Source: Actinokineospora auranticolor (GTDB taxonomy: Bacteria; Actinomycetota; Actinomycetes; Mycobacteriales; Pseudonocardiaceae). From it: a stretch of DNA of 64,000 nucleotides. The position numbers were made by a program, and so were the translations under genes. The stretch is from positions 4,786,024-4,850,023 of the forward strand of contig NZ_CP154825.1 in NCBI RefSeq assembly GCF_041897805.1, given 5' to 3'. The first letter of the stretch is position 1. Each line of letters opens with the position of its first letter. The notes beneath the pieces were generated by a model. The model was given only the letters and a program-made list of their open reading frames with translations. It was not told where the DNA came from and did no database searches. Shown here in pieces: positions 1 to 64,000 of this stretch.

Positions 1-316
1 CGCCCACCACCGCCAACACCCCGGCCGCCCCACCGGTCCGCTGGAGCCCGGTGATCGCGTCCACGATGATCCCGGCCGACTCGCCGGGCGCCAGCAGCCG
101 CACGTTCTCGATCACCGTGGCGGTCGCCGAAGGACCCAGCATCGCCAGCACCGAGGTGAGCACGATGATCGCCGGGAACAGCGACAGCACCGCGTAGTAG
201 GTCAGCGCGGCTGCCCAGTCCAGCAGGTTGTCCCGCTGGAACTCCTTGACCGTGCCCCGCAGCACGACCTTCCACGACCGCTTCGGCAGATCCGTCGGAC
301 CCTCTGGCACCGGCAT
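1..316 (-). CDS. YihY/BrkB-family inner-membrane protein (N-terminal part; C-terminus runs off the window start)
   Basis: Reverse translation from ATG at 316 gives MPVPEGPTDLPKRSWKVVLRGTVKEFQRDNLLDWAAALTYYAVLSLFPAIIVLTSVLAMLG..., the characteristic YihY/BrkB N-terminal signature followed by the first TM helix. Confidence 0.75.
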   Translation of the reverse strand, partial: MPVPEGPTDLPKRSWKVVLRGTVKEFQRDNLLDWAAALTYYAVLSLFPAIIVLTSVLAMLGPSATATVIENVRLLAPGESAGIIVDAITGLQRTGGAAGVLAVVG

Positions 317-381
317 CGTCGTTCCCTCCGCGCGAACTCACAGCGGTGTTCCCGCCACCGCGACAGGTGAAACGCTGCTGG

Positions 382-848
382 TCAGACCGGCGGTCCGGCA
401 GTGCTCTCGAGCGAGTCGAGCAGGTCGGCGAGGCCGCCGCGGGCGCGTCCGCGGGTCCGGGCGCTGGTGGTGACGGTGATGTGGTCGGCGTAGGCGCGGG
501 GGTGTCCGCCCTGACCGAGTCGACGCCACAGGTCGTGGTCCTCGCCGGTGGAGAGGGAGCCGAAGCCGCCGACGGCGTCGTAGGCGTCGGCGCGGATGCC
601 GAGATTGGCGCCGTAGACGTTGCCGTGGCCCTCCGGTAGCCGGGCCTTGTCGAGAACATGGGCGTAGCGCAGCAGCGCGACATGGCCCAGGGTGGTGCGG
701 TGGTCGAGGTGGGCCATCACACCGACCACGCGATGGCGGCGGGTAGGCCACGGGCGGCCGTGGCGATGGCGCGCAGGCAGGCGTGGATGTGCTCCGCTTC
801 GTCGCGGGCCGGGACGGCGATCGCGACGGCGGTGATCGGTGTGATCAC
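382..848 (-). pseudogene. Family-2 glycosyltransferase remnant (frameshifted/truncated)
   Basis: A GT2-like N-terminus (VITPITAVAIAVPARDEAEHIHACLRAIATAA) ends at an in-frame TGA near 717. A GT2-like C-terminus (GANLGIRADAYDAVGGFGSLSTGEDHDLWRRL) continues in the -1 frame (ORF 382..1002). Combined length is about 155 aa and the central DXD region is missing. The 5' end overlaps the stop of the upstream gene by 4 bp. Confidence 0.4.
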
Positions 849-2128
849 CGGCGGCGCAGCACGTGGACGGCGAACTCGTGGTCCAGGTGTTCGACGAGCG
901 GGTCGAGGTCGGGGTGGGCCAGCAGGCGGCGGTGGGCGTCCATGCCGTCCCGGGGTGCCTCGGCCGCCCATGGCAGCCAGTGCGCGGCGAGCAGGTGCCC
1001 ACCGGGGCGCAGCGCCGCGACCGCCTTGTCCACTGTGGAGTCCAGGTCGGTGTCGCCGAGGTAGTAGAGGATCTCGCTGAACACCACCAGGTCCGCGGGC
1101 TCGTCCGGCAGGTCGCGCGGTAGTGCGCCGACCTCGATCCGCACGTGGGGCAGGTGCGCGGTGCGCGTCCTGGCCCGGTCGACGGCGACGGGCACGGGGT
1201 CGAAGGCGGTCAACCGCTCGCACCTGGCGGCGAGGTCGACGGTGAGCTGACCGATCCCGCACGCGGGCTCCACGACCGTGCCGTACCGCTGTTCCGGCAG
1301 GCACGCGAGGGTGACCGCGCGTTTGCGCCGCTCGTACCAACTGTCGGTCACCGACCAGGGGTCGGTGTGCGCGGCGTAGAGGTCGGCGAACCGGTCGACG
1401 GGAGCGCTCGCACGCGGTGGCTCCCGGAACACGACCTCCACGTCCCGGTCGAAGTGGCTCAACATCGCCGTGTCCAGGATCGGAACACCCTCCGGCCCCG
1501 GCTCCACCTGCGAGACGAACCGGGCGATCCCGGCCGCCTTGCGCTCGCGCCGACCCCGGTCGAGCGCGATCGTGAACGCCCGTTCGCGCCGGACAAGGCG
1601 ATCATCGGGCTTGAGCCAGTGCCACATCCAGATCGGGTAGGACCAGCGGTGCGCGGTCACCGGCGCCACCTGGAGCGCCACCTCGCCCGCGCACTGGTGG
1701 TCGGGATGCGGGTCTCCCGGCCACGGCACCAGGCACAGGTCCGCGTCGGCCAGTTCACCGACCAAGGCCCCGGCGAGTTCGACGCGACGGCCCGTGAGCC
1801 CCGAGTCGGGCAGCCCGAGCCAGCGCACCTCCACCTCGCCGAGCCCCTGGGCGCGCAGCGACGCTGTCAGCTCCTGCCTGCGGGCGCGGCCCAGATCGGC
1901 GCGTTCGGCGGGCGACAGGGTGGGGAAGGCGGCCTCCCCGTCGGTCGCGACCACCAGGCGGACCTCGGTGCCGCGCTCGTGCAGCGCCTGGATCAGCCCG
2001 CTCGCGCCCAGCGTCTCGTCGTCCGGGTGCGCGGCGACCACGACGGCCAGGTCGTAGCGCTCGTCGGGGAACCGGCGCAGGCCGGTCAACCAAGACGCCC
2101 ACTCGTCTTCGTCGGTGGTCTGCCTCAT
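845..2128 (-). CDS. Bifunctional PIG-L (LmbE-like) deacetylase / class I SAM-dependent methyltransferase
   Basis: N-terminus has AVVVAAHPDDETLGASGLIQAL...VATDGEA (PIG-L zinc-deacetylase motif). The C-terminal half has VEPACGIGQLTVDLAARCERLTAFD (SAM-binding GxGxG) and a NodS-like fold. ATGA overlap with the upstream ACAD gene. Confidence 0.85.
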   Translation of the reverse strand: MRQTTDEDEWASWLTGLRRFPDERYDLAVVVAAHPDDETLGASGLIQALHERGTEVRLVVATDGEAAFPTLSPAERADLGRARRQELTASLRAQGLGEVEVRWLGLPDSGLTGRRVELAGALVGELADADLCLVPWPGDPHPDHQCAGEVALQVAPVTAHRWSYPIWMWHWLKPDDRLVRRERAFTIALDRGRRERKAAGIARFVSQVEPGPEGVPILDTAMLSHFDRDVEVVFREPPRASAPVDRFADLYAAHTDPWSVTDSWYERRKRAVTLACLPEQRYGTVVEPACGIGQLTVDLAARCERLTAFDPVPVAVDRARTRTAHLPHVRIEVGALPRDLPDEPADLVVFSEILYYLGDTDLDSTVDKAVAALRPGGHLLAAHWLPWAAEAPRDGMDAHRRLLAHPDLDPLVEHLDHEFAVHVLRRR

Positions 2129-3138
2129 CCCGCGCCCCGCCCGGCACGGTCCAGCACGGTTCGACCCAACGCGGCGAGATCCCGTTCAGCGTGGTGCTGG
2201 CGCACGTAGACCTGCAGATCGGCCAACCGCTGCGCGAACACCCGGTCCCGGCACAGCGGCGTCGGCCCCACAACCCGCGGCGCGCGATCAAGGACCTCCC
2301 ACGCCGCTCGCTCCACCACCGCCCGGCAGGTAGCCAGGTGATGACCGGTCGCCACACCGGCATCGACCATCCGGGCCACGTGCTCCAGGTGCGCGCCCGC
2401 CCCGGCGACAGCCGCGTGCAGGGCACCCAGGTGCGCCAGCTGGTGCTCGTCGGCCCGCCCGCCCAGCACGTCGACCACGTCGTCGAGCACGCCGACCGCA
2501 CCGCCCAGCCACACCGCCGCGACACCGCCACCACCCACCGCGAACCCCGGGCGCGCCGCGTACCAGTCCGGCGGCCCGACGACCGCGGTGGGCTCCACGT
2601 GGTCGAATCGCACGTCGGCGCTGGCGGAAGCGTCCATCCCGATCGCCTGCCAACTCGACGGGTCCACCGTGACCCCGGGGTGCGCCGGATCGATCTCGAC
2701 CAGCCGCGCCGCCCCCGCCTCGTCCACCGCGACCACGAGCACCCGGTCCAACCCGGCGCCACCGGAGCAGAACCTCGTCGTACCGCACACCCGTCCGCCG
2801 ACCAGTCGCGCACACACCCCGCCGGACCGCGACGCCCACACCCCGTACACCGCGCCCGCCACCGCGTCCCGCCCCGACTCGGCCAAGATCGCGACCGCGT
2901 CCACATGCCCCTCCGCGAGCCGCGCCACCACCAAGTCGGTTCGCCCCAACCGCGCCAGAGCAGCCCACCGAGCCACCGTGTCCTCCCCCGGCATCGGCAG
3001 CTCAAGCCCACCGTCGGCCAAGTGCGCACGCACCTCGTCGATCGCACTCGCGGCCGACCTCGACACCGCCGATCTGGGCGGCCGTCCACAATCGAGCCAC
3101 TCCAGGCCGGTGGCGGTGAGCACAGCAGCGGACACCAC
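2125..3138 (-). CDS. Acyl-CoA dehydrogenase family protein
   Basis: 337 aa. ACAD-like segments WYAARPGFAVGGGGVAAVWLGGAVG and RLADLQVYVRQHHAERD. First gene of an ACAD / PIG-L-MT / GT2 string. Confidence 0.75.
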   Translation of the reverse strand: MVSAAVLTATGLEWLDCGRPPRSAVSRSAASAIDEVRAHLADGGLELPMPGEDTVARWAALARLGRTDLVVARLAEGHVDAVAILAESGRDAVAGAVYGVWASRSGGVCARLVGGRVCGTTRFCSGGAGLDRVLVVAVDEAGAARLVEIDPAHPGVTVDPSSWQAIGMDASASADVRFDHVEPTAVVGPPDWYAARPGFAVGGGGVAAVWLGGAVGVLDDVVDVLGGRADEHQLAHLGALHAAVAGAGAHLEHVARMVDAGVATGHHLATCRAVVERAAWEVLDRAPRVVGPTPLCRDRVFAQRLADLQVYVRQHHAERDLAALGRTVLDRAGRGAG

Positions 3139-3372
3139 GCCTCCTCAACGACGTCTTCAGGCCAAGCCGGACATACCCCTCCGCCTGCCCAGCCATGCCT
3201 GCACCCGCGCCTTGGCGCAGCACCGTGCGATGCGACGTACCGCCGTGCGCGGCGTCCGGATGCCAAGAAACAGACAAATTGCCCAAACGCGAAGGGTGGC
3301 GGATTCGCCACCGCCCCGGACCGCGGGCCCAGGGCGGTTCGTCCACGATGCGTTCCGGTTCGAGCACAGTGG

Positions 3373-6300
3373 TTATGGGCCGCTGTGGATGAGGGCTGCC
3401 CAGCGGTCCGGGCGTTGGGGGTCGGAGTCTCGGAGTTCGCGGGTGACGTGGCGCAGGGTGGTTGCCGCGTCGGGGGCGGTTGGGCTGTCGGGGAGTCGGT
3501 CGTAGAAGGCGTGGGCGGCCGTGGCGCCGGTTGTGTCGTGCAAGGGCCAGAGGGTGGCGATGACGTGGCGGAAGCCCGCCAGGTGGAAAGCCGACGCGAG
3601 GTGGAGCACCTCGTCGGCGTGGCGGGTGCCGTGGTTGGCCGTCGAGCAGGCGGACAGGTAGGCGAGTTCGGCGTCCGGAAGGTGCAGTCCGCCGATCTCG
3701 GGTAGGAGCACGTCCCGGTCGTGCAGGACCAGTCCGCCCGCTGCGGGCGAGACCGGGTCGGTGATGGCGTGGCAGGCGAAATGCGCCCAAGTCGCCTTGC
3801 CCATGGCCGCCAAGACCGCGTCCCCGGTGGCGGCGGTGTCCACCAGCGTGGTCCCCCGCAGCGACTTGACTTCCTCGGCCGCGGTGGCCAGGTCTTGCGG
3901 CATGGCGACCGCGAGCACACGGCGTTCCGCGGCCGGTGGTCGGGACCGCGCGGCGCGCAGTACGCGCAGTGACGGGGTGTACGACGAGACGACCAGGTCC
4001 AATGCCCCCTGCTCCCCCGGGTGTCCCGCCGCGTGCAAGGGGAGCAGTCCCAGGACGCCAGTGGGCACCCACCAGACGCGGGTGGATGGCAGTGCGCTGA
4101 TGACCGGCCCGACCACGGCGTCCCACAGCCAGGCGAGTGTGTCGAGCAGGACAGGGCGTCGCCGCATCTGCATGGCCAACGAGTTGCCCTGGACGACGTT
4201 GAGCATCGCCGCGACACGGGCCTCCACGTCCACCAGGTCCGGCAGGTCCACCACCACCGGCTCGGCGTCGGAGCGCACCAATACGGCATGCCCACCACGG
4301 CGGTGCGCGCTGACCAGCACGGCCGTGCCCGCCTCGGGGCGCAGCGACCGCTCAGCTGGCTCGGCGAGGAAGTCGCCGAAGCCGGGCAGGTCGCGGATCT
4401 CGGCGAGCAGCTCGTCGTAGTCCCGCCACCAGCGCTTGCGCTCCGAGGTCGGGAAGTCCGGGGTGTTGAGCCGCTCGCACACCCACTCGAACCGGTCGGC
4501 CAGCTGACTCCGCGCGGACCGGAGCTGGGACAGGTCGACCCGGATGCCCGCCTCGGCCGCGAGCAGCACGCCGCGCCCGAGTTCGGCGACGGTGACCGCC
4601 CCGGCCGGGTCCGCCACCGCGCAGCGCGCCGCGACCGCGGCCTGCACCAAGCCCGACTGGGTGCCCAACCGGTCCGCCCAGTCCGCCTCGCGCGGCGGTA
4701 GCGACGGCAACAACCTGATCGCCGCGTCCAACACCGGCACGGCGAGGTCCGGTTCACCGATCGCCAACAGCAGCTCACCCACCGCGTGCTGGGCGGCGAC
4801 CTGGTCGTGCGGAGACGCCGACGGGGCGAGGAACACCTCGTCGGCGAGGGCGCGCACGGTGTCCGCCGGAACGGGAGCGTCGATGCGGGCCGCCTCGAGC
4901 AGGCAGCGGGCGAGTTCCCCCGCTCGCCGAATCCGCCGGGGGTGTTGCGGATCGGCCCGCACCAGCTCCCACGCGCGCTCGCTCGCCGACACCGCTTCGG
5001 CCAGGTGCGCGGCGTCCGGATCGGCGCGGAACCGGGCCAGGTAGGCGTCGGCGAGCACGGCGCGGCGATCCGGCAGGTCGACGTGATCGGTTCCGGTGGC
5101 GGCCACGGCGCCCTCGGCCAACGCCGTGGCCATGGCCAAGTCCCCTTCGGCATCGCGGATTCGCAGGTGGAGGGCAAGTTGCGCTTGGCGGTCGGGCAGC
5201 GACGCACGGCCCGCGCGGGTCGTGCGCACGGCTTGGTCGCCGAGTTCCACCGCCCGGTCGATCTCGGCCCGGTCCTGGGTGGCGAGGTAGCGGGCGTGGT
5301 GGATGCGGGCGGACACCGCCGCGTCCGTTGTCAGGCGGGCCGCGGCGTCCAAGTCGGCGCCTACTCCGTTGCGGGCGTAGCGGGTCAGGTGGATCTCGGC
5401 CAAGACCGCACCGGAGTCGGGGGCGGTGTTGTTCGCCGGGCGTGACCGGTGCGCCCAGGTCGCGTTCTTGACGGCCTGGTGCAGGTCCGCCTCCGCACCC
5501 CCGCCCAGGTAGCGCTGGTGCAGCGCGGCGGCCAGCGCCAGGTGGAGGCCGTGCAGGCGGGGGTGGTGGTCGGGTAGTTCGGCCAGGGTGTCCTTGGCCA
5601 GGGTGACGGCGCGGTCGAGGCTCGAGCGGTCGCCGCGGTGTCGGTACCGCAGCAACAACAGGGCGACGATGTCGGCTGCGGACTCGACGTCCACGGGTGG
5701 GACGACCAGTGTCCACGCGCGGTCGAGGTCGGGCAGGGTGGCGTCGCGTTCGAACCGGCGGGCCAGGGCGATCGCGAGGTGGGTGGACTCGCAGAAGTCG
5801 ATGGCGCGGTCGAGGTGGTTGTCGATACCGGTGTGGTCGTAGAGCAGTCGGTAGGCGACGCCCAGTGCGCCGCGGGCGGAGGGGACGTCGTGCAGGAGCT
5901 CACGTGCGCGCTCCAGGTCGTCCAGGTGGGTGTGGAGTGCGTACCTGTCCAGGTAGGCGCGGGCGAGGGCTTCGATGATCTCCGCGTCGTCTGTCGTGGC
6001 GATCACCCTGTCGCCCAGTTCGATGCCGTGCTCGAGATCAGCCGGGGCGCGTGAGTCCTGGTAGCGGCGCAGGTAGGCGAGGAACAGCACGCGCCTCAAT
6101 TCCGGGGAGCCTGCCGCGTGCGCAGCGACGAGCAGGATGCCTGCCTCCACCAGTTCCGGCTCGAAGCCGTCGAGCAGGCTCGTGCCGACCTCGACCTGGG
6201 TCCGCCGGTCGGCGAAGCGGCCGACGACCGGGGTCAGGTCCGGGGGGATCCGCTGGTGGTCGTCGGCGACCTGGGACAGGCAGATGATCGCCTTGGCGAG

Positions 6301-6534
6301 GTCGATCGGGCGCCGTCGGAACCGGTAGCGGCGGTGGTGGAACTGGCCGAGGACGGTCTTGGCCGCGGTCAGCTGTGCCGCGAGCACCCGTGACCCGCTG
6401 GCGTCGGTCGCCGCGCGCACGGTTCGCCACAGCTTGGTGGACTCCTCCTCGGCGTCGCGGGAGAACGCGGCCGGAAGCGGGTAGCGGACCCAGTCCGCCA
6501 CCCGGTTGATCTGCTCGTCGATCTGCACTCTCAC
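3373..6534 (-). CDS. TPR-repeat protein with C-terminal CHAT (caspase-like) protease domain
   Basis: About 880 aa of degenerate TPR-like repeats (…LDRAVTLAKDTLAELPDHHPRLHGLHLALAAALHQRY…). The C-terminal CHAT domain carries a His (WAHFACHA) and a Cys (LAYLSACSTANHG) dyad. GTG start at 6534 after a GGCGGAG RBS, overlapping the TGA of the upstream WD40 gene (GTGA). The ORF-track N-terminal extension to 6687 is rejected. Confidence 0.85.
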   Translation of the reverse strand: MRVQIDEQINRVADWVRYPLPAAFSRDAEEESTKLWRTVRAATDASGSRVLAAQLTAAKTVLGQFHHRRYRFRRRPIDLAKAIICLSQVADDHQRIPPDLTPVVGRFADRRTQVEVGTSLLDGFEPELVEAGILLVAAHAAGSPELRRVLFLAYLRRYQDSRAPADLEHGIELGDRVIATTDDAEIIEALARAYLDRYALHTHLDDLERARELLHDVPSARGALGVAYRLLYDHTGIDNHLDRAIDFCESTHLAIALARRFERDATLPDLDRAWTLVVPPVDVESAADIVALLLLRYRHRGDRSSLDRAVTLAKDTLAELPDHHPRLHGLHLALAAALHQRYLGGGAEADLHQAVKNATWAHRSRPANNTAPDSGAVLAEIHLTRYARNGVGADLDAAARLTTDAAVSARIHHARYLATQDRAEIDRAVELGDQAVRTTRAGRASLPDRQAQLALHLRIRDAEGDLAMATALAEGAVAATGTDHVDLPDRRAVLADAYLARFRADPDAAHLAEAVSASERAWELVRADPQHPRRIRRAGELARCLLEAARIDAPVPADTVRALADEVFLAPSASPHDQVAAQHAVGELLLAIGEPDLAVPVLDAAIRLLPSLPPREADWADRLGTQSGLVQAAVAARCAVADPAGAVTVAELGRGVLLAAEAGIRVDLSQLRSARSQLADRFEWVCERLNTPDFPTSERKRWWRDYDELLAEIRDLPGFGDFLAEPAERSLRPEAGTAVLVSAHRRGGHAVLVRSDAEPVVVDLPDLVDVEARVAAMLNVVQGNSLAMQMRRRPVLLDTLAWLWDAVVGPVISALPSTRVWWVPTGVLGLLPLHAAGHPGEQGALDLVVSSYTPSLRVLRAARSRPPAAERRVLAVAMPQDLATAAEEVKSLRGTTLVDTAATGDAVLAAMGKATWAHFACHAITDPVSPAAGGLVLHDRDVLLPEIGGLHLPDAELAYLSACSTANHGTRHADEVLHLASAFHLAGFRHVIATLWPLHDTTGATAAHAFYDRLPDSPTAPDAATTLRHVTRELRDSDPQRPDRWAALIHSGP

Positions 6535-8273
6535 TCCGCCAAACGGAGCAGACGAGCCGGGACGTGGTCCACATCGGTCACGGCGAGCACGACACCACCG
6601 TCCATTGTGGTCGTCATGGCCAGTGCGGTCGGGTACGTCTCGCGGCCCGTCACCGAGGCCAGTTCCTCCCCGGACTCGCTGTCCCACACCGCGGTGCGCT
6701 CGCCGTCGGTCACCGCGACCGCGACCCGCAGATCCTCCAGGACCGCCATGGCGAGTTGGCCGTACCTGCCGGGGACGGAGAACGCGCGGATCTCCTCACC
6801 GGTGGACCCATCCCAGACCCGCACCTCCGAGCCGCCGGCGACCCCCACCCGGAACGACCCGTCCGCCAACCCCACAACCGCCACACTCGGCGACTCGATC
6901 CCGAACCCGCCGCGCTCCAGGGTGAACGTGTGCAGGGTCGTCCGCGTGGTCGCGTCCCACACGTGGACGACCGAGCTGGCACCATCATCCGATCCAGCCA
7001 CCACGCAGACGTGCCCGTTCGCGAGCACGAGAGCGTCGAGCGACCACACGATGTGCACGCTCGGCGTGCCAACCTCCCAGTCCACGATCTTGCTTGCTGT
7101 CTCCGGGTCCCACACCACGACGGTCGCGTCGTCCCCACCGGTGATCAACCACGGCACTTCGCCCGGTGGGCAGGCCCAGGTGACGGCGTTGACCGGGCGG
7201 CGGTGCGCCTCGAAGCTCAACAGCGGTCGGCCGTCGCGCACCGCCCACAGCTTGACGAGCCCGTCCTGCCCGCCGGTCGCCAGCACCGCCTCCTCCTCGG
7301 GCAACGGCAACAACGCGGTGGCGAGCACCCGATCACCGTGACCGACGAACTCCTGGCGGGGCATACCGTCGCGGGGACTCCACACGGTCGCGCCGCCGTC
7401 GTCGCCGGAGGCCATCAGCAGGCTGCCGTCGGGGAGGTCGAGGAGCGTCAGCGCGTGCGGCGCGCTGCCGGACGACCAAGACTCGGGCGTCGCGTCGACG
7501 ACCTCCATCGGACCCGGCCCCCAACTCCGCGGGCGGCTGGTCATGCCTCGCACCCGACCGGGTTTCGCCGAGCGGGGGGTCGTGGGAAAGTCGATCGTCG
7601 CGCGGTAGCCGTACATCTCCAGGTGGTCGACGCGGTCCATGACGGCGCCATTCGGGAGTCGGACGAGGTTGTCCGGCATGTCCGAGGCGGAGTCGATGAC
7701 AATCGCGGGGATGTCGCAGGACCGGTACGGGAACTCCTCGCTGCGGTTGGCGTGGACGGTCTCCTCGTACTGGGTCTCCGCCGTGGACCTGTCCGGGTAG
7801 TCGACCACGTAGTAGTCGGAGCCTTCGTCGACTGCGGTCGCCACGGCGTACCGGTCGTCCCCGGTGAGGGGGTCGCGGTAGGCGACCGCGTCGATGAAGC
7901 CACCGAACAGCTCGTGCGCCAGGGTCTGCCGGAAGGTCTCGCCCGCGGCCATGGCCTGCTCGTAGCGTTTCCACCAACTGTCCGCGTGCGTGCCCCAGTG
8001 CCCGTACAGGCACTCGCCCGCGGTGTCGTAGAGCACCCGCGAACCATCCGCGGGGCGCATCGCGGCGAACGGGGCGTCGTCGCACTCCACCTGGACCCAC
8101 ACGCCGTCATGTCCCGCGCGGAGCGCTTGCACGGCGTCCCACGCACTTTGCTTGTCCGGGTAGCGGCGGTGACCGAAACCCGTGTGGTCGACCCGGTACT
8201 CCCCGGCGCGGACGCTGACCCGGATGTGCGCCTCCTCGTCCAGTGGTTTTCGCTTCCGCAGCACCCACTGCAT
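6531..8273 (-). CDS. WD40 β-propeller protein with ~270-aa uncharacterised N-terminal domain
   Basis: C-terminal repeats (ASGDDGGATVWSPRDG, ATGGQDGLVKLWAVRDG, TGGDDATVVVWDPETAS, AGSDDGASSVVHVWDATT…) are WD40 blades. ATG at 8273 (MQWVLRKRKPL…) avoids a 92-nt overlap with the upstream membrane-protein gene. Confidence 0.8.
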   Translation of the reverse strand: MQWVLRKRKPLDEEAHIRVSVRAGEYRVDHTGFGHRRYPDKQSAWDAVQALRAGHDGVWVQVECDDAPFAAMRPADGSRVLYDTAGECLYGHWGTHADSWWKRYEQAMAAGETFRQTLAHELFGGFIDAVAYRDPLTGDDRYAVATAVDEGSDYYVVDYPDRSTAETQYEETVHANRSEEFPYRSCDIPAIVIDSASDMPDNLVRLPNGAVMDRVDHLEMYGYRATIDFPTTPRSAKPGRVRGMTSRPRSWGPGPMEVVDATPESWSSGSAPHALTLLDLPDGSLLMASGDDGGATVWSPRDGMPRQEFVGHGDRVLATALLPLPEEEAVLATGGQDGLVKLWAVRDGRPLLSFEAHRRPVNAVTWACPPGEVPWLITGGDDATVVVWDPETASKIVDWEVGTPSVHIVWSLDALVLANGHVCVVAGSDDGASSVVHVWDATTRTTLHTFTLERGGFGIESPSVAVVGLADGSFRVGVAGGSEVRVWDGSTGEEIRAFSVPGRYGQLAMAVLEDLRVAVAVTDGERTAVWDSESGEELASVTGRETYPTALAMTTTMDGGVVLAVTDVDHVPARLLRLAE

Positions 8274-8295
8274 GACCGGCTCGTGCTCCACGCGC

Positions 8296-9174
8296 TCACC
8301 GTCCCTTTCGGACCAAAGCGGTGATCTCCCGCCCTTGATCGATGGTGAGGACCCCCGTCTCCTCCTGGTCGCCGACACCGAGGGCACGGGCCAGGGTGCG
8401 CCCGTGCAGATCGACGGCGGCCTCCGACAACACCGTCAGCTCGGCGATGGCGTGGCGCCCCTTGGCCCACCCGGTGGCACCGAACACCAGACCGATCACG
8501 GCGGCGGGCCACCACCACGCGGCGAGCACGAGGTAGGGCAGGCTCCACGTGCCGGTCGCCACCGCCGCGGCGAACGTCGACTCCGCCGCGGTGATCTCCG
8601 CGCGGACCGTGTCGGGTAGCACCAACCACAACCGCGACCAACCGAACGCCAAGTCGACGCCGAACCGGTTCAGCGCCACCTGTTCCACCGCGTGCACCCG
8701 GTCGCCCATCCAGGTCGGACGACCCGGCTCGGCCATCGCGATCCGGTTGGCCCGCTCGGCGAACCGGTCGACCTTCGCCTGCCGGTCGGGGTCGTCCCGG
8801 TCGACCGCCGCCCGTTTCTCGACCAGGGACAGCCACCGCCGCCTGCGCGCCGCCGCACGTAGACGCCGCACGGGACCCGGCCAGCGGCCGAGCCAGACCG
8901 CCCTGGTCAGCCCGGCGAGACCTTGTACAGCGAAGCCGATCCCGGCCGAGGCGAGGAGCAACGCCAGCACGGCGGTAACCTGGCCGCCGACCTGGAGGCG
9001 CAGCGCCGTCACGGCGTCCAGCCCCTGTCGCGCCCTGGTCCAGTCGAGCGCGAGCCGCTGGCCCTGCCACAGCGCGAGCGCGGCGAGCAAGATGAACAGC
9101 GCGCCGGGCAGGACCAGCAACGCCATCCAGCGCTCGGCCAGCTTCTTGGCCAGCTCCTCGAAGAACTTGCCCAC
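8296..9174 (-). CDS. Polytopic membrane protein, unknown function
   Basis: Several hydrophobic helices (ALLVLPGALFILLAALALW, VTAVLALLLASAGIGFAV, WSLPYLVLAAWWWPAAVIGLVFGATGW). Inside the 9174–9210 overlap, GC3 strongly favours the upstream small-ORF frame. A GTG start at 9174 (VGKFFEELAKK…) sharing one base with the upstream TAG is therefore preferred over ATG 9210. Confidence 0.6.
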   Translation of the reverse strand: MGKFFEELAKKLAERWMALLVLPGALFILLAALALWQGQRLALDWTRARQGLDAVTALRLQVGGQVTAVLALLLASAGIGFAVQGLAGLTRAVWLGRWPGPVRRLRAAARRRRWLSLVEKRAAVDRDDPDRQAKVDRFAERANRIAMAEPGRPTWMGDRVHAVEQVALNRFGVDLAFGWSRLWLVLPDTVRAEITAAESTFAAAVATGTWSLPYLVLAAWWWPAAVIGLVFGATGWAKGRHAIAELTVLSEAAVDLHGRTLARALGVGDQEETGVLTIDQGREITALVRKGR

Positions 9175-9530
9175 TACAGGCGCCTCATGCGCAGGCCGAG
9201 CAACGCGCACCGGGGCGGTTCACCCGCCGGAACCGTTCGCGCACGGTGGTTGCAACTGTCGTCGGGACAGCCGAAGACCTCGTCGTCGGCTCGACCCCCG
9301 CCCGCGCCGGGCAGGCCGGTGGCGGGGCCTCGGCGCGCTTCCACAATGTCCTCGGGGTCGCACTCGAGCAGTTGCGAGACGAGCCTGGCCACCGGGCGGC
9401 GGGAGGCGGCCTCGACCTCTATGCGGTCCAGCAGCGCCTTGCGGTCCGCCGACAGGTTCGCGCATTCCTGGCGCAGCTCGGGCAACCCCGCGCAGAGCAT
9501 GGTCAGCACATCCCGCTCGAACCTGTCCAC
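9174..9530 (-). CDS. Small Cys-rich hypothetical protein (~118 aa)
   Basis: GTG at 9530 preceded by GGGAGGA with a 4-nt spacer. GC3 is near 100% through the region that overlaps ORF 8296..9210. Six Cys, including the C-P-D-D-S-C-N-H cluster. No recognisable family. Confidence 0.45.
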   Translation of the reverse strand: MDRFERDVLTMLCAGLPELRQECANLSADRKALLDRIEVEAASRRPVARLVSQLLECDPEDIVEARRGPATGLPGAGGGRADDEVFGCPDDSCNHRARTVPAGEPPRCALLGLRMRRL

Positions 9531-9555
9531 CGCGTCCTCCCGTCTTCGTGGCGCA

Positions 9556-10116
9556 CTACCCGAGCGCGAGCTGTCCCCGGTCGATGAGACCACGAATGAA
9601 GGGAGGCCAATCGTCGGCCAACTTCTCGGCCAGGGCTTGTCGGACGGCATCTCGTTCACCCTCGGTGAGAACTTCACTCGATCCGTCGCCATAGTGCACC
9701 CGGTGGACAATGGCGGCGTTGCCGATGTGCATCAAAGCCCGTCGGCTGACGGTCATGAACAGGCCCAAGGTGTTGCCGGGAATGTAGTTGAGCGCGGAGA
9801 GCCAATCCACCTCCAGCGCCGCCCACGACGACCCCTGCTCGTCCAGCCACCTGGTGACATCGGTGAAGAACACAACCCGCTGGTCCGGGTGCTCGCGCGC
9901 ATAGCGGCGGCAGCAGCTCGCCACGTCCAGTGCGTGCGGAGGGTGCGTTCCCTCCTTGACGAACCGGGTATCGAACGCGAACGCGCCCTCGACCATCGCC
10001 TCCGTCGACCATTCATCGATATCGAGGGCGTGCACCACCCAGAAGGGCGGCTGCATGATGTTGCGAACGAGGTCCTCGTCGCTCGAGCGTGGAGGGTGTG
10101 ACTGCACGGGTAGCAC
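9556..10116 (-). CDS. Hypothetical protein (186 aa), lower-GC codon usage
   Basis: Protein-like sequence (FFTDVTRWLDEQGSSWAALEVDWLSALNYIPGNTLGLFMTVSRRALMHIGNAAIVHRVHY…). First gene after a 735-bp lower-GC intergenic region. Contains noticeably more A/T-ending codons than its neighbours. Confidence 0.55.
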   Translation of the reverse strand: MLPVQSHPPRSSDEDLVRNIMQPPFWVVHALDIDEWSTEAMVEGAFAFDTRFVKEGTHPPHALDVASCCRRYAREHPDQRVVFFTDVTRWLDEQGSSWAALEVDWLSALNYIPGNTLGLFMTVSRRALMHIGNAAIVHRVHYGDGSSEVLTEGERDAVRQALAEKLADDWPPFIRGLIDRGQLALG

Positions 10117-10850
10117 GTTAGTGGATCTTCCCGTGCTGGAGTCCGCTATCGCCGAAGACGAGGAGGGCTCAATTTTGGCTGGGGCTCGACAGGGTGGTCA
10201 TACCGGCAGTCGGCACAACGACCGTTGTCGCCTGCCATCGCGCAGGGTTGAGCGAGCGCCTGTTGAGATGATCCGGGCGTGGTTCCGGTAGCGTGAGCCG
10301 TCTGGGCACGGGCCTGTCGACTCGGGCGTTCGCGGCCCTGGTGGCAGAGCTCGGCCTGGCTTGAGATGTCCGTGCAGACGCACGGCGGGTGGCTCAGCCG
10401 CGTCTGCGCACAGTGGCTGCCAATTGTGGCCACCACAGGCAGATACCGCGCAACGGCGCTCTGGCCGGATGGGGCTCGGCGTGCCGGGACAAGCCCATCT
10501 GGTCGCCCTCACGGCCAGCACCTCCGCCAGCCACGGAAACCACCGACGCCCAGTCATCGCTCCGACCGATCACACCAGGGCGCGATGTCGTTCCGCAGGC
10601 GCAGGTGCCGACCGCCATTCCGGGAACTCAGGGGAAGGCGGACGCCGTCGGTGCGCGCAGGCGGAGACGCCGATGTCGAGGAAACGAGTTCGAACGCCTC
10701 GCTCATGACGCGGCCGAGCACGAATACGAAAACACTTTGCATTCTCCGGGGTGTCACGCTAGCGATTCTTCGCCAACCGCCGGACAACCGGTGACCGCTT
10801 GGCTACTATCTGTTCGTTGGTGCCGTCAGATGCGCTGAGAGTCTCAGAGC

Positions 10851-11672
10851 GTGTTTGAGAACGTTGGTGATCTTCAGGCGTTGGATGACGCGGTGGTGGC
10901 GTTGAGTGCGTTGAGGGAAGTGGCGCCCATAGGGCTTCCCGAGCGGGTCGAGGCGGTGGAGAACCTCGGTGTGTTGCTGCGGCTGCGGTTTGAGCGGCTT
11001 GGCGACCTCGACGACATCACCAGGTCCGTCGAAGCGCACCGGGAAGTGCTGGCGATCCTGTCACCCGACGATCCGACTTATCCTCGGCAGCAGGCTCAGC
11101 TTGCCAGTGCGCTGATGCCTCGGGGTGTCGCCACCACCGATCGGGGCGACTGCGAGGAAGCGCTGGGGTTGTGGCAGGACGCTCTTGCGGCGCTGCCGCC
11201 CGGTCATCCTGACGCGGGCCGCCACCGCCAGCTTGTGGGTGTGGGGCTTTCGGTACGGGCGGAGGTGTTCGGGTCGCTCCCCCATCGCAATGCGGCGGTT
11301 GCGTTTTGGCGGGCGGCGCTGGGCACTACCGAACCTGGGTCGCCTCAGCGGTTCATCGCTCGCGAGATGTTGGGGGCGAACCTGTTGGGTCGGTTCGCCG
11401 AGTTCACTGCCGATGCCGACCTGGCTGAAGCTCTCGCGGTGGCGCGGGACGCGCTCGCGGACGCGGGCCCCGAGCACCGCCTTCAGGCGACTCGCTCGCT
11501 CTGCAGTGCCCTTGACGCGCGGTTTCGGCGGTTCGGGGTTCGTGAAGACCTTGACGAACTCATCGAGCAGGGTGAGGTCGTACTGCACCTCATGCCCGCC
11601 GAGCACCCGGACCGGCCCGCTCACGAGCAGGGCATGGTCCACGCCCGCGCGCTACGCGACGATCGGGCCTAG
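10851..11672 (+). CDS. Stand-alone TPR-repeat protein (resembles the N-terminal repeat region of CHAT proteins)
   Basis: 273 aa of repeats of the type LGVLLRLRFERLGDLDDITRSVEAHREVL / LGANLLGRFAEFTADADLAEALAVARDAL. GTG start. The stop shares the palindromic CTAG with the convergent NTPase gene. Confidence 0.6.
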   Translation: MFENVGDLQALDDAVVALSALREVAPIGLPERVEAVENLGVLLRLRFERLGDLDDITRSVEAHREVLAILSPDDPTYPRQQAQLASALMPRGVATTDRGDCEEALGLWQDALAALPPGHPDAGRHRQLVGVGLSVRAEVFGSLPHRNAAVAFWRAALGTTEPGSPQRFIAREMLGANLLGRFAEFTADADLAEALAVARDALADAGPEHRLQATRSLCSALDARFRRFGVREDLDELIEQGEVVLHLMPAEHPDRPAHEQGMVHARALRDDRA

Positions 11673-14600
11673 CCCACTCTGCCGATCACGGACTCGACTG
11701 ATATCCGGGCCCACACCGCGCTCAATGTCGCGACGATCAGGGCGGCGGCGAAGGTTATCCAGAGCCCTGGGTCGGTCACGATGCGGTCGAACCAGGTGAT
11801 GGCGGCGATGCCGAGTAGCAGCACCGCCGATTTGGTGTCCGTGCAGACCGCGAATACCGAGAACGGCACGGTCGCGTAGTCGCTGCGTAGCGCGAACATC
11901 AAGGCCGACAGCACGGCGACCGCCACGACCAAGGCGGTGGCGATGGTGACCGGCACGGCGCCCCGCACAGCTGTGAAGACCCCGACGGCGGTGTACAGCG
12001 CGGCGGGCACCAGCAGCCGCAGGCCGAGCCACCTCGACGCGGTGTGTGAGCGGCGCAGCACCTCCCGGGTCCGCGCCAGTTCCGGATCGGGCCGTGGTGG
12101 TGCGGGGATGATCGGGAGGAGTTCGATCAGCTCCAGCGCGTCGGCGATGTCGTCCGGGGAGGCCGATAGGGAACGCAGCAGCGCCAACGATTCTTCGGCC
12201 TCACGTAGAGCCGCGTCGCGGTCGCCGCCCGCGCGCGCGGTGGCCAATGCCGACAACCGCAGCGTCCTGGCCAGGGGCAAGGTGAACGCGGCGGGTTCGG
12301 CGGCGGCCAGTGCTCGGTGTCGGACGACCGCGTCCTTGAGGATGGTGGCCGCCTCGGTGTGCTCGCCCTGTCGGTACAGCACCGCGCCCAGCCGGGCCGA
12401 TCCGTGTGCCACGTCGAACTCGAAGCCCTCCTCCACCGCGGCCAAGTCCCGGTAGCGCGCCAGCGACTCGCGCAGCACGGTCACCGCCTCGGGGACGCGG
12501 TCGAGTTCCGCCAGCAGCTCGCCGTGGTTGGCCAGCGCCCTCGCCAGGTGCGGCCGGAACACCTCGGGGACCGCGGCGGCCAGCGGTCGCAGCGCGGCGA
12601 TCGCGTCCACCCCCGTCGCGAGCGCCTCGGTCGACCGACCCGACGCGGCCAGCGCGAGGCTCAGGTTGACCAGTGCCGTGGCCAGGCTCCCGGCGGAGTC
12701 CGCGGTGTCCGCCTCGACGAGCGACCGGCACAGCCGTACCGACTCGGTGAGCGCCGCCACCGCCTCGGCCGGGCGGCCCGCGTCCACCAGCGCCAGGCCG
12801 TGGGCGGTGAGGGCCTTGTCCAACCGCCGCGTGCCCGCGAGTTCGCCCGCGTCGAGCAGGGCGCGGCTCAGCTCGACGGCCTCCGCCGCGGCGGTGACGG
12901 CGTCGGTGGGTCTGCCGTTCTCGGTCAGCCTGGCGCCCAAGTCGCTTAGCGCGGCGGCGAGACCGGCCGTCTCGCGCTCGGGGTCGCGCGCGGCCAGTCG
13001 TCTGCGCAGCGCCACCACTTCCGCGGCGACCGCGAGTGCCTCGGCCGGGCGACCGGCGGTCGCCAGGTCGGTGGCGTGGTTTCCCAACGCGATCGCGAGC
13101 CGGGGTTCGAACCGGTCCGGGTAGGTCGCGGCCGGGCCGCGCAGGCCCGCCACGGCCTCCCCCGCCGTCCGCACCGCGTCGGCGCGCCTGCCCGCGCGCG
13201 CCTGCGCGACCGCCAGGGCGGCGCGCGCCTCGGCCAGGCTCACCGCGTGCGCGGTCGGGTTGCGTTCGGCCTCCACGCGGAAGATGGCCACGGCCTCCTC
13301 CGCCGCGTCCACGGCCTCTTGGGGCCGCTGCGCGGTGGCGAGCCGGTCCGCGAGGTGGGTCAGCGTGACGGCCAGGTGGACGCGTTGGGTGCTGTTGTCC
13401 TCGGTGGCGACGCCGCGGAACAGGGCGACGGCCTCGACGGTCGACTCCAGCGCCGCCGGGTGCCGGTCCGCGTCCGCCAACGCCGTCCCGAGGTCGCCCA
13501 GGGCGATGGCCAGGTCGGGCGTGTGGACGAGCCGGTTCGCCTCGACCAGTTCACGCAGCAGCGCGACCCGCTCCTCGAACACCGCGACCGCCGCCGCCCA
13601 CTCCCCCTTGTCCCTCAGGCGAGTGCCGTGAACGCGCAGCAGCGCCACGGACTCGTCGGGGGACTCGTCGGGGTCTCGCGGCAGCGCGATCGCCTCGTCG
13701 GAGACGGCTTCCGCCTCCCGCACCCGGCCCACGGCCGTGTAGTGGCTCGCCAGGTTCCCCAACGACCGGGACAGTGCGACGGCGAACCGTTCCGGGTCGA
13801 CGGCGAAGAGCGCGCGGTGCGCCGCCACCGCTTCCTCCCCGAGCCGCACGGCTTCGTCGCGGCGGCCCAGGCTCGCCATGGCGATGCCCAGGTTGTCCAC
13901 GCCCGCCGCCAAGGTGCCCGCGTGGGCGTCGGGATCGGCGGCGTGCAGTTCGCGGCGCAGCGCCACGCACTCGGTGAACGCCGCCAGCGCCTCGTCGAAC
14001 CGGTCCGCGGCGAGCAATCGGGACCCGAGCGCGCCGTACAACACCGCTTTGGTCGCGAGATCGGTCTCCTCGACCAGCCTACGTCCGATGTGGACATTGG
14101 CCACCGCGGCGACCCCGGCCGCCAGGTCCGGGTCGACCGCGGCGGGGAACCGTTCGATGATGCCGGTCAGCGTGGTCTGGTCGATCCCCGGAATGGTCGC
14201 GACCACGCCCAACGCGCCACTGCCCGCCGCCACGGCCAGGTGCGGATCACGGCGCAGCAGGGGAAGCAACAACGTCTCGGCGACGTGCGGCCAGCGGTGC
14301 GCCGCGGCGGCCAGGAACGTGACCGCGCGGGGTGTCCAGTCGGCGGGCTCACGGCTCGTCGGCACCCGCGCGAGGACCGCCCGCGCCGTCTCGGCCGCCC
14401 AGGGCGCGGCCGGGTGGTCCGCGTCGTGGCCCGGCAGGGTGAGCGCGAGGAAGTCCTCGGCCAGGCGGTCCGGGTAGAGCGGTTCCAGGGCCGCGCCGTC
14501 CTCCGGCGGGTAGCACGCGGCGTGGTCGCCGACGGCGTCGTCCGGCAGGTCCAGGCGGTCGGCGACGACGCGCTCGGCGGCGGCGAGGGGTTGGGCGCCG

Positions 14601-15562
14601 GTCAGCGTCGCGGTGAACACGACCCGGTGCATGGCCTCGGGGGTCGTGCGGTAGCCGTCGCGGCGTTCGTGCATGAGGTGCCAGTGCAGGTGTTCGCGGT
14701 CGAGCAGGTACGCGGTCGTGCCCGCCAGGTCGGCGGGCGGGGTGCGACTGGCCGCGTGCGCGTCCACGGCGACCAAGGCCGTCATGTGCACGGCGAGCGT
14801 GAGACCGAACTCGGGGTTGCCGTCGAGGTCGGGTGGCTGCCGCACGTCCGCCGGGTCAATCAGGTCGTAGTAGGGGGCGAAGGCGTCGCGGGCGGCGGTG
14901 AACATGGTCGTGCGGTCGGCCGGTGGCAGGGTCGTGAGCGCCGAAGAGGACGTCCGGGAGCGCAACGCGACCAACGCGCCGCGCACGGCGGGCCAGGCGG
15001 TGTCGGTTCGGGCGATCAGCAGCAGCCGGGTCCGCGTGCCGGGTTGGGCGAACAGCGCGTTGCTCAGCAGCCACCGCAGGTGGGTTTGCGGCCACTGGTC
15101 GGCGTAGTCGACGACCAGCAGCACCCCGGCCTTCCCGTCGACACGCAGGTCCTGGCTGCCCGGCGCGACGGCGACGGCCCCCGGGCCGTGGGTGGCGGTG
15201 ACGACCAGCCAGCCCGCCGCGTCGGACTCGGCCGCGAGCCGGTCGGCGAGACGGGTCTTACCCGCGCCGCCGGGGCCGTGCAACCAGTGCGCGGCGAGGT
15301 CGCCGTCCGCGTCGCGCCAGGCCCGGAGCCGGTCGAGTTCGTCGGCGCGGCTGGTGAACCCGACCACCGCGCTGCGGGCGTGCAGCAGTCGGCTGGGGAC
15401 CTCCCGCAGCCACGCGTCGGGTGGGGGCGTCGGCGGTGACCAGCGCCGGAGCAGGTACAGCGGCGCGCCGTCGCCCAGGACGTGGATGTCCGCGCCGATC
15501 ACGCCGTAGGCGAAGCCGCCGGTGGCGGTCACGTGCTGGACGGCGCCGTCCGCGGCCGTCAC
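11669..15562 (-). CDS. STAND-type P-loop NTPase with TPR array and C-terminal 4-TM domain
   Basis: Starts at a GTG overlapping the TGA of the upstream small gene (VTAADGAVQHVTATGGFAYGVIGADIHV…). Walker A is WLHGPGGAGKTRLADRL. Walker B-like motif is GVLLVVDYADQW, followed by TRLLLIARTDTAWP. About 13 TPR units follow (…AIALGNHATDLATAGRPAEALAVAAEVVALRRRL…). Four hydrophobic helices sit at the C-terminus (WLGLRLLVPAALYTAVGVFTAV…LSAVWARISV). The ORF-track extension to 17269 is read-through into the opposite-strand ROK gene and is rejected. Confidence 0.8.
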   Translation of the reverse strand: MTAADGAVQHVTATGGFAYGVIGADIHVLGDGAPLYLLRRWSPPTPPPDAWLREVPSRLLHARSAVVGFTSRADELDRLRAWRDADGDLAAHWLHGPGGAGKTRLADRLAAESDAAGWLVVTATHGPGAVAVAPGSQDLRVDGKAGVLLVVDYADQWPQTHLRWLLSNALFAQPGTRTRLLLIARTDTAWPAVRGALVALRSRTSSSALTTLPPADRTTMFTAARDAFAPYYDLIDPADVRQPPDLDGNPEFGLTLAVHMTALVAVDAHAASRTPPADLAGTTAYLLDREHLHWHLMHERRDGYRTTPEAMHRVVFTATLTGAQPLAAAERVVADRLDLPDDAVGDHAACYPPEDGAALEPLYPDRLAEDFLALTLPGHDADHPAAPWAAETARAVLARVPTSREPADWTPRAVTFLAAAAHRWPHVAETLLLPLLRRDPHLAVAAGSGALGVVATIPGIDQTTLTGIIERFPAAVDPDLAAGVAAVANVHIGRRLVEETDLATKAVLYGALGSRLLAADRFDEALAAFTECVALRRELHAADPDAHAGTLAAGVDNLGIAMASLGRRDEAVRLGEEAVAAHRALFAVDPERFAVALSRSLGNLASHYTAVGRVREAEAVSDEAIALPRDPDESPDESVALLRVHGTRLRDKGEWAAAVAVFEERVALLRELVEANRLVHTPDLAIALGDLGTALADADRHPAALESTVEAVALFRGVATEDNSTQRVHLAVTLTHLADRLATAQRPQEAVDAAEEAVAIFRVEAERNPTAHAVSLAEARAALAVAQARAGRRADAVRTAGEAVAGLRGPAATYPDRFEPRLAIALGNHATDLATAGRPAEALAVAAEVVALRRRLAARDPERETAGLAAALSDLGARLTENGRPTDAVTAAAEAVELSRALLDAGELAGTRRLDKALTAHGLALVDAGRPAEAVAALTESVRLCRSLVEADTADSAGSLATALVNLSLALAASGRSTEALATGVDAIAALRPLAAAVPEVFRPHLARALANHGELLAELDRVPEAVTVLRESLARYRDLAAVEEGFEFDVAHGSARLGAVLYRQGEHTEAATILKDAVVRHRALAAAEPAAFTLPLARTLRLSALATARAGGDRDAALREAEESLALLRSLSASPDDIADALELIELLPIIPAPPRPDPELARTREVLRRSHTASRWLGLRLLVPAALYTAVGVFTAVRGAVPVTIATALVVAVAVLSALMFALRSDYATVPFSVFAVCTDTKSAVLLLGIAAITWFDRIVTDPGLWITFAAALIVATLSAVWARISVESVIGRVG

Positions 15563-15894
15563 CGGTGCTCCCGACCTGGGCCCGCCGGGTGGTTGACGAT
15601 GTCGCCGCCGATCACGCCCTGCGCGATCCCGCCCCCGGACGCCGTGATGGTCTGGGTCGGCGCGGGCGCCCGCCGGGACTGCGCCAGGGTCACGACCAGC
15701 GACACCAGCCCCAGCACGAGCGACGCGCCGCCGATGAACATGCTCACCACGCTCGCCTGCGAGTCCCGCTCGTCCAGTGGCAGCCGGAAGTACCCGACCA
15801 GCGCGCGGACCAGCCACACCCCGGCCACGACCACCACCGCTGTGGCGACCGCCGCGCCGATCACCCAGACCCGTCTCCGGTTCGCCACCCGCAC
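15559..15894 (-). CDS. Small 2-TM membrane protein whose C-terminal tail repeats the NTPase N-terminal motif
   Basis: 111 aa with a GTG start. Two hydrophobic helices, then …ITASGGGIAQGVIGGDIVNHPAGPG at the C-terminus. Its stop overlaps the NTPase start (GTGA). Confidence 0.6.
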   Translation of the reverse strand: MRVANRRRVWVIGAAVATAVVVVAGVWLVRALVGYFRLPLDERDSQASVVSMFIGGASLVLGLVSLVVTLAQSRRAPAPTQTITASGGGIAQGVIGGDIVNHPAGPGREHR

Positions 15895-16106
15895 CTCCGG
15901 CCGTCGTTGTCTCGATCATGCACGGTTCGCGCGCGCCGGTGGGCGGTATGCGCGGAACGCACCCGCGCGTTCGAGTGGTCGGGATTCCCGGGCCGGTCGG
16001 GAAACACCCCCCGAACGGCCCAAGCGCCTGGTGCGCGGTCCGGCGCAAGTGGTTCCGCGCTGTGGACGCGGGTTCCGCGCGCGGCGGATCGTGCGAGCAT
16101 CGGGGG

Positions 16107-17282
16107 ATGTCCGCGATCTCGGTACCCGGCGAAGACCGGTTCGCGTCCAGTACGGCGATGATGCTGCGCGCGGTGTTGCGCCACGGTCCGCTGTCGCGGC
16201 GGGCACTGGGGCGGTTGGTCGGCATGAGCGGGTCGACGATGACCCGGCACAGCGCGGTCCTCTTGGACACCGGGCTGATCCGGGAGACCGAGGGCAGGCC
16301 CGACGGGCGGGTGGGCAGGCCGCACGTGCCGCTCGCGGTGAACCCCCGGGCCTGCGAGGTGATCGGGGTGCACCTCGCGCACGAGTTCGGCACCGTGGCG
16401 GTGGCCGACCTGTGTGGACGGATCATCCGCCAGCGGCGCGTGGAGTACCGCGGCGATTCCCCCGGCGCGGCCGTCGACTCGGTGGCCGCGGTCGCCGCGC
16501 GGTGGGTCGAACCCGGGCGGACCAGGGCGGTCGGTGTCGCCACCGGCGGCTGGGTCGACGCCGACCAGGGCGTGCTGGTCTCGCACCCGTCCCTCGGGTG
16601 GCGGTCGGTGCCGGTGCGCGACATCGTGGCCAACCGGGTCCGGCTGCCGGTGCACGTGGACAACCACACGCGCGGTCTGGTGCAGGCCGAGGGGCTGTTC
16701 GGTGACGTCGACCCCGAGCAGTCGGTGCTGTTCCTGTTCGTGGGCAACGTGGTCGACGCCGCCGTGCGCACGGGACGGGAGGTGCACCGGGGGCCGCGCT
16801 CGGGCGCGGGGGTGGTCGCCCACCTGCCGGTCGGCGACCCGGCGATCCCCTGCCCCGACGGGCACACCGGCTGCTTCGAGGCCACGGTGGCGGACCAGGC
16901 GTGGGCGCGGCGGGTGTCGGGCGCGTCGTTCTGGGACCTGCTGGGCAAAGCCCAGGGCGGGGACGCGCGGGCGCGGGAATTGTTCGTCGCGCGCGGCGGG
17001 ATCGTCGGCCGGGCCGCCGCGCTGTTGTACGACATCGTCAACCCCGATGTGCTGATCGTCGCGGAATTGGGCGCCTCGGCCATCCCGGAATGCCTTGACG
17101 CGATCCGCGCCGAGGTCGGTCGGCGGTCGCTGCTGTGCTCCTCCCCCACCACCTCGATCCGGGCGAGCGCGTTCCCACCTGCCGAGATCCTGGCCGTGTC
17201 GGCGGCCGGGGTCGCTCTGGCCGAGGTGTACGCGGATCCGATAGGGGCGGTGCGGACTTCCCACTTCATGGGCCGGAGTTAA
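16107..17282 (+). CDS. ROK-family transcriptional regulator
   Basis: N-terminal HTH (LSRRALGRLVGMSGSTMTRHSAVLLDTGLIRE) followed by a ROK sugar-kinase-like fold (VGVATGGWVD, LPVHVDNHTRGL, CPDGHTGCFEA zinc motif). Start at MSAISVPGE…. The track's N-terminal extension is rejected. Confidence 0.8.
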   Translation: MSAISVPGEDRFASSTAMMLRAVLRHGPLSRRALGRLVGMSGSTMTRHSAVLLDTGLIRETEGRPDGRVGRPHVPLAVNPRACEVIGVHLAHEFGTVAVADLCGRIIRQRRVEYRGDSPGAAVDSVAAVAARWVEPGRTRAVGVATGGWVDADQGVLVSHPSLGWRSVPVRDIVANRVRLPVHVDNHTRGLVQAEGLFGDVDPEQSVLFLFVGNVVDAAVRTGREVHRGPRSGAGVVAHLPVGDPAIPCPDGHTGCFEATVADQAWARRVSGASFWDLLGKAQGGDARARELFVARGGIVGRAAALLYDIVNPDVLIVAELGASAIPECLDAIRAEVGRRSLLCSSPTTSIRASAFPPAEILAVSAAGVALAEVYADPIGAVRTSHFMGRS

Positions 17283-17393
17283 TTTCGCCGGTCGCATAGT
17301 TGACCGGTCGCGACGGGCTGAAACAGGATGGGACCACTTCGCAGCACCGCGTCGAATGCGGTGTGCCTCCCCATTCGCACGCTTGGAGCGCGC

Positions 17394-18725
17394 ATGTCCG
17401 TACGCCGTTTGCACCTCAACGCCTTCCTCATGGGGGTGGGTCACCACGAGGCCGCCTGGCGGCACCCGGTCACCGACCCGGCCCGCCTGGGCGACGTCCG
17501 CCACTACCAGGAGCTGGCCCGGATCGCCGAGGCAGGCGGGTTCGACTCGGTGTTCCTCGCCGACGGCGTGCAGGTCTGGGGCGACGTCGAGCACACGGCG
17601 GCGCACGTGTTCGAGCCGCTCACGCTGCTGACCGCGATGGCGGCGGTGACCTCGCGGGTCGGGTTGATCGCCACGGTGTCCACCGGCTACAGCGAGCCGT
17701 ACAACCTGGCCCGCTGGTTCGCCTCGCTCGACCACATCAGCGGTGGTCGCGCGGGGTGGAACATCGTCACGACCGCGGGCGACCGGTCCGCGCAGAACTT
17801 CTCCCTGCCCGGCGCGCCCGACCACGCCGAGCGCTACGAGCGCGCGGACGAGTACCTGCGGGTGGTCACGGCACTGTGGGACAGCTGGGCCGACGACGCG
17901 GTCCTGGCCGACCGGGAGACCGGGCGCTTCGTCGATCCGGCCAAGGTCCGGGAGATCGGCCACGAGGGCCGCTTCCACCGGGTGCGCGGCCCGCTCAACT
18001 CGACCCGGTCGCCGCAGGGCCACCCGCTGCTGGTGCAGGCCGGGTCGTCGGAGGACGGGAAGGCGTTCGCCGCGCGGTGGGCCGAGGCGGTGTTCACCGC
18101 GCACCAGACCGTCGAGTCGGCGCGGAAGTTCTACGCCGACCTGAAGGGCAGGCTGGCCGGGCACGGTCGCGGCGCGGATTCGGTGAAGGTGCTGCCGGGG
18201 GTGGTGCCGGTGCTCGGGTCTACGGAGGAGGAAGCGAACCGCCTGGCCCGTGAACTCGACGAGTTGATCGTGCCCGCGCGGGCGGTGGCGCAGGTGTCGG
18301 AGATGCTGGGGTTCGACCTGTCCGGGCACCCGCTCGACCGGCCGCTGCCGCCGCTGCCGGTGACCGGGGTGAACGGCGCGCAGAGCCGGTTCGCGCTGGT
18401 CCGGGACCTGGTCGAGCGGGAGAACCCGACGCTGCGCGAGCTGCTGTCGCGGCTGGGCGGCGGACGCGGCCACACCGTCGTCGTGGGCACGCCGGAGCGG
18501 ATCGCCGACCACATCGAGCTGTGGTTCACCACCGGGGCGGCCGACGGGTTCAACGTCATGGCCCCGCTGCTGCCCTCCGGTCTGACCGAGTTCGTCGACA
18601 CCGTCCTGCCGATCCTGCGGCGGCGCGGCCTGTTCCGCGACGACTACACCGGCACGACCCTGCGCGAGCACTACGGACTCGCCCGCCCCGCCGACGGCTT
18701 CGCCGACCTCGCCTCCGCCGTCTGA
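17394..18725 (+). CDS. LLM-class flavin-dependent monooxygenase (NtaA/SnaA/DszA family)
   Basis: MSVRRLHLNAFLMGVGHHEAAWRHP…, the typical N-terminus of FMN-dependent NtaA/DszA monooxygenases. 443 aa. Confidence 0.85.
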   Translation: MSVRRLHLNAFLMGVGHHEAAWRHPVTDPARLGDVRHYQELARIAEAGGFDSVFLADGVQVWGDVEHTAAHVFEPLTLLTAMAAVTSRVGLIATVSTGYSEPYNLARWFASLDHISGGRAGWNIVTTAGDRSAQNFSLPGAPDHAERYERADEYLRVVTALWDSWADDAVLADRETGRFVDPAKVREIGHEGRFHRVRGPLNSTRSPQGHPLLVQAGSSEDGKAFAARWAEAVFTAHQTVESARKFYADLKGRLAGHGRGADSVKVLPGVVPVLGSTEEEANRLARELDELIVPARAVAQVSEMLGFDLSGHPLDRPLPPLPVTGVNGAQSRFALVRDLVERENPTLRELLSRLGGGRGHTVVVGTPERIADHIELWFTTGAADGFNVMAPLLPSGLTEFVDTVLPILRRRGLFRDDYTGTTLREHYGLARPADGFADLASAV

Positions 18726-18766
18726 CGGCGCCGTCCACCCTTTTCCCACCACAGAAGGACATCGAA

Positions 18767-19792
18767 GTGCGCACCACATCCAGAAGGGCTTTCCTCGGCC
18801 TCACCGCGCTCGGCGCGACCGCGCTCGTCACCGCGTGCGGGCGCGGCGAGGCGGCGGGCGGCGCCGAGACCAAGAAGCTGCGCTACCAGGGCTGGGTCGG
18901 ACAGGTCACGCTGCCCGAGCTGGCCAAGGACCTCGGGTACCTGGGCGACCTGGAGCTGGAGTGGGTCGGCAACACCACCAGCGGCCCGCAGGACATCCAG
19001 TCCGCGGCCACCGGCCAGGTCGACTTCGGCGGCGCGTTCAACGGCGCGGTGGTGAAGCTGGTGGCGAGCAAGGCGCCGATCGTGTCGGTGATCAGCTACT
19101 ACGGCTCCGACAAGGACTCCTACACGGGCTACTTCGTCCTGGACTCCAGCCCGATCCGCACGCCCGCCGACCTGGTCGCGTCCGGTGCGAAGGTCGGGAT
19201 GAACACCCTCGGCGCGCACGCGGAGGCCATCCTGGACACCTACCTGGAGCTCGCCGGGATCGCCGGCGACGAGGCGAAGAAGGTCGAGCGGCTGGCGCTG
19301 CCGCCGGTCAACACCGAGCAATCGCTGCGGCAGCGCCAGATCCAGGTGGCGGCGCTGAGCGGGATCCTGCGCGACAAGGCACTGGCGGCGGGCGGGCTGC
19401 GGCCGCTGTTCACCGACTTCGAGCTGCTGGGCCCGTTCAGCGCGGGCACCTACGTGATGACGAAGCGGTTCGTCCAGGAGAACCCGAACACCACGACCAC
19501 CTTCGTCACCGGGGTCGCCAAGGCTCTCGATTGGTCGCGGGATACCCCGCGCGAGCAGGTGATCGCCCGGATGCGGGACATCGTGGCCAAGCGCGGTCGG
19601 TCCGAGGACTCCGGGCCGCTGGCGTTCTGGAAGTCCTTCGGCGTGGCCGAGCGGGGCGGGGTGATCCGCGACCAGGAGTTCGCGCTGTGGTTGGACTGGC
19701 TGGGCAAGCGCGGTGACGTCGAGGCCGGGTCGCTCAAGCCGTCCGACCTGTACACCAACCAGTACAACAAGTCGGGGCAGGCGGGCGGATGA
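18767..19792 (+). CDS. ABC transporter substrate-binding lipoprotein (sulfonate/nitrate/taurine SsuA/TauA-like)
   Basis: GTG start after GAAGGAC. Tat-type signal plus lipobox RRAFLGLTALGATALVTAC. NMT1/SsuA-like fold. Confidence 0.85.
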   Translation: MRTTSRRAFLGLTALGATALVTACGRGEAAGGAETKKLRYQGWVGQVTLPELAKDLGYLGDLELEWVGNTTSGPQDIQSAATGQVDFGGAFNGAVVKLVASKAPIVSVISYYGSDKDSYTGYFVLDSSPIRTPADLVASGAKVGMNTLGAHAEAILDTYLELAGIAGDEAKKVERLALPPVNTEQSLRQRQIQVAALSGILRDKALAAGGLRPLFTDFELLGPFSAGTYVMTKRFVQENPNTTTTFVTGVAKALDWSRDTPREQVIARMRDIVAKRGRSEDSGPLAFWKSFGVAERGGVIRDQEFALWLDWLGKRGDVEAGSLKPSDLYTNQYNKSGQAGG

Positions 19793-20601
19793 GCACCGCG
19801 AAGATCGAGTTCCGGGGTGTCGGCAAGACCTTCGCGGTGCGCGAGGCGGGCGGCACCGGCACGTTCACCGCGCTCGACGGGATCGACCTGACCGTGGCAC
19901 CCGGCGAGTTCCTGGCGGTGGTCGGGCCCAGCGGCTGCGGGAAGTCGACGCTGCTGGAACTGCTTGCCGGACTGACGAAGCCGACCAGCGGGCAGGTGCT
20001 GGTCGACGGGAAACCGGTCACCGGGCCGGGTCTCGACCGGGGCATCGTGTTCCAGCAGTACGCGCTGCTGCCGTGGCGGACCGCGCTGGGCAACGTCGAG
20101 TTCGGTCTGGAGGCCACCGGCGTGCCCCGCCGCGAGCGGGCCGCGCGGGCCCGGGACTTCCTCGACCTGGTCGGCCTGACCGGGTTCGAGCGCCGCTACC
20201 CGCACGAGCTCTCCGGCGGCATGCGCCAGCGGGTCGCCATCGCGCGCAGCCTCGCCTACGACCCGGACGTGCTGCTGATGGACGAGCCGTTCGCGGCGCT
20301 GGACGCGCAGACCCGCGAGTCGCTGCAGGAGGAGCTGCTGCGGATCTGGGAGCGCACCGGCAAGACGGTCGTGTTCATCACCCACGGCATCGACGAGGCC
20401 GTGTACCTCGGTCAGCGGGTCGCGGTGATGACCTCGCAGCCGGGGCGGATCAAGCAGGTGCGGCCGATCGGGCTCGACAGCCGCGCGGCGGGCGCGGACA
20501 CCCGGTCCACGCCCGAGTTCGCCGGGTACCGGCACGACATCTGGACGCTGCTGCGCGACGAGGTCGCCCGCTCGCGCGAGAAGGAGAGGGCCGCGCTGTG
20601 A
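19789..20601 (+). CDS. ABC transporter ATP-binding protein (SsuB/TauB-like)
   Basis: Walker A GPSGCGKST, ABC signature LSGGMRQRVAIARSL, Walker B VLLMDEPFAALD. Confidence 0.9.
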   Translation: MSTAKIEFRGVGKTFAVREAGGTGTFTALDGIDLTVAPGEFLAVVGPSGCGKSTLLELLAGLTKPTSGQVLVDGKPVTGPGLDRGIVFQQYALLPWRTALGNVEFGLEATGVPRRERAARARDFLDLVGLTGFERRYPHELSGGMRQRVAIARSLAYDPDVLLMDEPFAALDAQTRESLQEELLRIWERTGKTVVFITHGIDEAVYLGQRVAVMTSQPGRIKQVRPIGLDSRAAGADTRSTPEFAGYRHDIWTLLRDEVARSREKERAAL

Positions 20602-21449
20602 CCACCACCGAGCTACCATCCACAGTGGATATACCCGCGCCCGCGACCCCCGCCCCGGCCAGGCGACCCGGTGGCCTGGTCCGCCTGCGCCGCCTGGCAG
20701 GCGCGGTCGTGACCCGCACCGCCGCGATCGCCGCGCTCCTGCTGCTGTGGGAGCTGGCGCCCCGCTTCGAGCTGGTCGACCCGACGTTCCTGCCGCCGTT
20801 CAGCGAGGTCGCGGTGGCCTGGTGGGAGCTGCTGCTCGACGGCGAGCTGACCACGCACCTGGAGGCCAGCCTGGTGCGGGCGCTGAGCGGGTTCGGCTTG
20901 GCCGTGCTGGTCGCGGTGCCGCTCGGGCTGCTGATCGGGTGGTACAAACGGGTGTCGGACATCCTGGGGCCGTTGCTGGAGGTGTTCCGCAACACCGCCG
21001 CGCTCGCGCTGCTGCCGGTGTTCGTGCTGCTGCTCGGCATCGGTGAGACCTCGAAGATCGCCATCGTGCTCTACGCCTGCGCGTGGCCGATCCTGCTCAA
21101 CACGATCAGCGCGGTCCGCACGGTCGACCCGACGCTGGTGAAGCTGGCCCGGTCGATGGACCTGCCGCCGCCGCGGGTGTTCCAGAAGGTGGTGCTGCCC
21201 GCCGCCGTGCCGACGGTGTTCACCGGCATCCGGCTGGCGGGCGCGGTGTCGATCCTGGTGCTGGTGGCCGCCGAGATGGTCGGCGCCAAGGCCGGGTTGG
21301 GTCAGCTGATCAACGCGTCGCAGTACAACTTCGCCGTGCCGCGGATGTACGCCGGGATCGTCACGCTCTCGGTGTTCGGCGTGCTGTTCAACCAGGCGCT
21401 CGTCGCCGTCGAGCGCCGCTTCACGTCCTGGCGCGTCCCCACCTCATGA
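20598..21449 (+). CDS. ABC transporter permease (SsuC/TauC-like)
   Basis: GTGA overlap with the ATPase gene. Six hydrophobic helices. The track ORF 19713..21449 is a frame artefact upstream of 20598. Confidence 0.85.
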   Translation: MTTTELPSTVDIPAPATPAPARRPGGLVRLRRLAGAVVTRTAAIAALLLLWELAPRFELVDPTFLPPFSEVAVAWWELLLDGELTTHLEASLVRALSGFGLAVLVAVPLGLLIGWYKRVSDILGPLLEVFRNTAALALLPVFVLLLGIGETSKIAIVLYACAWPILLNTISAVRTVDPTLVKLARSMDLPPPRVFQKVVLPAAVPTVFTGIRLAGAVSILVLVAAEMVGAKAGLGQLINASQYNFAVPRMYAGIVTLSVFGVLFNQALVAVERRFTSWRVPTS

Positions 21450-21464
21450 CCGACCGGAGGACTC

Positions 21465-23024
21465 ATGACCACCCTCGACACCGATGTGCTCGTGGTCGGC
21501 GGCGGCCCCGCGGCCACCTGGGCAGCCCTGCGCGCGGCCCAGCGGGGCGCGGACGTCGTCCTGGCCGACAAGGGCTACTGCGGCACCAGCGGCGCGACCG
21601 CGTCGGCGGGTACCGGCGTCTGGTACGTGCCGCCGGACCCGGAGGCCCGCGAGGCCGCGATGGCCGCGCGGGAGGGGCTCGGCGGCTACCTCGCCGACCG
21701 CCGCTGGATGGGGCGGGTGCTCGACCAGACGTACGCGCAGATGAACGAACTGGCCGAGGTGGCCCGCTACCCGTTCCCCACCGGCCCGGACGGGGCGCCG
21801 CTGCGCACCGGGTTGCAGGGGCCGGAGTACATGCGGCGCATGCGGGTCCTGGTGCGCCGGGCGGGGGTGCGGGTGCTCGACCACAGCCCGGTGCGCGAGT
21901 TGCTGGTCGACCGCGACGGCGCGGTGGCGGGTGCGGTCGGACACCGGCGGCAGGAGGGCGCGGACTACCGGGTGCGGTCGGGCGCGGTGGTGCTGGCCAC
22001 GGGCGGGTGCGCCTTCCTGAGCAAGGCGTTGGGGTGTGACGTCAACACCGGGGACGGGGCGCTGTTCGCCGCCGAGGTGGGCGCGGAGCTGTCGGGCATG
22101 GAGTTCTCCAACGCGTACGGCATCGCCCCCGAGCACACCTCGGTGACCAAGACCGCGTTCTACTCGTACGCCACGTTCAGCCGCGCCGACGGGGAGGTGC
22201 TGGAGGGCGCGGGCAGCGCGCGCGGTCGGTCGGTGATCGCCCGGACCCTGTTGTCGGAGAAGGTGTTCTGCGTGCTCGACCGCGCCGACGAGCCGACGAG
22301 ACGGGCGATGCGGCTGGCGCAGCCGAACTTCTTCCTGACCTTCGACCGGCTGGGCATCGACCCGTTCACCCAGCGGTTCGCCGTGACGCTGCTGGCCGAG
22401 GGCACGGTGCGCGGCACGGGCGGCATCCGGATCACCGGCGACGACTGCGCCACCACCGTCGTGGGACTCTACGCGGCGGGCGACGCGGCCACCCGTGAGC
22501 CGATCTGCGGGGGTTTCACCGGCGGCGGCAGCCACAACGCCGCGTGGGCGATGTCCTCGGGTGCCTGGGCGGGGGCGGGCGCGGCGGCCTTCGCGCTCGC
22601 GGAGGGGCGTCACCGGGACCGTCCGGTCCGCGCGGCGGGCGGGGCCGGGTTGCGGCCCACCGGATTCGGCGCCGCGCCGTCGGCCGCCGAGGCGATCCGG
22701 TTGGTGCAGCGGGAAGTGCTGCCGTACGACATCAACTACCTGCGCCACGGCGACCGGCTGCGCGCGGCCCTGTCCGAACTGGATGGTGTGTGGACCGCGC
22801 TGCGGGAACACGCCTTCGCGGACGGTTCCGGGGCTGGGCGCCTGCGCTCCGCCGCCGCGATGACCGCGCACGCCCGGTGGATGTACCACTCCGCGCTGAC
22901 CCGCACCGAGAGCCGGGGCATGGCCAAGCGGCTCGACTTCCCCGAGCAGGACCCGACCCAGCACCACCGCGTGCTCAGCGGGGGCCTGGACCGCGTCCGG
23001 ACCTGGACGGAGGCCGTCGCGTGA
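21465..23024 (+). CDS. FAD-binding oxidoreductase (succinate dehydrogenase/fumarate reductase flavoprotein-like, FAD_binding_2)
   Basis: VLVVGGGPAATWAALRAAQRGADVVLADK dinucleotide-binding motif. 519 aa. Confidence 0.8.
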   Translation: MTTLDTDVLVVGGGPAATWAALRAAQRGADVVLADKGYCGTSGATASAGTGVWYVPPDPEAREAAMAAREGLGGYLADRRWMGRVLDQTYAQMNELAEVARYPFPTGPDGAPLRTGLQGPEYMRRMRVLVRRAGVRVLDHSPVRELLVDRDGAVAGAVGHRRQEGADYRVRSGAVVLATGGCAFLSKALGCDVNTGDGALFAAEVGAELSGMEFSNAYGIAPEHTSVTKTAFYSYATFSRADGEVLEGAGSARGRSVIARTLLSEKVFCVLDRADEPTRRAMRLAQPNFFLTFDRLGIDPFTQRFAVTLLAEGTVRGTGGIRITGDDCATTVVGLYAAGDAATREPICGGFTGGGSHNAAWAMSSGAWAGAGAAAFALAEGRHRDRPVRAAGGAGLRPTGFGAAPSAAEAIRLVQREVLPYDINYLRHGDRLRAALSELDGVWTALREHAFADGSGAGRLRSAAAMTAHARWMYHSALTRTESRGMAKRLDFPEQDPTQHHRVLSGGLDRVRTWTEAVA

Positions 23025-23374
23025 TCGAACTCCTCGACCCGGAACGCTGCGTGTCGTGCGACAAGTGCGTCAAGGTGTGTCCCACCGACGTGTTCGACCT
23101 CGGTGCCGACGGCGTGCCGGTCATCGCGCGCCAGTCGGACTGCCAGACCTGCTTCCAGTGCGAGGCGAACTGCCCGACGGACGCCCTCTACGTCGCCCCG
23201 CACACCACGCCGCTGCCGCCGGGTTCCCCGGAGCACGACGTGGCGCACCTGGTCGAGACGGGTCTGCTCGGCAGCTACCGGGCGCACCTCGGCTGGGGTC
23301 GGGGCCGAACTCCCGGCGCCGCGCTCGCCGTCGGCCCCAGCCTCACGCCCAGCGGTCCCAGGCTCATCTCCTGA
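23021..23374 (+). CDS. 4Fe-4S ferredoxin
   Basis: GTGA-coupled to the FAD protein. Two cluster motifs: CVSCDKCVKVCP and CQTCFQCEANCP. Confidence 0.75.
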   Translation: MIELLDPERCVSCDKCVKVCPTDVFDLGADGVPVIARQSDCQTCFQCEANCPTDALYVAPHTTPLPPGSPEHDVAHLVETGLLGSYRAHLGWGRGRTPGAALAVGPSLTPSGPRLIS

Positions 23375-23434
23375 GGGACTGTGGCGGCGGACCAGGTGCC
23401 CTCCCCTTGGTCCGCCGCCACTCCACCGCGCCCG

Positions 23435-23980
23435 TCACGGCAGGGCCAGGCCGTCGAGGACGATCGTGATGGCGCGGTCGCGGGTGTCGGGTGGGGTGGG
23501 CGCGGTGGCGCAGGCCTGGGCCAGGGCGCGGATGAGCAGGTAGACCTCGTCGATCGTGACCGACTCCCGCACGGCACCGGCCGCCTGGGCGCGGTGGAGG
23601 AAGTCGCCGACCGCGGTCTTCAGGTGCTTGGCGGCCCGCATGGCCGCGGCGGGGGTCTGGGTGCGGTCGGACAGGGTCGCCGCGAGGGTCAGTTTGGTGG
23701 CGCCGGTCTCGATCAGCGCGCGGACGAGCGCCCGCCACGCTTCAGCCGGGTCGGGGTGGTCGGCGAGGGCGCGGGCCCGCTCGCCCAGCCGCTCGTAGTG
23801 GCGGAGCAGGGCGGACTCGATCAGGGCGTCCTTGGTGGGGAAGTGCCGGAAGACGGTCGCGATGCCGACGCCCGCGCGCTGGGCCACCTCCTCGGTCGAC
23901 CCGGCCGCGCCCCGCGTGCCGAACACGTCCTCGGCCGCCGCCAGGATCCGCTCCCGGTTCTCCCGCGCGTCCTGGCGCAT
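23435..23980 (-). CDS. TetR-family transcriptional regulator
   Basis: N-terminal HTH RILAAAEDVFGTRGAAGSTEEVAQRAGVGIATVFRHFPTKDALI. Confidence 0.85.
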   Translation of the reverse strand: MRQDARENRERILAAAEDVFGTRGAAGSTEEVAQRAGVGIATVFRHFPTKDALIESALLRHYERLGERARALADHPDPAEAWRALVRALIETGATKLTLAATLSDRTQTPAAAMRAAKHLKTAVGDFLHRAQAAGAVRESVTIDEVYLLIRALAQACATAPTPPDTRDRAITIVLDGLALP

Positions 23981-24082
23981 GGCCCTCCTCGTGATTCGCC
24001 CGTGTGGAGCAGGGTAACCGGAGCGGGGACTTCGGTAGGCTAACCAGAGTCCAGACTCCGCTTACCCGTCCTGGGGGATGAG

Positions 24083-24556
24083 ATGCCACGAACTCCCACC
24101 GAAGTCGTCCGCGCCGTCACCGCGGAGGTCTCCCGCCTGATCTCCGGTGGCCTCACTGACCGGGAGCAGGCCGCCGCGTTCGACGAGTTGGCCGGGCTGT
24201 ACGCCGAAGACACCGACGTCCGCCACCCGTTCGCCCCGCTCGGCGACACCCCGCTGCGCACCCGGGCCGAAGTGCGCGCGCACTTCGTCGGCGCCCCCGA
24301 CCGCACCCCCGCCGTCGACCGGTTCGAGGTCGTCGACCAGGTGGTCCACCGCACCGACGACCCCGAGGTGGTGATCCAGGAGTTCAGCTACGCCATCACC
24401 CGAGACGGCCGCGACTTCACCCTGCCCTGCGTCTTCATCACCCGGGTCCGCGACGGCCTGATCGTCGAGTCCCGCGACTACGCCCACCACCTGGCGGGCG
24501 CCCGCGCCTTCGGCCGCCTTGACGAACTCCTGGACAACCTGGCCACCGAGGGCTGA
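24083..24556 (+). CDS. SnoaL-like/NTF2-fold (ketosteroid-isomerase-like) protein
   Basis: 157 aa. DVRHPFAP…RAHFV…VHRTDD…FITRVRDGLIVESRDY, typical of SnoaL_2 proteins. Confidence 0.65.
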   Translation: MPRTPTEVVRAVTAEVSRLISGGLTDREQAAAFDELAGLYAEDTDVRHPFAPLGDTPLRTRAEVRAHFVGAPDRTPAVDRFEVVDQVVHRTDDPEVVIQEFSYAITRDGRDFTLPCVFITRVRDGLIVESRDYAHHLAGARAFGRLDELLDNLATEG

Positions 24557-25177
24557 TCAGCTCCGGTCGCCGACCACGAGGTCGTAGACGACCTCGACGG
24601 CGAGCCCGTCGGACCCGCCCTTGATCCGCAACTCGTGCGGCCCGGGCGCGGGCGGCTCGATCTCGAACCAGAGGCCGCAGCCGCAACCGCGGTGGTCGCC
24701 CGCCTCGTCGTAGATCGCGCTGCCCTCGACGGCGCGCACGGTGAGGCGGGTCGGCCCGGTCCGCCGCAGGGTGACCGGCGCGCCGTCGAGGGTGACGGTG
24801 CCCTCGGCGGCGTCGAGGAAGTCGCGGCAGTCCTCCGGGGTGCTGACCAGGTTGACCGCCGGACCGACCAGTGCTCGACCGGCGGGGACCACGCACCGGC
24901 GGTGGGCCTTGCCGCCGAAGGTGCCCGCGACGAACCACAGGTCGTCCGGTTGGTTGACGTGGCATTGGGTGCCGACGAGGTCACTGACCGGGTCGGACCC
25001 GCTCGGCCGGGACGCCGCCCAACTCCACCAGCGGCCCTGCGTCTCGGCCAGGTCGATCGGCGCGCGCACGGCACCGCTCACCCCGGGTGACGGGACCGGC
25101 TGCCCGTCCGTCGCGCACCCGGCCGCGAGCACCCCGAAGGCCACCGCGGCGGCGGCCCACCATCGCCACACCATGTC
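24557..25177 (-). CDS. Secreted lipoprotein, unknown function
   Basis: ATG at about 25174–25177 after GGGGAAG. Signal peptide plus lipobox MVWRWWAAAAVAFGVLAAGC. Confidence 0.55.
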   Translation of the reverse strand, partial: DMVWRWWAAAAVAFGVLAAGCATDGQPVPSPGVSGAVRAPIDLAETQGRWWSWAASRPSGSDPVSDLVGTQCHVNQPDDLWFVAGTFGGKAHRRCVVPAGRALVGPAVNLVSTPEDCRDFLDAAEGTVTLDGAPVTLRRTGPTRLTVRAVEGSAIYDEAGDHRGCGCGLWFEIEPPAPGPHELRIKGGSDGLAVEVVYDLVVGDRS

Positions 25178-25433
25178 CACTTCCCCAGACAGCGCCCGGA
25201 CCTCCGAGAACGAGGTCGACGGCCGGAGTGTAAGGAGACCCGAGCCCGCGCGGGATGAGACCAGGCACACGGCACGGATCGTGAGCATCCGGTCGCCCTA
25301 CGACTTCCTCGTCGCGGAAGCGAAGCGACTCGGCGTGCTCTGCCGTGTCGCCACTGCCAAAGGCCACAGTGGACAGGGTGAGCACAGCCCTCGGCCGCCG
25401 CCCACCGTGCCGATCCCGAGACTCGTCTCGGTC

Positions 25434-26090
25434 TCACGCGGTGAAGGCGTCCCACTCCAGGTTCTCGATCTTCGTGAGGTACGCCAGACGGGCGGGCTTG
25501 TCGGCCGCCACCCACACCTCGCGCGCGGTCGCCGTTTCGGCTGTCTCGCCCGGTCCGGGGTTCGGTCCGCCGAAGGCGAGCAGCCCGTCCGCCGCGTACA
25601 GGCGATGGCCGCGGGCGGGCCAGCGCCAATCAGGCATCGGCAGCGGGTGCACCGGCGCCACGATCCCCTCCCACTGTGCCTGCGACACAACGCAGGCACA
25701 GGCACCGAACGCCGAGCCCATCACCGCCTCGAACACCGCGACGTGGAGCAGGAACGTCGACAGCGGCTCGCCCGTGGGCTGCCACACCGCGCCGTCGACG
25801 TTCTCCCGGTCATAGACCGGCGGGTCGTCACCGTCGGCATCGATCGCCCACGACCACGCCCCCTGGTTCTCCTCCCAGAAGACCAGCTTGCCGTCCTCGA
25901 GCCAAGGCTCGCTCAGCACGCGGTTCTGGGTGGCGACCGGCGTCGACCAGCGAGAGGTCACCTCGAACCAGTCGCGCAGCGGCCCAGGAGCGCGGCTGCC
26001 GTCAAGCACGGACTGCCGGTCCGGTGGGCCATACCAGCGGGTCAGGAACCGCGCCAGGCTGTCGCCGTCGACAGGGAAAAGTTCACGCAC
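25434..26090 (-). CDS. Hypothetical protein downstream of the giant AAA protein
   Basis: Tentative GTG start at 26090, 17 nt after the giant gene's stop. Trp-rich sequence (…LVFWEENQGAWSWAIDADGDDPPVYD…). No confident family; faint resemblance to SMI1/KNR4 (SUKH)-type proteins. Confidence 0.4.
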   Translation of the reverse strand: MRELFPVDGDSLARFLTRWYGPPDRQSVLDGSRAPGPLRDWFEVTSRWSTPVATQNRVLSEPWLEDGKLVFWEENQGAWSWAIDADGDDPPVYDRENVDGAVWQPTGEPLSTFLLHVAVFEAVMGSAFGACACVVSQAQWEGIVAPVHPLPMPDWRWPARGHRLYAADGLLAFGGPNPGPGETAETATAREVWVAADKPARLAYLTKIENLEWDAFTA

Positions 26091-26107
26091 GGCCGGAGTC
26101 TCGCAGA

Positions 26108-29100
26108 TCAGCGGTGGCCCGCGGCCCGGTCGATGGCGGCTTCGACGCGGTCGGCGAGGAGGCCGACGGCGCCGACGGCGCGGCTGATGGGGTCGTCGGT
26201 GCCGCCGCCGAGGGCTTGGGTGCGGAGGTAGGCCTTCTTCACTTCCGACCAACGTTCGGCCTGGTCCGGGGTCAGGCGGCCGCGGATCTCGGCCAGTTTC
26301 AGGAGGTTGGCCTCGGCGCCCGCGGTCAGGGTCTGGGCCTCGCCGCGGTAGTGGTCGTCGATGACGGCCTCCAGCTCGTCCTCGTTCATCGCCGGGACGA
26401 TGCGCTCGGCCAGCTTGTTCATGTTCCGGTAGGAACCCTGGAGGCCGAACGGCGGTTCCGTGCGGGACGGGTCCGCCTGGGCGGCCGAGGCGATGTAGGC
26501 GCGGTTGTTGTCCAGCACCACCCGCTGGACGCGGAGGAGTTTGCGCAGGACCGAGAGGATTTGCTCGACCTCGACGCCGGAGTACGGGTGGGCCAGCTGG
26601 TCCGCCCGGGCGCCGTCATCGCCCTGGGCCAAGCGGACGAACAACTCCACATCGGACCGCTCGCGGGTCGACAGCGGGGCCAGGACCGGGTTCGAGGTGA
26701 GCGAGTTCTCCACGTAGCTCAGCGCGAACAACTCTTCCCGGCCCGACAGCACGTCACCCAGGTTCCACACGTCCGCGCGGTTGGACAACATGTCCGGGAC
26801 GCGGAAGCGCTTACCGGACTCGGTGTACGGGTTGCCCGCCATGCACACCGCGAATCGCTTGCCGCGCATGTCGTACGTCCGGGTGCGCCCGTTCCACACC
26901 CCCTCGACGCGCCGCTGGGCGTCGCACAGGGAGATGAACTTCTGCAGCAGTTCCGGGTTGGTGTGCTGGATGTCGTCGACGTACAGCAGCGCGTTGTTGC
27001 CCAGCTCCAGCGCGAAATTGATCTTCTCGACCTCTTGCCGGGCCGTGGCATTGGGCGCGTCGGCCGGGTCGAACGACGTCACGCCGTGGCCCAGCGCCGG
27101 GCCGTTGACCTTGACGAAGACCAGGCCGAGGCGGTTCGCGACGTACTCCATCAGCGTCGTCTTGCCGTAGCCGGGCGGCGAGATCAGCAGCAGCAGGCCC
27201 ATCTGGTCGGTGCGCTTGTCCACTCCGGACGCGCCGAGCTGCTTGGCCAGGTTGTCGCCGATCAGCGGCAGGTAGACCTCGTCGAGCAACCGGTTGCGGA
27301 CGAACGCGCTCATCACCTTCGGCCGGTACTCGTCCAGCCGCAGCCGCCGCTTCTCCGCGGCGACCAGCTCGTTGCGCCTGCGCTGGTAGTCGCGGAAGCC
27401 GGGGACGCGCTCCAGCCGGAACCGCCGGGTGCGGTCCAGCAGGTCGTCCAGCCGCACGGGCAGCGCGCGGTCGACGACCCGGGGGTGCGCGCCGAGCAGG
27501 CCGTCGACCCGCTCGGCCAACGCCGCGGACGAGTCGTGCCGGGCCAGCAGGTCACCGCACAGCTCCAGCGCCACCGCTTCTGGAAGGTCCACATCGGACA
27601 TGTCGGTGGTCGCGAGGAACGCGCCCAACCACGCCGAGACCAGCTGGTGGCGCGCGTCGAGGTCGTCGCCGAGCGCGCGCAGGTCCTCGGCGTACGAGGT
27701 GTCCTTACCGCCGAGGGCGCGGTGGAACCGCTCGACCACGGTCCGCGCGCCCGCGCTGGTGACGAACCCGAACGGCGCGGACGCGAGTTCCTCGAACAGG
27801 TACTCCCCCACGGCCGCGTCGGGCGCGACCCGCAGGAAACCCGCCACCGCCGTGGTCAGTTCCCCGCACAGCTCGGCGATCGCGGCGGGCGGACCGAAGG
27901 CCGCGCGGGCCCTGGCCAGCGAGGACGCCCGCACCGACCACCGGTCCCTGGCGGCGGACTCCGCGCCGAACGCCCAGAACAGCTGCGCGGCGGCGCGAGC
28001 GGCGGGCGGGTAGCGCAGCAGACCCGCGCCCGCGTGCAGCCGCAGCAGGACGTCCAGGATCAGGGCCGCGTCGTGGTCGTGCACACCGCGCTCGTAGCCC
28101 TCGTCGTACCGCGACTCGGCGGCGGCGCGCACGGCCGCGAGCAGACCGCCGGACTCGACGGCCGCCGCGTGCAGCGCGTCCAGGTCACCGGTGGTCAGGA
28201 TCGCGGCGGCCAGGTGCTCGGCGCGGTAGACCTCGGGCGACTCGGAGACCAGCAGCTGGTCCCAGTACCCGCGCGTCTGGGCGAAGTCCGGGTCGGTGAC
28301 GGCCGCGCGGTAGTCCGTGCCGGTCACCGCGAAGGCCATGCCGCCGTCGTGCGGGACCAGGGTCAGGTCGAGCGGCTGGGTGTTGACGGCGAAGGCGTGC
28401 TTGCCGAACCGCAGGGTGTCGCCGCCGTCGGTGAACAGGTCGAGCCGGTCGCGCAGCGCGCGCCCCGCCTCCTGCCGGGCGGCCTTGAGCCTGCCCGCGA
28501 GCTCCTCGGCCCGCACCTGGTCGCCGATCTCGCGCAGGTCGTCGGTGACCGCGCGCAGCTTGGCGACCATCGGGTCCGAGGCGAAGTAGGTGTTGATGTC
28601 GTCCAGCGAGGCCAGAGTAGACAGTCTGCGTTGGACGCTGCCGAGCACCCGGTCCGCCGACTCGACCAGCCGGTCCGCGCGGCGGGCGCGCTCGTCGAGC
28701 AGCGCCTGCTTGCGCGAGGAGAACACCTCGTAGACGTCCGAGCGCTTCTCGCCGAGTTCGGTGAGGAAGTCGTCGAACTCGCCGAACCGCGACTCCAGGT
28801 TCTCCAGCCGGAGCATGAGCCTGCCGAGCTGGTCGTCGCAGCGCTGCGGCGTGTCGGCGACCGCGAGCGCGCCGGTGACCGCCTGGCCGAGCAGCGCGAA
28901 CTCGGCCGCGAACTCCGCCCGCCCCTCGGTGGCCAGCAGCTCCCCGCGCCGCGCGGCGAGCGTGGCGCGGGCCCGGTTGACCCCGCCCAGCACCTCGCCG
29001 ACGCGTTCCAGGATGGCGGTGCGCGCGGTGGCGTCGGCGATGTCGAGCGAACCGACCACGTCGGTGACGATCTCCAGCCCCTCGGCCTGTTCCGCGAGCC

Positions 29101-30991
29101 GCTCCCCCACCGGTCCGGCCTCGGCCACCGTGCCGATGGCCGCCGCGTCGGCCACGAGCCGGTCGACCTGCTCGTGGTAGCCCGCGAAGGCGTCCGCGCC
29201 ACCGAGGAAGGCCACCGCTCGCTGCCCGGCGGAGACCAGCTCGGCGGCCAGCTCCGCGGTCAACGAGTCCACTGTGGCCAGATCGAGGTACCGCCGCTCC
29301 CGCAGGGTGACGAGCCTGCCCTGGGCCCGCCGCAGGTCCGCGAGCTGGGCGACCCACCCGTCCGCCGACTTCGGCGCCGCGCCGCGCGCGGACCGCACCA
29401 GCGCGCCGACCTGGGCACCGGCCTCGGCGAGGGCGTCGGCGGCCTGGCGGGTGAGGGCCTGCACGGTCTCGAACTCGTCGAGCACCTGCTCGGCGGTGGA
29501 ACGCACCTGGGCCAGCGGTGTGCGCAGGTCACCGAGGTCGGCCTCGCCGAGCCAGTGGTAGTGGTCGAACACGCGCGCGCAGGTCGTGATCAGCGCCTCG
29601 AACACCGCGGTCGACGGGGCCATGTCGCCGACCATCTGGGCCACCGACAGGCAGTCGGAGATGCCGCGCACCAGGTCCGCGTTGCCGACCCGCTCCAGCG
29701 GCCCGGTGCCGACGGGCCGCGCGGCGGCGTAGGTGTCGGACAGGTAGGGCGTCTGCCAGACCTGCATGGGGTGCACGCGGGTGGGTTCCTCGGACGTCGC
29801 GCGGAACACCACGAGGGTGCCGTCGTCGAACAGCGAGTACCCGTGGCAGACCAGCGGGTTGGCCACTTCCTTGCGGATCACGTTGTAGGGCAGCAGAAGC
29901 GTGCGGCCCTCCTCGCGGGCGTGGAAGGCGTAGAGGACGTCCTCGCCGTTGGGCGAGCGGATGACGCGCTCGTACTCCAGGCTCGCCACCTCGGTGTCGA
30001 ACGTCTTGTGCACGCCGGTGGCCAGGTAGTAGCCGCCGGGGAAGATGATCCCCTGGTCCTCGGGGAGCCTGCGGCAGGCCTGGCCGATGCCGTCGAGGCG
30101 GACGACCGAGCGGGCGCGGGTGTCGAAGACCAGGTGCCGCCACTCGGTCTCGTTGTAGGGGCGGATCCGGAGGAGGATCAGCGAGCCGACCTCGGCGTAG
30201 TACACGTCCGCGTCGGCGAGGCTCTGCAACGGCTCGGCGACCGGTTCGGCGTAGATGCCCTCGCCGGTCTCGGTGTTGTTCTCGACCTTGACGGTCAGGT
30301 CGCCGCGCACGGTCTCCACGAAGACCTTGCCCAGGATGGAGATGTGCGGGAACCGGCCGAGCACGTGGTCGTCACGCGTGGTCTCGACCCACTCGAAGTC
30401 CTGCGCGGGCGGGAACACGTGGTCGCGTTCGCCGCGGTTGTCCGCATAGGACACCGCGCCGCCGGGGGCGATGTTCCAGCGCAGGACCTTCACGTCCTCG
30501 GTGCGCGGCCCGGTCTGGAACACCGCGAGCAGCTTGCCCTCGACGTGCCGCAGCTGCAGCAGCCTGGTCTCGCGGTAGTACCGGTACAGCTCGCCGAAGT
30601 CGCGCCGGAAACCCTCCCCGCGCAACAGCTCGGGCAGCTCGTCCGGCCCCGCCGCCTCGAAGCGGAACGCCTCGCCGTCGCGGGCGAAGCGGTGCAGGGA
30701 GAACACGTCGTCGACCGAGGTCTCCGGCTTGAGGCCGATGAACACGTTGTAGCCGAACAGCATCAGCCCGTCGACGGAGATGATGTCGCGCGGGACGCAG
30801 TTGTTCTCCGTGCGGATCCGCTCGGTGCCGACCAGCCGCAGCTCGGTGCCGCCGAACACGCGCAGCCGGTCGTCGTTGAGCGCCTCGGCCCGCCGGGCCA
30901 GCTCGGCGGCCTGCTCGCCGAGCCGGGCCCGCAGGACCTCGTAGGTACCGGCGTCGAGCGCGGGCCCGGTGGTCTCCGTGGTGTCGGTCAT
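26108..30991 (-). CDS. Giant (1627 aa) protein with C-terminal dynein-related/MoxR-like AAA (AAA_5) ATPase module
   Basis: Walker A LLLISPPGYGKTTLMEYV, Walker B ALLYVDDIQHTNPE, and AAA_5-type VCMAGNPYTESGKRFRVPDMLSNRADVW. A long α-helical/coiled-coil middle region and an N-terminal ~450-aa β-rich region. First Met is MTDTTETTGP. Confidence 0.8.
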   Translation of the reverse strand: MTDTTETTGPALDAGTYEVLRARLGEQAAELARRAEALNDDRLRVFGGTELRLVGTERIRTENNCVPRDIISVDGLMLFGYNVFIGLKPETSVDDVFSLHRFARDGEAFRFEAAGPDELPELLRGEGFRRDFGELYRYYRETRLLQLRHVEGKLLAVFQTGPRTEDVKVLRWNIAPGGAVSYADNRGERDHVFPPAQDFEWVETTRDDHVLGRFPHISILGKVFVETVRGDLTVKVENNTETGEGIYAEPVAEPLQSLADADVYYAEVGSLILLRIRPYNETEWRHLVFDTRARSVVRLDGIGQACRRLPEDQGIIFPGGYYLATGVHKTFDTEVASLEYERVIRSPNGEDVLYAFHAREEGRTLLLPYNVIRKEVANPLVCHGYSLFDDGTLVVFRATSEEPTRVHPMQVWQTPYLSDTYAAARPVGTGPLERVGNADLVRGISDCLSVAQMVGDMAPSTAVFEALITTCARVFDHYHWLGEADLGDLRTPLAQVRSTAEQVLDEFETVQALTRQAADALAEAGAQVGALVRSARGAAPKSADGWVAQLADLRRAQGRLVTLRERRYLDLATVDSLTAELAAELVSAGQRAVAFLGGADAFAGYHEQVDRLVADAAAIGTVAEAGPVGERLAEQAEGLEIVTDVVGSLDIADATARTAILERVGEVLGGVNRARATLAARRGELLATEGRAEFAAEFALLGQAVTGALAVADTPQRCDDQLGRLMLRLENLESRFGEFDDFLTELGEKRSDVYEVFSSRKQALLDERARRADRLVESADRVLGSVQRRLSTLASLDDINTYFASDPMVAKLRAVTDDLREIGDQVRAEELAGRLKAARQEAGRALRDRLDLFTDGGDTLRFGKHAFAVNTQPLDLTLVPHDGGMAFAVTGTDYRAAVTDPDFAQTRGYWDQLLVSESPEVYRAEHLAAAILTTGDLDALHAAAVESGGLLAAVRAAAESRYDEGYERGVHDHDAALILDVLLRLHAGAGLLRYPPAARAAAQLFWAFGAESAARDRWSVRASSLARARAAFGPPAAIAELCGELTTAVAGFLRVAPDAAVGEYLFEELASAPFGFVTSAGARTVVERFHRALGGKDTSYAEDLRALGDDLDARHQLVSAWLGAFLATTDMSDVDLPEAVALELCGDLLARHDSSAALAERVDGLLGAHPRVVDRALPVRLDDLLDRTRRFRLERVPGFRDYQRRRNELVAAEKRRLRLDEYRPKVMSAFVRNRLLDEVYLPLIGDNLAKQLGASGVDKRTDQMGLLLLISPPGYGKTTLMEYVANRLGLVFVKVNGPALGHGVTSFDPADAPNATARQEVEKINFALELGNNALLYVDDIQHTNPELLQKFISLCDAQRRVEGVWNGRTRTYDMRGKRFAVCMAGNPYTESGKRFRVPDMLSNRADVWNLGDVLSGREELFALSYVENSLTSNPVLAPLSTRERSDVELFVRLAQGDDGARADQLAHPYSGVEVEQILSVLRKLLRVQRVVLDNNRAYIASAAQADPSRTEPPFGLQGSYRNMNKLAERIVPAMNEDELEAVIDDHYRGEAQTLTAGAEANLLKLAEIRGRLTPDQAERWSEVKKAYLRTQALGGGTDDPISRAVGAVGLLADRVEAAIDRAAGHR

Positions 30992-30997
30992 CGGGTG

Positions 30998-33004
30998 CTA
31001 CAGGCTCGCGGCGAGGGCGGCCACCGGCTTGTCCGCCACCCCTAACCGCTGCGCGTGCCCGAGCAGCTCCCGGAGCTTGCCGGACTCGCCGCCGTCCGAG
31101 TTGATCATCTTGAGCAGCAGCGCCGACACGGTCAGGTTCTTCACGTCCTCGCTGCCGAGCGAGCCGAGCAGGCCGCGCAGGTCGTCGGTGAAGCTCGACG
31201 AACCGTCCAGCCACGGCCGGGCCAGCGTGCGCGCCGTCTCCGAGTGGTCCAGGAAGCCGTCGACGCTCTTGCCGAGCGACACCGCGCCGACGATCTTGTC
31301 GAAGAACATCGACTCGCCGCCGACGATGTCGATGTCGGCCTTCTCCAGCCCGGCGGCCAGCACCATCGCCTGCGCCTCGGCGACCTCGCGCTGCACGTCG
31401 ATCCCGCGCAGCCGCACCGAGGTGTCCGCCTCCAGCCGGAGCCGGTACTCCTCGTGCTCGCGGGTCGCGTCGTCCATCGCGGCGAGCGCGCCCGCCTTCT
31501 CTGACAGGCCCTCGGCCTCGCCCTTGAGCTTCTCCCGGATCGCGGCGGCCTCGACCATCGCCTTCTCGCGGGCGACAGCGGCCTCCGCGCGACCCACCTT
31601 CTCGATCGCGGCGGCGTCGCGCTCGCGCACCTGCACCTCGGCGAGCCCGGTCGCGGCGGCCCGGGCCTGCTCGCCCTCGGCGAGCCGGATCTGCGCGCGG
31701 GTGTCCAGCTCGGCGGCCTGCTGGCGGGCCTCGGCGAGCACGATCTCCTCGCGGGCCTTGTGCTTGGCGGCGGCCTCGGCCGCCTCCGCGGCCTTGATGT
31801 CCTTGACCAGGTTCTCCTGCGCGGCGGCCTCGGCGGCGATCACCAGCGCCTGGCGCCCGCGCTCGGCCTCCTCGACCGCGCGCAGCCGCTTGATGTTCTC
31901 CTCCTGCTCGGCCACCGTCCGGTCGACCGCGATCCGCTCCCGGACGACCTCGGCGACGGCGCGCTTCTCGCCCTCGACCTCCTTGTCCTTGGCGATCCGC
32001 GACAGCTCGGTCTCGCGCTCGCGGGAGATGACCTCCAGCAGCCGGTCCTTCTCGATCCGCTCGGTCTCGATCGCGATGACCCGCTCGCGGTTCTTCTGCG
32101 CGACGGCGATCTCGCGGGCCTGGTTCTCCGCCTGGATGCCGAGCGACTCGTCGGTGCGCAGGTTCGCGCCCTGGGCCTTGAGCCGCTCCTCGGCCTGCAC
32201 CTTCTGCGTCTCGGCCTCTTCCCGGGCGCGCATGGTGTCGATCTCGCGGCGCTGCTTGATCTCCGCGTCCGCCTGCCTGCGCTCGAGTTCGAGGATGGCC
32301 TCCCGGGCGTCGACGTTCTGCCGGGTGATCTCCTTCTCCTCGTTGCGCCGGTACTCGTTGGTGCGCACGTGCTCGACCGCGGTGAGTTCGGTGATCTTGC
32401 GGATGCCCTGGGCGTCGAGGATGTTCGCCGCGTCCAGCTGCGCCATCGGCGTCTGCTCCAGGTAGTCGATCGCCGCGTCCTCCAGGCTGTAGCCGTTGAG
32501 GTCGGTGCCGATCACCCGGATGATCTGGTCGCGGAACTCGTCGCGCTTGGTGTAGAGGTCGACGAAGTCCAGGTGCTTGCCGACGGTCTTGAGCGCCTCG
32601 GAGAACTTCGCGTTGAACAGCACCTGCAACGTCTGCTCGTCGCTGGCCCGCGCGGTGCCGATCGCCTGCGCCACCTTGATGACGTCCTCGACGGTCTTGT
32701 TGACCCGCACGAAGAACGTGATCCGGATGTCGGCGCGGATGTTGTCCCGGCAGATCAGCCCCTCGGTGCCCGCCCGGTTGATCTCGATGGTCTTCACCGA
32801 GATGTCCATGACCTCGGCCTTGTGCAGCACCGGGAGCACGACCGCGCCGGTGAAGGTCACGTCGACCTTCTTCACCTTCGACACGATCAGCGCCTTGCCC
32901 TGGTCGACCTTGCGGAACAGCCTGCCGATCAGGAACAGCAGGACGATGACGACGAGGAGGATGACGCCGAGCAGCACACCCAGCCCGGTGGAGATGACGT
33001 CCAT
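30998..33004 (-). CDS. Flotillin-family SPFH/band-7 protein (YqiK/FloT-like)
   Basis: N-terminal TM, then SPFH domain (…EINRAGTEGLICRDNIRADIRITFFVRV…). Long EA-rich coiled coil. 668 aa. Confidence 0.85.
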   Translation of the reverse strand: MDVISTGLGVLLGVILLVVIVLLFLIGRLFRKVDQGKALIVSKVKKVDVTFTGAVVLPVLHKAEVMDISVKTIEINRAGTEGLICRDNIRADIRITFFVRVNKTVEDVIKVAQAIGTARASDEQTLQVLFNAKFSEALKTVGKHLDFVDLYTKRDEFRDQIIRVIGTDLNGYSLEDAAIDYLEQTPMAQLDAANILDAQGIRKITELTAVEHVRTNEYRRNEEKEITRQNVDAREAILELERRQADAEIKQRREIDTMRAREEAETQKVQAEERLKAQGANLRTDESLGIQAENQAREIAVAQKNRERVIAIETERIEKDRLLEVISRERETELSRIAKDKEVEGEKRAVAEVVRERIAVDRTVAEQEENIKRLRAVEEAERGRQALVIAAEAAAQENLVKDIKAAEAAEAAAKHKAREEIVLAEARQQAAELDTRAQIRLAEGEQARAAATGLAEVQVRERDAAAIEKVGRAEAAVAREKAMVEAAAIREKLKGEAEGLSEKAGALAAMDDATREHEEYRLRLEADTSVRLRGIDVQREVAEAQAMVLAAGLEKADIDIVGGESMFFDKIVGAVSLGKSVDGFLDHSETARTLARPWLDGSSSFTDDLRGLLGSLGSEDVKNLTVSALLLKMINSDGGESGKLRELLGHAQRLGVADKPVAALAASL

Positions 33005-33008
33005 GCTT

Positions 33009-33635
33009 CTAGTCCCTTGGCCGTGGTTGGTCGCGGGGGTCCGCGAGGGGGGTCAGGTCGACCGGGGTGATCCAGAAGAACTCGCCCACCGGGTCGTAGT
33101 CGTGGATGACGGCGGTGCTGCCCGCCCGCAGCGGCTCCACTCCGGGCTGCCGGACCTGGATGACGGCGGAGGACCCGTCGACCGAGGTCACCTCGGCCTG
33201 CCCGAAGGTCCGGTCCACCGACCCGGTGCGCACGACGCACACCAGCCCGACGAAGTCCGCCCGCTTGGGCCCGGCGTCCTCCGGGAACGCCTTCCGCAAC
33301 GGGATGACGACAAGCCTGGTGACCAGCAGCGCGACCACCAGCACGACGACCAGGGCCACCGCGCGGGCGATGACCAGGAGGGCGCCCGCGAGGCCGAGGT
33401 CGTCGAGGAGCACGCCGGAGACCAGCGCGAGGAACCAGGCCACGACCGTCACCACGGACACGGCGACGGTCAGCGGCACGCCGCCCAGCCCGATGCCGTC
33501 GGGGTCCGGGGCACCGGGAAGGTCTATCTCGGACAGCCCGACGAGCACCAGCAGCCAGTAGCCGACGACCACGACGAGCAGGAAGCTGAACAGCACGGCC
33601 GGGAAGCTCAACGCCGCCCCGACGAACTCACCCAT
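33009..33635 (-). CDS. NfeD/YqiJ-like membrane protein (flotillin partner)
   Basis: Three or four TM helices, then a C-terminal OB-fold-like soluble domain (…GQAEVTSVDGSSAVIQVRQ…VIHDYDPVGEFFWITP). Strong RBS GAGGAGG. Lies immediately upstream of flotillin, as in the yqiJ–yqiK / nfeD–floT pair. Confidence 0.7.
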   Translation of the reverse strand: MGEFVGAALSFPAVLFSFLLVVVVGYWLLVLVGLSEIDLPGAPDPDGIGLGGVPLTVAVSVVTVVAWFLALVSGVLLDDLGLAGALLVIARAVALVVVLVVALLVTRLVVIPLRKAFPEDAGPKRADFVGLVCVVRTGSVDRTFGQAEVTSVDGSSAVIQVRQPGVEPLRAGSTAVIHDYDPVGEFFWITPVDLTPLADPRDQPRPRD

Positions 33636-34184
33636 CCAGCCTCCTCGTCACTGAGGGGAAATTACCCGGTGAACACCTCCCGGGTGGGGGGTTTCGGAAA
33701 ATTCGCTCAGCAGGCGAAGGATCGGTGGATCGTGTCCGTTTGTTCCGATTTCCCGACGCGGAGAGATCCTGTCCGGTCGCGGTCCGCCAAGGGCGAACGA
33801 CGCGCTTGCCGCGAATCGGTTTCACGTCATCGAACTGTCCGGAGTGGAGCACCCGGCGCGAGCCGGGCGGAACCACCCGGCTCGCGGGTGCGGGCGAGCC
33901 AGGTGGTGGCGTCCGATGGGCGGACGCGGGTGTCGATCGGCTCGTGCGCGGTGGGTCGCTCCCGACGCCTACGGTGTGGCCACTGTGGACACCGCGAACA
34001 GCGTGACGACCCGGTGGCGGCCCGCGCCCGCGCACCCCAGCCCGGTTCCGGTCGGCGACAAGACATGGCGTTCATTTTCCGATGGGAACCACCATTGTCC
34101 CGACCGGGTGGCGAGCAGGTGGTCGGACGAGGCGTCCGGCACCGACCGGGACCCGCTCCTTTCGCGTGGACTATCGCCGCCCGG

Positions 34185-35423
34185 CTACTCGGCGGCGGCC
34201 GCGGCCGTCCGCGGCCGGTGCACCGGGGCGGGCGGGTCGGTCGGCAGGTCGAGGAGGCGCAGGAGCGGGCCCGCCATGGCGGTGGTGACGATGGCCATCA
34301 CCACCATGACCGAGTACAGGCGCTGGTCCAGCATCCCCAGTCGCAGCCCGACGGACAGGATGATCAGTTCGGTCAGGCCCCGGGTGTTCATCAGCACCCC
34401 GAGCCCGGCGGCCTCCCTGGTCGGCATGCCGTTGAGCCGCGCGGCGGCGAAGGCACCGCCCAGTTTCCCGGTGACGGCGGCCACGAGGACCAGCGCCAGC
34501 TCCAGCACGCCGGTGGCGCCGATGGCCGACAGGTCCACCTTGAGCCCCGCCACGATGAAGAACACCGGCAGCAACAACGTCCCGTTGAACAGGTCGATCC
34601 GCTCGACCACCGACTCGCGCAGCCTGCTGGTCCCCTCGTGCGGGACCACCACGCCGAACAGGAACGCGCCGAAGATGAAGTGCAGGCCGATCCACTCCGT
34701 GGCGGCGCCGGAGAGCAGCAGACCCGCGATCAGGATCGACAGGGCCACCGAGGTCGGCACGCGGTCGGTGAGCACCTTGCGCAGCAGTGGGCGGACCAGC
34801 CAGAGCATCACCACGAGGTAGGCCGGACCCCAGAGGAACAACCACTGTCCACCGCCGCCGGAAACCAGGACGACGACGGCGAGCAGGCACCAGGCGAGCA
34901 GGTCGCCCGCCGCGGCGCACACCAGGGCGATGCCGCCCACGGGGGTCCTCGACAGGCCGCGGTCGGCGAGGATCCGGGCCAGCACGGGGAACGCCGTCAC
35001 CGACATCGCCGCGCCGATGAACAGGACGAACCCGAGCCGGTGCGGCGCCGTGTGGTTGCCCACGAGGTACAGGGCCAGCAGCGCGCCCAGCGCGAACGGC
35101 AGCGCGATCGAGGCGAGGGACACCGCGGTCGCGAGTTTCCCCTTGCCGCGCAACAGGGCGCGGTCCAGCTCGACGCCGATGCCGAACATGAACACCGCCA
35201 CGCCCACGTTGGCCAGGGTGGACAGCAGTGGGCGGACGTCGGCGGGGAACAGCACGTCGGTCACGCCGGTGCCGAGCAGGCTCGGGCCGATCAGCACACC
35301 GGCCAGGATCTCGCCGATGACCGCGGGTTGCCCCAGGCGCCGGGCGAGGGCGCCGACCAGGCGGGCGAGCGCGACGACGACGGCCAGGTCCAAGAACAGG
35401 AAGACGGTCTGATGCGTGGTCAT
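34185..35423 (-). CDS. Cation:proton antiporter (CPA2/Kef-type)
   Basis: 12–13 TM helices. Na_H_Exchanger-like motifs (AGVLIGPSLLG, FLFGVVVP). ATG at 35423 with GGGGAG RBS is preferred over the upstream GTG at 35453. Confidence 0.8.
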   Translation of the reverse strand: MTTHQTVFLFLDLAVVVALARLVGALARRLGQPAVIGEILAGVLIGPSLLGTGVTDVLFPADVRPLLSTLANVGVAVFMFGIGVELDRALLRGKGKLATAVSLASIALPFALGALLALYLVGNHTAPHRLGFVLFIGAAMSVTAFPVLARILADRGLSRTPVGGIALVCAAAGDLLAWCLLAVVVLVSGGGGQWLFLWGPAYLVVMLWLVRPLLRKVLTDRVPTSVALSILIAGLLLSGAATEWIGLHFIFGAFLFGVVVPHEGTSRLRESVVERIDLFNGTLLLPVFFIVAGLKVDLSAIGATGVLELALVLVAAVTGKLGGAFAAARLNGMPTREAAGLGVLMNTRGLTELIILSVGLRLGMLDQRLYSVMVVMAIVTTAMAGPLLRLLDLPTDPPAPVHRPRTAAAAAE

Positions 35424-35470
35424 GATCTCCCCCAGGGATCTCTCCCCGGACACGATGGCAGACGCGGGTG

Positions 35471-35508
35471 CCCCGCGGTACGACGATGCCGTCGTACCGC
35501 GGGGTTTT
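35471..35508 (+). terminator. Perfect 15-bp stem / 4-nt loop hairpin followed by TTTT
   Basis: CCCCGCGGTACGACG-ATGC-CGTCGTACCGCGGGG-TTTT. Lies between the end of the flavoprotein operon and the start of the antiporter gene, both on the minus strand. Confidence 0.4.
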
Positions 35509-35530
35509 CCGTGCGAACGTCAGGCGGGCG

Positions 35531-38500
35531 TCAGGACGACGGCGACTCCGCGGCGGCGCGGGCCGCCGGGTGCGTGTCGGCCAGCGGCGGCAGCGCGTAC
35601 GCGTGCAGCCTGCCCGCCTGGATCACGACCCGGATCCACTCGTCGGAGTGGTCGCGGATCAGCAGCGACGCCCGGTGCTCGCGGGTCGCGGCCAACGCCC
35701 GGCGGTCCGCGGGTGGCATCGGGCTGAACTCCGACTCGCTGTGCCGGATCCAGGCCTGGGTGTCGGCCTTGATCCCGTCGGCGAGGTCGCGCAGCGCCTG
35801 CTCGTGGGTCACCCCCGACTCGCGGGCCCGCCAGTACCGCAGCACGCGGTGGGCGTGGCCGACCATGCCGGTGGTGACACCGCCGCTGGTGAGCACGTGC
35901 CCGTTGCCGAAGGAGTCGCCCGCGACCACGGCGTTGGCCGCGACCACCGCGTCCGAGCCGATCCGCTCCACGAGGCGGAACAGCTTTGGCCCGTAGGTGA
36001 GCTGGATCTTGGCCAGCTCGGCCTTGGGGATCTCCAGCAGGTGCGCGGTCTGCTCCAGGAAGAAGTCCCGCATCAGCAGCTGGTGGGCGGCGAAGTACTT
36101 CGCGGTGTCCTTGGCGGTGCCCTCCGGCACCAGCCCCGCGAGCACCGGGTCGAAGGTCTTGAACTCCGGCACCTCGATCAGCACCCAGCCGACCTCGGCG
36201 TCGTCCTCGTGCCCGATCGCGATCTGGCGCGTGGTGTAGGCGGTGCCGTTGCGGTCGAACTCGGTGGACACCCGCCTGCGCACCCGGCTGTCGATGAACA
36301 CCTCGATCAGCCCGGCCAGGTAGTCCGCCTGCGCGGGCACCGGGCCGTTGCCGTCGCCGTGGTCGACGCGGACGTCGCGCTGGGTGAACCCGAGCCTGCG
36401 CGCGTCGGCGCCGGACTGGCCCTCGGCGATCACGATCAGACCGGGCACGCCCAGGTCGACGATCTCGGCGTTGTCCACCGCGACGCGGCGGAACTTGCCC
36501 TTGTGGTCGAGGCTGCGCACCATCTCCAGGCGCACCCGCAGCCTGCCGTCGGGCTGCCGCTCGAACCCGGTGGCGCCCTTGGCCGCGCGCCGCGGTTCGG
36601 TGAGCACGCGGTGGCTGGTGAACAGCCGCACGCGGGGCTCGCGGCCGGACGCGAGGTCCATGGCCTCCACGGCCTCCAGGTACCGGCGCAGGATCACCAG
36701 CACCTCCTCGGCGCCCGCGAGGAACGTCGGCCGGTCCGCCAGCACCTCGGCGAGGTCGCGGCCGAGCCGCGACGGGTCCGGGCCGGTGGGCGGCGTCATG
36801 CCGCCCAGGTCGGCGACGACCCGGTGCGGCCTGCCGTCGAGCCAGCGGTCGTCGACGTGCTCCTCGTGCAAGACCACGCCGCCGACGTGCGACTCCAGGT
36901 CGAACCCGCTGACCACCTCGTCGGCGGAGGCGTCGCCCGCCTCGGTCTCGGTGCTGTAGAGGCACTCCGCGAGCCGGAACAGGCTGCCGTCGCCGCGCTT
37001 GGGCACGCCGTCGGCGCCGTAGCGCTCCAGCATCAGCTGGTCGATGACGCCGAGGTGGTGGTAGATGTCGGCGTTGAGGTTCCAGTGCATGACCCCGTAC
37101 GACGGGTCGCCGCGCAGCTCGACACCGACGGCCCGCTTGCCCTCCGCGACCGACCACAGCATGCCCATCATCCCGGTGCCGCCGAGCCCGAGGGCCAGGT
37201 AGTCCGGGTCGCGCACGCCCGCGAGGTTGTGGTCGTGCGCGTCGACCGCGGTGTCGTCCAGGGACTTCGGCGCCGTCTTCGGCACCGCGGGCTGCACGAC
37301 GGTCATGCCCAGCACGGCGGCGACCAGCACGATCCCGGCCCCGACGAGGAACGCCAGCCGGTAGCCGGAGGTCAGCGCCTCCAGCGCGGGCACGCCGTCC
37401 GCCAGCGCGTCGCCGGTGCGCGCGCTGGACATCGCGGCCAGCACGGCCAGGCCGAGCGCGGGGCCCATCTGCTGGGTCGTGTTGACCAGACCGGAGCGCA
37501 CACCCGCGTCGCTGGTGGTGGCGTCGGCCATGGCGACCGTGATCACGGCGGGGAAGCACAGACCCGCGCCGGTGCCGAGCAGCAGCATCACCGGCAGCAC
37601 GTCCACCAGGTAGTCCCCGTCGACCGGGACCCTGGCGAACAGCGCCAGGCCCGCGACCATGAGGAGCATGCCCGGCACCAGCACGGCCTTGGCGTCGACC
37701 TTGTCCACCAGCTTCGGCGTGACCTTCAGCGACAGCGTCGCGATGGCCGCCGCGGCGGGCAGGAACGCCAGCCCGACCTCGGCGACGCTGAACCGCAGCA
37801 CGTTCTGCATGTACAGCGCGCCGAGGAAGAAGACCCCGGCGAACCCGGCCACCATCAGCGTCTGCACCAGGTTCGCCCAGCCGACGTTGCGGGCGCGGAA
37901 GATGCCCAGGGGCACCAACGGGTCCCGGGCCCGCGCCTGGTGCGCGACGAAGCCGAGCACCAGCGCGGTGGACACCGCGCACAGCACGATCGTGCGCGTC
38001 GAGCCCCAGCCGGTCTCCCCGGCCTGCACGATCGTGTAGACCCACAGCGACAGGCCCAGGGTGATCAGCAGACCGCCCAGCACGTCCGAGGTCTGCGCGT
38101 CGGTGTCGGCGGTGTTCTCGTCGAGCAGCCGCAGCGCCGCGACGATGGTCGCCGCGCCGAGGGGCAGGTTGACGAAGAAGATCCAGTGCCAGTTGATCGC
38201 CTCGGTGAGCGCGGCACCGGCCAGCAGGCCGAGCGAGGCGCCCGCCGCGGCCACGAAGGAGTAGACGCCGACCGCGCGGGCCTGCTCCCTCGGGCGGGGG
38301 AACATCGTCACGATCATGCCGAGCACCACCGCCGAGGCGGCGGCCCCGCCGATGCCCTGCGCGGCCCGGGCCGCGATCAGCACGGCCTGGCTGTTCGCCA
38401 GCCCGCAGGCCAGCGACGCGACCGTGAACACGGCCAATCCGCTGATGAACAGGCGTTTGCGACCTAAGAGGTCACCGAGTCGACCCGCCAGCAGCAGCAA

Positions 38501-38718
38501 CCCGCCGAAGGGGATCAGGTAGGCGTTGATCACCCACGCCAGGTCGGTCTGGGCGAACCCGAGGTCGGTCTGGATGGACGGCAGCGCGACGTTCACCACG
38601 GAACCGTCGAGGATGATCATCAGGGTGCCCGCGCAGAGCACGACGAGCGCCAACTGGCGCTCGCGCAGGCCGCGCAGCACGGGGACGGGCCGCAGCGCGG
38701 CCCCGGTCATCGCGTCCA
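35531..38718 (-). CDS. Apparent fusion: DHA2-type MFS transporter (N-terminal ~480 aa) plus FAD-dependent oxidoreductase domain (C-terminal ~590 aa)
   Basis: MFS signature LCAGTLMIILDGSVVNVALPSIQTDLGF with 14 predicted TM helices. It runs in frame, with no stop, into RDPDYLALGLGGTGMMGMLW (FAD GxGxxG)…AGDSFGNGHVLTSGG. The start overlaps the upstream paralog's stop (TGATG / GTGA). Confidence 0.6.
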
Positions 38719-40860
38719 TCACGCCCCCGCGTTCAGCGCCGGGGCGGCCAGGTCCGCCTGGCCGTTGCCGGTGGTCATCCCGGCCTCGTCCGCCATCACG
38801 TCCGAGGACTCCCCGGCCACCTCCCCCGACCCGCGCAGCGCGGGGTGGACCTGGCTGAGCGGGGGCAGCGACAGCGCGTGCGTGCGGCCGCTGCGGATCA
38901 CCAGGCGCCGCCAGTCCGACGGGTCGAGCGGCACCAGCGAGTGCCGGTGCCTGCGGGTGGCGTCGATCGTGTTCGCGCGGGCCTCGGTGGACTTGCCGCT
39001 GGCCGCGGAGATCCGCTCGATCCGCTCGGCGCCGAAGTTGATCGGCACGGCCTGGCTGAACTCCTGGGCGCTGACGTGCAGCCACCCGTCGGTGTCCGCC
39101 TTGATGCCGTCGGCCAACCCGCGCACCGCGGTCGGCTGGTCGGCGCCCGCCGCCCGGGCCTCCCAGTAGCGCAGCACCCGGGCGCCGTGGCCGACCATGC
39201 CGGTGATGGCGCCGCCGCTGGTCAGGAAGTGGCCGTTGCCGAAGGAGTCGCCCGCGACGACGCCGTTGGCCGCCACCAGCGCGTCCGCGCCGACCTGCTC
39301 GACCAGGCTGAACAGCTTGGGGCCGTAGGGGATCTGCACCGACTCCAGTTCCTCGCGCGGGATCTCCACGATGTGCGAGACCTGCTCGAGGTAGAAGTCG
39401 CGCAGCAGGTACTGGTACGCGGCGAAGTACTCCGGCGCCTTGCGGTCGGTGCCCGGGGGCACCAGTCCGGCCAGGATCGGGTCGAAGGTCTTGAAGTCGG
39501 GTACCTGCACCAGGATCCAGCCCACCTCGGGGTCGTCCTGGTGGCCCACGGCGATCTGCCGCACCCAGTACTCGTTGCCCTGCTTGTCGAACTCCGACGC
39601 GATGCGCCTGCGCAGCCGCCCGTCGACCAGGACCTCCATCAGCCCGGCCAGGTAGTCGGCCTGGGCCACCACGGGGCCGCGGCCGTCCTGGTGGTCCACC
39701 TTGACCTCCTCCTGGCGGAAGCCGAGGCGGGTGGCGTCGGTGCTGTCGAAGCCCTGCGCGATCATGAACAGCTCGGGCACGCCGAGGTCGAGCACCTCGG
39801 TGCCGGGCACCCGCACGCGGCGGAACTTGCCCTTGTAGTCCAGCTCGCGGATCTGCTCGATCCGCACGCCCATCCGGCCGTCGCGCTGCGGCGTGAAGCC
39901 CTCGTCGCGGCGCAGCCAGTTCAGGTAGCCGCCGTCGTCGTTCGGCGTCACCACGCGGTGGCTGGTGAACAACCGGACCCGGGGCCGCGCGCCGCGCTCG
40001 AGGTCCATCCGCTCGATCGCCTCGAGGTAGCGGCGCTGGAGGATGAGCACCTCGGAGGCGCCCGCCTGGAACGTGGAGGGTCCGTCGAGGACCTCCACCA
40101 TCGGCCTGCCGATCTTGGACGGGTCGTGGTCGGTCGGCGGCAGCGCGGAGTCCACGACGGTCACCACGCGCTGCGGTCGGCCGTCGGCCCAGCGGTCGTC
40201 GATGAACTCGGTGTGGTGGATGATGCCGGACACGTGCGCGTCCTCGCCGATGTGCGAGTCGAGGAAGCCGGTGACGACCTCGTCCGCGGCGACCGCGCCC
40301 GCGGCGGTGTCGGGGTGGTAGAAGCACTCGGCGAGCAGGAACGGGGTGCCGTTGCCGCGCTTGGGCACGCCGTCGGCGCCGTAGCGCTCCAGCATCATCT
40401 GGTCGATCAGTCCGAAGTGGTGGTACAGGTCCTCGCGGATGTTCCAGTGCACGCCGAGCGACGGGTCGCCGCGCATCTCCACGCCGACCGCGCGCTTGCC
40501 CATGGCGACCGTCCACAGCATCGCCATCATGTTGGTGCCGCCCAGGCCGAGCGCGAGGAAGTCCGGGTCGCGGACCAGCGCGGCGTCGGCGGCGTCCGCG
40601 GCGGCGGAGTTGTCCACGGTGGTGCCGTCCAGGTCACCGGGCACCGGGGCGGCCGAACGGGCCAGCTGGACGAGGAAAGCCGCGATCAGGGCGGCGAAGG
40701 CGGTACAGGCCCCGATGAGCAGCGCGGTGCGGGCGGTGCCCGCTTGCACAAGACCCGCGGCCCCAAGAGCGACAGCAACGGAGGCGAGCGCCCCCAGTAC
40801 CGCCTTGCGCGCGGGCGTGGCCCACGCGCGTCTCCAAGCAGGCCTTGCGGACTTGGCCAT
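38719..40860 (-). CDS. Membrane-anchored FAD-dependent oxidoreductase (paralog of the C-terminal half of the downstream gene)
   Basis: 713 aa. N-terminal hydrophobic helices (TALLIGACTAFAALIAAFLV), then RDPDFLALGLGGTNMMAMLW…AGDSFGNGHFLTSGG. About 70% identical to the downstream flavoprotein domain across its length. Confidence 0.7.
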   Translation of the reverse strand: MAKSARPAWRRAWATPARKAVLGALASVAVALGAAGLVQAGTARTALLIGACTAFAALIAAFLVQLARSAAPVPGDLDGTTVDNSAAADAADAALVRDPDFLALGLGGTNMMAMLWTVAMGKRAVGVEMRGDPSLGVHWNIREDLYHHFGLIDQMMLERYGADGVPKRGNGTPFLLAECFYHPDTAAGAVAADEVVTGFLDSHIGEDAHVSGIIHHTEFIDDRWADGRPQRVVTVVDSALPPTDHDPSKIGRPMVEVLDGPSTFQAGASEVLILQRRYLEAIERMDLERGARPRVRLFTSHRVVTPNDDGGYLNWLRRDEGFTPQRDGRMGVRIEQIRELDYKGKFRRVRVPGTEVLDLGVPELFMIAQGFDSTDATRLGFRQEEVKVDHQDGRGPVVAQADYLAGLMEVLVDGRLRRRIASEFDKQGNEYWVRQIAVGHQDDPEVGWILVQVPDFKTFDPILAGLVPPGTDRKAPEYFAAYQYLLRDFYLEQVSHIVEIPREELESVQIPYGPKLFSLVEQVGADALVAANGVVAGDSFGNGHFLTSGGAITGMVGHGARVLRYWEARAAGADQPTAVRGLADGIKADTDGWLHVSAQEFSQAVPINFGAERIERISAASGKSTEARANTIDATRRHRHSLVPLDPSDWRRLVIRSGRTHALSLPPLSQVHPALRGSGEVAGESSDVMADEAGMTTGNGQADLAAPALNAGA

Positions 40861-41378
40861 TGTGCACAGTCCTTCGCGTCAGGAACCGGTGACGAACGCG
40901 CCCGAGTGGACGCGCGGGGAGTCGAAAATGAGTCACCAACCGGTCGGCGGCAGGTGCCGTGAGAGGTCAACTCTCCGCGCTGCCAACAGGTGGGCGAAAA
41001 CCACAGGTCACCTCCCCTACTCCGAGTATAGGCAGCGCTCCCCGACTGTCGCGTGTGTTTCGCGCAAACAACCCGACTGTTACACACGGGACGGCGTTGG
41101 TCCAAAAGGACGCAACCGCGCGGATTTCCGCCGAACGTCCTAACCGGTGCGGTCCAAGGAGAGCAGCGACACCGCCCCGGGTTTTCGCTATGTTGGGCCG
41201 CACCCGAGCGGCCTGGCGAAAAACCGGCGGTGACCATCGTCGACTGTCGAAATTGGCCTACCGGTTAACCGGGTAACGAATTCGCTTACCACCACGACGA
41301 CCCCAAGACGATCCACCGGTGACAATCGGCCGCACGCCCCGGCCGCGATCCCCGGCAGCAGCGCGCGGCCCGACCGGC

Positions 41379-41398
41379 GACGGGTCGCGCGACCCGTC
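41379..41398. promoter_or_regulatory. 20-bp perfect palindrome in the kamA leader (candidate operator or leader hairpin)
   Basis: GACGGGTCGC|GCGACCCGTC, flanked by repeated CCGGCGACGGG. Lies about 65 nt upstream of the kamA ATG. Confidence 0.3.
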
Positions 41399-41462
41399 CG
41401 GCGACGGGCGCGGTGCCCGGGCGGTGTCCCGCCACGTCCCTCCGAGAGATTCGAGTAGGCGC

Positions 41463-42428
41463 ATGACTGAAGCTCGCTTCGCGGAAAAGACCACGCCGTA
41501 CCTGCTGGAACTGGCCGAGCGCAGCGACGCCGTCCGCAAGATGTACGTCTACGACCCGGCGCACGAGGACATCCCCGCCGACATCGAACGGGACCTGCTC
41601 AGCGAGAAGGCCAACACCGCCGTGCCCGGCGGGGTGCGCAAGTTCGACGGACGCCTGCTGGTACTGCTCTCGTACACCTGCGGCGCCAACTGCCGCTACT
41701 GCGAGCGGCAGGACCGGGTCGGCGTCGGCCTCGACCGCCTGGGGCGGTTGGGGACCGCGCAGATCGACACCATCGTCGACTACGTCAAGCAGGACGGCGA
41801 GCTGCACGACATCATCGCCAGCGGCGGCGACCCGCTGATCAACCCCAAGGGGTTGGAGTACCTGTTCACCTCGCTGGCCGAGGTCGAGCACGTCAAGGTC
41901 ATGCGGATCCACACCAGGTTCCCGGTGCAGTCCCCGGGCCAGGTCAACCTCGACCTCATGCGCAAGCTGGCCACCTTGCGGCCGACGATGTACCTGAGCC
42001 TGCACATCTCCCACCCGGACGAGCTGACGCCCGAGGTGGAGGACCTGATCGCCCAGTTCCGCGCGATGGGCTACCTCCTCATCTGCCAGAGCGTGTTCCT
42101 CAAGGGCGTCAACGACGACGTCGAGGTCCTGTACCGCCTCTACACCAGGCTGTTCCAGCTGGGGGTGCGGCCGTACTACCTCTACCACTGCCAGCGCATC
42201 CCGACCACGGCCCGGTTCGAGATGGACCTGCGCGACGAGGTGGCGATCATGTCGCGGCTGCGCGAGCGGCTCGACGGCCTCGCCTTCCCGCAGCACGTCA
42301 TCGACATGCCCGCCGCGCGCGGCAAGGTGCTGGTCCCGACGAACCACTGGGACTTCGACCTGGGGCACGTCACCGACTTCGACGGGCTGACCCTCAGCAC
42401 GGAGACCTGGAAGGCGCGCGAGGACTGA
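41463..42428 (+). CDS. KamA-family radical SAM protein (lysine 2,3-aminomutase-like)
   Basis: Radical-SAM CxxxCxxC motif LLSYTCGANCRYCER. KamA-type ASGGDPL motif and C-terminal Zn-binding region. Start at MTEARFAEKTTPYLL. Confidence 0.85.
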   Translation: MTEARFAEKTTPYLLELAERSDAVRKMYVYDPAHEDIPADIERDLLSEKANTAVPGGVRKFDGRLLVLLSYTCGANCRYCERQDRVGVGLDRLGRLGTAQIDTIVDYVKQDGELHDIIASGGDPLINPKGLEYLFTSLAEVEHVKVMRIHTRFPVQSPGQVNLDLMRKLATLRPTMYLSLHISHPDELTPEVEDLIAQFRAMGYLLICQSVFLKGVNDDVEVLYRLYTRLFQLGVRPYYLYHCQRIPTTARFEMDLRDEVAIMSRLRERLDGLAFPQHVIDMPAARGKVLVPTNHWDFDLGHVTDFDGLTLSTETWKARED

Positions 42429-42463
42429 GCGGTGGGCGGAAGGGGGAGCGGGGTGGGAGACCG

Positions 42464-43936
42464 GTGAGCGCGGAGAACCCGCACGAGAGCGGGATTCGGG
42501 ACGGGGGTGTCCACATGAGCGGTGTCCACAAGGGCAAGGACGTCCGCACCGGCGCACATCCCCGCGAGGGCAAGGTGAACGGTGCTCACGTAGGTGCCGG
42601 GCGCGTGGGTGACGTGCACGTCGGCAACGTGGTCGAGTTCCACGACGCGATGCTGCCCGAAGGGGTACCGGACGACGTCCGCGCGGACGTCGCCGCCGGG
42701 GACCTGGGCTACGCCTGCCTGGCGCCGTTCCACTCCCCCGACCCCGGGTTGGTCCTGGTGCCGGAGTTCGACGGCGAACCGTGGTGGGAGCGCCAGGTGG
42801 CGCTGCTGGGGTGGGACCGGTTCGAGCCGGTCACCGTGCCGGGGCCGCTGGGGCCGGGGTTCGCCGCGCTGGGCGCGGACCCGGTGCTGTCCGCGCGGGT
42901 GCGCGCGGCGGTCGACGCGGGCGCGCGGCTCATCCCGTGGGGCGAGAGCGCGCCGTACCGGGAGTACGCGCGGGACCTGCCGGAAGCCGCCGCGGTGCGG
43001 TCCACCGACGCCGCGTTACCCGCGTTCGCCGAGTCCAAGGCCTCCAGCCCCGAGCTGTTCGCCAAGGCGCACAACGCGCTGGACTCCCCCGACGGGATCC
43101 ACCTGACCGGGGAGCGGCTCTGCGAGTCCGAACCGGACCTGGTCGCGACCCTGGTCGACGCGGGCGCGCGCGGCCGGACCGTGGTCCTCAAGGCGCCGTT
43201 CGGCGTCGGCGGCTACGGCACGGCCGTGCTGTCCCCGCACCGGACGTCGACCCGCCGCGCGGTGCTCGAAACGCTGGCGCGCCTGCGCGAAGACGACACG
43301 TTCCACAACGGACTGCCCACGATCGTGCAGGACTACCAGTGGCGTTCCGACCTCCCATGGTCGGATGTCAGCGGCGACTGCACCATCGACCACCTGGGAC
43401 GGGTGCGCCTGGAGGGCGTGACGGCCATGGCGATGAACGGCACCCAGTTCGCGGGCGGGGTCACCGACGACGGCGTGGTGATCGCGCCCGCGCGCTCGGC
43501 GTTGCTGTCCGCGTTCTGCGTCGCGGTCGGCGAGCAGCTCGCGCTGGTGGGCTACCGCGGGTGGTTCGACATCGACTTCCTCGTGCGGCCGACCGGTGAG
43601 CTGGTGCCGCTGGAGATCAACGCCCGGCGCACCGGCACCACCGCGCCGCTCAGCGTCCAGACCTGCCTGCGCGCGCGGCGCGGCCGGGACGTGACGGTCA
43701 TCAGCCGGGACGTGATCGCGCTGCCGAGCCGCCACGCCTCCCGGCCCGCCTTCGCCCGCTTCGCCCGCGCGGTCGAGCTGGCCGGGCTGGCCGCGGACGT
43801 GGTGCCCACGCTCGTCGCGGGCACCGACGCGGCCCTGCCGCACCTGGGTGTCGTCGTGGCCGCCGACGACGCGGCCGACGCGGTGCGCAAGCTCGCGCAC
43901 TGCGTGGACGCGCTGGTCACGGAGTTCCGGAGTTGA
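42464..43936 (+). CDS. ATP-grasp domain protein (candidate amino-acid/β-lysine ligase)
   Basis: ATP-grasp segments RTVVLKAPFGVGGYGTAVL and GYRGWFDIDFLVRPTGELVPLEINARRTG. N-terminus carries short VH.G-type repeats. Confidence 0.75.
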   Translation: MSAENPHESGIRDGGVHMSGVHKGKDVRTGAHPREGKVNGAHVGAGRVGDVHVGNVVEFHDAMLPEGVPDDVRADVAAGDLGYACLAPFHSPDPGLVLVPEFDGEPWWERQVALLGWDRFEPVTVPGPLGPGFAALGADPVLSARVRAAVDAGARLIPWGESAPYREYARDLPEAAAVRSTDAALPAFAESKASSPELFAKAHNALDSPDGIHLTGERLCESEPDLVATLVDAGARGRTVVLKAPFGVGGYGTAVLSPHRTSTRRAVLETLARLREDDTFHNGLPTIVQDYQWRSDLPWSDVSGDCTIDHLGRVRLEGVTAMAMNGTQFAGGVTDDGVVIAPARSALLSAFCVAVGEQLALVGYRGWFDIDFLVRPTGELVPLEINARRTGTTAPLSVQTCLRARRGRDVTVISRDVIALPSRHASRPAFARFARAVELAGLAADVVPTLVAGTDAALPHLGVVVAADDAADAVRKLAHCVDALVTEFRS

Positions 43937-43985
43937 CCGCGCCGGGAGCGCGGGACGTGGGTTTGACGAGTCGACAGGAGAACCG

Positions 43986-45251
43986 ATGAGCCGACTGGCA
44001 CTGCACGGCGGACCCCGGGTCCGCGCGGACAAGCGCTGGGCGCGCTGGCCCCAGTACGACACCGCGACCGAGCAGGAGGTGGTCGCCGCGCTGCGCTCGG
44101 GCCGCTGGGCGATCAGCTGGCCAAGCGACGGCACCACGGCCCGCGAGCGGCGCTTCGCCGAGGACTGGGCCCGCTACAACGACGTCCCCCACTGCGTCAG
44201 CGTCGACCACGGCTCCAGCGCGCTGCTGGTGGCGTTGGAGGCGCTGGACATCGGGCCCGGCGACGAGGTCATCGTGCCCACCATGACCTGGGTCGCGCCG
44301 GTGACCGCGGTGCTGCGCGTCGGCGCGCTGCCGGTGCTGGCCGACGTCGACCCGGTGACCGGGTGCGTCACGCCGGAGACCATCGCCGCCTGCCGGTCCG
44401 GGCGCACGAAGGCGATCATCGTCGTGCACCTCGGCGCGACCGTCGCCGACCTGGACGGGATCCTCGCGGTGGCCGGTGACGTCCCGGTCGTCGAGGACTG
44501 CGCCCAGGCGCACGGCGCGCGCTGGCGGGGCCGCAACGTCGGCACGTACGGCGCGCTCGGGGTGTTCAGCTTCCAGAACGGCAAGGTGCTGGCCGCGGGC
44601 GAGGGCGGCGCCGTGATCACCTCGGACCCGGTGCTGTACCGGCGGGCCCAGCAGCTGCGCGCCGACTCCCGCCGCTACCCCGACCACCCGGTGCCCGAGG
44701 GCACGATGGAGCTGGTCGAGGACGGCGAGGTCATGGGCGCCAACTACTGCATGTCGGAGCTGTCGGCGGCGGTGCTGCTCGACCAGCTGCCGCGGTTGGA
44801 CACCCAGCACCTGCACCGGGAGAAGATCGCGGGCGAGTTGGAGCGCGGCCTGGCCGAGCTCGGCGGGTTCGGCCCGATCCCGGTGCCCGAGGAGGTCGAC
44901 CGGCGGTCCATCTACGAGTACGGCATCAGCTACGCCGAGGACGCCTTCGGCGGCGCGCCCGCCGAGAAGGTCGCCGAGGCGATCACCGCCGAGCTGGGCT
45001 TCGCGGTCTACCCGCCGGACCCTCCGCTCAACGACAGCGTGATGCTGCGGCCGTTCACCAAGCGCCGCTTCGCGCAGATCTGGTCCGAGGAGGGGCAGCG
45101 GCGGGCGATCGGCCGGGAGTTCCCCGGCGCGGAGCGGTTCCGGCGGTCCGCGCTGCTGTTCCACCACGGCGTGCTGCTGGGCGACAGCGCCGACGCGGCC
45201 GACATCGTGGCCGCGGTCGCCAAGGTCCGCGACCACGCCCACGAGCTGTGA
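43986..45251 (+). CDS. DegT/DnrJ/EryC1/StrS-family PLP-dependent (sugar) aminotransferase
   Basis: ATG after AGGAGAA. CVSVDHGSSALLVALEAL…VIVPTMTWVAP…DCAQAHGAR (PLP-Lys region). 421 aa. Confidence 0.85.
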   Translation: MSRLALHGGPRVRADKRWARWPQYDTATEQEVVAALRSGRWAISWPSDGTTARERRFAEDWARYNDVPHCVSVDHGSSALLVALEALDIGPGDEVIVPTMTWVAPVTAVLRVGALPVLADVDPVTGCVTPETIAACRSGRTKAIIVVHLGATVADLDGILAVAGDVPVVEDCAQAHGARWRGRNVGTYGALGVFSFQNGKVLAAGEGGAVITSDPVLYRRAQQLRADSRRYPDHPVPEGTMELVEDGEVMGANYCMSELSAAVLLDQLPRLDTQHLHREKIAGELERGLAELGGFGPIPVPEEVDRRSIYEYGISYAEDAFGGAPAEKVAEAITAELGFAVYPPDPPLNDSVMLRPFTKRRFAQIWSEEGQRRAIGREFPGAERFRRSALLFHHGVLLGDSADAADIVAAVAKVRDHAHEL

Positions 45252-46519
45252 GCGGGCGCGGCGGTGACCCCGCCGACCTGCACGTGCTGCGGCTGACGCC
45301 GTACTACTACCTGGCCGATCGGCGGCTGGACCACCGCGAGCTGCAGTACGAGCCGATCGGTGGCATGCAGGTGCAGATCATGCAGACCACCGAGCAGGTC
45401 AGCGAACTCGGGGCACGGCAGACCGTGGTGTTCCCCAGGCGGCCGGGGATGCCGCGCTCGGTCGAGGTCGACCCGCGCACCCGGTTCGAGTTGCTGCGCC
45501 TGCCGATCGCGCCGATCCCGACCCGGGCCAAGGGGTACGCGGGGCTGCTGGTGTCGTGGGGCCTGGCGCTCACCGTGTGGTGCCTGCGGCAGCGGGTCCG
45601 GCGCGCGCACCGGCGCTTCTCCGTCATCCACGTGCACTGCAGCGAACTGCCGTGGACGTTCCTGTTCGCGGTGGTCGCCAAGGCGGTGCTGGGCAGACCG
45701 CTGGTGATCACCACGCATTGCAGCGCGATCGCCACCTTCCACCCGGAGAACCTCGTCGGCAGGCTGCTCATCGGCCCGGCAAGGCTGTTCGAGCGGTGGG
45801 CTGTGCGCCGGGCGGACGCCGTCGTCGTGCTGACCGAACGGGTTCGCCGGGTGTACACCGAGTCCGGGCTGACCACGGCGGACCGCGTGCACGTGGTGCC
45901 GGACGGGGTGCGGCTGGACCTGTTCACCCCCGAGCTGACCACCGCCGCGCCCGCGCCCGCCGAGGTGCCCACGGTGCTCTACTGTGGACGGTTCGCCCCG
46001 GAGAAGGGGTGGGCCGACTTCGTGGCCGCGGCCGAGGTGCTGGTCCGGGAGGGCGCGTCCGCGCGGTTCCTGATGTGCGGCGACGGCAACGAGCTGCGGT
46101 ACTGCCGGGCGGAACTGGCCAGGATGGGCATCACCGAGCACGTGGAGCTGTGCGGCCACCTCGACCGGACCGCCGTGGCCGCCGCGATCGGCGCGGCGGA
46201 TGTCGTGGTCATCCCCTCACGGCACGAGGAACTGGGCGGCACCGTGCTGGAGGCGCTGACCGCCCGGCGCGCCGTGGTGGTCACCGACGTCGGTGGACTG
46301 CCGGAGGTGGTCGGGCACGGCGAGGCCGGGCTGGTCGTACCGCCGTGCGACCCGCAGGCGTTGGCCGCGGCGGTGCGCAAACTGCTGGAAGCGCCGGAAC
46401 TGCGAGCCGACTTCGGCGCCGCGGGCGCCCGGCGGGCGGCGGGTTTCGCGCTCGACGCGGTCACCCGCCGCCTCACCGGGGTCTACTCCGGGATCGTCCC
46501 CGCGGCGGTCTCCTCGTGA
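45248..46519 (+). CDS. GT4 (GT-B fold) glycosyltransferase
   Basis: GTGA overlap with the aminotransferase gene. C-terminal GT4 motifs (…VIPSRHEELGGTVLEALTARRAVVVTDVGGLPEVV…). Confidence 0.8.
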   Translation: MSGRGGDPADLHVLRLTPYYYLADRRLDHRELQYEPIGGMQVQIMQTTEQVSELGARQTVVFPRRPGMPRSVEVDPRTRFELLRLPIAPIPTRAKGYAGLLVSWGLALTVWCLRQRVRRAHRRFSVIHVHCSELPWTFLFAVVAKAVLGRPLVITTHCSAIATFHPENLVGRLLIGPARLFERWAVRRADAVVVLTERVRRVYTESGLTTADRVHVVPDGVRLDLFTPELTTAAPAPAEVPTVLYCGRFAPEKGWADFVAAAEVLVREGASARFLMCGDGNELRYCRAELARMGITEHVELCGHLDRTAVAAAIGAADVVVIPSRHEELGGTVLEALTARRAVVVTDVGGLPEVVGHGEAGLVVPPCDPQALAAAVRKLLEAPELRADFGAAGARRAAGFALDAVTRRLTGVYSGIVPAAVSS

Positions 46520-48006
46520 AGCAGCAGCGTGGCGACGCGGTGGGCCAGGGCCTGGATGGTCAGGGCCGGGTTCACCGCGCCGGGGTACGGCATCAGCGCG
46601 CCGTCCGCCACGCGCACGTTCACCACGCCGTGCACCCGCCCCTGGGGGTCGCACACCGAGGTCGCGGGATCCGTCCCCATCCGGCAGGTGCCGTGCAGGT
46701 GCCCGCTGCCCAGGGAGAAGTCCATGGGCTCCGGGTCCACCCGCGCGGCGCCCGCGCGGGTCAGCACCTCGGTGGCGCGATCGCGCAGGTAGTCCAGCCG
46801 CTTGAGGTCCAGGGGGTGCGGCCGGTAGTCCAACACCAGTCGTGGCAGACCATACGCGTCCACTGTGGACCAATCCAGGGTGACCCGGTTCTCCGCCACG
46901 GGTTGGTCGGCGACCAGGCACTCCAGCCGCAGCACCCGCCGGTCGGCGATGTCCGCCGGGTCGAGCGGTCCGGTTTCCAGCACCAGCCCGCCGAGGCCGG
47001 ATGGGCAGTGCTGGTCGAGGTAGTTGTCGGTGAACGCGACGGTGACGTACCGCCCACCCTTCGGGGCCGGGATCTCGTCGAGGTCGTGGTCGAGGTGGGC
47101 GGTCAGGTTCTGCCCCACCTTCATGCACAACCCGCGCCCCACCACGCCGCGGCCGTTGCCGAGCCCGTCCGGCGAGTGCGCCGAGCGGGAACGCAGCAGC
47201 AGCGCGGCGGACTGGATGGCATTGGCGGCGACTACGAAGTGCCTGGCGCGCACCAGTTCCCGCGCGCCGGTGGCCACGTCGAGGCACTCGACCGCCGCCA
47301 CCCGGCCCGGCCGGTCCTCGACCAACCGCACCGCCTTGCACCCGGTGCGGACCTCGATGCGGTCGGCCAGCGGCGCGAGCAGGCGGTGGTGGACATCGCC
47401 CTTGGCGCCGCTCGGGCAGGCGAAGTCGGTGCAGGTGGTCAGGTCCGCGCAGGCGGGTGCCCCGGCGAACGGCGCGGACGCCACGGCCAAGGGCATGGGG
47501 AACGGGGTACGACCCAGGGCCCGACCGGCCGCCACGAGCGCGGCGCCGCGGGCGCTGGGCCGGTGCGGGGGCAGCAGGTCCAGCGGCGGGGACGGGCGGG
47601 TCGGGTCGAGCCCGCCGTCGGAGGTCACGCCGAGGCGGCGCTCCACCCAGTCGTAGTGCGGCCGCAGGTCGTCGTAGCCGAAGGGCCACGCGGGCGGCAG
47701 CGCCTCCGCGGCGCAGTGCGCGGTCGCGTCGAAGTCGACCCGCCGCAGCCGCAGCGACACCCCGGCGTAGAACCGGGTGCCGCCACCGACGCAGCAGGCC
47801 GTCCACGGGTAGCCCTCCTCGGTCCACCCGCCGTCGAGGTCGCGCGCCCTGGCCGTCTCGTAGCCGGGGATCAGGTCGTGCAGGTGCGTGCCGGGTGGGA
47901 CGTGCTCGCCCTGTTCCAGGACCAGCACGTCCCACCCGGCCTCGGCCAGCACGGCGGCGGCGACCGCGCCCGCGGCGCCGCTGCCGATCACGCAGACGTC
48001 GCGCAC
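46483..48006 (-). CDS. GMC-family FAD oxidoreductase
   Basis: VCVIGSGAAGAVAAAVLAEAGWDVLVLE (FAD-binding). C-terminal GMC signature HLHGTCRMG…VHGVVNVRVADGALMP. Confidence 0.85.
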   Translation of the reverse strand: MRDVCVIGSGAAGAVAAAVLAEAGWDVLVLEQGEHVPPGTHLHDLIPGYETARARDLDGGWTEEGYPWTACCVGGGTRFYAGVSLRLRRVDFDATAHCAAEALPPAWPFGYDDLRPHYDWVERRLGVTSDGGLDPTRPSPPLDLLPPHRPSARGAALVAAGRALGRTPFPMPLAVASAPFAGAPACADLTTCTDFACPSGAKGDVHHRLLAPLADRIEVRTGCKAVRLVEDRPGRVAAVECLDVATGARELVRARHFVVAANAIQSAALLLRSRSAHSPDGLGNGRGVVGRGLCMKVGQNLTAHLDHDLDEIPAPKGGRYVTVAFTDNYLDQHCPSGLGGLVLETGPLDPADIADRRVLRLECLVADQPVAENRVTLDWSTVDAYGLPRLVLDYRPHPLDLKRLDYLRDRATEVLTRAGAARVDPEPMDFSLGSGHLHGTCRMGTDPATSVCDPQGRVHGVVNVRVADGALMPYPGAVNPALTIQALAHRVATLLLHEETAAGTIPE

Positions 48007-48009
48007 CGG

Positions 48010-49878
48010 CTACTCCGCGACCAGTGCGGGTTCGTCGGCCAGCTCGTCCAGGCTCGACCGCAGCACGGCGATCGCGGTGGCGCACACGGACTCGAAGACC
48101 GGGTCCGTGTCGTCGACGCTCAGCGCGAACACGCAGCGGCCGTCCACCTTGCCGGGCAGTTGCCTGCTGCCGTGGGCGACCCCGGTGTAGAGGCTGACCG
48201 CGGCGGCGAGCGCGTCGCCGGTGAAGGTGCACAGACCGTCCGGGCGGGCCTTGTCACCGAGGTGCTGCATGGCGTCGTAGCAGCCGTCGCGGTGCACGTG
48301 CACCAGGTTCCCGTCGAGCACCTCGGGCACCGCCGGGACCTCGAGGCCGCCGTCCGGTCCGAACAGGTCGGTGCTGTGCGCGAGCAGCCGCTCCAGGCCC
48401 TCGGCCAGCGAGACCGGTCCGCGGGCGCGGCGTTCGGCGCCCTCCAGCAGGTAGTCGGGCCACTGCGCCATGGCCTGGGTGCTCACCCACGCCCAGTACA
48501 GCTCGGCGGGTGGGAGCCGGTCGGAGCCGATGGCGAAGTTGAACTGGTCGTAGAGCGCCGGTTCGGTCTCGTGCCGGATGAGCCCGGCGTCCAGGCACTG
48601 CTGGAAGTCCGGGGACCCGGGGATCGGGTAGAACGGGTTGGTCCAGAACCGGACGCCTGCCAGCACCAGGTTCACCGAGTCCTTCACCAGCTCCTCGGTG
48701 GACTGCCCGAGCAGCCCGACGATCAGCGACGCGCCGACGTCCACCCCGTGCCGGGTGAACAGGGCCGCGCCGTCGCGGACCTTGGCCAGCGAGGTGAAGC
48801 CCTTGCGGATCTTGCGCAGCCGGGCCATGTCGGTGGTCTCCAGCCCGAGGAACAGCGACCGGAAGCCCGCGCCCGCCATGTCCTCGACCAGCTCCTCGCT
48901 GAGCTTGACCACGGTCATGCCGTTGGGCAGGTGCAGCTCGACGTCGAGCCCCCTGGCGCGGATCGCCCGGCAGATCTCCCGCACCCGGTCGATGTCGAAG
49001 GTGAAATTGTCGTCCTCGATGAAAAACCGCCGGATACCGTGTTCCGTGACGTAGTGTTCTACTTCGTCGACGACTTTTTCTGACGCCCGCGATCGGAATT
49101 TTTTGCCGACGGTCGCGTGCACCGTGCAAAAGGAGCACGAAAAGGGGCAACCACGACTGGTGATGAGCGTCGCGGTCGCGTCGTAGGAACTCATGTCGAG
49201 CAGGTTCACGGCGGGTGGCGCGATGCTGTCCAGGTCGTCGAGGAACGTCGCCCTGGGCCGCAGGTGCACGCGCGCGGGACCGGTGCAGTCGCACAGCCCG
49301 GGCTTGCAGCGGAACGCCACGCCGGGTTGGTCGGTGAGCCCCGAGCCGGTGTGCAGCGCGCGCACGATGGCCGAGACGTTCGCCTCGGCCTCACCGAGCA
49401 CCAGGGCGTCGAAGGCCGTCTCGGTGAGGGCGTGGTGGTGTGCCACGGTGGGGTGCTGGCCACCCAGGATGATCTTGGCGTCGGGCAGGATCTCCCTGGT
49501 CAGACGGGCGAGTTGGTAGGCGGGTTCGTAGTACGGGGTGAACATGCAGGACACCCCGACGACGTCGAACTCCCCCGCGCGCAGCGTCTGCTCGACGCGC
49601 TCCCAGGTGGCGCCCCAGTGCACGAGGTGCCGCCAGCGCGGGTGCGCGGCGATCTTGGCGCGGTCGGCGTCGGTGTAGTCCGCCGGGTCGACGACGTGGT
49701 TGTCGTCGGTCCAGGCGAGCGAGTCGAAGATCTCGACGTGCATGCCGTCGGCGCGCAGCTGTGCGGCCAGGTAGGCCAACCCGATCGGCATGTGCCGACC
49801 GATCTCGACCATGCACGACCGAATTGGTGGTTTGATGAGAAGAACTCGTGTGGCACCGGGTGCCTGGACCGACTTCAA
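48010..49878 (-). CDS. B12-binding radical SAM protein (class B rSAM, methyltransferase-like)
   Basis: N-terminal cobalamin-binding Rossmann-like domain (RVLLIKPP…MPIGLAYLAAQLRADGMHVEIFD). Radical-SAM motif TSRGCPFSCSFCTV. Confidence 0.85.
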   Translation of the reverse strand: MKSVQAPGATRVLLIKPPIRSCMVEIGRHMPIGLAYLAAQLRADGMHVEIFDSLAWTDDNHVVDPADYTDADRAKIAAHPRWRHLVHWGATWERVEQTLRAGEFDVVGVSCMFTPYYEPAYQLARLTREILPDAKIILGGQHPTVAHHHALTETAFDALVLGEAEANVSAIVRALHTGSGLTDQPGVAFRCKPGLCDCTGPARVHLRPRATFLDDLDSIAPPAVNLLDMSSYDATATLITSRGCPFSCSFCTVHATVGKKFRSRASEKVVDEVEHYVTEHGIRRFFIEDDNFTFDIDRVREICRAIRARGLDVELHLPNGMTVVKLSEELVEDMAGAGFRSLFLGLETTDMARLRKIRKGFTSLAKVRDGAALFTRHGVDVGASLIVGLLGQSTEELVKDSVNLVLAGVRFWTNPFYPIPGSPDFQQCLDAGLIRHETEPALYDQFNFAIGSDRLPPAELYWAWVSTQAMAQWPDYLLEGAERRARGPVSLAEGLERLLAHSTDLFGPDGGLEVPAVPEVLDGNLVHVHRDGCYDAMQHLGDKARPDGLCTFTGDALAAAVSLYTGVAHGSRQLPGKVDGRCVFALSVDDTDPVFESVCATAIAVLRSSLDELADEPALVAE

Positions 49879-50018
49879 TCGGACCCCCCTCTGCGGAATC
49901 CTTGATCTGGCGCTGCTCCGCGTGGTTTATTAGACGCATCCCGGAAAGCGGTGTCAAGGGTGGCGTCAGGGCAAGGCGGGAACCAGGAGTGCGCTACGCC
50001 CCATTCGGAGGAATCACA

Positions 50019-51164
50019 ATGATCCGTTTATCCATCGAGCCCACCACACCGCCGCTGCCCGCGGCCCCGCGCTACGCGACGGTGTTCGTCAACTGGGCCT
50101 GCAACCTCACCTGCCGCGAGTGCTGGCTCTACGGCGACTCGTCGAGCGAGAACACCTGGCTGGAGGAGGTCAAGCGCGAGCAGATCAGCCTGGAGATGTG
50201 GACGGCGCTGGTCGACGAGCTGGCCGCGCACAACGAGCACCCCGGCATCTCCATGATGGGCGGCGAGCCGCTCATGCACCCGTTGGTGCTGGACCTGGTG
50301 CGGGAGGCCAAGACCAGGGCGCCGGGGTGCCAGCTGGACATGAGCACGAACGGCACCCTGCTCCCCCGCTACGCCGAGGGGCTGGTCGAGGGCGGCATCG
50401 ACATCGTCTACGTGTCCCTGGACGGCCCGACCCCGGAGATCAACAACCCGATCCGCGGCCGGAAGTCCTTCGAGCGCGTGGTCACCGGCATCCGCGCGCT
50501 GCAGGACGCCTGCGCCAAGGCCGGGCGCGGGCCGCGCATCGCGCTGAACTTCACCCTCACCGGGATGAACTACACCTCGCTGCCCGGCATGGTCCGGCTG
50601 GCCGAGGAGCTGGACATCCCGCAGGTGACCGTCGACCTCGCGATGTACTTCACCCGCGAGGAGGGCAAGGCCTCGCGCGCCGGGTTCGAGGGGGTGACCG
50701 GCAGGCCGTTCCTGTCCTGGACCGGCTACTGCAACGAGCACCAGCACGCCGACGTGGACCAGGCCGTGCTGCTGTCGGTGCTGGAGGAGGCGAAGTCCTG
50801 TTCGGACACCGTCGAGGTGCTCGTGGCGCCGGTGCGCTACAACTCCCAGGAGCAGAGCACCTACTTCACCGACCAGTGGCGCGAGGTGGTGCACGAGACC
50901 ACCTGCCCCAAGCTGTGGGCGCAGACCACGGTGCTGCCCAACGGGGACGTGCTCAGCTGCACGCCCTTCGCCGACACGGTCATGGGCTCGGTCCGCGGGC
51001 AGAGCCTGGCCGAGGTGTGGGGCAACGACGTGTACGGCCGGATGCGGGAGCTGATCCGCGAGAAGCTCGAGCCCATCTGCTACCGCTGCTGCGAACTCAG
51101 CCTCGACATCGAGGTCGACCCGGCGCTGTTCGCCAAGACCGCCCAGCCGGGCGAGACACCCTGA
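50019..51164 (+). CDS. Radical SAM / SPASM-domain protein
   Basis: ATG after GGAGGAATCACA. Cluster motif VFVNWACNLTCRECW. C-terminal SPASM-like Cys motifs (…CPKLW…CTPF…ICYRCCEL). Confidence 0.8.
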   Translation: MIRLSIEPTTPPLPAAPRYATVFVNWACNLTCRECWLYGDSSSENTWLEEVKREQISLEMWTALVDELAAHNEHPGISMMGGEPLMHPLVLDLVREAKTRAPGCQLDMSTNGTLLPRYAEGLVEGGIDIVYVSLDGPTPEINNPIRGRKSFERVVTGIRALQDACAKAGRGPRIALNFTLTGMNYTSLPGMVRLAEELDIPQVTVDLAMYFTREEGKASRAGFEGVTGRPFLSWTGYCNEHQHADVDQAVLLSVLEEAKSCSDTVEVLVAPVRYNSQEQSTYFTDQWREVVHETTCPKLWAQTTVLPNGDVLSCTPFADTVMGSVRGQSLAEVWGNDVYGRMRELIREKLEPICYRCCELSLDIEVDPALFAKTAQPGETP

Positions 51165-51192
51165 TCACCGAGGTCGAGTCGGAAGGACACGC

Positions 51193-51942
51193 ATGACCCG
51201 CTTCGCCCACCAGGTCGAGAACGCCACCTACGGCGACATCGACCGGGCCAGGAAGATCTACGGAGAGGCCTTCCGGCTCACCTTCGAGTACGTCTACGGC
51301 AGCCACATCCCGGGCGCGGTGGCCGAGTTCGGCTGCTTCGAGGGGTTCAGCACGCTGCTGCTGGCCGACCTCGTCGCCGAGTTCCGCGCGGAGACCGAGT
51401 TCTACGCCGAGACGTTCCCGCGCCACGTGTACGTCTACGACTCGTTCCAGGGCTTCCCGACCAGTGAGGGCAACCCGGTCGACTCGATCTCCTACGAGGT
51501 CGCCGACAGCGGCTACTGGCGCGAGCACGAGGACGCGTCACCGCCGGGGACCGAGCAGATGCTGCGCGAGGAGTTCACCCGCAGGCTCGGCGCTTCGGGG
51601 TGGACGATCGTGCCCGGCCTGTTCTCCGACTCGCTGCCCGCGCACCCGATCACCGAGCCGGTGGCCATCGCGAACCTCGACTGCGACCTGTACTCGTCCA
51701 CCGTGGAGGTGCTGGACCACCTCCTCGGGCAGCGGCTGCTGCCCGATGGGGCGGTGTTGCTGATGGACGACTACAACTGCAACCGCGCCAACCCCAGGTT
51801 CGGCATGCGCCGCGCGATGCGGGAGTGCTTCGCCCGCACCGACGGCTTCTACGAGTACAGCGAGTTCCTGCGCTACGGCTGGCACGGCCGCGCGTTCTTC
51901 GCGCACCGGCTGGGCGACAGCCCCAACCCGGACGCCGGGTGA
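51193..51942 (+). CDS. TylF/MycF-family (macrocin-O-methyltransferase-like) SAM-dependent O-methyltransferase
   Basis: AEFGCFEGFSTLLLA…LDCDLYSSTVEVLDHL…GAVLLMDDY. 249 aa. Confidence 0.8.
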   Translation: MTRFAHQVENATYGDIDRARKIYGEAFRLTFEYVYGSHIPGAVAEFGCFEGFSTLLLADLVAEFRAETEFYAETFPRHVYVYDSFQGFPTSEGNPVDSISYEVADSGYWREHEDASPPGTEQMLREEFTRRLGASGWTIVPGLFSDSLPAHPITEPVAIANLDCDLYSSTVEVLDHLLGQRLLPDGAVLLMDDYNCNRANPRFGMRRAMRECFARTDGFYEYSEFLRYGWHGRAFFAHRLGDSPNPDAG

Positions 51943-51947
51943 CCGGC

Positions 51948-52703
51948 TCAGTCCGCGGTGTGCCAGAGCAGTTCCGGCGCGCCGTGGTCGTCCACCCTGA
52001 CCTTGGCGTGCGTGGTGAACCCGTCCCGCCACGAGCTGTCCGGGAACAGCATGCCCATCTGCGAGCGGTAGTGCGCGATCGCGGCGAGCTTGCGCTCCCG
52101 GTCGCGCTCGTCGCCCGCGTCGGCGCGCACCCGTCCGAACGCGACACCCGGGGTGCCGATGGCGTAGGGCAGGTCCTCCCACAGCACCAGCTCCACGTCG
52201 CCGCGCACCTGCTCGACGACCGCGCGGGTCATCCGGTGGTCGACGTGCCCGCCGATGCCCGCGCAGGTCCACACCTCGGCCGGGCGCAGCTCGTCCAGCA
52301 CGTCGGTCAGCGCGGCGCCGACGGCGGCGGCCACGTCCGGTTCCGCGGGCAGGTTCGGGTCGAAGTGCGCGCCGGAGACCGTGACGAGCCAGTCGTCGCC
52401 GAGGCGGCGGTAGATGGCGTCGGCGAAGTCGAGGTGCCGGTGCTCCGCGCCGAGCGCCGCGACGGCCGCGGCGTCCTCGGCCCGGCGCGCGGGCGCCGCG
52501 TCGTCGCCGAGGCCGCACTTCGCGTGGAACGACACCGCCTTCGGCGACAGCGGCGGGACCGGGTCCCCGGCGAACACGGTGCACACGACCACCCGCCTGC
52601 CCGCGCGGGTCAGCGCGGAGATGGCCGCGCCCGCCGAGAGCACGGCGTCGTCGAGGTGCGGCGAGACCGCCAGCACCGGCCCGAGGTCAGCGGTTGCGGC
52701 CAC
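51948..52703 (-). CDS. PIG-L (LmbE-like) family deacetylase
   Basis: LAVSPHLDDAVLSAGAAI…CAGIGGHVDHR, the zinc-dependent N-acetyl-sugar deacetylase motifs. Confidence 0.8.
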   Translation of the reverse strand: MAATADLGPVLAVSPHLDDAVLSAGAAISALTRAGRRVVVCTVFAGDPVPPLSPKAVSFHAKCGLGDDAAPARRAEDAAAVAALGAEHRHLDFADAIYRRLGDDWLVTVSGAHFDPNLPAEPDVAAAVGAALTDVLDELRPAEVWTCAGIGGHVDHRMTRAVVEQVRGDVELVLWEDLPYAIGTPGVAFGRVRADAGDERDRERKLAAIAHYRSQMGMLFPDSSWRDGFTTHAKVRVDDHGAPELLWHTAD

Positions 52704-52790
52704 GGCTCAGCTCCTCATCCGTCCAGTCATCCCGTCAAGTAAAGCAAGGTGATGATGTATACCGAACAGGCCCACCCGGACGCGCCGGAC

Positions 52791-53783
52791 ATGGTGGCAC
52801 TGGTAGTGACCGGGCCGCGCGAACACGCACTGCGGCGGGTGCCCAGACCGGAGCCGGTCGGCGACCAGGCCCTGGTGGACGTCAGCCACGTCGCGTTGTG
52901 CGGCACCGACCTGCGGCTGCTGCGCGGGACGCTGCACGACGCGGACTACCCGACGGTGCCGGGGCACGAGTGGGCGGGCGTGGTGCGCGCGGCGCCCACC
53001 CGGCCGGAGCTGGTCGGTCGGGCGGTGGTGGGGCACAACTTCCTGCCCTGCGGTTCTTGCGCGTGGTGCGCCCGGGGCGCGGAGAACCTGTGCGAGTCGC
53101 TCGACGAGATCGGGTTCAGCCTGCCCGGCGCGTTCGCCGAGGCGCTGTGCGTGCCCGCCGAGAACCTGCGGCTGTTGCCGGACGGTGTGTCCGGTGCCGA
53201 GGGCTGCCTCGTGGAGCCGTTGTGCGTTGCGGTGCACGCGGTCGACCGGGCCGGTGAGGTGACCGGTCGCTCCGTCGGCGTCATCGGCGCGGGCGCGGTC
53301 GGACTGCTGGTGGCGCAGGTGGCCCGGGGTTCCGGGGCCAAGTCGGTGACGGTGGTCGACCCGGTGGCGAGCAGGCGCGCGGTGGCCGCCGAGTTGGGGC
53401 TGGGCGCGGAAGCGGACCTGTCCCGGTTCGAGGCCGATCCGCCGGAGGTGGTGTTCGACGCGACCGGGGTCGCCGCGCTGTTCCCCCGGGCGCTCACCGC
53501 CACCCGGCAGGGCGGGACCTGCGTGCTGGTGGGCTACTCGGGGTCCGAGGCGACGCCGTTCGAGCCGTCGGTGGTCATGCTGCGCGAGTTGACCGTCGTC
53601 GGTTCCCTGTCCGGGGTCGGCATGATCGACCGGGCGGTGGAGCTGGTCGCGAACGGGGTGGTGCGGTTGTCGCCCCTGGTCAGCCCCGCGCTACCGCTCG
53701 CGCACTACCGGTCGGTTGTGGACACCCCGGCCACCGAAGCCCCGTTACGTGCCTTTTTCGCGGTAGACGAGGAGACCCGATGA
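52791..53783 (+). CDS. Zinc-dependent alcohol dehydrogenase (MDR superfamily; sugar/cyclitol dehydrogenase-like)
   Basis: ALCGTDLRLL, GHEWAGVV, CGSCAWCARG (structural Zn), GVIGAGAVG (NAD). Start placed at MVALVVTGP. The track ORF begins at 52749 (MMMYTEQ…). Confidence 0.8.
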   Translation: MVALVVTGPREHALRRVPRPEPVGDQALVDVSHVALCGTDLRLLRGTLHDADYPTVPGHEWAGVVRAAPTRPELVGRAVVGHNFLPCGSCAWCARGAENLCESLDEIGFSLPGAFAEALCVPAENLRLLPDGVSGAEGCLVEPLCVAVHAVDRAGEVTGRSVGVIGAGAVGLLVAQVARGSGAKSVTVVDPVASRRAVAAELGLGAEADLSRFEADPPEVVFDATGVAALFPRALTATRQGGTCVLVGYSGSEATPFEPSVVMLRELTVVGSLSGVGMIDRAVELVANGVVRLSPLVSPALPLAHYRSVVDTPATEAPLRAFFAVDEETR

Positions 53784-55078
53784 ACAACGAGCAGCTGATC
53801 GAGCGGGCGCGCCGCGTCACCGCCGCCGAGGTGTACGACATCGGCACCCGGTTCCCGTCGGTGTTCACCACCGCGGACGGGTCGTGGATGACCGATGTGG
53901 AGGGCAAGCGGCTGCTGGACGTCACCGCGGCCAGCGGGGCGCTGCTGCTGGGCAACCGGCACCCGGCCGTCGTCGAGGCCATCACCCGCTACATCGCCGA
54001 GCACGGCACGGTGTTCGCCAGCACGCTGTCGCTGCCGCGCATCGAGTTGGCCGAGCGGCTGGCGGAGCGGTACCCGGCGTGCGAGAAGGCGGTGTTCACC
54101 AAGTCCGGTTCGGAGGCCACCACGACCGCGATCCGGCTGGCGCGCGCGGCCAGCGGCCGGGACCTGGTGATCACCTCCGGGTACCACGGCTGGCACGACT
54201 GGCACCTGGGGTTCCTCAACCTCGGTTTCGACGCGGGTACCCGGGTGGCCTGCTTCGGCTACAACGAGACGGCGCTGGAGCGCATGCTCGACGCGCTCGC
54301 CGACCGGGTCGCCTGCGTGATCGTCACCCCGGAACCGGCGTGGTTCGACGCCGAGTACTACCGCCGCCTGTCGGCGCTGTGCGCCCGGCACGGCGTGCTG
54401 TTCGTGATCGACGAGGTGATCACGTCGCTGCGCTACGGCCCGCGCGGGCTCAACGGCACCGGCAACGTGCCCGCCGACCTGATCACCATGAGCAAGGGCC
54501 TGGCCAACGGGCACTCGCTGGCGGCCATCCTGGGCAAGCGGGAGGTCATCGACGCCTACGACGCGGCCGGGATCGCGGGCACCTACACCCGCGAGGTGCC
54601 GCCGATGGCCGCCGCGCTGGCCACGCTGGACGTGCTCGCCGACGGGACCGTCCACGCGGGCGCCGAGAAGCGCGGCCAGGCGCTCATGGACGGCATGCGG
54701 GAGATCCTGGCGGCGGCGGGCATCCCCGCGTTCATCGGCGGTCCGCCGCTGATGTTCGACGTGGTGGTGCCCTCGGAGGCGCTGTCGTGGGAGCTGTACC
54801 GCGCGGCCTACGACCACGGCGCGTACTTCGAGGACAGCGGCACGCAGATGATCACGCTGTCCTACACCGACGCCGACGTCGACCACGCGCTGACCGCGTT
54901 CGAGCGCGGCGTGGCCGACGTCGCGGCGCGCACGGACATCGAGCCGGGCGAGCTGCCCGGGTCGCGCAAGGCCGAGTTCGCCGCCGAGGCGTTCGGCGGC
55001 GCGTTGACCGACACCCCCGAGGTGCTCGCGCGGGTCGACGACACCATCACCCGGATCATCGAGCACCAGGACCGGTGA
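53780..55078 (+). CDS. Class-III (GSA-aminomutase-like) PLP-dependent aminotransferase
   Basis: TKSGSEATTTAIRLARAASGRDLVIT…VIDEVITSLRYGP…MSKGLANG (PLP-Lys). 432 aa. Confidence 0.85.
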   Translation: MNNEQLIERARRVTAAEVYDIGTRFPSVFTTADGSWMTDVEGKRLLDVTAASGALLLGNRHPAVVEAITRYIAEHGTVFASTLSLPRIELAERLAERYPACEKAVFTKSGSEATTTAIRLARAASGRDLVITSGYHGWHDWHLGFLNLGFDAGTRVACFGYNETALERMLDALADRVACVIVTPEPAWFDAEYYRRLSALCARHGVLFVIDEVITSLRYGPRGLNGTGNVPADLITMSKGLANGHSLAAILGKREVIDAYDAAGIAGTYTREVPPMAAALATLDVLADGTVHAGAEKRGQALMDGMREILAAAGIPAFIGGPPLMFDVVVPSEALSWELYRAAYDHGAYFEDSGTQMITLSYTDADVDHALTAFERGVADVAARTDIEPGELPGSRKAEFAAEAFGGALTDTPEVLARVDDTITRIIEHQDR

Positions 55079-55884
55079 CCGGCGCTCCCACCCCGCCCGT
55101 CGCGCCGCCGGTACCCGCGTACCGGCGGCGCGGCCGGTGGGAGCACGTGGCCACCCGGTCGTACGGCACGACCGTGCACCGGGTGGTGCCCGACTCCGGC
55201 CCCGCGCTGTACGTCAAGGCGACGACGTCGGCGGACGAGACCGACCCCCGGTTCCACCCGGTCGCCGAGGCGGCGGCGCTGCGGTGGTTGCGCGAGCGGG
55301 GTTTCCCGGTGGCGCGGGTGGTCGAGGTCGGCCGAGACGATGAATGGTCTTGGCTCGTGACCGAGGAACTGCCCGGTGTGCCCGCGTCCGGGCCGTGGCG
55401 CGCCGACCAAGTGGACGCGGTGCTCGACGCGGTGGCGGGTGTGGCGGCAGCGCTGCACCGGCTCCCGGTCGCGCGGTGCCCGTTCGACCGGCGGTTGGCG
55501 GTGACGCTGCCCGCGTGCCGCCGCGCCGTGGAACTGGGCACGGTGGACCTCGACGACCTCGACGAGCGGCACGAGGGCTGGACCGGGGCACAACTGCTCG
55601 CCGAGCTGGCCGCCACGCCCGTGCCGCCCGAGGACCTCGTGGTCTGCCACGGGGACCTCGGGCTGGACAACGTCCTGCTCGACCCGGACACGCTGGCGCC
55701 GACCGGCTTGCTGGACGCGGGCAGGCTCGGGGTCGCGGACCGCTGGACCGACCTGTCGATCCTGCTGCGCGACCTCGCCGAGGCCGGGTGGTGCGACCCG
55801 GCCGGGTTCACCGCCCGCTACGGTTTGTCCGATGTGGACTCGGCGAAGGACTCGTTCTACCGGCTGATGGACGAGTTCATCTGA
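55075..55884 (+). CDS. Aminoglycoside phosphotransferase (APH) family kinase
   Basis: GTGA-coupled start. Catalytic motifs VVCHGDLGLDNVLLD and DAGRLGVADRWTDLS. The track ORF 53884..55884 is a frame artefact upstream. Confidence 0.8.
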   Translation: MTGAPTPPVAPPVPAYRRRGRWEHVATRSYGTTVHRVVPDSGPALYVKATTSADETDPRFHPVAEAAALRWLRERGFPVARVVEVGRDDEWSWLVTEELPGVPASGPWRADQVDAVLDAVAGVAAALHRLPVARCPFDRRLAVTLPACRRAVELGTVDLDDLDERHEGWTGAQLLAELAATPVPPEDLVVCHGDLGLDNVLLDPDTLAPTGLLDAGRLGVADRWTDLSILLRDLAEAGWCDPAGFTARYGLSDVDSAKDSFYRLMDEFI

Positions 55885-55893
55885 GGGTTCCCG

Positions 55894-56727
55894 CTAGGCC
55901 GTCACCGGCGCGGGCGCGCTGAGGGCGGCCGTGCTGGTGTGGGCCAGCAGCGGCGCGTGCGCGCGCGGGGAGGCGGCCAGGACGTTGCCGGTGACCAGCC
56001 AGGCGTCGTGGTCGTCGTGCCAGTCCGTCACGACGCCACCCGCCTCCCGGACCAGCAGCGCACCCGCCGCGACGTCCCACGGGCCCAGGCCCAGCTCGAA
56101 GAACGCGTCGAACACCCCGCAGGCCACCCACGCCAGGTCGAGGCTCGCCCCGGCCGGTCGGCGCACGTCCTCGACCGAGCGCACGACCTTGCCCAGCACG
56201 TCGAAGTACGCCGGGAAGGACTCCGGGCGCTTGAACGGGAAACCCGTGGAGCACAACGCCTGGCGCACCGGGCGGTTGGCGACCCGGATCGGCATGTCGT
56301 TGCGGAACGCGCCGCCACCGCGCACCGCGGTGAAGGTCTCGCCCCACATCGGCGCGTGCACGACCCCGACGACCGGCTCGCGGTCGCACACCAGCGCGAT
56401 CGACACACCGACCGACGGGTAGCCGCGGACGAAGTTCGTGGTGCCGTCCAACGGGTCCACCACCCAGCAGAGCCCGTCGACGGCGCCACCGGACTCCTCG
56501 CCGACGAACTCGGCCGCGGCCCCGGTCTCGCGTACCAGGAACTCACGGATCACCGCCTCGGCGGCGAGGTCCACCTCGGTGACGTAGTCGCCGGGGGACT
56601 TCGAGCGCACGGCCACCCGCGCGTCGGCGAAGCCCGCGCGCACCACGCTCCCGGCCGCGTGCGCGGCGCGGGTCGCCGCGCACAGGAACGGGTCCCAGTC
56701 CTCAGCTGTGCGCACGGCTCTCCCCAT
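55894..56727 (-). CDS. Inositol-monophosphatase (IMPase) family protein
   Basis: WVVDPLDGTTNFVRG and AWVACGVFDAFFE motifs. 277 aa. Confidence 0.85.
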   Translation of the reverse strand: MGRAVRTAEDWDPFLCAATRAAHAAGSVVRAGFADARVAVRSKSPGDYVTEVDLAAEAVIREFLVRETGAAAEFVGEESGGAVDGLCWVVDPLDGTTNFVRGYPSVGVSIALVCDREPVVGVVHAPMWGETFTAVRGGGAFRNDMPIRVANRPVRQALCSTGFPFKRPESFPAYFDVLGKVVRSVEDVRRPAGASLDLAWVACGVFDAFFELGLGPWDVAAGALLVREAGGVVTDWHDDHDAWLVTGNVLAASPRAHAPLLAHTSTAALSAPAPVTA

Positions 56728-57511
56728 CCCGCTCCGGCTTGCGCAGCACCATCAGCACGTCGCGGTAGCCCACGGAGGTCGGCGAGCCGCGCCGCGCCGA
56801 CCAGTGCGCGCTCAACGCCGCCTCGTCGACCTCGCGCAGCAGCGCGGAATCGTACGCGGGCGGTTCGATGGCGTAGTCCAGCACCGACGACGCCTCGACC
56901 CGCTCCCACCGCAACCCGCTGCCCAGGGCGGCGGCGACGTAGTCCTCGAAGAACATCCGGTTGACCGTGGTGCTGTCGTGCACGTGCCGTACCAGCACTT
57001 CCACCAGGTCGGGCGCCACGGCGCTGGACAGCAACGCCACCAACTCCTCGCGGGTGTAGGCCAAATGGGCCCACGGCGGCAGCAGCGTGTCGCGCCAGAA
57101 CAGCAGGTCCCGCCCGTCGTACCGGGTGTATTCGAGCTGGTGTCCGTCGACCGCGCTCCAGATCGGACCGAAGTGCGCGTGCAGCACCCCGCCGGGTCGC
57201 AGCACCCTGGCCACCTGGGCGAGCGTGGCGGATACGTCGAGGAACTGGAAGGCGTTGCTGGAGAACACCGCGTCGGCCGACTCGTCCGGCAGGGGCAGGT
57301 CCTCGGCGCGGGCCCGCACCACGGCGTAGTGCCCGTCCACGAGCGCTTCGCGGTTCGGGTCGACGGCGCGCCAGCTCGCGACGCCGTGCGCGGCGGTCAC
57401 CTCGACCGGGACGGCGCCGCCGATCTCGACGACGTCCGCACCCGAGAGAGGGACGCGGTCGGCGAAGTCGGCGAAGACCGCGTCCTCGGACAGCGCCAGT
57501 CCGGCGCTCAC
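56702..57511 (-). CDS. Class I SAM-dependent methyltransferase
   Basis: Methyltransf_11-like region (…ADAVFSSNAFQFLDVSATLAQVARVLRPGGVLHAHF…). Confidence 0.7.
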   Translation of the reverse strand: MSAGLALSEDAVFADFADRVPLSGADVVEIGGAVPVEVTAAHGVASWRAVDPNREALVDGHYAVVRARAEDLPLPDESADAVFSSNAFQFLDVSATLAQVARVLRPGGVLHAHFGPIWSAVDGHQLEYTRYDGRDLLFWRDTLLPPWAHLAYTREELVALLSSAVAPDLVEVLVRHVHDSTTVNRMFFEDYVAAALGSGLRWERVEASSVLDYAIEPPAYDSALLREVDEAALSAHWSARRGSPTSVGYRDVLMVLRKPERDGESRAHS

Positions 57512-58521
57512 GCGCCCACCGCCGGCGCGGTCAAGGCGGGTAACGACACCGGGCGGCGGTCCCGGCGCGACCGGGTCACCGCCTCCGCGATCTCCAGTGC
57601 GCGCAAGGCGTCCGAGACTTCGCAGGGGCTGGTCCCGCCCTCGGCGACCAGGGTCACGAAGGCGGTCATCTCCGCCTGGTAGGCGGTGGCGAAGCGCGGT
57701 AGGAAACCGGACCAGGCGTCCCCCGGCGGCGGCGCGGACGGTTCTGCCGAGCGCACTGGCACCCGCTCGTCCCAGCCGACGGCGAGCGTGCCCTCGGTGC
57801 CCGCGACCTCCATGCGCACGTCGTAGCCCGCGCCGTTGTAGCGGGACGCCTGCGCGGTGACCAGCGTGCCGTCGTCCAGGGTGAGCAGCACGGCTGCCTC
57901 GTCGACGTCACCGACGGCGGCGAAGTGCGGGTCGCCCCGGTTCGCCCCGGTCGCGTAGACCTCGACCACCTCGCGGCCGGTGACCCACCGGAGCACGTCG
58001 TAGTCGTGGATCTGGCAGTCGCGGTGGATGCCGCCCGAGCGGGCGACGTACTCGGCGGGCGGTGGGGCCGGGTCGGCGGTCACGAGGTGCGCGCGGCGCA
58101 GTTCGCCGAGTTCACCGGTGCGCACGGCGTTGTACGCGCGCCGGTAGCCCGGGTCGAAGCGGCGCTGGAACCCCACGTGCACCACCGAACCCGCGTCCCC
58201 GACCTCGGCCACGACCGCGCGAGCCGTGTCGAGGTCGGTGAAGCAGGGCTTCTCGCAGAACACCGGGAGTCCGGCGCGCGCCCACTCCAGGATGAGCGCG
58301 GCGTGGGTGTCGGTCGGGGTGGCGAGCACCACCGCGTCCGGTCGCCACGCCGCGAGGTCGTCCCGGTCGAGCAGGACCCGCGCGCCGAGCGGACGGACCA
58401 CCTCGCCCGCCCGCCGGGCGTCCGGGTCCAGGACGGCCACCGCGCCGACCCGGGGGTCCGCGGCCAGGGACGCGGCGTGCAGCGCGCCGATCCGGCCGAC
58501 GCCAAGCACTCCTACGCGCAT
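57508..58521 (-). CDS. Gfo/Idh/MocA-family oxidoreductase (myo-inositol 2-dehydrogenase-like)
   Basis: MRVGVLGVGRIGALHAASL…VFCEKPCFTDL, the classic IolG-like N-terminus. Confidence 0.85.
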   Translation of the reverse strand: MRVGVLGVGRIGALHAASLAADPRVGAVAVLDPDARRAGEVVRPLGARVLLDRDDLAAWRPDAVVLATPTDTHAALILEWARAGLPVFCEKPCFTDLDTARAVVAEVGDAGSVVHVGFQRRFDPGYRRAYNAVRTGELGELRRAHLVTADPAPPPAEYVARSGGIHRDCQIHDYDVLRWVTGREVVEVYATGANRGDPHFAAVGDVDEAAVLLTLDDGTLVTAQASRYNGAGYDVRMEVAGTEGTLAVGWDERVPVRSAEPSAPPPGDAWSGFLPRFATAYQAEMTAFVTLVAEGGTSPCEVSDALRALEIAEAVTRSRRDRRPVSLPALTAPAVGA

Positions 58522-58558
58522 CCGATCGTCCTGTCTCTACAGTGGGTGGGTACCGGGT

Positions 58559-59017
58559 TCAGGACACGGGCCAGGGCCGGGCCCCGCCCGCGATCCGGTT
58601 CCACACGTTGATGATCGCCACGGCCCAGGTCAGCTCGGCCAGCTCCACCTCGGTGAAGTGCTCGCCCGCGCGGGCCCACACGTCGTCGCCGACGGACTCG
58701 ACGTTGACGTTGGTCAACGCCTCGCCGACCTCCAGCGCGGCGCGCTCGCGGTCGTCGTAGAACGGGGCCTCCCGCCACACCGGCAGCGCGGCCAGCTTGG
58801 TCGCCGACACCCCCGCGTCGAGCGCGGCCTGGTGGTGCGCGTGCACGCAGAACGCGCAGTTGTTGACCTGGGACACCCGAACCCGGACGAGTTCGAGCAG
58901 GTCCAGCGGCAGGCTCAGCTTGTCGCCCGCGTCCTCAAGCGACTCCATCGCCGCCATCACGTGCGGGACGAGCTTGTCGACGCGCAGACGGGACTTCGGG
59001 GGTTCAAGGGCCACGGA
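58559..59017 (-). CDS. Carboxymuconolactone-decarboxylase (AhpD-like) family protein
   Basis: GTG after AGGAGAG. CMD motif NNCAFCVHAH. About 152 aa. Confidence 0.75.
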   Translation of the reverse strand, partial: SVALEPPKSRLRVDKLVPHVMAAMESLEDAGDKLSLPLDLLELVRVRVSQVNNCAFCVHAHHQAALDAGVSATKLAALPVWREAPFYDDRERAALEVGEALTNVNVESVGDDVWARAGEHFTEVELAELTWAVAIINVWNRIAGGARPWPVS

Positions 59018-59250
59018 TCTCTCCTGTTGGAACGCCGATGCTTGTCGACAGTGCGGATTCCGCCTTGTGGCGGCGGATCGGGGCGTGGGCACGCCACCGG
59101 TATCCGTTGGTATACCAGAGCGGGCGGTCCAGTAGACATGGATTGCGGGCAACTTCGGCGTGGGCTTCGGCCGAACGGCCTCCCCGGTCGCCTATCTGGA
59201 GCAAGGGCGAGTTTTCGCCCAACAAGGCCACATCCAGCGAAGTGGCCACC

Positions 59251-60432
59251 ATGGCGGTTCCCCTGTCGACACGGGTCCCGCTGTGGCAGCCTGGGTGCGT
59301 GCAACCGTTCACGATCGCCGTTCCGGAAGCGGTGCTGGCGGACCTCCGCGACCGCGCGCGCCGGACCCGGTGGCCCTCCCCCGCGCCGGGTCCCGCGTGG
59401 TCGCAGGGGACCGACCTGGGCTACCTGCGCGAGGTCGTGGCGCACTGGGCGGACGGTTTCGATTGGCGCGCCGCGGAATCCGCGCTCAACGCGCACGACC
59501 ACCACCGGCTCGCGCTCGGCGACGCGACGGTCCACTTCACCCTGCGGCGCGCGGCGAACGGGCGCGGCGTCCCGTTGGTACTGACCCACGGCTGGCCGAG
59601 CACCTTCGTCGAACTGCTGCCGCTGGTGCCGCTGCTCACCGACCCGGCCGCGCACGGCATCACCGGACCCGCCTTTGACGTGGTGATCCCATCACTGCCC
59701 GGGTACGGGTTCTCCAGCCGTCCACCCCGCGCGCACACCACCCGCGACACGGCCGCGTTGTGGCACCGCCTGATGACGGCGCTGGGCTACGACCGCTACG
59801 CCGCCCACGGCGGCGATCTCGGCGCGGCGGTCAGCACGTTCCTGGCGATCGACCACCCCGAGTCGGTCGTGGCGCTGCACCTGAGCAACCTGGAACTCGA
59901 CCCGATCGCCGACGAGGACACCCTGACGGTGGCGGAGCGGGAGTTCCTGGAGAGGGAGGAGGAGTGGGAGCGGCGGGAGGGTGGCTACGGTGCCATCCAG
60001 TCCACGAAACCGCAGACGCTGGGCTACGGCCTCACCGACTCCCCCGCCGCCCTGGCCGCCTGGCTCCTGGAGAAGTGGCGCGCCTGGTCGGACTCCCAGG
60101 GCGACCCGGAACGGGCGGTCACCAGGGATTTCCTGCTCACCACCCTGACCCTGTTCTGGGCAGGCGGCTGCGTCACGGAGACACTCCGCGACTACTTCGA
60201 CAACGCCCAGTCCCCTTTGACCGCCGACGACCGGGTGCGCTGCCCGACCGCCGTCACCCTCTTCCCCAGCGAATACACCCACGGCTCCACACCGCCGCGC
60301 TCGTGGGCCGAACGCCTCTACCCGATCCACCGCTGGACACCGATGACGGCGGGCGGCCACTTCGCGGCCGTCGAACAACCCCGAGCCCTCGCCACCGACA
60401 TCGCCGCCTTCTTCGCGGAACTGGACCTGTGA
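59251..60432 (+). CDS. Epoxide hydrolase (α/β-hydrolase with EHN N-terminal domain)
   Basis: VQPFTIAVPEAVLADLRDRARRTRWP (EH N-domain). HGWPSTF oxyanion motif. Catalytic His near the C-terminus (TAGGHFAAVEQP). Confidence 0.8.
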   Translation: MAVPLSTRVPLWQPGCVQPFTIAVPEAVLADLRDRARRTRWPSPAPGPAWSQGTDLGYLREVVAHWADGFDWRAAESALNAHDHHRLALGDATVHFTLRRAANGRGVPLVLTHGWPSTFVELLPLVPLLTDPAAHGITGPAFDVVIPSLPGYGFSSRPPRAHTTRDTAALWHRLMTALGYDRYAAHGGDLGAAVSTFLAIDHPESVVALHLSNLELDPIADEDTLTVAEREFLEREEEWERREGGYGAIQSTKPQTLGYGLTDSPAALAAWLLEKWRAWSDSQGDPERAVTRDFLLTTLTLFWAGGCVTETLRDYFDNAQSPLTADDRVRCPTAVTLFPSEYTHGSTPPRSWAERLYPIHRWTPMTAGGHFAAVEQPRALATDIAAFFAELDL

Positions 60433-60496
60433 CCCGAACGCCGAACCGCCCCGCTCACCGGGCTTGGCGAGCGGGGCGGGTGGCCGGGTCGGTCGG

Positions 60497-61807
60497 TCAG
60501 CGGCGGTGCAGGCCCGAGGACAGGCCGCGGATGAGTTCGCCCTGCGGGGTGTCGCCGTCGAGGGACCAGATCATCGCGCCGCCGAGTTCGCGGTCGCGGA
60601 TGTAGCGGCCCTTGCGGGCCAACTCGGTCGGGTCGTCGTAGTTCCAGAAGGTGGTGCCGTTGAACAGCCAGGCGTGGCCTGCCTTGTCGTCGCGGTGGAG
60701 GGTGTACTTGCCGCTCGTCAGCAGGCCCTTGAGGATGCGGTAGTCGTCATAGCCCGCTTCGTAGGTGCCGGGGGCGGGGCCGGTGGCTTGCTGGAACAGG
60801 CCGTTGTTCTGGTTGGGCAAGCCGGTCCAGCCGCGGCCGAAGTAGGGCACGCCGAGGGTGATCTTGTCCCGGGGCGCGCCGCGGTCGAGGTGGGCGTCGA
60901 CGACGATCTCGCCGCTGTCCTTCGGCGTGGTGGGGTCACCGTCCGGCACGCGGAGGGCCGACTGCTGGTTGGCGGTCCGTTCCCAGGCGCCGTGGTAGTC
61001 GTAGCCCTGGACGGTGGCGAAGGTCAGCAGGCGGTAGACCTCGCGGAGTTCGTAGCCGCGGTCCATCGCCTCGCGGTTGGCGGGCAGGAAGGCGGTGAGG
61101 TCGTACCGCTTGTGGTCGGCGCGGCCCTGCTTGTCCAGCTGGGCGCGGTACTCGCGCAGCAGCGCGGTGAAGTTCTGCTTGTCCTCCGGCCGCACGACGT
61201 TGCCCGGCGCGCCCTCGGTCGCGGGCCACTCCCAGTCCAGGTCGATGCCGTCGAACACGCCCTTGCCCGCACCGGCGGGCGCGCCGGGCAGGTTGCCCTT
61301 GAGCCACAGGTCGACGCAGGACTTGACGTGCGCCGCGCGGGACTGCGGGGTCAGCGCCGCGTTGGAGAAGTACGCGGACCCGATCCACCCGCCGAGCGAG
61401 ATGTAGACGCGTAGCCGCGGGTACTTCCGCTTGAGCTGCCTGAGCTGGTTGAGGTTGCCCGCCAGCGCCTGACCCGCCTGGTCGGCCTTGCCGTTGACGG
61501 AGTCCTTGGCCGGGATCAGGCGCCGGTAGTCGGCCTCCGGGTCGGAGCTGACGCAGCCACCCCGCTCGTCGAGCAGCCCGAACGCGTAGTTGAGGTGGGT
61601 GAGCCTGGACGCCGTGCCGTTGTCGACGATGTAGCGGACCGGGATCCCGCGATCCTGGTGGCTCCACTGCGTGTAGTACCCGACCGTGCGCACCTCGCCG
61701 CCACCGCCGTGGGCCTGCGCGGGTGTCCCGACAACCGCCAACCCGACCGCCAAGGCGCCCACCGCGACCGCGGCACCCCACCTCTTCCCGGACATGGCCC
61801 TCCTCAT
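60497..61807 (-). CDS. Secreted GH18 chitinase
   Basis: Signal peptide GAAVAVGALAVGLAVVGTPAQA. Catalytic DGIDLDWEWP motif. Confidence 0.85.
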   Translation of the reverse strand: MRRAMSGKRWGAAVAVGALAVGLAVVGTPAQAHGGGGEVRTVGYYTQWSHQDRGIPVRYIVDNGTASRLTHLNYAFGLLDERGGCVSSDPEADYRRLIPAKDSVNGKADQAGQALAGNLNQLRQLKRKYPRLRVYISLGGWIGSAYFSNAALTPQSRAAHVKSCVDLWLKGNLPGAPAGAGKGVFDGIDLDWEWPATEGAPGNVVRPEDKQNFTALLREYRAQLDKQGRADHKRYDLTAFLPANREAMDRGYELREVYRLLTFATVQGYDYHGAWERTANQQSALRVPDGDPTTPKDSGEIVVDAHLDRGAPRDKITLGVPYFGRGWTGLPNQNNGLFQQATGPAPGTYEAGYDDYRILKGLLTSGKYTLHRDDKAGHAWLFNGTTFWNYDDPTELARKGRYIRDRELGGAMIWSLDGDTPQGELIRGLSSGLHRR

Positions 61808-61944
61808 CTCGGAGCTATGGTCTAGACCAAGCTAGAGCAAGATCCGGACCGCTGATACGCCCGGACAGCGCAACCGGACATCCGCCGCGATCGGTACCAA
61901 TTGCCGGCCCCGCCGTGCGCGCACCGCGGGGCGGCGGACGTCGA

Positions 61945-64000
61945 TCAGGGCTGGGACCGCAGCCGCGCGGTCGCGGTGACGAGGTTGGCCAGGGTGGCGC
62001 GGACCTCGGGGTAGCCGCGGGTCTTCAGGCCGCAGTCGGGGTTGACCCACAGCCGGTCCGCCGGGAACGCGGCGGTGGCGGCGCGCAGGTGCGCGGTGAT
62101 CTCGGCGACGGACGGGACGCGGGGCGAGTGGATGTCCCAGACGCCGGGGCCGACCTCGTTGGGGTACCCGGCGGTGGTCAGGTCGGCGACGATGGCCATG
62201 TTCGACCTGGCCGCCTCCAGGCTGATCACGTCGGCGTCCATGTCGATGATCGCCTGGAGGACGTCGCCGAACTCGGCGTAGCACATGTGGGTGTGGATCT
62301 GGGTCTCGTCGCGCGCGCCGGAGGTGGCCAGCTTGAACGCGGTGACGGCCCACGCCAGATAGCCTGCGCGGTCCGCCGCGCGCAGCGGCAACGTTTCGCG
62401 CAGGGCGGGTTCGTCGACCTGGATCACCGCGATCCCCGCCGCCTCCAGGTCGGTGACCTCGTCGCGCAGGGCGAGCGCGACCTGCCGCGCGGTCTCGGCT
62501 TCCGGCTGGTCATCGCGGACGAACGACCAGGCGAGCATCGTGACCGGTCCGGTGAGCATGCCCTTGACCGGCCGCGAGGTCAGGCTCGCGGCGTAGGTGG
62601 ACCAGGCCACGGTCATCGGCGCCGGGCGGGACACGTCACCCGCGATGATCGGCGGGCGGACGTAGCGGGTGCCGTAGGACTGCACCCAACCGTGCCGGGT
62701 CGCCAGGAACCCGTCGAGCTGCTCGGCGAAGTACTGGACCATGTCGGTGCGCTCGGGTTCGCCGTGCACCAACACATCGAGACCGAGTTCCTCCTGGTCG
62801 GCGATGACGGCGCGGATCTCGGCGCGCATCGCCTCCTCGTAGGCGTCCTCGGTCAACGCGCCCTTGCGCAGCGCCGCGCGGGCCCGGCGCAGTTCGGTGG
62901 TCTGCGGGAACGAACCGATGGTGGTCGTCGGCAGCTCGGGCAGCCCCAACTTCGCCTGCTGGGCCTGGCGGCGGATCGCGTAGGGGCTGTCCCGGCGGGT
63001 ATCGGCGACCAGGCGGTCTCGCACCGCAGGCACCCGGGTGATCGGCGACGCCGCCCGGGAGGCCAGACGGGCCGCGTTGGTCGCCAACGCGTCGGCGACC
63101 ACCTCGCGGCCGTCGGTCAGCCCGCGACGCAAGGTGACGATCTCGTCGAGCTTCTGCCGCGCGAAGGACAACCAGCTCGCGACCTCGGCGTCGAGGTCGC
63201 GTTCCGGGGTGGTGTCGAGCGGGACGTGCAGCAGCGAGCAGGACGCGGACACGTCCAGCGACCCCGCCAGGCCGTCGAGCGTGCCCAGGGTGTCCAGGGC
63301 GGCGGTCAGGTCGGCCGCCCAGATGTTGCGGCCGTCGACCACACCGGCGACCAGCCGCTTGTCCCGCACGCCCCCGATGGCGGAGAGGTGATCGAGGTTG
63401 GCCGCCGCGGGGCCGGTGAAGTCCACCGCCACGCCCTCGACCGGGGTCTGGGCGAGCACGGGTAGCGCGTCCCCGAGTCGGTCGAAGTAGGAGGCGACGA
63501 GGATCTTGGGCCGCACCGGCTCGGCGGCCAGCGCCGCGTAGGTCCGCGCGACACGCGCCAGCACGTCGGCGGGTTGGTCGGTCACCAGCGCGGGTTCGTC
63601 GAGCTGGACCCACTCCGCGCCCGCCGCCCGCAGTTGGCCGAGCAGATCGGCGTAGTGCGGGAGCAGTCGGTCGAGCAGGTCCAGCGGCCGGAAGCCCGCG
63701 GTGCCGGTCGGGTCCTTGGCCAGCAACAGGAAGCTGATCGGGCCCAGGACGACCGGCCGGGTCAGCACCCCCTCGGCCAGCGCCTCGGCGAACTCGGCCA
63801 GGGGCTTGGCCGGGTCCAGGGCGAACGTCGTGCCCGGGCCCAGCTCCGGGACGAGGCAGTGGTAGTTCGTGTCGAACCACTTCGTCATCTCCAACGGCGC
63901 CACGTCCGCCGTGCCCCGGGCCATCGCGAAGTAGCGGTCCAGCCCCTCCGCCGCGCCCGCGTGCCGCTCCGGGACGGCGCCCAGCAGCCACGCGGTGTCC
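61945..64000 (-). CDS. metE: Cobalamin-independent methionine synthase (5' end beyond window)
   Basis: …[13 protein letters not shown]…[17 protein letters not shown]… plus full C-terminal catalytic domain ([22 protein letters not shown]). The reading frame stays open to the window edge. A full-length MetE (~760 aa) would need ~225 nt more. Confidence 0.85.

Follow-up and report, generated by a model that had tools for sequence, protein, structure and literature searches.

The locus described here raises the question of why an ATPase of 1627 aa should be encoded directly behind a flotillin, and whether the two proteins belong together. To answer this, we analyzed the window, meaning the whole 64,000-nt stretch of Actinokineospora auranticolor DNA, and compared the locus with related loci in other genomes.

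Operon layout

Three genes follow one another on the minus strand, encoding a small protein with three transmembrane (TM) segments (33009..33635, 208 aa), an SPFH protein of the flotillin/YqiK family (30998..33004, 668 aa) and a soluble giant ATPase (26108..30991, 1627 aa). The ORF list places all three exactly at the coordinates and on the strand given by an initial annotation of this DNA; the 7-nt spacing that it had reported before the giant gene requires correction. The small gene and the flotillin gene are separated by 4 nt (TAG aagc ATG), and the flotillin gene and the giant gene by 6 nt (TAG cacccg ATG). GC3 amounts to 0.96-0.99 in all three ORFs (0.96 in the 208-aa gene), as expected of real genes in a genome of 72% GC. 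Database entries from A. auranticolor match the giant protein (‘DNA repair ATPase’) and the flotillin-like protein (‘flotillin family protein’) at 100% identity.

The 549 non-coding nucleotides 5′ of the operon (33636..34184, minus strand) presumably hold its promoter or regulatory region and contain a GC-rich inverted repeat at 33857-33915. A promoter scan of this 549-nt stretch detected no sigma-70-type promoter, and the promoter/terminator scan and Rfam returned no match in or around the operon. Relatives show no conservation of the ORF that lies 18 nt past the giant gene. The operon is flanked by ordinary metabolic and transport genes, and a CHAT/WD40/TPR cluster lies 9-23 kb away within the window.

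The flotillin and the small membrane protein

The identity of the two smaller proteins had to be established by profile comparison because neither Pfam nor NCBIfam matched them, even at E values up to 10. PDB sequence searches with the 668-aa protein, both as a single sequence and as a profile, also returned no match. When the flotillin-like profile (A1) was aligned with E. coli YqiK by hhalign, a probability of 99.5% was obtained (E 1.2e-22, 29% identity over 408 columns), with the SPFH region covered and the alignment extending to column 446. From the N-terminus, the protein consists of a membrane anchor, the SPFH domain, an extended coiled coil rich in Ala, Glu and Arg, and a C-terminal region (aa 560-668) that is conserved; hydropathy analysis identified a single hydrophobic segment at aa 1-34, and aa 220-530 consist of 21% Ala, 19% Glu and 13% Arg. 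Furthermore, PF01145 (Band_7) is recorded for many relatives at 77-84% identity and was detected in the homologue on pQBR103 (E 9e-11). As judged by these profile alignments, the 668-aa protein is a flotillin/YqiK homologue.

Three hydrophobic segments were seen by hydropathy analysis in the 208-aa protein; C-terminal to them lies a small beta domain (FVGLVCVVRTGSVDRTFGQAEV...). None of the Pfam families YqiJ_N, YqiJ_OB (both formerly DUF1449) and NfeD recognizes it, and BLASTP against E. coli YqiJ returned no match. A narrow profile of the small protein (A3) scored only 0.5% against YqiJ and 0.35% against the NfeD protein YbbJ in hhalign, and a PDB sequence search with the YqiJ-like profile found nothing. 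A broad profile (A6) aligned with E. coli YqiJ at 90.8% (E 1.2e-6) over TM2/3 and the OB-fold region; A3 aligned at 99.7% (E 1e-25) with a full-length Hymenobacter homologue that NCBI names ‘DUF1449 family protein’, and one relative gave a sub-threshold YqiJ_N match. In at least 60 of 76 close loci, and also in eight distant ones, the gene immediately upstream of the flotillin gene is a homologue of the small gene. These similarities tentatively suggest that the 208-aa protein may be a remote YqiJ/YuaF-type (NfeD-like) flotillin partner. The initial annotation had called the two genes a canonical yqiJ/nfeD-floT pair. For the flotillin, this is borne out by the YqiK profile match; for the small protein, which has no Pfam match, no similarity to YbbJ and a remote similarity to YqiJ seen with the broad profile only, the label goes too far, and ‘canonical’ overstates how recognizable the pair is given that neither sequence has a Pfam match of its own.

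Domain architecture of the giant protein

The N-terminal two thirds of the giant protein, previously considered to have no obvious family, match two Pfam domains: DUF3686 (PF12458) at aa 30-479 (29555..30904, minus strand; E 7e-221, 734 bits against a cut-off of 25) and DUF7902 (PF25472) at aa 600-683 (28943-29194, minus strand; E 1e-31, 109 bits against a cut-off of 26). Neither domain, by name or accession, was found mentioned in the literature searched. The full-length DUF3686, DUF7902 and AAA+ architecture is retained in relatives down to 26-30% identity. No TM-like segment was detected in the protein by hydropathy, and no protease, peptidase or other catalytic domain by Pfam.

In the AlphaFold2 model, the DUF3686 region (pLDDT mostly 80-92) consists of an N-terminal helix (aa 16-46) and, at aa 52-413, a domain rich in beta structure with about 28 strands. 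A Foldseek search of this domain against the PDB retrieved almost exclusively propeller proteins, among them the WDR domain of DCAF1, prolyl oligopeptidases, paraoxonase, Vps18, IFT-A and Elp1, at modest E values (4e-5 to 1e-3) and low TM-scores. The modeled N-domain thus resembles a beta-propeller. The following region (aa 480-855; 28427..29554, minus strand), which includes DUF7902, forms bundles of helices, the longest of which reach 58 residues, and the models show these bundles as spectrin-like. Next comes a region (aa 856-1230; 27302..28426, minus strand) that starts with a small beta unit at aa 875-897, continues with another helical domain at aa 900-1148 and ends in a linker to the ATPase; it is 28-37% conserved across the family and almost gapless. 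The arrangement of the domains relative to one another is uncertain in the long model (pTM 0.48). The combination of a propeller and a long helical region loosely recalls membrane-coat proteins, and IFT-A, nucleoporin, clathrin and Vps18 were among the Foldseek matches.

The AAA+ motor

The AAA+ module occupies aa 1231-1570 (26282..27301, minus strand), and aa 1267-1392 are matched by two Pfam families, AAA (E 7e-6) and AAA_5 (E 2e-5; 25 bits, cut-off 22). The motifs quoted in the initial annotation were all located: GYGKTT forms part of the Walker A sequence SPPGYGKTT (aa 1271-1279; 27155-27181, minus strand), LLYVDDIQH is the Walker B (aa 1335-1343; 26963-26989, minus strand), and VCMAGNPYTESGKRFRVPDMLSNRADVW spans aa 1382-1409. 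Other recognizable elements include the pre-sensor-1 beta-hairpin (aa 1361-1374), sensor-1 (Asn1387), a candidate arginine finger (Arg1405) and a conserved lid motif, FxLQGSYRNM (26411-26449, minus strand).

PDB sequence searches with the giant protein matched only the Walker A region, in NVL, Rix7, p97 and RuvB. The affinity to the classical AAA clade or to RuvB that these matches would imply was overruled by structure comparison, in which the closest solved structures to the modeled module were the MoxR ATPases NorQ and CbbQ. By this model-based criterion, the motor is a MoxR-class AAA+ ATPase. A conserved 14-residue loop (GHGVTSFDPADAPN) precedes helix 2 in the model, and DSSP assigns no hairpin there. 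Reading of the sequence revealed no evident canonical aromatic pore loop between Walker A and Walker B.

The Walker B deviates from the canonical hhhhDE pattern in that the Glu is replaced by Asp, so robust ATPase activity is not guaranteed. D1339-D1340 is invariant both in a set of 19 and in a set of 44 diverse sequences. The conservation of this Asp-Asp pair suggests slow, regulated, switch-like hydrolysis rather than the activity of a fast unfoldase. The motor is by far the most conserved part of the protein (69% across phyla), there are essentially no indels along the 1600 residues, and across actinomycete orders the identity reaches 72-81% over 1600 aa.

Conservation of the gene order

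We then considered how widely the arrangement is kept. Among the best 80 loci of close relatives, 76 have upstream DNA and are therefore informative, and in 76/76 the flotillin gene lies directly upstream of the giant gene on the same strand; these loci include Myxococcus, Corallococcus, deltaproteobacterial MAGs and one MAG labelled Clostridia. At greater distance (26-46% identity, in low-GC organisms), the triad is kept in eight of nine lineages, as confirmed with profiles A1 and A3. The three genes therefore form a conserved unit across phyla. An adjacency restricted to this genome had been named as an outcome that would speak against a partnership, and this objection fails because the linkage is conserved far beyond A. 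auranticolor. A distant subfamily of 26% identity (L083/L084) has no flotillin neighbors, indicating that the ATPase family can exist without flotillin.

Conservation is limited to the three operon genes: no fourth conserved gene was found across the best 80 loci, and no VWA domain was found in the neighboring genes of the window. In Streptomyces, a lineage-specific divergent regulator, PucR-like as judged by eye, lies near the locus. Additional genes join the operon in particular distant lineages, namely PspA and/or CesT/Tir-like genes (including DUF2170) in L082, L087, L091, L092 and Hymenobacter (L094), with PspA_IM30 in the same operon in L087, L091, L092 and L094, and TelA in L085 and L089. 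None of PspA, CesT/Tir and TelA was found near the operon or among the approximately 35 window proteins scanned.

Of the species-representative genomes scanned, at least 591 encode a member of the giant-ATPase family; tractable organisms that carry it are Streptomyces, Myxococcus, Proteus mirabilis, Vibrio campbellii and P. fluorescens (plasmid pQBR103), among others. Among 72,556 plasmid records the family is present in 13, most of them chromids or megaplasmids, and it is absent from all 50,697 phage records.

Proposed role and alternative explanations

We lean towards the interpretation that the trio is an abbreviated, three-gene form of a widespread operon for envelope stress and membrane dynamics, with the ATPase acting on the flotillin scaffold. 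Of the three proteins, only the flotillin and the small protein are anchored in the membrane. The giant protein, which has no membrane segment, is modeled with a head resembling a propeller, long helical arms of the spectrin type and an AAA+ motor of the MoxR class. By analogy with other SPFH proteins, the flotillin and its YqiJ-like partner would oligomerize into a dome or patch at the cytoplasmic side of the membrane. The giant protein would form a ring via its AAA+ domain, probably as a hexamer of about 1 MDa, and this ring may reach the scaffold via the propeller and helical arms; ATP binding and hydrolysis could then assemble, disassemble or reshape the flotillin scaffold, or proteins held there, during membrane stress or repair. 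In other lineages, the trio appears to be wired to PspA, CesT/Tir-like chaperones or TelA, and such partners, if used here, would be encoded elsewhere. A role in membrane remodeling or stress, which the initial annotation had raised, is in line with the additional operon genes of other phyla, namely PspA, CesT/Tir and TelA. Such a highly conserved dedicated ATPase partner offers an experimental handle on flotillin assembly and turnover and on the repair of membrane stress.

A narrower version of the scaffold interpretation, possible and put forward tentatively, is that the giant protein serves as a dedicated ATP-driven machine for assembling and disassembling the flotillin lattice, in which an AAA+ ring with six arms of propeller and spectrin-like helices would grip the flotillin/YqiJ-like dome to open, close or recycle it. 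If true, it would be the first known energy-consuming remodeler of an SPFH scaffold and would provide bacterial flotillins with a defined biochemical cycle. Alternatively, the flotillin and YqiJ-like protein might be only a platform, on which the AAA+ ring would extract, unfold or mature membrane proteins held there, as a protease-free counterpart of HflK/C-FtsH or prohibitin/m-AAA. We regard such client-directed quality control as unlikely, since Pfam detects no protease or other catalytic domain, the best 80 loci share no fourth ‘client’ gene, a canonical pore loop is not evident, and the flotillin and YqiJ-like protein are the only invariant partners. The presence of PspA_IM30 within the operon in four lineages would accord with a Vps4-like motor for PspA/ESCRT-III-type polymers, with a PspA homologue encoded elsewhere in the genome as substrate and the flotillin merely recruiting the motor to damaged membrane; for the trio considered here, we deem this account quite doubtful.

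The remaining explanations detach the locus from membrane maintenance. A defense role had also been raised in the initial annotation; in an anti-phage or other conflict system, the ATPase would be the sensor of infection and the membrane proteins would be the effectors. A large multi-domain NTPase adjoining membrane proteins, occasional megaplasmid carriage as on pQBR103, and the CHAT/WD40/TPR cluster in the window would all be in keeping with such a system. Nevertheless, PADLOC-DB 2.0 yielded only P-loop-level matches to IetA and mad8 (E 0.002-0.01, about 30 residues), and in the absence of a meaningful match we set the defense explanation aside as very improbable. The family is absent from the phage records and rare among plasmids, the protein is highly conserved across actinomycete orders with no domain shuffling, the flanking genes are ordinary metabolic and transport genes, and the companion genes elsewhere are envelope-stress genes. 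In the literature searched, nothing relevant linked flotillin with MoxR or with anti-phage AAA+ proteins. That the protein is a DNA repair ATPase, as named by NCBI and Pfam, and that its adjacency to flotillin has no functional meaning, is scarcely credible. Only the database name and a weak, sub-threshold Walker A similarity to RuvB speak for it, and this similarity is confined to some 45 residues around the P-loop, with a score of 21 bits where the cut-off is 27; moreover, Pfam detects no nucleic-acid-binding domain or nuclease, and the giant gene is linked to membrane-protein genes across phyla. The name, applied to thousands of proteins, is probably misleading, as nothing was found in its support.

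Comparison with known systems

MoxR proteins such as NorQ, CbbQ and RavA are about 250-500 aa long and are normally paired with a VWA/MIDAS protein. In contrast, the motor described here is fused to about 1230 N-terminal residues and lacks a VWA partner; its Walker B carries DD instead of DE, and the helix-2 beta-hairpin insert is not evident in the model. In the gene pairs yqiJ-yqiK of E. coli and yuaF-floT of B. subtilis, as at this locus, a small multi-TM protein is encoded immediately before a flotillin that combines an N-terminal anchor with an SPFH domain and an EA-rich coiled coil; the C-terminal domain of the small protein is OB-like, tentatively so in the window. However, the small protein of the window is only remotely similar to YqiJ, and neither pair includes a giant ATPase gene; the sibD/ibsD locus is what follows yqiK in E. 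coli K-12.

HflK/C complexes face the periplasm, whereas YqiK-type flotillins are thought to face the cytoplasm. In HflK/C-FtsH and in the prohibitin/m-AAA protease, an SPFH-family scaffold is functionally coupled to a membrane AAA+ ATPase. FtsH is a membrane-anchored protease of the classical AAA clade, whereas the giant protein is soluble, MoxR-like and free of a protease domain. HflK/C-FtsH provides a precedent for an SPFH cage working with an AAA+ machine (PMC12048511), and the structure of a flotillin dome has been described (bioRxiv 10.1101/2024.05.09.593390).

The closest counterpart is the PSP-associated operon of flotillin, YqiJ/YuaF and a beta-propeller, coiled-coil and AAA+ ATPase described by Ravi et al. 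(mSystems 2024, PMC11237479; bioRxiv 2020.09.24.301986), who explicitly mention widespread abbreviated operons without the CesT/Tir-PspA dyad. The window has the same gene order, from YqiJ-like protein through flotillin to an ATPase with propeller, coiled coil and AAA+ module, as do Hymenobacter and L092, in both of which PspA is present. The window ATPase is 44% identical, over 98% of its length, to that of the Hymenobacter operon ‘Tir chaperone - PspA - DUF1449 - flotillin-like - ATPase’ and 34% identical to that of L092, which is arranged in the same way. It differs in that the window operon contains neither the CesT/Tir-PspA dyad nor a phospholipase D gene; with neither CesT/Tir nor PspA adjacent, it corresponds to the abbreviated form of Ravi et al. 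The initial annotation had held that such an ATPase was not a described flotillin partner, and this no longer stands, as both the gene set and its abbreviated form appear in that comparative-genomic study (PMC11237479). The association of flotillin and ATPase is accordingly no discovery of ours; Ravi et al. reached the same operon grouping independently. Their paper includes neither a Pfam assignment nor an AAA+ clade, a structure or an experiment; the assignment of the motor to the MoxR class, the Asp-Asp Walker B and the synteny counts come from the present analysis. Collectively, our analysis confirms a known association and provides a sharper description of its ATPase.

Compact arrangement of the three-gene operon

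Three open reading frames on the minus strand, supported by ORF calling and third-position GC, make up the operon: a YqiJ-like gene (208 aa, 33635-33009), a flotillin-like gene (668 aa, 33004-30998) and a giant ATPase gene (1627 aa, 30991-26108). All three coordinates agreed exactly with the initial annotation, and the third-position GC of 0.96-0.99, in a window of 72% GC, indicates that these are real genes in this genome. The stop-to-next-start gaps measured 4 nt and then 6 nt, the latter having been put at 7 nt, and this spacing implies that the three genes are almost certainly co-transcribed. The giant and flotillin-like proteins each match a database entry from Actinokineospora auranticolor at 100% identity. 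Neighboring genes, encoding a Na+/H+ exchanger and an MFS transporter upstream and TetR, SnoaL and flavoprotein products downstream, are unrelated to the operon.

The first operon gene is preceded by a 549-nt non-coding stretch, in which scanning detected no sigma-70-type promoter and Rfam gave no match. Within this spacer, which follows the exchanger gene, lies a GC-rich inverted repeat (33857-33915) whose 22-nt arms show 82% complementarity and which includes a nested 14-nt pair (93%); it could be a terminator of the exchanger gene or an operator. At the other end, an ORF of about 218 codons (25434-26089, minus strand) starts with GTG 18 nt past the giant-gene stop and may be co-transcribed with the operon; it had no Pfam match, and none of 80 related loci has a homologue in the corresponding place.

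Two predicted membrane proteins

The 668-aa sequence itself returned no match in Pfam, NCBIfam or PDB sequence searches. Its membership in the flotillin/YqiK family, as originally proposed, is supported by alignment of its homologue profile with E. coli YqiK (hhalign 99.5%, E 1.2e-22, 29% identity, 408 columns), by PF01145 Band_7 in many near relatives, and by a single N-terminal hydrophobic anchor joined to an Ala/Glu/Arg-rich coiled-coil region. In the 208-aa protein, which matched nothing in Pfam or PDB searches, three hydrophobic stretches are followed by a small beta region at the C-terminus. No similarity to YqiJ was found by BLASTP or with a narrow profile of its homologues, nor any to the E. 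coli NfeD protein YbbJ, whereas a broader profile of 19 orthologues from distant operons aligned with YqiJ (90.8%, E 1.2e-6) over TM2/3 and the OB-fold region. DUF1449 is the former name of the YqiJ family, and a full-length Hymenobacter homologue (hhalign 99.7%) is called "DUF1449 family protein" by NCBI. The description of a "canonical yqiJ/nfeD" gene was thus too strong in its adjective, given the missing Pfam, BLASTP and YbbJ matches, but retained its YqiJ component through the broader profile; the protein is probably a remote YqiJ/YuaF-type partner, with homology not proven. Both products are predicted to be membrane-anchored, and the giant product, which has no TM-like segment, to be soluble.

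Architecture of the giant ATPase

The giant protein had been described as having no obvious family outside its ATPase module; Pfam instead assigned residues 30-479 to DUF3686 (E 7e-221) and residues 600-683 to DUF7902 (E 1e-31). The family comprises more than 6,000 matching clusters at 90% identity and 1,408 at 50% identity (E up to 1e-3), and its 1600-1900-aa architecture persists to 26-30% identity. All motifs quoted initially were located, at residues 1271-1279, 1335-1343 and 1382-1409. The AlphaFold2 model of residues 1-1190 (mean pLDDT 83.5) predicted an N-terminal helix followed by a beta-rich domain with about 28 strands (52-413), long helical bundles (437-851), a small beta unit and a second helical domain (900-1148), in a relative placement left uncertain by the pTM of 0.48. 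The protein joins a propeller-like head and long helical arms to a MoxR-class motor. Among 19 family members sharing 30-62% identity overall, identity reaches 69% in the AAA+ core, 42% in the propeller-like domain and 26-39% in the helical parts, in an alignment almost free of gaps throughout, which indicates from sequence comparison that the architecture as a whole is under constraint.

Conservation of the gene order

When one genome per species was scanned, at least 591 giant-gene loci were recovered, and we counted neighborhoods in the best 80, of which four lacked upstream DNA. A flotillin gene lay directly upstream of the giant gene on the same strand in all 76 informative loci, preceded in about 60 by a detectable YqiJ-like gene. 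These loci spanned many actinomycete genera together with Myxococcus, Corallococcus, deltaproteobacterial MAGs and one MAG labelled Clostridia. Among nine distant representatives (26-46% identity to the giant protein, loci of 24-48% GC), eight kept the order YqiJ-like, flotillin, giant gene, with the flotillin (E 1e-81 to 1e-203) and the small protein (E 2e-8 to 1e-58) confirmed by profile searches. Adjacency, on which the initial annotation had staked its proposal, thus held in both close and distant loci, and the three genes are conserved as a unit. The exception, the L083/L084 lineage, carries neither a flotillin nor a YqiJ-like gene beside its giant gene (8001-12830 and 3026-7855, respectively; a distant DUF3686 subfamily, 26% identity), so the ATPase family can occur outside the flotillin operon. 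Upstream, its giant gene is flanked by a gene with a PRiA4_ORF3 domain, and downstream by one that, judged by its listed Pfam domains, encodes an HflX-like GTPase.

Clustering of all ORFs in the best 80 loci revealed no further conserved gene except a divergent regulator in Streptomyces. This gene of about 350-430 aa occurs near the operon in 30 loci, all Streptomyces (L033-L078, about 3.3-5.4 kb in locus coordinates); in 27 of them it precedes the YqiJ-like gene and is transcribed divergently. By eye it looks like a PucR/CdaR-type regulator, and it may control the operon in a lineage-specific way.

Envelope-stress genes recur as operon companions in other phyla. PspA_IM30 was present in three distant operons (L087, L091, L092), CesT/Tir-like or DUF2170 proteins in three (L082, L091, L092) and TelA in two (L085, L089). 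The annotated record of Hymenobacter sp. DG25B reads Tir chaperone, PspA, DUF1449, flotillin-like, "DNA repair ATPase". In Marinibactrum halimedae, a 128-aa protein (L082:4679-5065) encoded between the DUF2170 (YjfI-like) and YqiJ-like genes gave a weak PspA_IM30 match that fell below threshold (E 4e-4; 20.5 bits, cut-off 33.9), so it may represent a PspA-like helix protein in truncated form. Another locus (L093, 86.4-103.3 kb) is on pQBR103, a well-studied megaplasmid of P. fluorescens SBW25, where the annotated trio directly follows rhomboid, DUF2491, DUF350, DUF1190 and glutathionylspermidine-synthase-like genes; this plasmid offers a ready-made genetic system for probing trio function. DUF2491 and a spermidine-synthase-like protein also occur in the polyamine-linked PSP operons described by Ravi et al. 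(PMC11237479).

Other loci in the window

A minus-strand cluster of large repeat-containing genes (3373-17269) encodes a 1104-aa protein whose C-terminus is a CHAT protease domain (3373-6687), a protein with WD40 repeats (6531-8387) and a 1866-aa TPR_12/TPR_10 protein (11669-17269). This set brings to mind the NTP-dependent conflict systems reportedly described in multicellular bacteria by Kaur et al. in 2020. Positions 41319-55078 look like an aminoglycoside- or aminocyclitol-type biosynthetic gene cluster, with three radical SAM enzymes (one B12-binding, one SPASM), a DegT/DnrJ aminotransferase, a GT4 glycosyltransferase, a GMC oxidoreductase, a TylF-like methyltransferase, a PIG-L deacetylase, a Zn-dependent alcohol dehydrogenase and a class-III aminotransferase. 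A protein of about 1055 aa (35531-38698, minus strand) has an MFS_1 match confined to its first 416 residues, the remaining 600 or so showing strong coding signal and no Pfam match; the adjoining 713-aa protein (38719-40860) likewise had no Pfam match.

Possible function and relation to known systems

Solved SPFH assemblies are oligomeric membrane scaffolds, and by likeness to them the flotillin and YqiJ-like proteins would form such a scaffold. The ATPase would assemble into a ring via its AAA+ domain and dock onto the scaffold through its arms, and through nucleotide binding and hydrolysis it would build, take apart or reshape the scaffold, or the proteins held there, under membrane stress. 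We prefer this remodelling reading and consider it, on balance, slightly probable. Client-directed quality control on the flotillin platform is a rather doubtful alternative. Ravi et al. suggested that abbreviated operons, which they found more widespread (only flotillin plus YqiJ/YuaF protein, sometimes with this ATPase), may act with PspA encoded elsewhere (PMC11237479); Vps4-like action of the ATPase on such PspA appears unlikely. None of 50,697 phage records carried the giant-protein family, and among 72,556 plasmid records it turned up in just 13, most of them megaplasmids or chromids; we give little credence to a defence system. "DNA repair ATPase" is the NCBI family name, yet a true DNA repair ATPase is extremely improbable.

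Compared with typical MoxR proteins, the giant ATPase differs in its invariant Asp-Asp Walker B, in a helix-2 hairpin that is not evident in its predicted model, and in the lack of a VWA partner gene among the window neighbors and the ORF clusters of the best 80 loci. The Asp-Asp pair resembles the DnaA-type "DDIQ" motif, and this likeness suggests slow, regulated hydrolysis.

Our literature search found no paper mentioning DUF3686, PF12458, DUF7902 or PF25472. Contrary to the initial view that such an ATPase is not a described flotillin partner, the operon had already been reported: Ravi et al. (mSystems 2024, PMC11237479; bioRxiv 2020) describe CesT/Tir-PspA with three further proteins, one a three-TM protein with YqiJ/YuaF as prototype, and their supplementary table lists a Dokdonia example with the same gene order. 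The Hymenobacter and L092 loci link that operon to the DUF3686 family. Collectively, the observation is confirmed and its earlier interpretation partly supported; the operon is a moderately interesting experimental lead rather than a new discovery, and the trio of the window belongs to this already described operon class.

What the first reader, a model, noticed from the sequence alone, without database searches (positions are those of the whole stretch)
35531..40860. Tandem paralogous membrane flavoproteins; one is in frame with a complete DHA2 MFS transporter
Two ~600-aa FAD-binding domains (GLGGTxMMxMLW…AGDSFGNGHxLTSGG) share about 70% identity. The upstream copy has its own 2-helix N-terminal anchor. 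The downstream copy has no separate start: its reading frame runs uninterrupted from a 14-TM MFS (DHA2-like) transporter. An MFS–oxidoreductase fusion would couple transport to redox modification of a substrate.
Basis: seen in the sequence. Interest (0 to 1): 0.6.

Follow-up and report, generated by a model that had tools for sequence, protein, structure and literature searches.

The report
Aminoglycoside exporter fused to flavoprotein-like domain
In a fortimicin-type antibiotic gene cluster, one gene encodes a flavoenzyme-shaped protein and the next encodes a diverged copy of it joined to a drug-efflux pump; the joined gene is real and matches the "putative exporters" of gentamicin, sisomicin and fortimicin producers, but what the flavoenzyme-shaped part does is unknown.

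Summary
Gene A (38719-40860, minus strand, 713 aa) and gene B (35531-38719, minus strand, 1062 aa) are tandem and overlap at stop/start. B is one continuous ORF: a 14-helix DHA2 MFS exporter, a roughly 28-residue linker, then a roughly 560-residue domain paralogous to A. Identity is 56%, not 70%.

The fusion is not an artefact. The coding signal is continuous across the junction, two assemblies encode the identical 1062-aa protein, and 47 database clusters have the same full-length architecture. These include the "putative gentamicin exporter" of M. echinospora, Sis26 of the sisomicin cluster and the fortimicin-cluster protein of M. olivasterospora.

The window is Actinokineospora auranticolor, and the pair sits in a fortimicin-type aminoglycoside cluster. 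This is a new member of an annotated but uncharacterised exporter pair. "Redox modification coupled to transport" is untested. I favour an accessory, cytoplasm-facing, probably FAD-binding A/B module on the exporter.

The parts
38719..40860 (-). Gene A: 713-aa unfused paralogue, the partner subunit. 100% identical to NCBI V5P93_004236 'hypothetical protein' of Actinokineospora auranticolor.
   Evidence: ORF and translation; identity to P0001; GC3 0.96-1.0; 73% identical to the gene upstream of the fused exporter in the M. olivasterospora fortimicin cluster.
40669..40803 (-). N-terminal two-helix membrane anchor of A (residues 20-64), preceded by an Arg/Lys-rich N-terminus.
   Evidence: Hydropathy peaks of 2.24 and 2.53. 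Among the sampled relatives only the Actinokineospora iranica orthologue P0002 also has the anchor.
38821..40575 (-). Flavoprotein-monooxygenase-fold domain of A (residues ~96-680). Motifs: GLGGTN at 40531-40548, VGVEMRGDP at 40462-40488, IAQG at 39751-39762, AGDSFGNGH at 39229-39255.
   Evidence: 56% identical to the modelled domain of B; motif coordinates; family conservation.
38719..38722 (-). Stop/start overlap between A and B (GTGATG: A's TGA shares its A with ATG 38719; the alternative GTG 38722 gives a 4-nt overlap). This is a translational-coupling arrangement.
   Evidence: Sequence. The same 4-nt overlap occurs in Micromonospora sp. NPDC023956, M. olivasterospora, M. inyonensis and Actinoalloteichus hoggarensis.
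35531..38719 (-). Gene B: 1062-aa fusion protein, in NCBI as PPK65020.1 / WP_342752302.1 'EmrB/QacA subfamily drug resistance transporter'.
   Evidence: full-length homologues.
37298..38668 (-). DHA2-type MFS transporter part of B (residues 18-474, 14 transmembrane helices).
   Evidence: TIGR00711 2e-70 and above its cutoff; MFS_1 2.7e-53. The full-length AlphaFold model has 14 helices. Hydropathy and Lys/Arg distribution place the N-terminus inside the cell.
37214..37297 (-). Linker between helix 14 and the soluble domain (residues 475-502). No stop codon and no credible internal start.
   Evidence: pLDDT below 50 for residues 483-493; no ribosome-binding-site-like sequence ahead of in-frame GTG/ATG codons; continuous GC3.
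35549..37213 (-). Flavoprotein-monooxygenase-fold domain of B (residues 503-1057). Motifs: GLGGTG at 37172-37189, VGVELRGDP at 37103-37129, IAEG at 36419-36430, AGDSFGNGH at 35897-35923.
35471..35504 (-). Perfect 15-bp GC-rich hairpin 27 nt after B's stop codon. Probably the 3' end of the A-B transcript.
   Evidence: Fold of -48 kcal/mol, z = -2.8 against shuffles; sequence. The terminator function is inferred; there is no T-run.
34185..35423 (-). Na+/H+-exchanger-family (Pfam PF00999) membrane protein directly downstream. Possibly a third member of the export module.
   Evidence: Pfam 7e-51. A gene of the same family lies next to the A-B pair in M. olivasterospora and near it in M. inyonensis. 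It is absent from the other loci examined.

Best explanation
Genes A and B are the export module of a fortimicin-type aminoglycoside biosynthetic gene cluster in Actinokineospora auranticolor.

Shown:
- B is a single polypeptide: a 14-helix DHA2 drug/H+ antiporter whose C-terminus continues, through a flexible linker of about 28 residues, into a domain of about 560 residues.
- That domain has the fold of group A (p-hydroxybenzoate-hydroxylase-type) flavoprotein monooxygenases.
- A is an older, more conserved, unfused paralogue of that domain, and its stop codon overlaps B's start codon.
- The A-B pair recurs in several aminoglycoside-type clusters.

Inferred:
- Both flavoprotein-like domains face the cytoplasm. 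A 14-helix MFS with its N-terminus inside ends inside, and A's two-helix anchor returns the chain to the inside.
- Both probably still bind FAD.
- A and the C-terminal domain of B probably associate as a heterodimer, which puts the conserved A subunit on the cytoplasmic mouth of the pump.

My committed reading is that the transporter part exports the cluster's polycationic product by proton antiport. The A/B flavoprotein module is an accessory subunit of the pump that gates, regulates or hands over substrate. It acts on or senses a ligand common to the whole family. It is not a pathway-specific tailoring enzyme.
For: The fusion is real:
- Continuous coding signal across the junction.
- The identical 1062-aa product on two assemblies.
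- 47 full-length fused clusters and 6 representative clusters reaching down to 40% identity.

Exporter identity:
- TIGR00711 above its cutoff.
- 54% identity over 98% of the length to the M. echinospora 'putative gentamicin exporter' CAF31450/AGB13922 and to M. inyonensis Sis26 ACN38360.
- 57% identity to the fortimicin-cluster protein P0122.
- The literature lists GtmK/GenV/GntO, Sis26 and Sis27 as transporters (PMC6100412, PMC6804068).

Cluster context:
- DegT is 71%, GT4 70%, rSAM-SPASM 65%, TylF methyltransferase 78% and Zn-ADH 63% identical to the M. olivasterospora fortimicin cluster.
- The window also carries inositol monophosphatase, an inositol-dehydrogenase-type enzyme, a PIG-L deacetylase, a GMC oxidoreductase and a B12-radical-SAM enzyme.
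- A-B pairs in A. hoggarensis and Frankia also sit in aminoglycoside-like clusters.

Fold:
- pLDDT 88.5.
- 667 Foldseek hits at E<=1e-3.

Cofactor motifs:
- G23 is 100% conserved, and G25 is G or S.
- E/D46 at the end of β2 is 100% conserved, and R48 is 100% conserved.
- G446-D447 are conserved in 112 of 113 sequences.

A-B complex:
- Overlapping stop/start in five genomes.
- At least 18 A/B pairs sit on contigs of the same length.
- A is soluble in most genomes.

Accessory rather than tailoring role:
- A is 65-67% identical to ATP-grasp- and FHA-fused relatives in unrelated organisms, against 66-73% to its orthologues.
- B is relaxed. It has 109 columns conserved at >=95% against 196 in unfused members. 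Mean pairwise identity is 54% against 72%. His453 is kept in 64/65 unfused but only 20/48 fused sequences.
Against: - No experiment exists for any member, and I found no paper that mentions the C-terminal domain.
- FAD binding is not shown. The third glycine of GxGxxG is usually Asn, and the 'DG' motif is Glu/Gln-Gly. No flavoprotein HMM or profile matches.
- The A-B interaction was not modelled.
- The full-length model gives no confident orientation between the domains (pTM 0.60).
- In the Frankia locus no A gene lies within 10 kb of B.
- Retention of all the core motifs in both copies fits a working enzyme as well as it fits a sensor.
Confidence: 0.45

Rival explanations
1. Catalysis-coupled export. 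A/B is an active FAD- and NAD(P)H-dependent monooxygenase or oxidoreductase that chemically modifies the aminoglycoside, or a masked precursor, at the cytoplasmic mouth of the pump. Modification and efflux are therefore coupled.
For: - The Rossmann glycine motif, the β2 acid and the GD motif are conserved in both copies.
- Very strong conservation of many charged residues in A suggests a defined active site.
- The pair sits inside biosynthetic clusters.
Against: - Gentamicin/sisomicin-type and fortimicin-type clusters make different products but carry partners about 66-73% identical. Relatives outside such clusters are equally similar at 65-67%. That argues against a product-specific substrate.
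- The copy physically attached to the pump is the degenerating one, having lost 39 positions that are >=95% conserved elsewhere.
- From my own knowledge of these pathways, not from any call here, no unassigned flavin-monooxygenase step is required for fortimicin or gentamicin.
Confidence: 0.25
2. Cofactor-less pseudoenzyme scaffold. The fold is retained but FAD is not bound, as in Rab GDP-dissociation inhibitor, which has a related fold (my own knowledge). The domains serve only as a docking or substrate-binding platform.
For: - No flavoprotein sequence model detects the family, even at E<=10.
- The third Gly of GxGxxG is Asn in most members, and the DG motif is altered.
- The fused copy shows relaxed constraint.
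Against: G23, E/D46, R48 and G446-D447 are essentially invariant across 113 sequences from two phyla. That is hard to explain if no dinucleotide is bound.
Confidence: 0.15
3. Functionally unrelated neighbours joined by accident. The flavoprotein pair serves another process and merely happens to be fused to, or sit beside, an efflux pump.
For: - Unfused family members occur in unrelated contexts. These include a Ser/Thr kinase neighbour in Dictyobacter, an amino-acid-derived cluster in Nonomuraea and no clear context for the ATP-grasp fusion.
Against: - The fusion has persisted down to 40% identity in 47 clusters.
- B-type domains were never seen unfused in the sample apart from one erroneous old record.
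- The A-B stop/start overlap is conserved.
Confidence: 0.1
4. Assembly or frameshift artefact: MFS and flavoprotein are really two genes.
For: The 2004 GenBank record AJ628421 annotates two ORFs, CAF31534 (503 aa) and CAF31535 (620 aa).
Against: - Three modern M. olivasterospora contigs give one 1132-aa protein, and the old record also differs internally (VPPPWRRV against VPRRGDGV), which is typical of paired frameshift errors.
- In this window GC3 is continuous.
- Two assemblies agree.
- 47 independent fused clusters exist.
Confidence: 0.02

Closest known systems
GenV / GtmK / GntO 'putative gentamicin exporter' of Micromonospora echinospora (CAF31450, AGB13922), and Sis26 (ACN38360) with Sis27 (ACN38361) of the sisomicin cluster of M. 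inyonensis
   Same: Same full-length architecture, DHA2 MFS plus C-terminal domain: 54% identity over 98% of B. The same unfused paralogue lies immediately upstream with overlapping stop/start. Both sit inside an aminoglycoside cluster.
   Different: The genus and the cluster type differ: this one is fortimicin-like, not gentamicin/sisomicin-like. The partner here carries a two-helix membrane anchor that the Micromonospora partners lack. None of these proteins has been characterised. In the papers I could search they are called simply transporters, or in Sis27's case an 'FHA-domain containing' protein.
Fortimicin-cluster proteins of Micromonospora olivasterospora: CAF31534 + CAF31535 'putative component in exporter complex' (one 1132-aa protein, WP_145774063, in genome assemblies) and the 668-aa gene upstream
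   Same: B is 57% identical and A 73% identical. A Na+/H+-exchanger-family gene is adjacent. The flanking biosynthetic genes are 63-78% identical.
   Different: Gene order around the module differs. The 2004 record splits the fusion into two ORFs, which looks like a sequencing error.
Group A flavoprotein monooxygenases (PHBH, UbiH/UbiI, PhzS, PqsL, HspB, squalene epoxidase; Pfam FAD_binding_3)
   Different: - Sequence identity is only 11-16%, and no HMM or profile match exists.
- The domain is about 170 residues longer than PHBH.
- The third glycine is Asn, and the DG motif is E/Q-G.
- The domain is fused to or paired with a transporter.
- No activity is known.
EmrB/QacA (DHA2) drug:H+ antiporters
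   Same: TIGR00711 match above its cutoff, 14 helices, and the cytoplasmic loop motif GRLGDLLGRKR between helices 2 and 3.
   Different: Canonical members are about 480-520 residues long and end after helix 14. This one carries an extra soluble domain of about 560 residues.
KefC/KefF and KefB/KefG (K+ efflux systems activated by an ancillary flavoprotein). This is an analogy from my own knowledge, not tested here.
   Same: A cytoplasmic flavoprotein acts as an accessory subunit of a membrane transport protein. Here a cation/proton-antiporter-family (Pfam Na_H_Exchanger) gene also sits next to the pair.
   Different: KefF has a flavodoxin-like quinone-reductase fold, is not fused, and the transporter is not an MFS. 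There is no homology.

Membership tests
DHA2 (EmrB/QacA) MFS efflux transporters | Match to the family HMM above its curated cutoff | tested here: met
   TIGR00711 scores 237.9 bits against a cutoff of 230.2, E 2e-70, over residues 24-434. Pfam MFS_1 scores 181.6 bits.
DHA2 (EmrB/QacA) MFS efflux transporters | 14 transmembrane helices | tested here: met
   The AlphaFold full-length model has 14 helices between residues 18 and 474. Hydropathy gives 13 strong segments plus one weaker segment around 409-433.
DHA2 (EmrB/QacA) MFS efflux transporters | Proton-coupled drug efflux activity | not testable with these tools
   Needs transport or resistance assays.
Group A flavoprotein monooxygenases (PHBH fold) | Three-dimensional fold | tested here: met
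Group A flavoprotein monooxygenases (PHBH fold) | Sequence-model membership (Pfam FAD_binding_3 or related) | tested here: not met
   None of 68 members gives a flavoprotein Pfam hit at E<=10. The family profile against PDB sequences finds nothing relevant. hhalign against PHBH (1PBE, sequence verified) gives probability 0.16.
Group A flavoprotein monooxygenases (PHBH fold) | GxGxxG dinucleotide-binding loop plus an acidic residue at the end of β2 | tested here: inconclusive
   G23 is 100% conserved. G25 is 100% in unfused and 38/48 in fused members (Ser otherwise). The third position is Asn in 88/113, though Gly in this window's B. E/D46 is 100% conserved. Placement on β1-loop-αA and on β2 comes from the model's secondary structure.
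Group A flavoprotein monooxygenases (PHBH fold) | DG motif (FAD/NAD(P)H) | tested here: not met
   The equivalent position reads E/Q278-G279 (IAEG in B, IAQG in A). Gly is conserved but Asp is never present. The equivalence is assigned by position in the model, not by a structural alignment.
Group A flavoprotein monooxygenases (PHBH fold) | GD motif (ribityl/pyrophosphate contact) | tested here: met
   G446-D447 are conserved in 112/113 sequences, within AGDSFGNGH. The equivalence is assigned by position in the model.
Group A flavoprotein monooxygenases (PHBH fold) | Bound FAD and NAD(P)H-dependent oxygenation | not testable with these tools
   Needs purified protein.
GenV/Sis26-type aminoglycoside-cluster exporter with Sis27-type partner | Full-length homology to the named cluster proteins | tested here: met
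   B against P0304 (M. echinospora) and P0303 (M. inyonensis): 54% identity, 98% coverage. The names were confirmed. A against the partner genes: 66-73%.
GenV/Sis26-type aminoglycoside-cluster exporter with Sis27-type partner | Unfused paralogue directly upstream with overlapping stop/start | tested here: met
   Window; L002, L082, L083 and L087.
GenV/Sis26-type aminoglycoside-cluster exporter with Sis27-type partner | Location in an aminoglycoside biosynthetic cluster | tested here: met
   The window at 41.4-58.5 kb carries GT4, DegT, PIG-L, GMC, B12-rSAM, rSAM-SPASM, Zn-ADH, inositol monophosphatase and inositol-dehydrogenase-type genes. They are 63-78% identical to fortimicin-cluster genes.

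The most novel reading that the evidence does not exclude
The A/B pair is an active flavoenzyme that is mechanistically coupled to an MFS pump. It would be an enzyme-coupled secondary transporter in which a flavin-dependent reaction unmasks the substrate, gates its release by redox state, or supplies energy. That could be what allows a highly polycationic aminoglycoside to leave the cell against the membrane potential. It would be a new class of transport machinery, shared by gentamicin, sisomicin, fortimicin and probably istamycin producers.
Probability: 0.15. Interest if true: 0.8.

Novelty: new member of a known kind. Interest (0 to 1): 0.5.

Why it matters
Gentamicin-class aminoglycosides are clinically important, yet how their producers export them is essentially unstudied. 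The "putative exporter" has been annotated in these clusters since 2004. More than half of it is an unannotated domain, and it has an obligatory-looking paralogous partner.

Three points turn a vague annotation into testable hypotheses: flavin content, an A-B complex, and truncation phenotypes.
- Both proteins have a flavoprotein-monooxygenase fold.
- The core dinucleotide-binding residues are conserved.
- The architecture recurs in 47 protein clusters, and in every genomic locus examined it lies in an aminoglycoside-type gene cluster.

The pair could also serve as a genome-mining marker for fortimicin/gentamicin-type clusters. The domain family has no Pfam model, and many members are misnamed "FHA domain-containing protein". 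Defining it would correct annotation across Actinomycetes and Chloroflexi.

Tried and rejected
- Pfam, NCBIfam and PDB-sequence searches with the domain, and with a 68-sequence profile, gave no flavoprotein match.
- The only PDB-sequence hit was hexokinase-2 'DFLALDLGGTN', E 0.35. I rejected it as chance because the predicted fold is not actin-like.
- hhalign of the family against PHBH found nothing, probability 0.16.
- I tested whether the ATP-grasp-like 490-aa neighbour (42464-43936) is the same ATP-grasp domain that is fused to family members elsewhere. It is not (E 0.12).
- L048, which looked like a second genomic fusion in the locus table, is two adjacent MFS genes.
- The genome scan with the full fusion was swamped by MFS-only hits and gave only one true fusion, L002.
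- The afdb50 fold library was unavailable.
- The look-up of P0038 returned nothing.
- Literature searches for 'component in exporter complex', genH/genI, genV, and MFS plus flavin monooxygenase fusions found no study of the domain. Two reviews only list the genes as transporters.
- I checked for an internal translation start that would make the domain a separate product. No plausible ribosome-binding site was found.
- The contexts of the FHA- and ATP-grasp-fused relatives gave no consistent functional clue.

Full report
WHAT IS THERE. The region holds two adjacent minus-strand genes in a 72% G+C genome. Gene A is 38719-40860 (713 aa). Gene B is 35531-38719 (1062 aa).

The mechanical ORF list shows a 1661-aa ORF reaching 40516. 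Its first 599 codons run through gene A in another frame and carry no coding signal. Third-position GC switches frame exactly at about 38720, then stays at 0.97-1.0 in B's frame until the stop. B starts at ATG 38719, or at GTG 38722. Either way it overlaps A's TGA (GTGATG).

The window is Actinokineospora auranticolor. A is 100% identical to V5P93_004236. A 22-kb locus from the draft assembly PTIX01000016 matches the window with 0 mismatches. The exact 1062-aa B product is on record from two contigs, one of 8.49 Mb, as PPK65020.1 / WP_342752302.1 'EmrB/QacA subfamily drug resistance transporter'.

CHECK OF THE OBSERVATION.
- B residues 1-~480 are a DHA2 MFS transporter: TIGR00711 scores 237.9 bits against a cutoff of 230.2, and MFS_1 gives 2.7e-53.
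- The full-length AlphaFold model has 14 helices. Hydropathy gives 13 strong segments and one weaker one. Lys/Arg-rich odd loops place the N-terminus in the cytoplasm.
- After helix 14 comes a low-confidence linker (pLDDT <50 for 483-493). Then comes a domain that aligns with A over 640 residues at 56% identity and 68% positives.
- No stop codon, frame change or plausible internal start lies at the junction.
- A has two N-terminal hydrophobic helices, at 20-38 and 46-64.
- The quoted motifs exist at the coordinates given in the parts list.

IS THE FUSION REAL AND CONSERVED? Yes.
- A search with the whole protein found 47 clusters (at 90% identity) that cover 93-100% of B at lengths of 1032-1225 aa. 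One of the 47, P0075, is cut by its contig end.
- An exhaustive scan of 1.84 billion representatives found six full-length clusters at 63, 48, 48, 44, 42 and 40% identity.
- Named members are the 'putative (gentamicin) exporter' of Micromonospora echinospora (CAF31450, AGB13922) and the 'putative sisomicin exporter' of M. inyonensis (ACN38360, also called Sis26).
- In M. olivasterospora, the fortimicin producer, three modern contigs encode one 1132-aa protein. The 2004 record AJ628421 split the same sequence into CAF31534 (503 aa) and CAF31535 (620 aa), both named 'putative component in exporter complex'. That record also differs internally in a way typical of paired frameshift errors.

THE PARTNER GENE. 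An unfused paralogue lies directly upstream of the fused gene with a 4-nt stop/start overlap in four other genomes: Micromonospora sp. NPDC023956, M. olivasterospora, M. inyonensis (Sis27) and Actinoalloteichus hoggarensis. At least 18 further A/B pairs in the two homologue lists sit on contigs of identical length.

In a neighbour-joining tree all unfused members form one clade. These comprise partners, other stand-alone forms, ATP-grasp fusions and FHA fusions. The fused domains have long branches outside that clade.

The partner is the conserved copy. A is 73, 66 and 73% identical to its orthologues, where B is 57, 54 and 56% identical to its own. Mean pairwise identity is 72% for partners against 54% for fused domains. 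Unfused members have 196 columns conserved at >=95%, against 109 in fused members. Thirty-nine positions that are near-invariant in unfused members are lost in fused ones, including the His that follows the GD motif.

The two-helix anchor of A is an Actinokineospora peculiarity. Partners elsewhere are soluble. In the Frankia locus no partner lies within 10 kb.

WHAT THE DOMAIN IS. No sequence model recognises it. An AlphaFold2 model built from a 68-sequence alignment is confident (pLDDT 88.5, pTM 0.91).
- Foldseek against the PDB gives 667 hits at E<=1e-3, led by group A flavoprotein monooxygenases at about 3e-13.
- I read the family alignment against the model's secondary structure. Strand β1 is followed by G23-x-G25-x-x-(N/G/S). 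Strand β2 ends in an invariant acid (E/D46) followed by invariant R48. G446-D447 are invariant in 112/113 sequences.
- The position that should carry the 'DG' motif reads E/Q-G.

So the fold is that of a flavin monooxygenase and most of the dinucleotide-binding signature is retained. Membership at sequence level fails, and FAD binding remains an inference.

CONTEXT. Upstream of A, on the other strand, begins an aminoglycoside cluster. It encodes:
- a radical-SAM enzyme and an ATP-grasp-like protein;
- a DegT aminotransferase and a GT4 glycosyltransferase;
- a GMC oxidoreductase;
- a B12-radical-SAM enzyme and a radical-SAM/SPASM enzyme;
- a TylF-type methyltransferase, a PIG-L deacetylase and a Zn-ADH;
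- a class-III aminotransferase, an inositol monophosphatase and a GFO/IDH-type dehydrogenase.

Five of these are 63-78% identical to genes of the M. olivasterospora fortimicin cluster. The A-B pairs in A. hoggarensis and Frankia also lie in aminoglycoside-like clusters.

A Na+/H+-exchanger-family gene follows B here (34185-35423), separated from it by a strong hairpin. Such a gene is also next to the pair in M. olivasterospora and near it in M. inyonensis, but not in the other loci.

Other unfused family members occur outside such clusters. One is fused to FHA beside a Ser/Thr kinase in Dictyobacter. Others are fused to an ATP-grasp domain. One is stand-alone in a Nonomuraea cluster with an aminotransferase, a decarboxylase, two ATP-grasp enzymes and an MFS.

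HOW IT MOST LIKELY WORKS. The shown facts are the single-chain architecture, its conservation, the predicted fold, the tandem arrangement with a conserved partner, and the aminoglycoside-cluster setting.

Topology is inferred. A 14-helix MFS with its N-terminus inside puts its C-terminus, and hence B's soluble domain, in the cytoplasm. A's anchor (N-in, two helices) does the same. A cytoplasmic location is the right compartment for a flavin- and nicotinamide-dependent protein.

An A:B heterodimer is also inferred. The evidence is the stop/start overlap suggesting translational coupling, the strict co-occurrence, the soluble partners, and one conserved copy beside one relaxed copy.

I commit, at moderate confidence (0.45), to an accessory role for this probably FAD-binding module on a proton-coupled aminoglycoside exporter. 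The partner is almost equally similar to relatives in organisms without aminoglycoside clusters (65-67%) and to its orthologues (66-73%). Its ligand is therefore probably common to the whole family and not a particular antibiotic.

A cofactor-less scaffold (0.15), an accidental association (0.1) and an artefact (0.02) are less likely.

COMPARISON WITH WHAT IS KNOWN, AND NOVELTY. The object is an orthologue of proteins deposited since 2004 and listed in reviews as transporters of the gentamicin, sisomicin, fortimicin and istamycin clusters (PMC6100412, PMC6804068). In the searchable literature I found nothing on the C-terminal domain, its fold or the A/B relationship. That library misses most subscription journals, including the original cluster papers and book chapters.

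I therefore class this as a new member of a known but uncharacterised kind. What this analysis adds is the fold assignment, the conserved pairing with asymmetric divergence, and the correction of the split fortimicin record. I score interest at 0.5. It is unusual for an MFS pump and directly testable, but it is not a surprise at the level of a new system.

Noticed in passing
window 41463-58536 (both strands): A complete-looking fortimicin-type aminoglycoside biosynthetic cluster in Actinokineospora auranticolor. It carries DegT, GT4, GMC, B12-rSAM, rSAM-SPASM, TylF methyltransferase, PIG-L, Zn-ADH, an aminotransferase, inositol monophosphatase and a GFO/IDH dehydrogenase. Five of these genes are 63-78% identical to the M. 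olivasterospora fortimicin cluster. I did not identify a 16S rRNA methyltransferase resistance gene among the ORFs scanned.
   Followed up: partly
window 41463-42428 (+) and 42464-43936 (+): A 321-aa radical-SAM protein (CxxxCxxC) and a 490-aa protein with no Pfam match and only a weak, non-significant ATP-grasp-like resemblance (E 0.12) lie divergently next to gene A. Neither has a tblastn match (E<=1e-10) in the fortimicin, sisomicin, A. hoggarensis or Frankia loci examined. They may mark a chemical difference of this cluster's product.
   Followed up: partly
window 35471-35504 (-): A perfect 15-bp GC-rich hairpin (the surrounding 94-nt stretch, 35440-35533, folds at -48 kcal/mol, z -2.8) lies between the stop of B and the Na+/H+-exchanger-family gene. 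It has no T-run. It is probably a transcript end or a processing/stability element.
   Followed up: partly
window 26108-33635 (-): Three co-directional genes lie just beyond the exchanger gene. One is a roughly 1627-aa protein with DUF3686, DUF7902 and weak AAA hits. One is a 668-aa charged, coiled-coil-like protein with an N-terminal hydrophobic helix and no Pfam match. One is a 208-aa membrane protein. Their function is unknown, and I did not look for the same trio elsewhere.
   Followed up: no
L082 10001-13399 (M. olivasterospora), compared with GenBank AJ628421 proteins CAF31534/CAF31535: The reference fortimicin cluster record splits the fused exporter into two ORFs and carries an internal frameshift pair (VPPPWRRV instead of VPRRGDGV). 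Three genome assemblies give a single 1132-aa protein. Resources built on AJ628421 (a reference-cluster database such as MIBiG would be one, though I did not check it) would inherit the error.
   Followed up: yes
Proteins P0002, P0013, P0019, P0039, P0044, P0065: Many unfused family members of 580-700 aa are named 'FHA domain-containing protein' in NCBI/UniProt but have no FHA domain. Only the 740-790-aa forms do (12 of the 68 scanned). The name has evidently spread from the FHA-fused subgroup.
   Followed up: partly
L002 (Micromonospora sp. NPDC023956) and cluster of P0304: This strain carries two different fused exporters: a 1133-aa one in the gentamicin-exporter cluster and a 1119-aa one with its own partner next to a DAO-type oxidase and GNAT acetyltransferases. 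One genome can therefore hold two such modules.
   Followed up: no
L086 (Nonomuraea jiangxiensis) 6442-17749: A stand-alone family member is embedded between a class-III aminotransferase and a PLP decarboxylase (14-nt overlap with the decarboxylase). Next to them are an OvoA-like sulfoxide-synthase/methyltransferase fusion, a class-V aminotransferase, two ATP-grasp enzymes and an MFS. This is a possible clue to the ancestral chemistry of the family.
   Followed up: no
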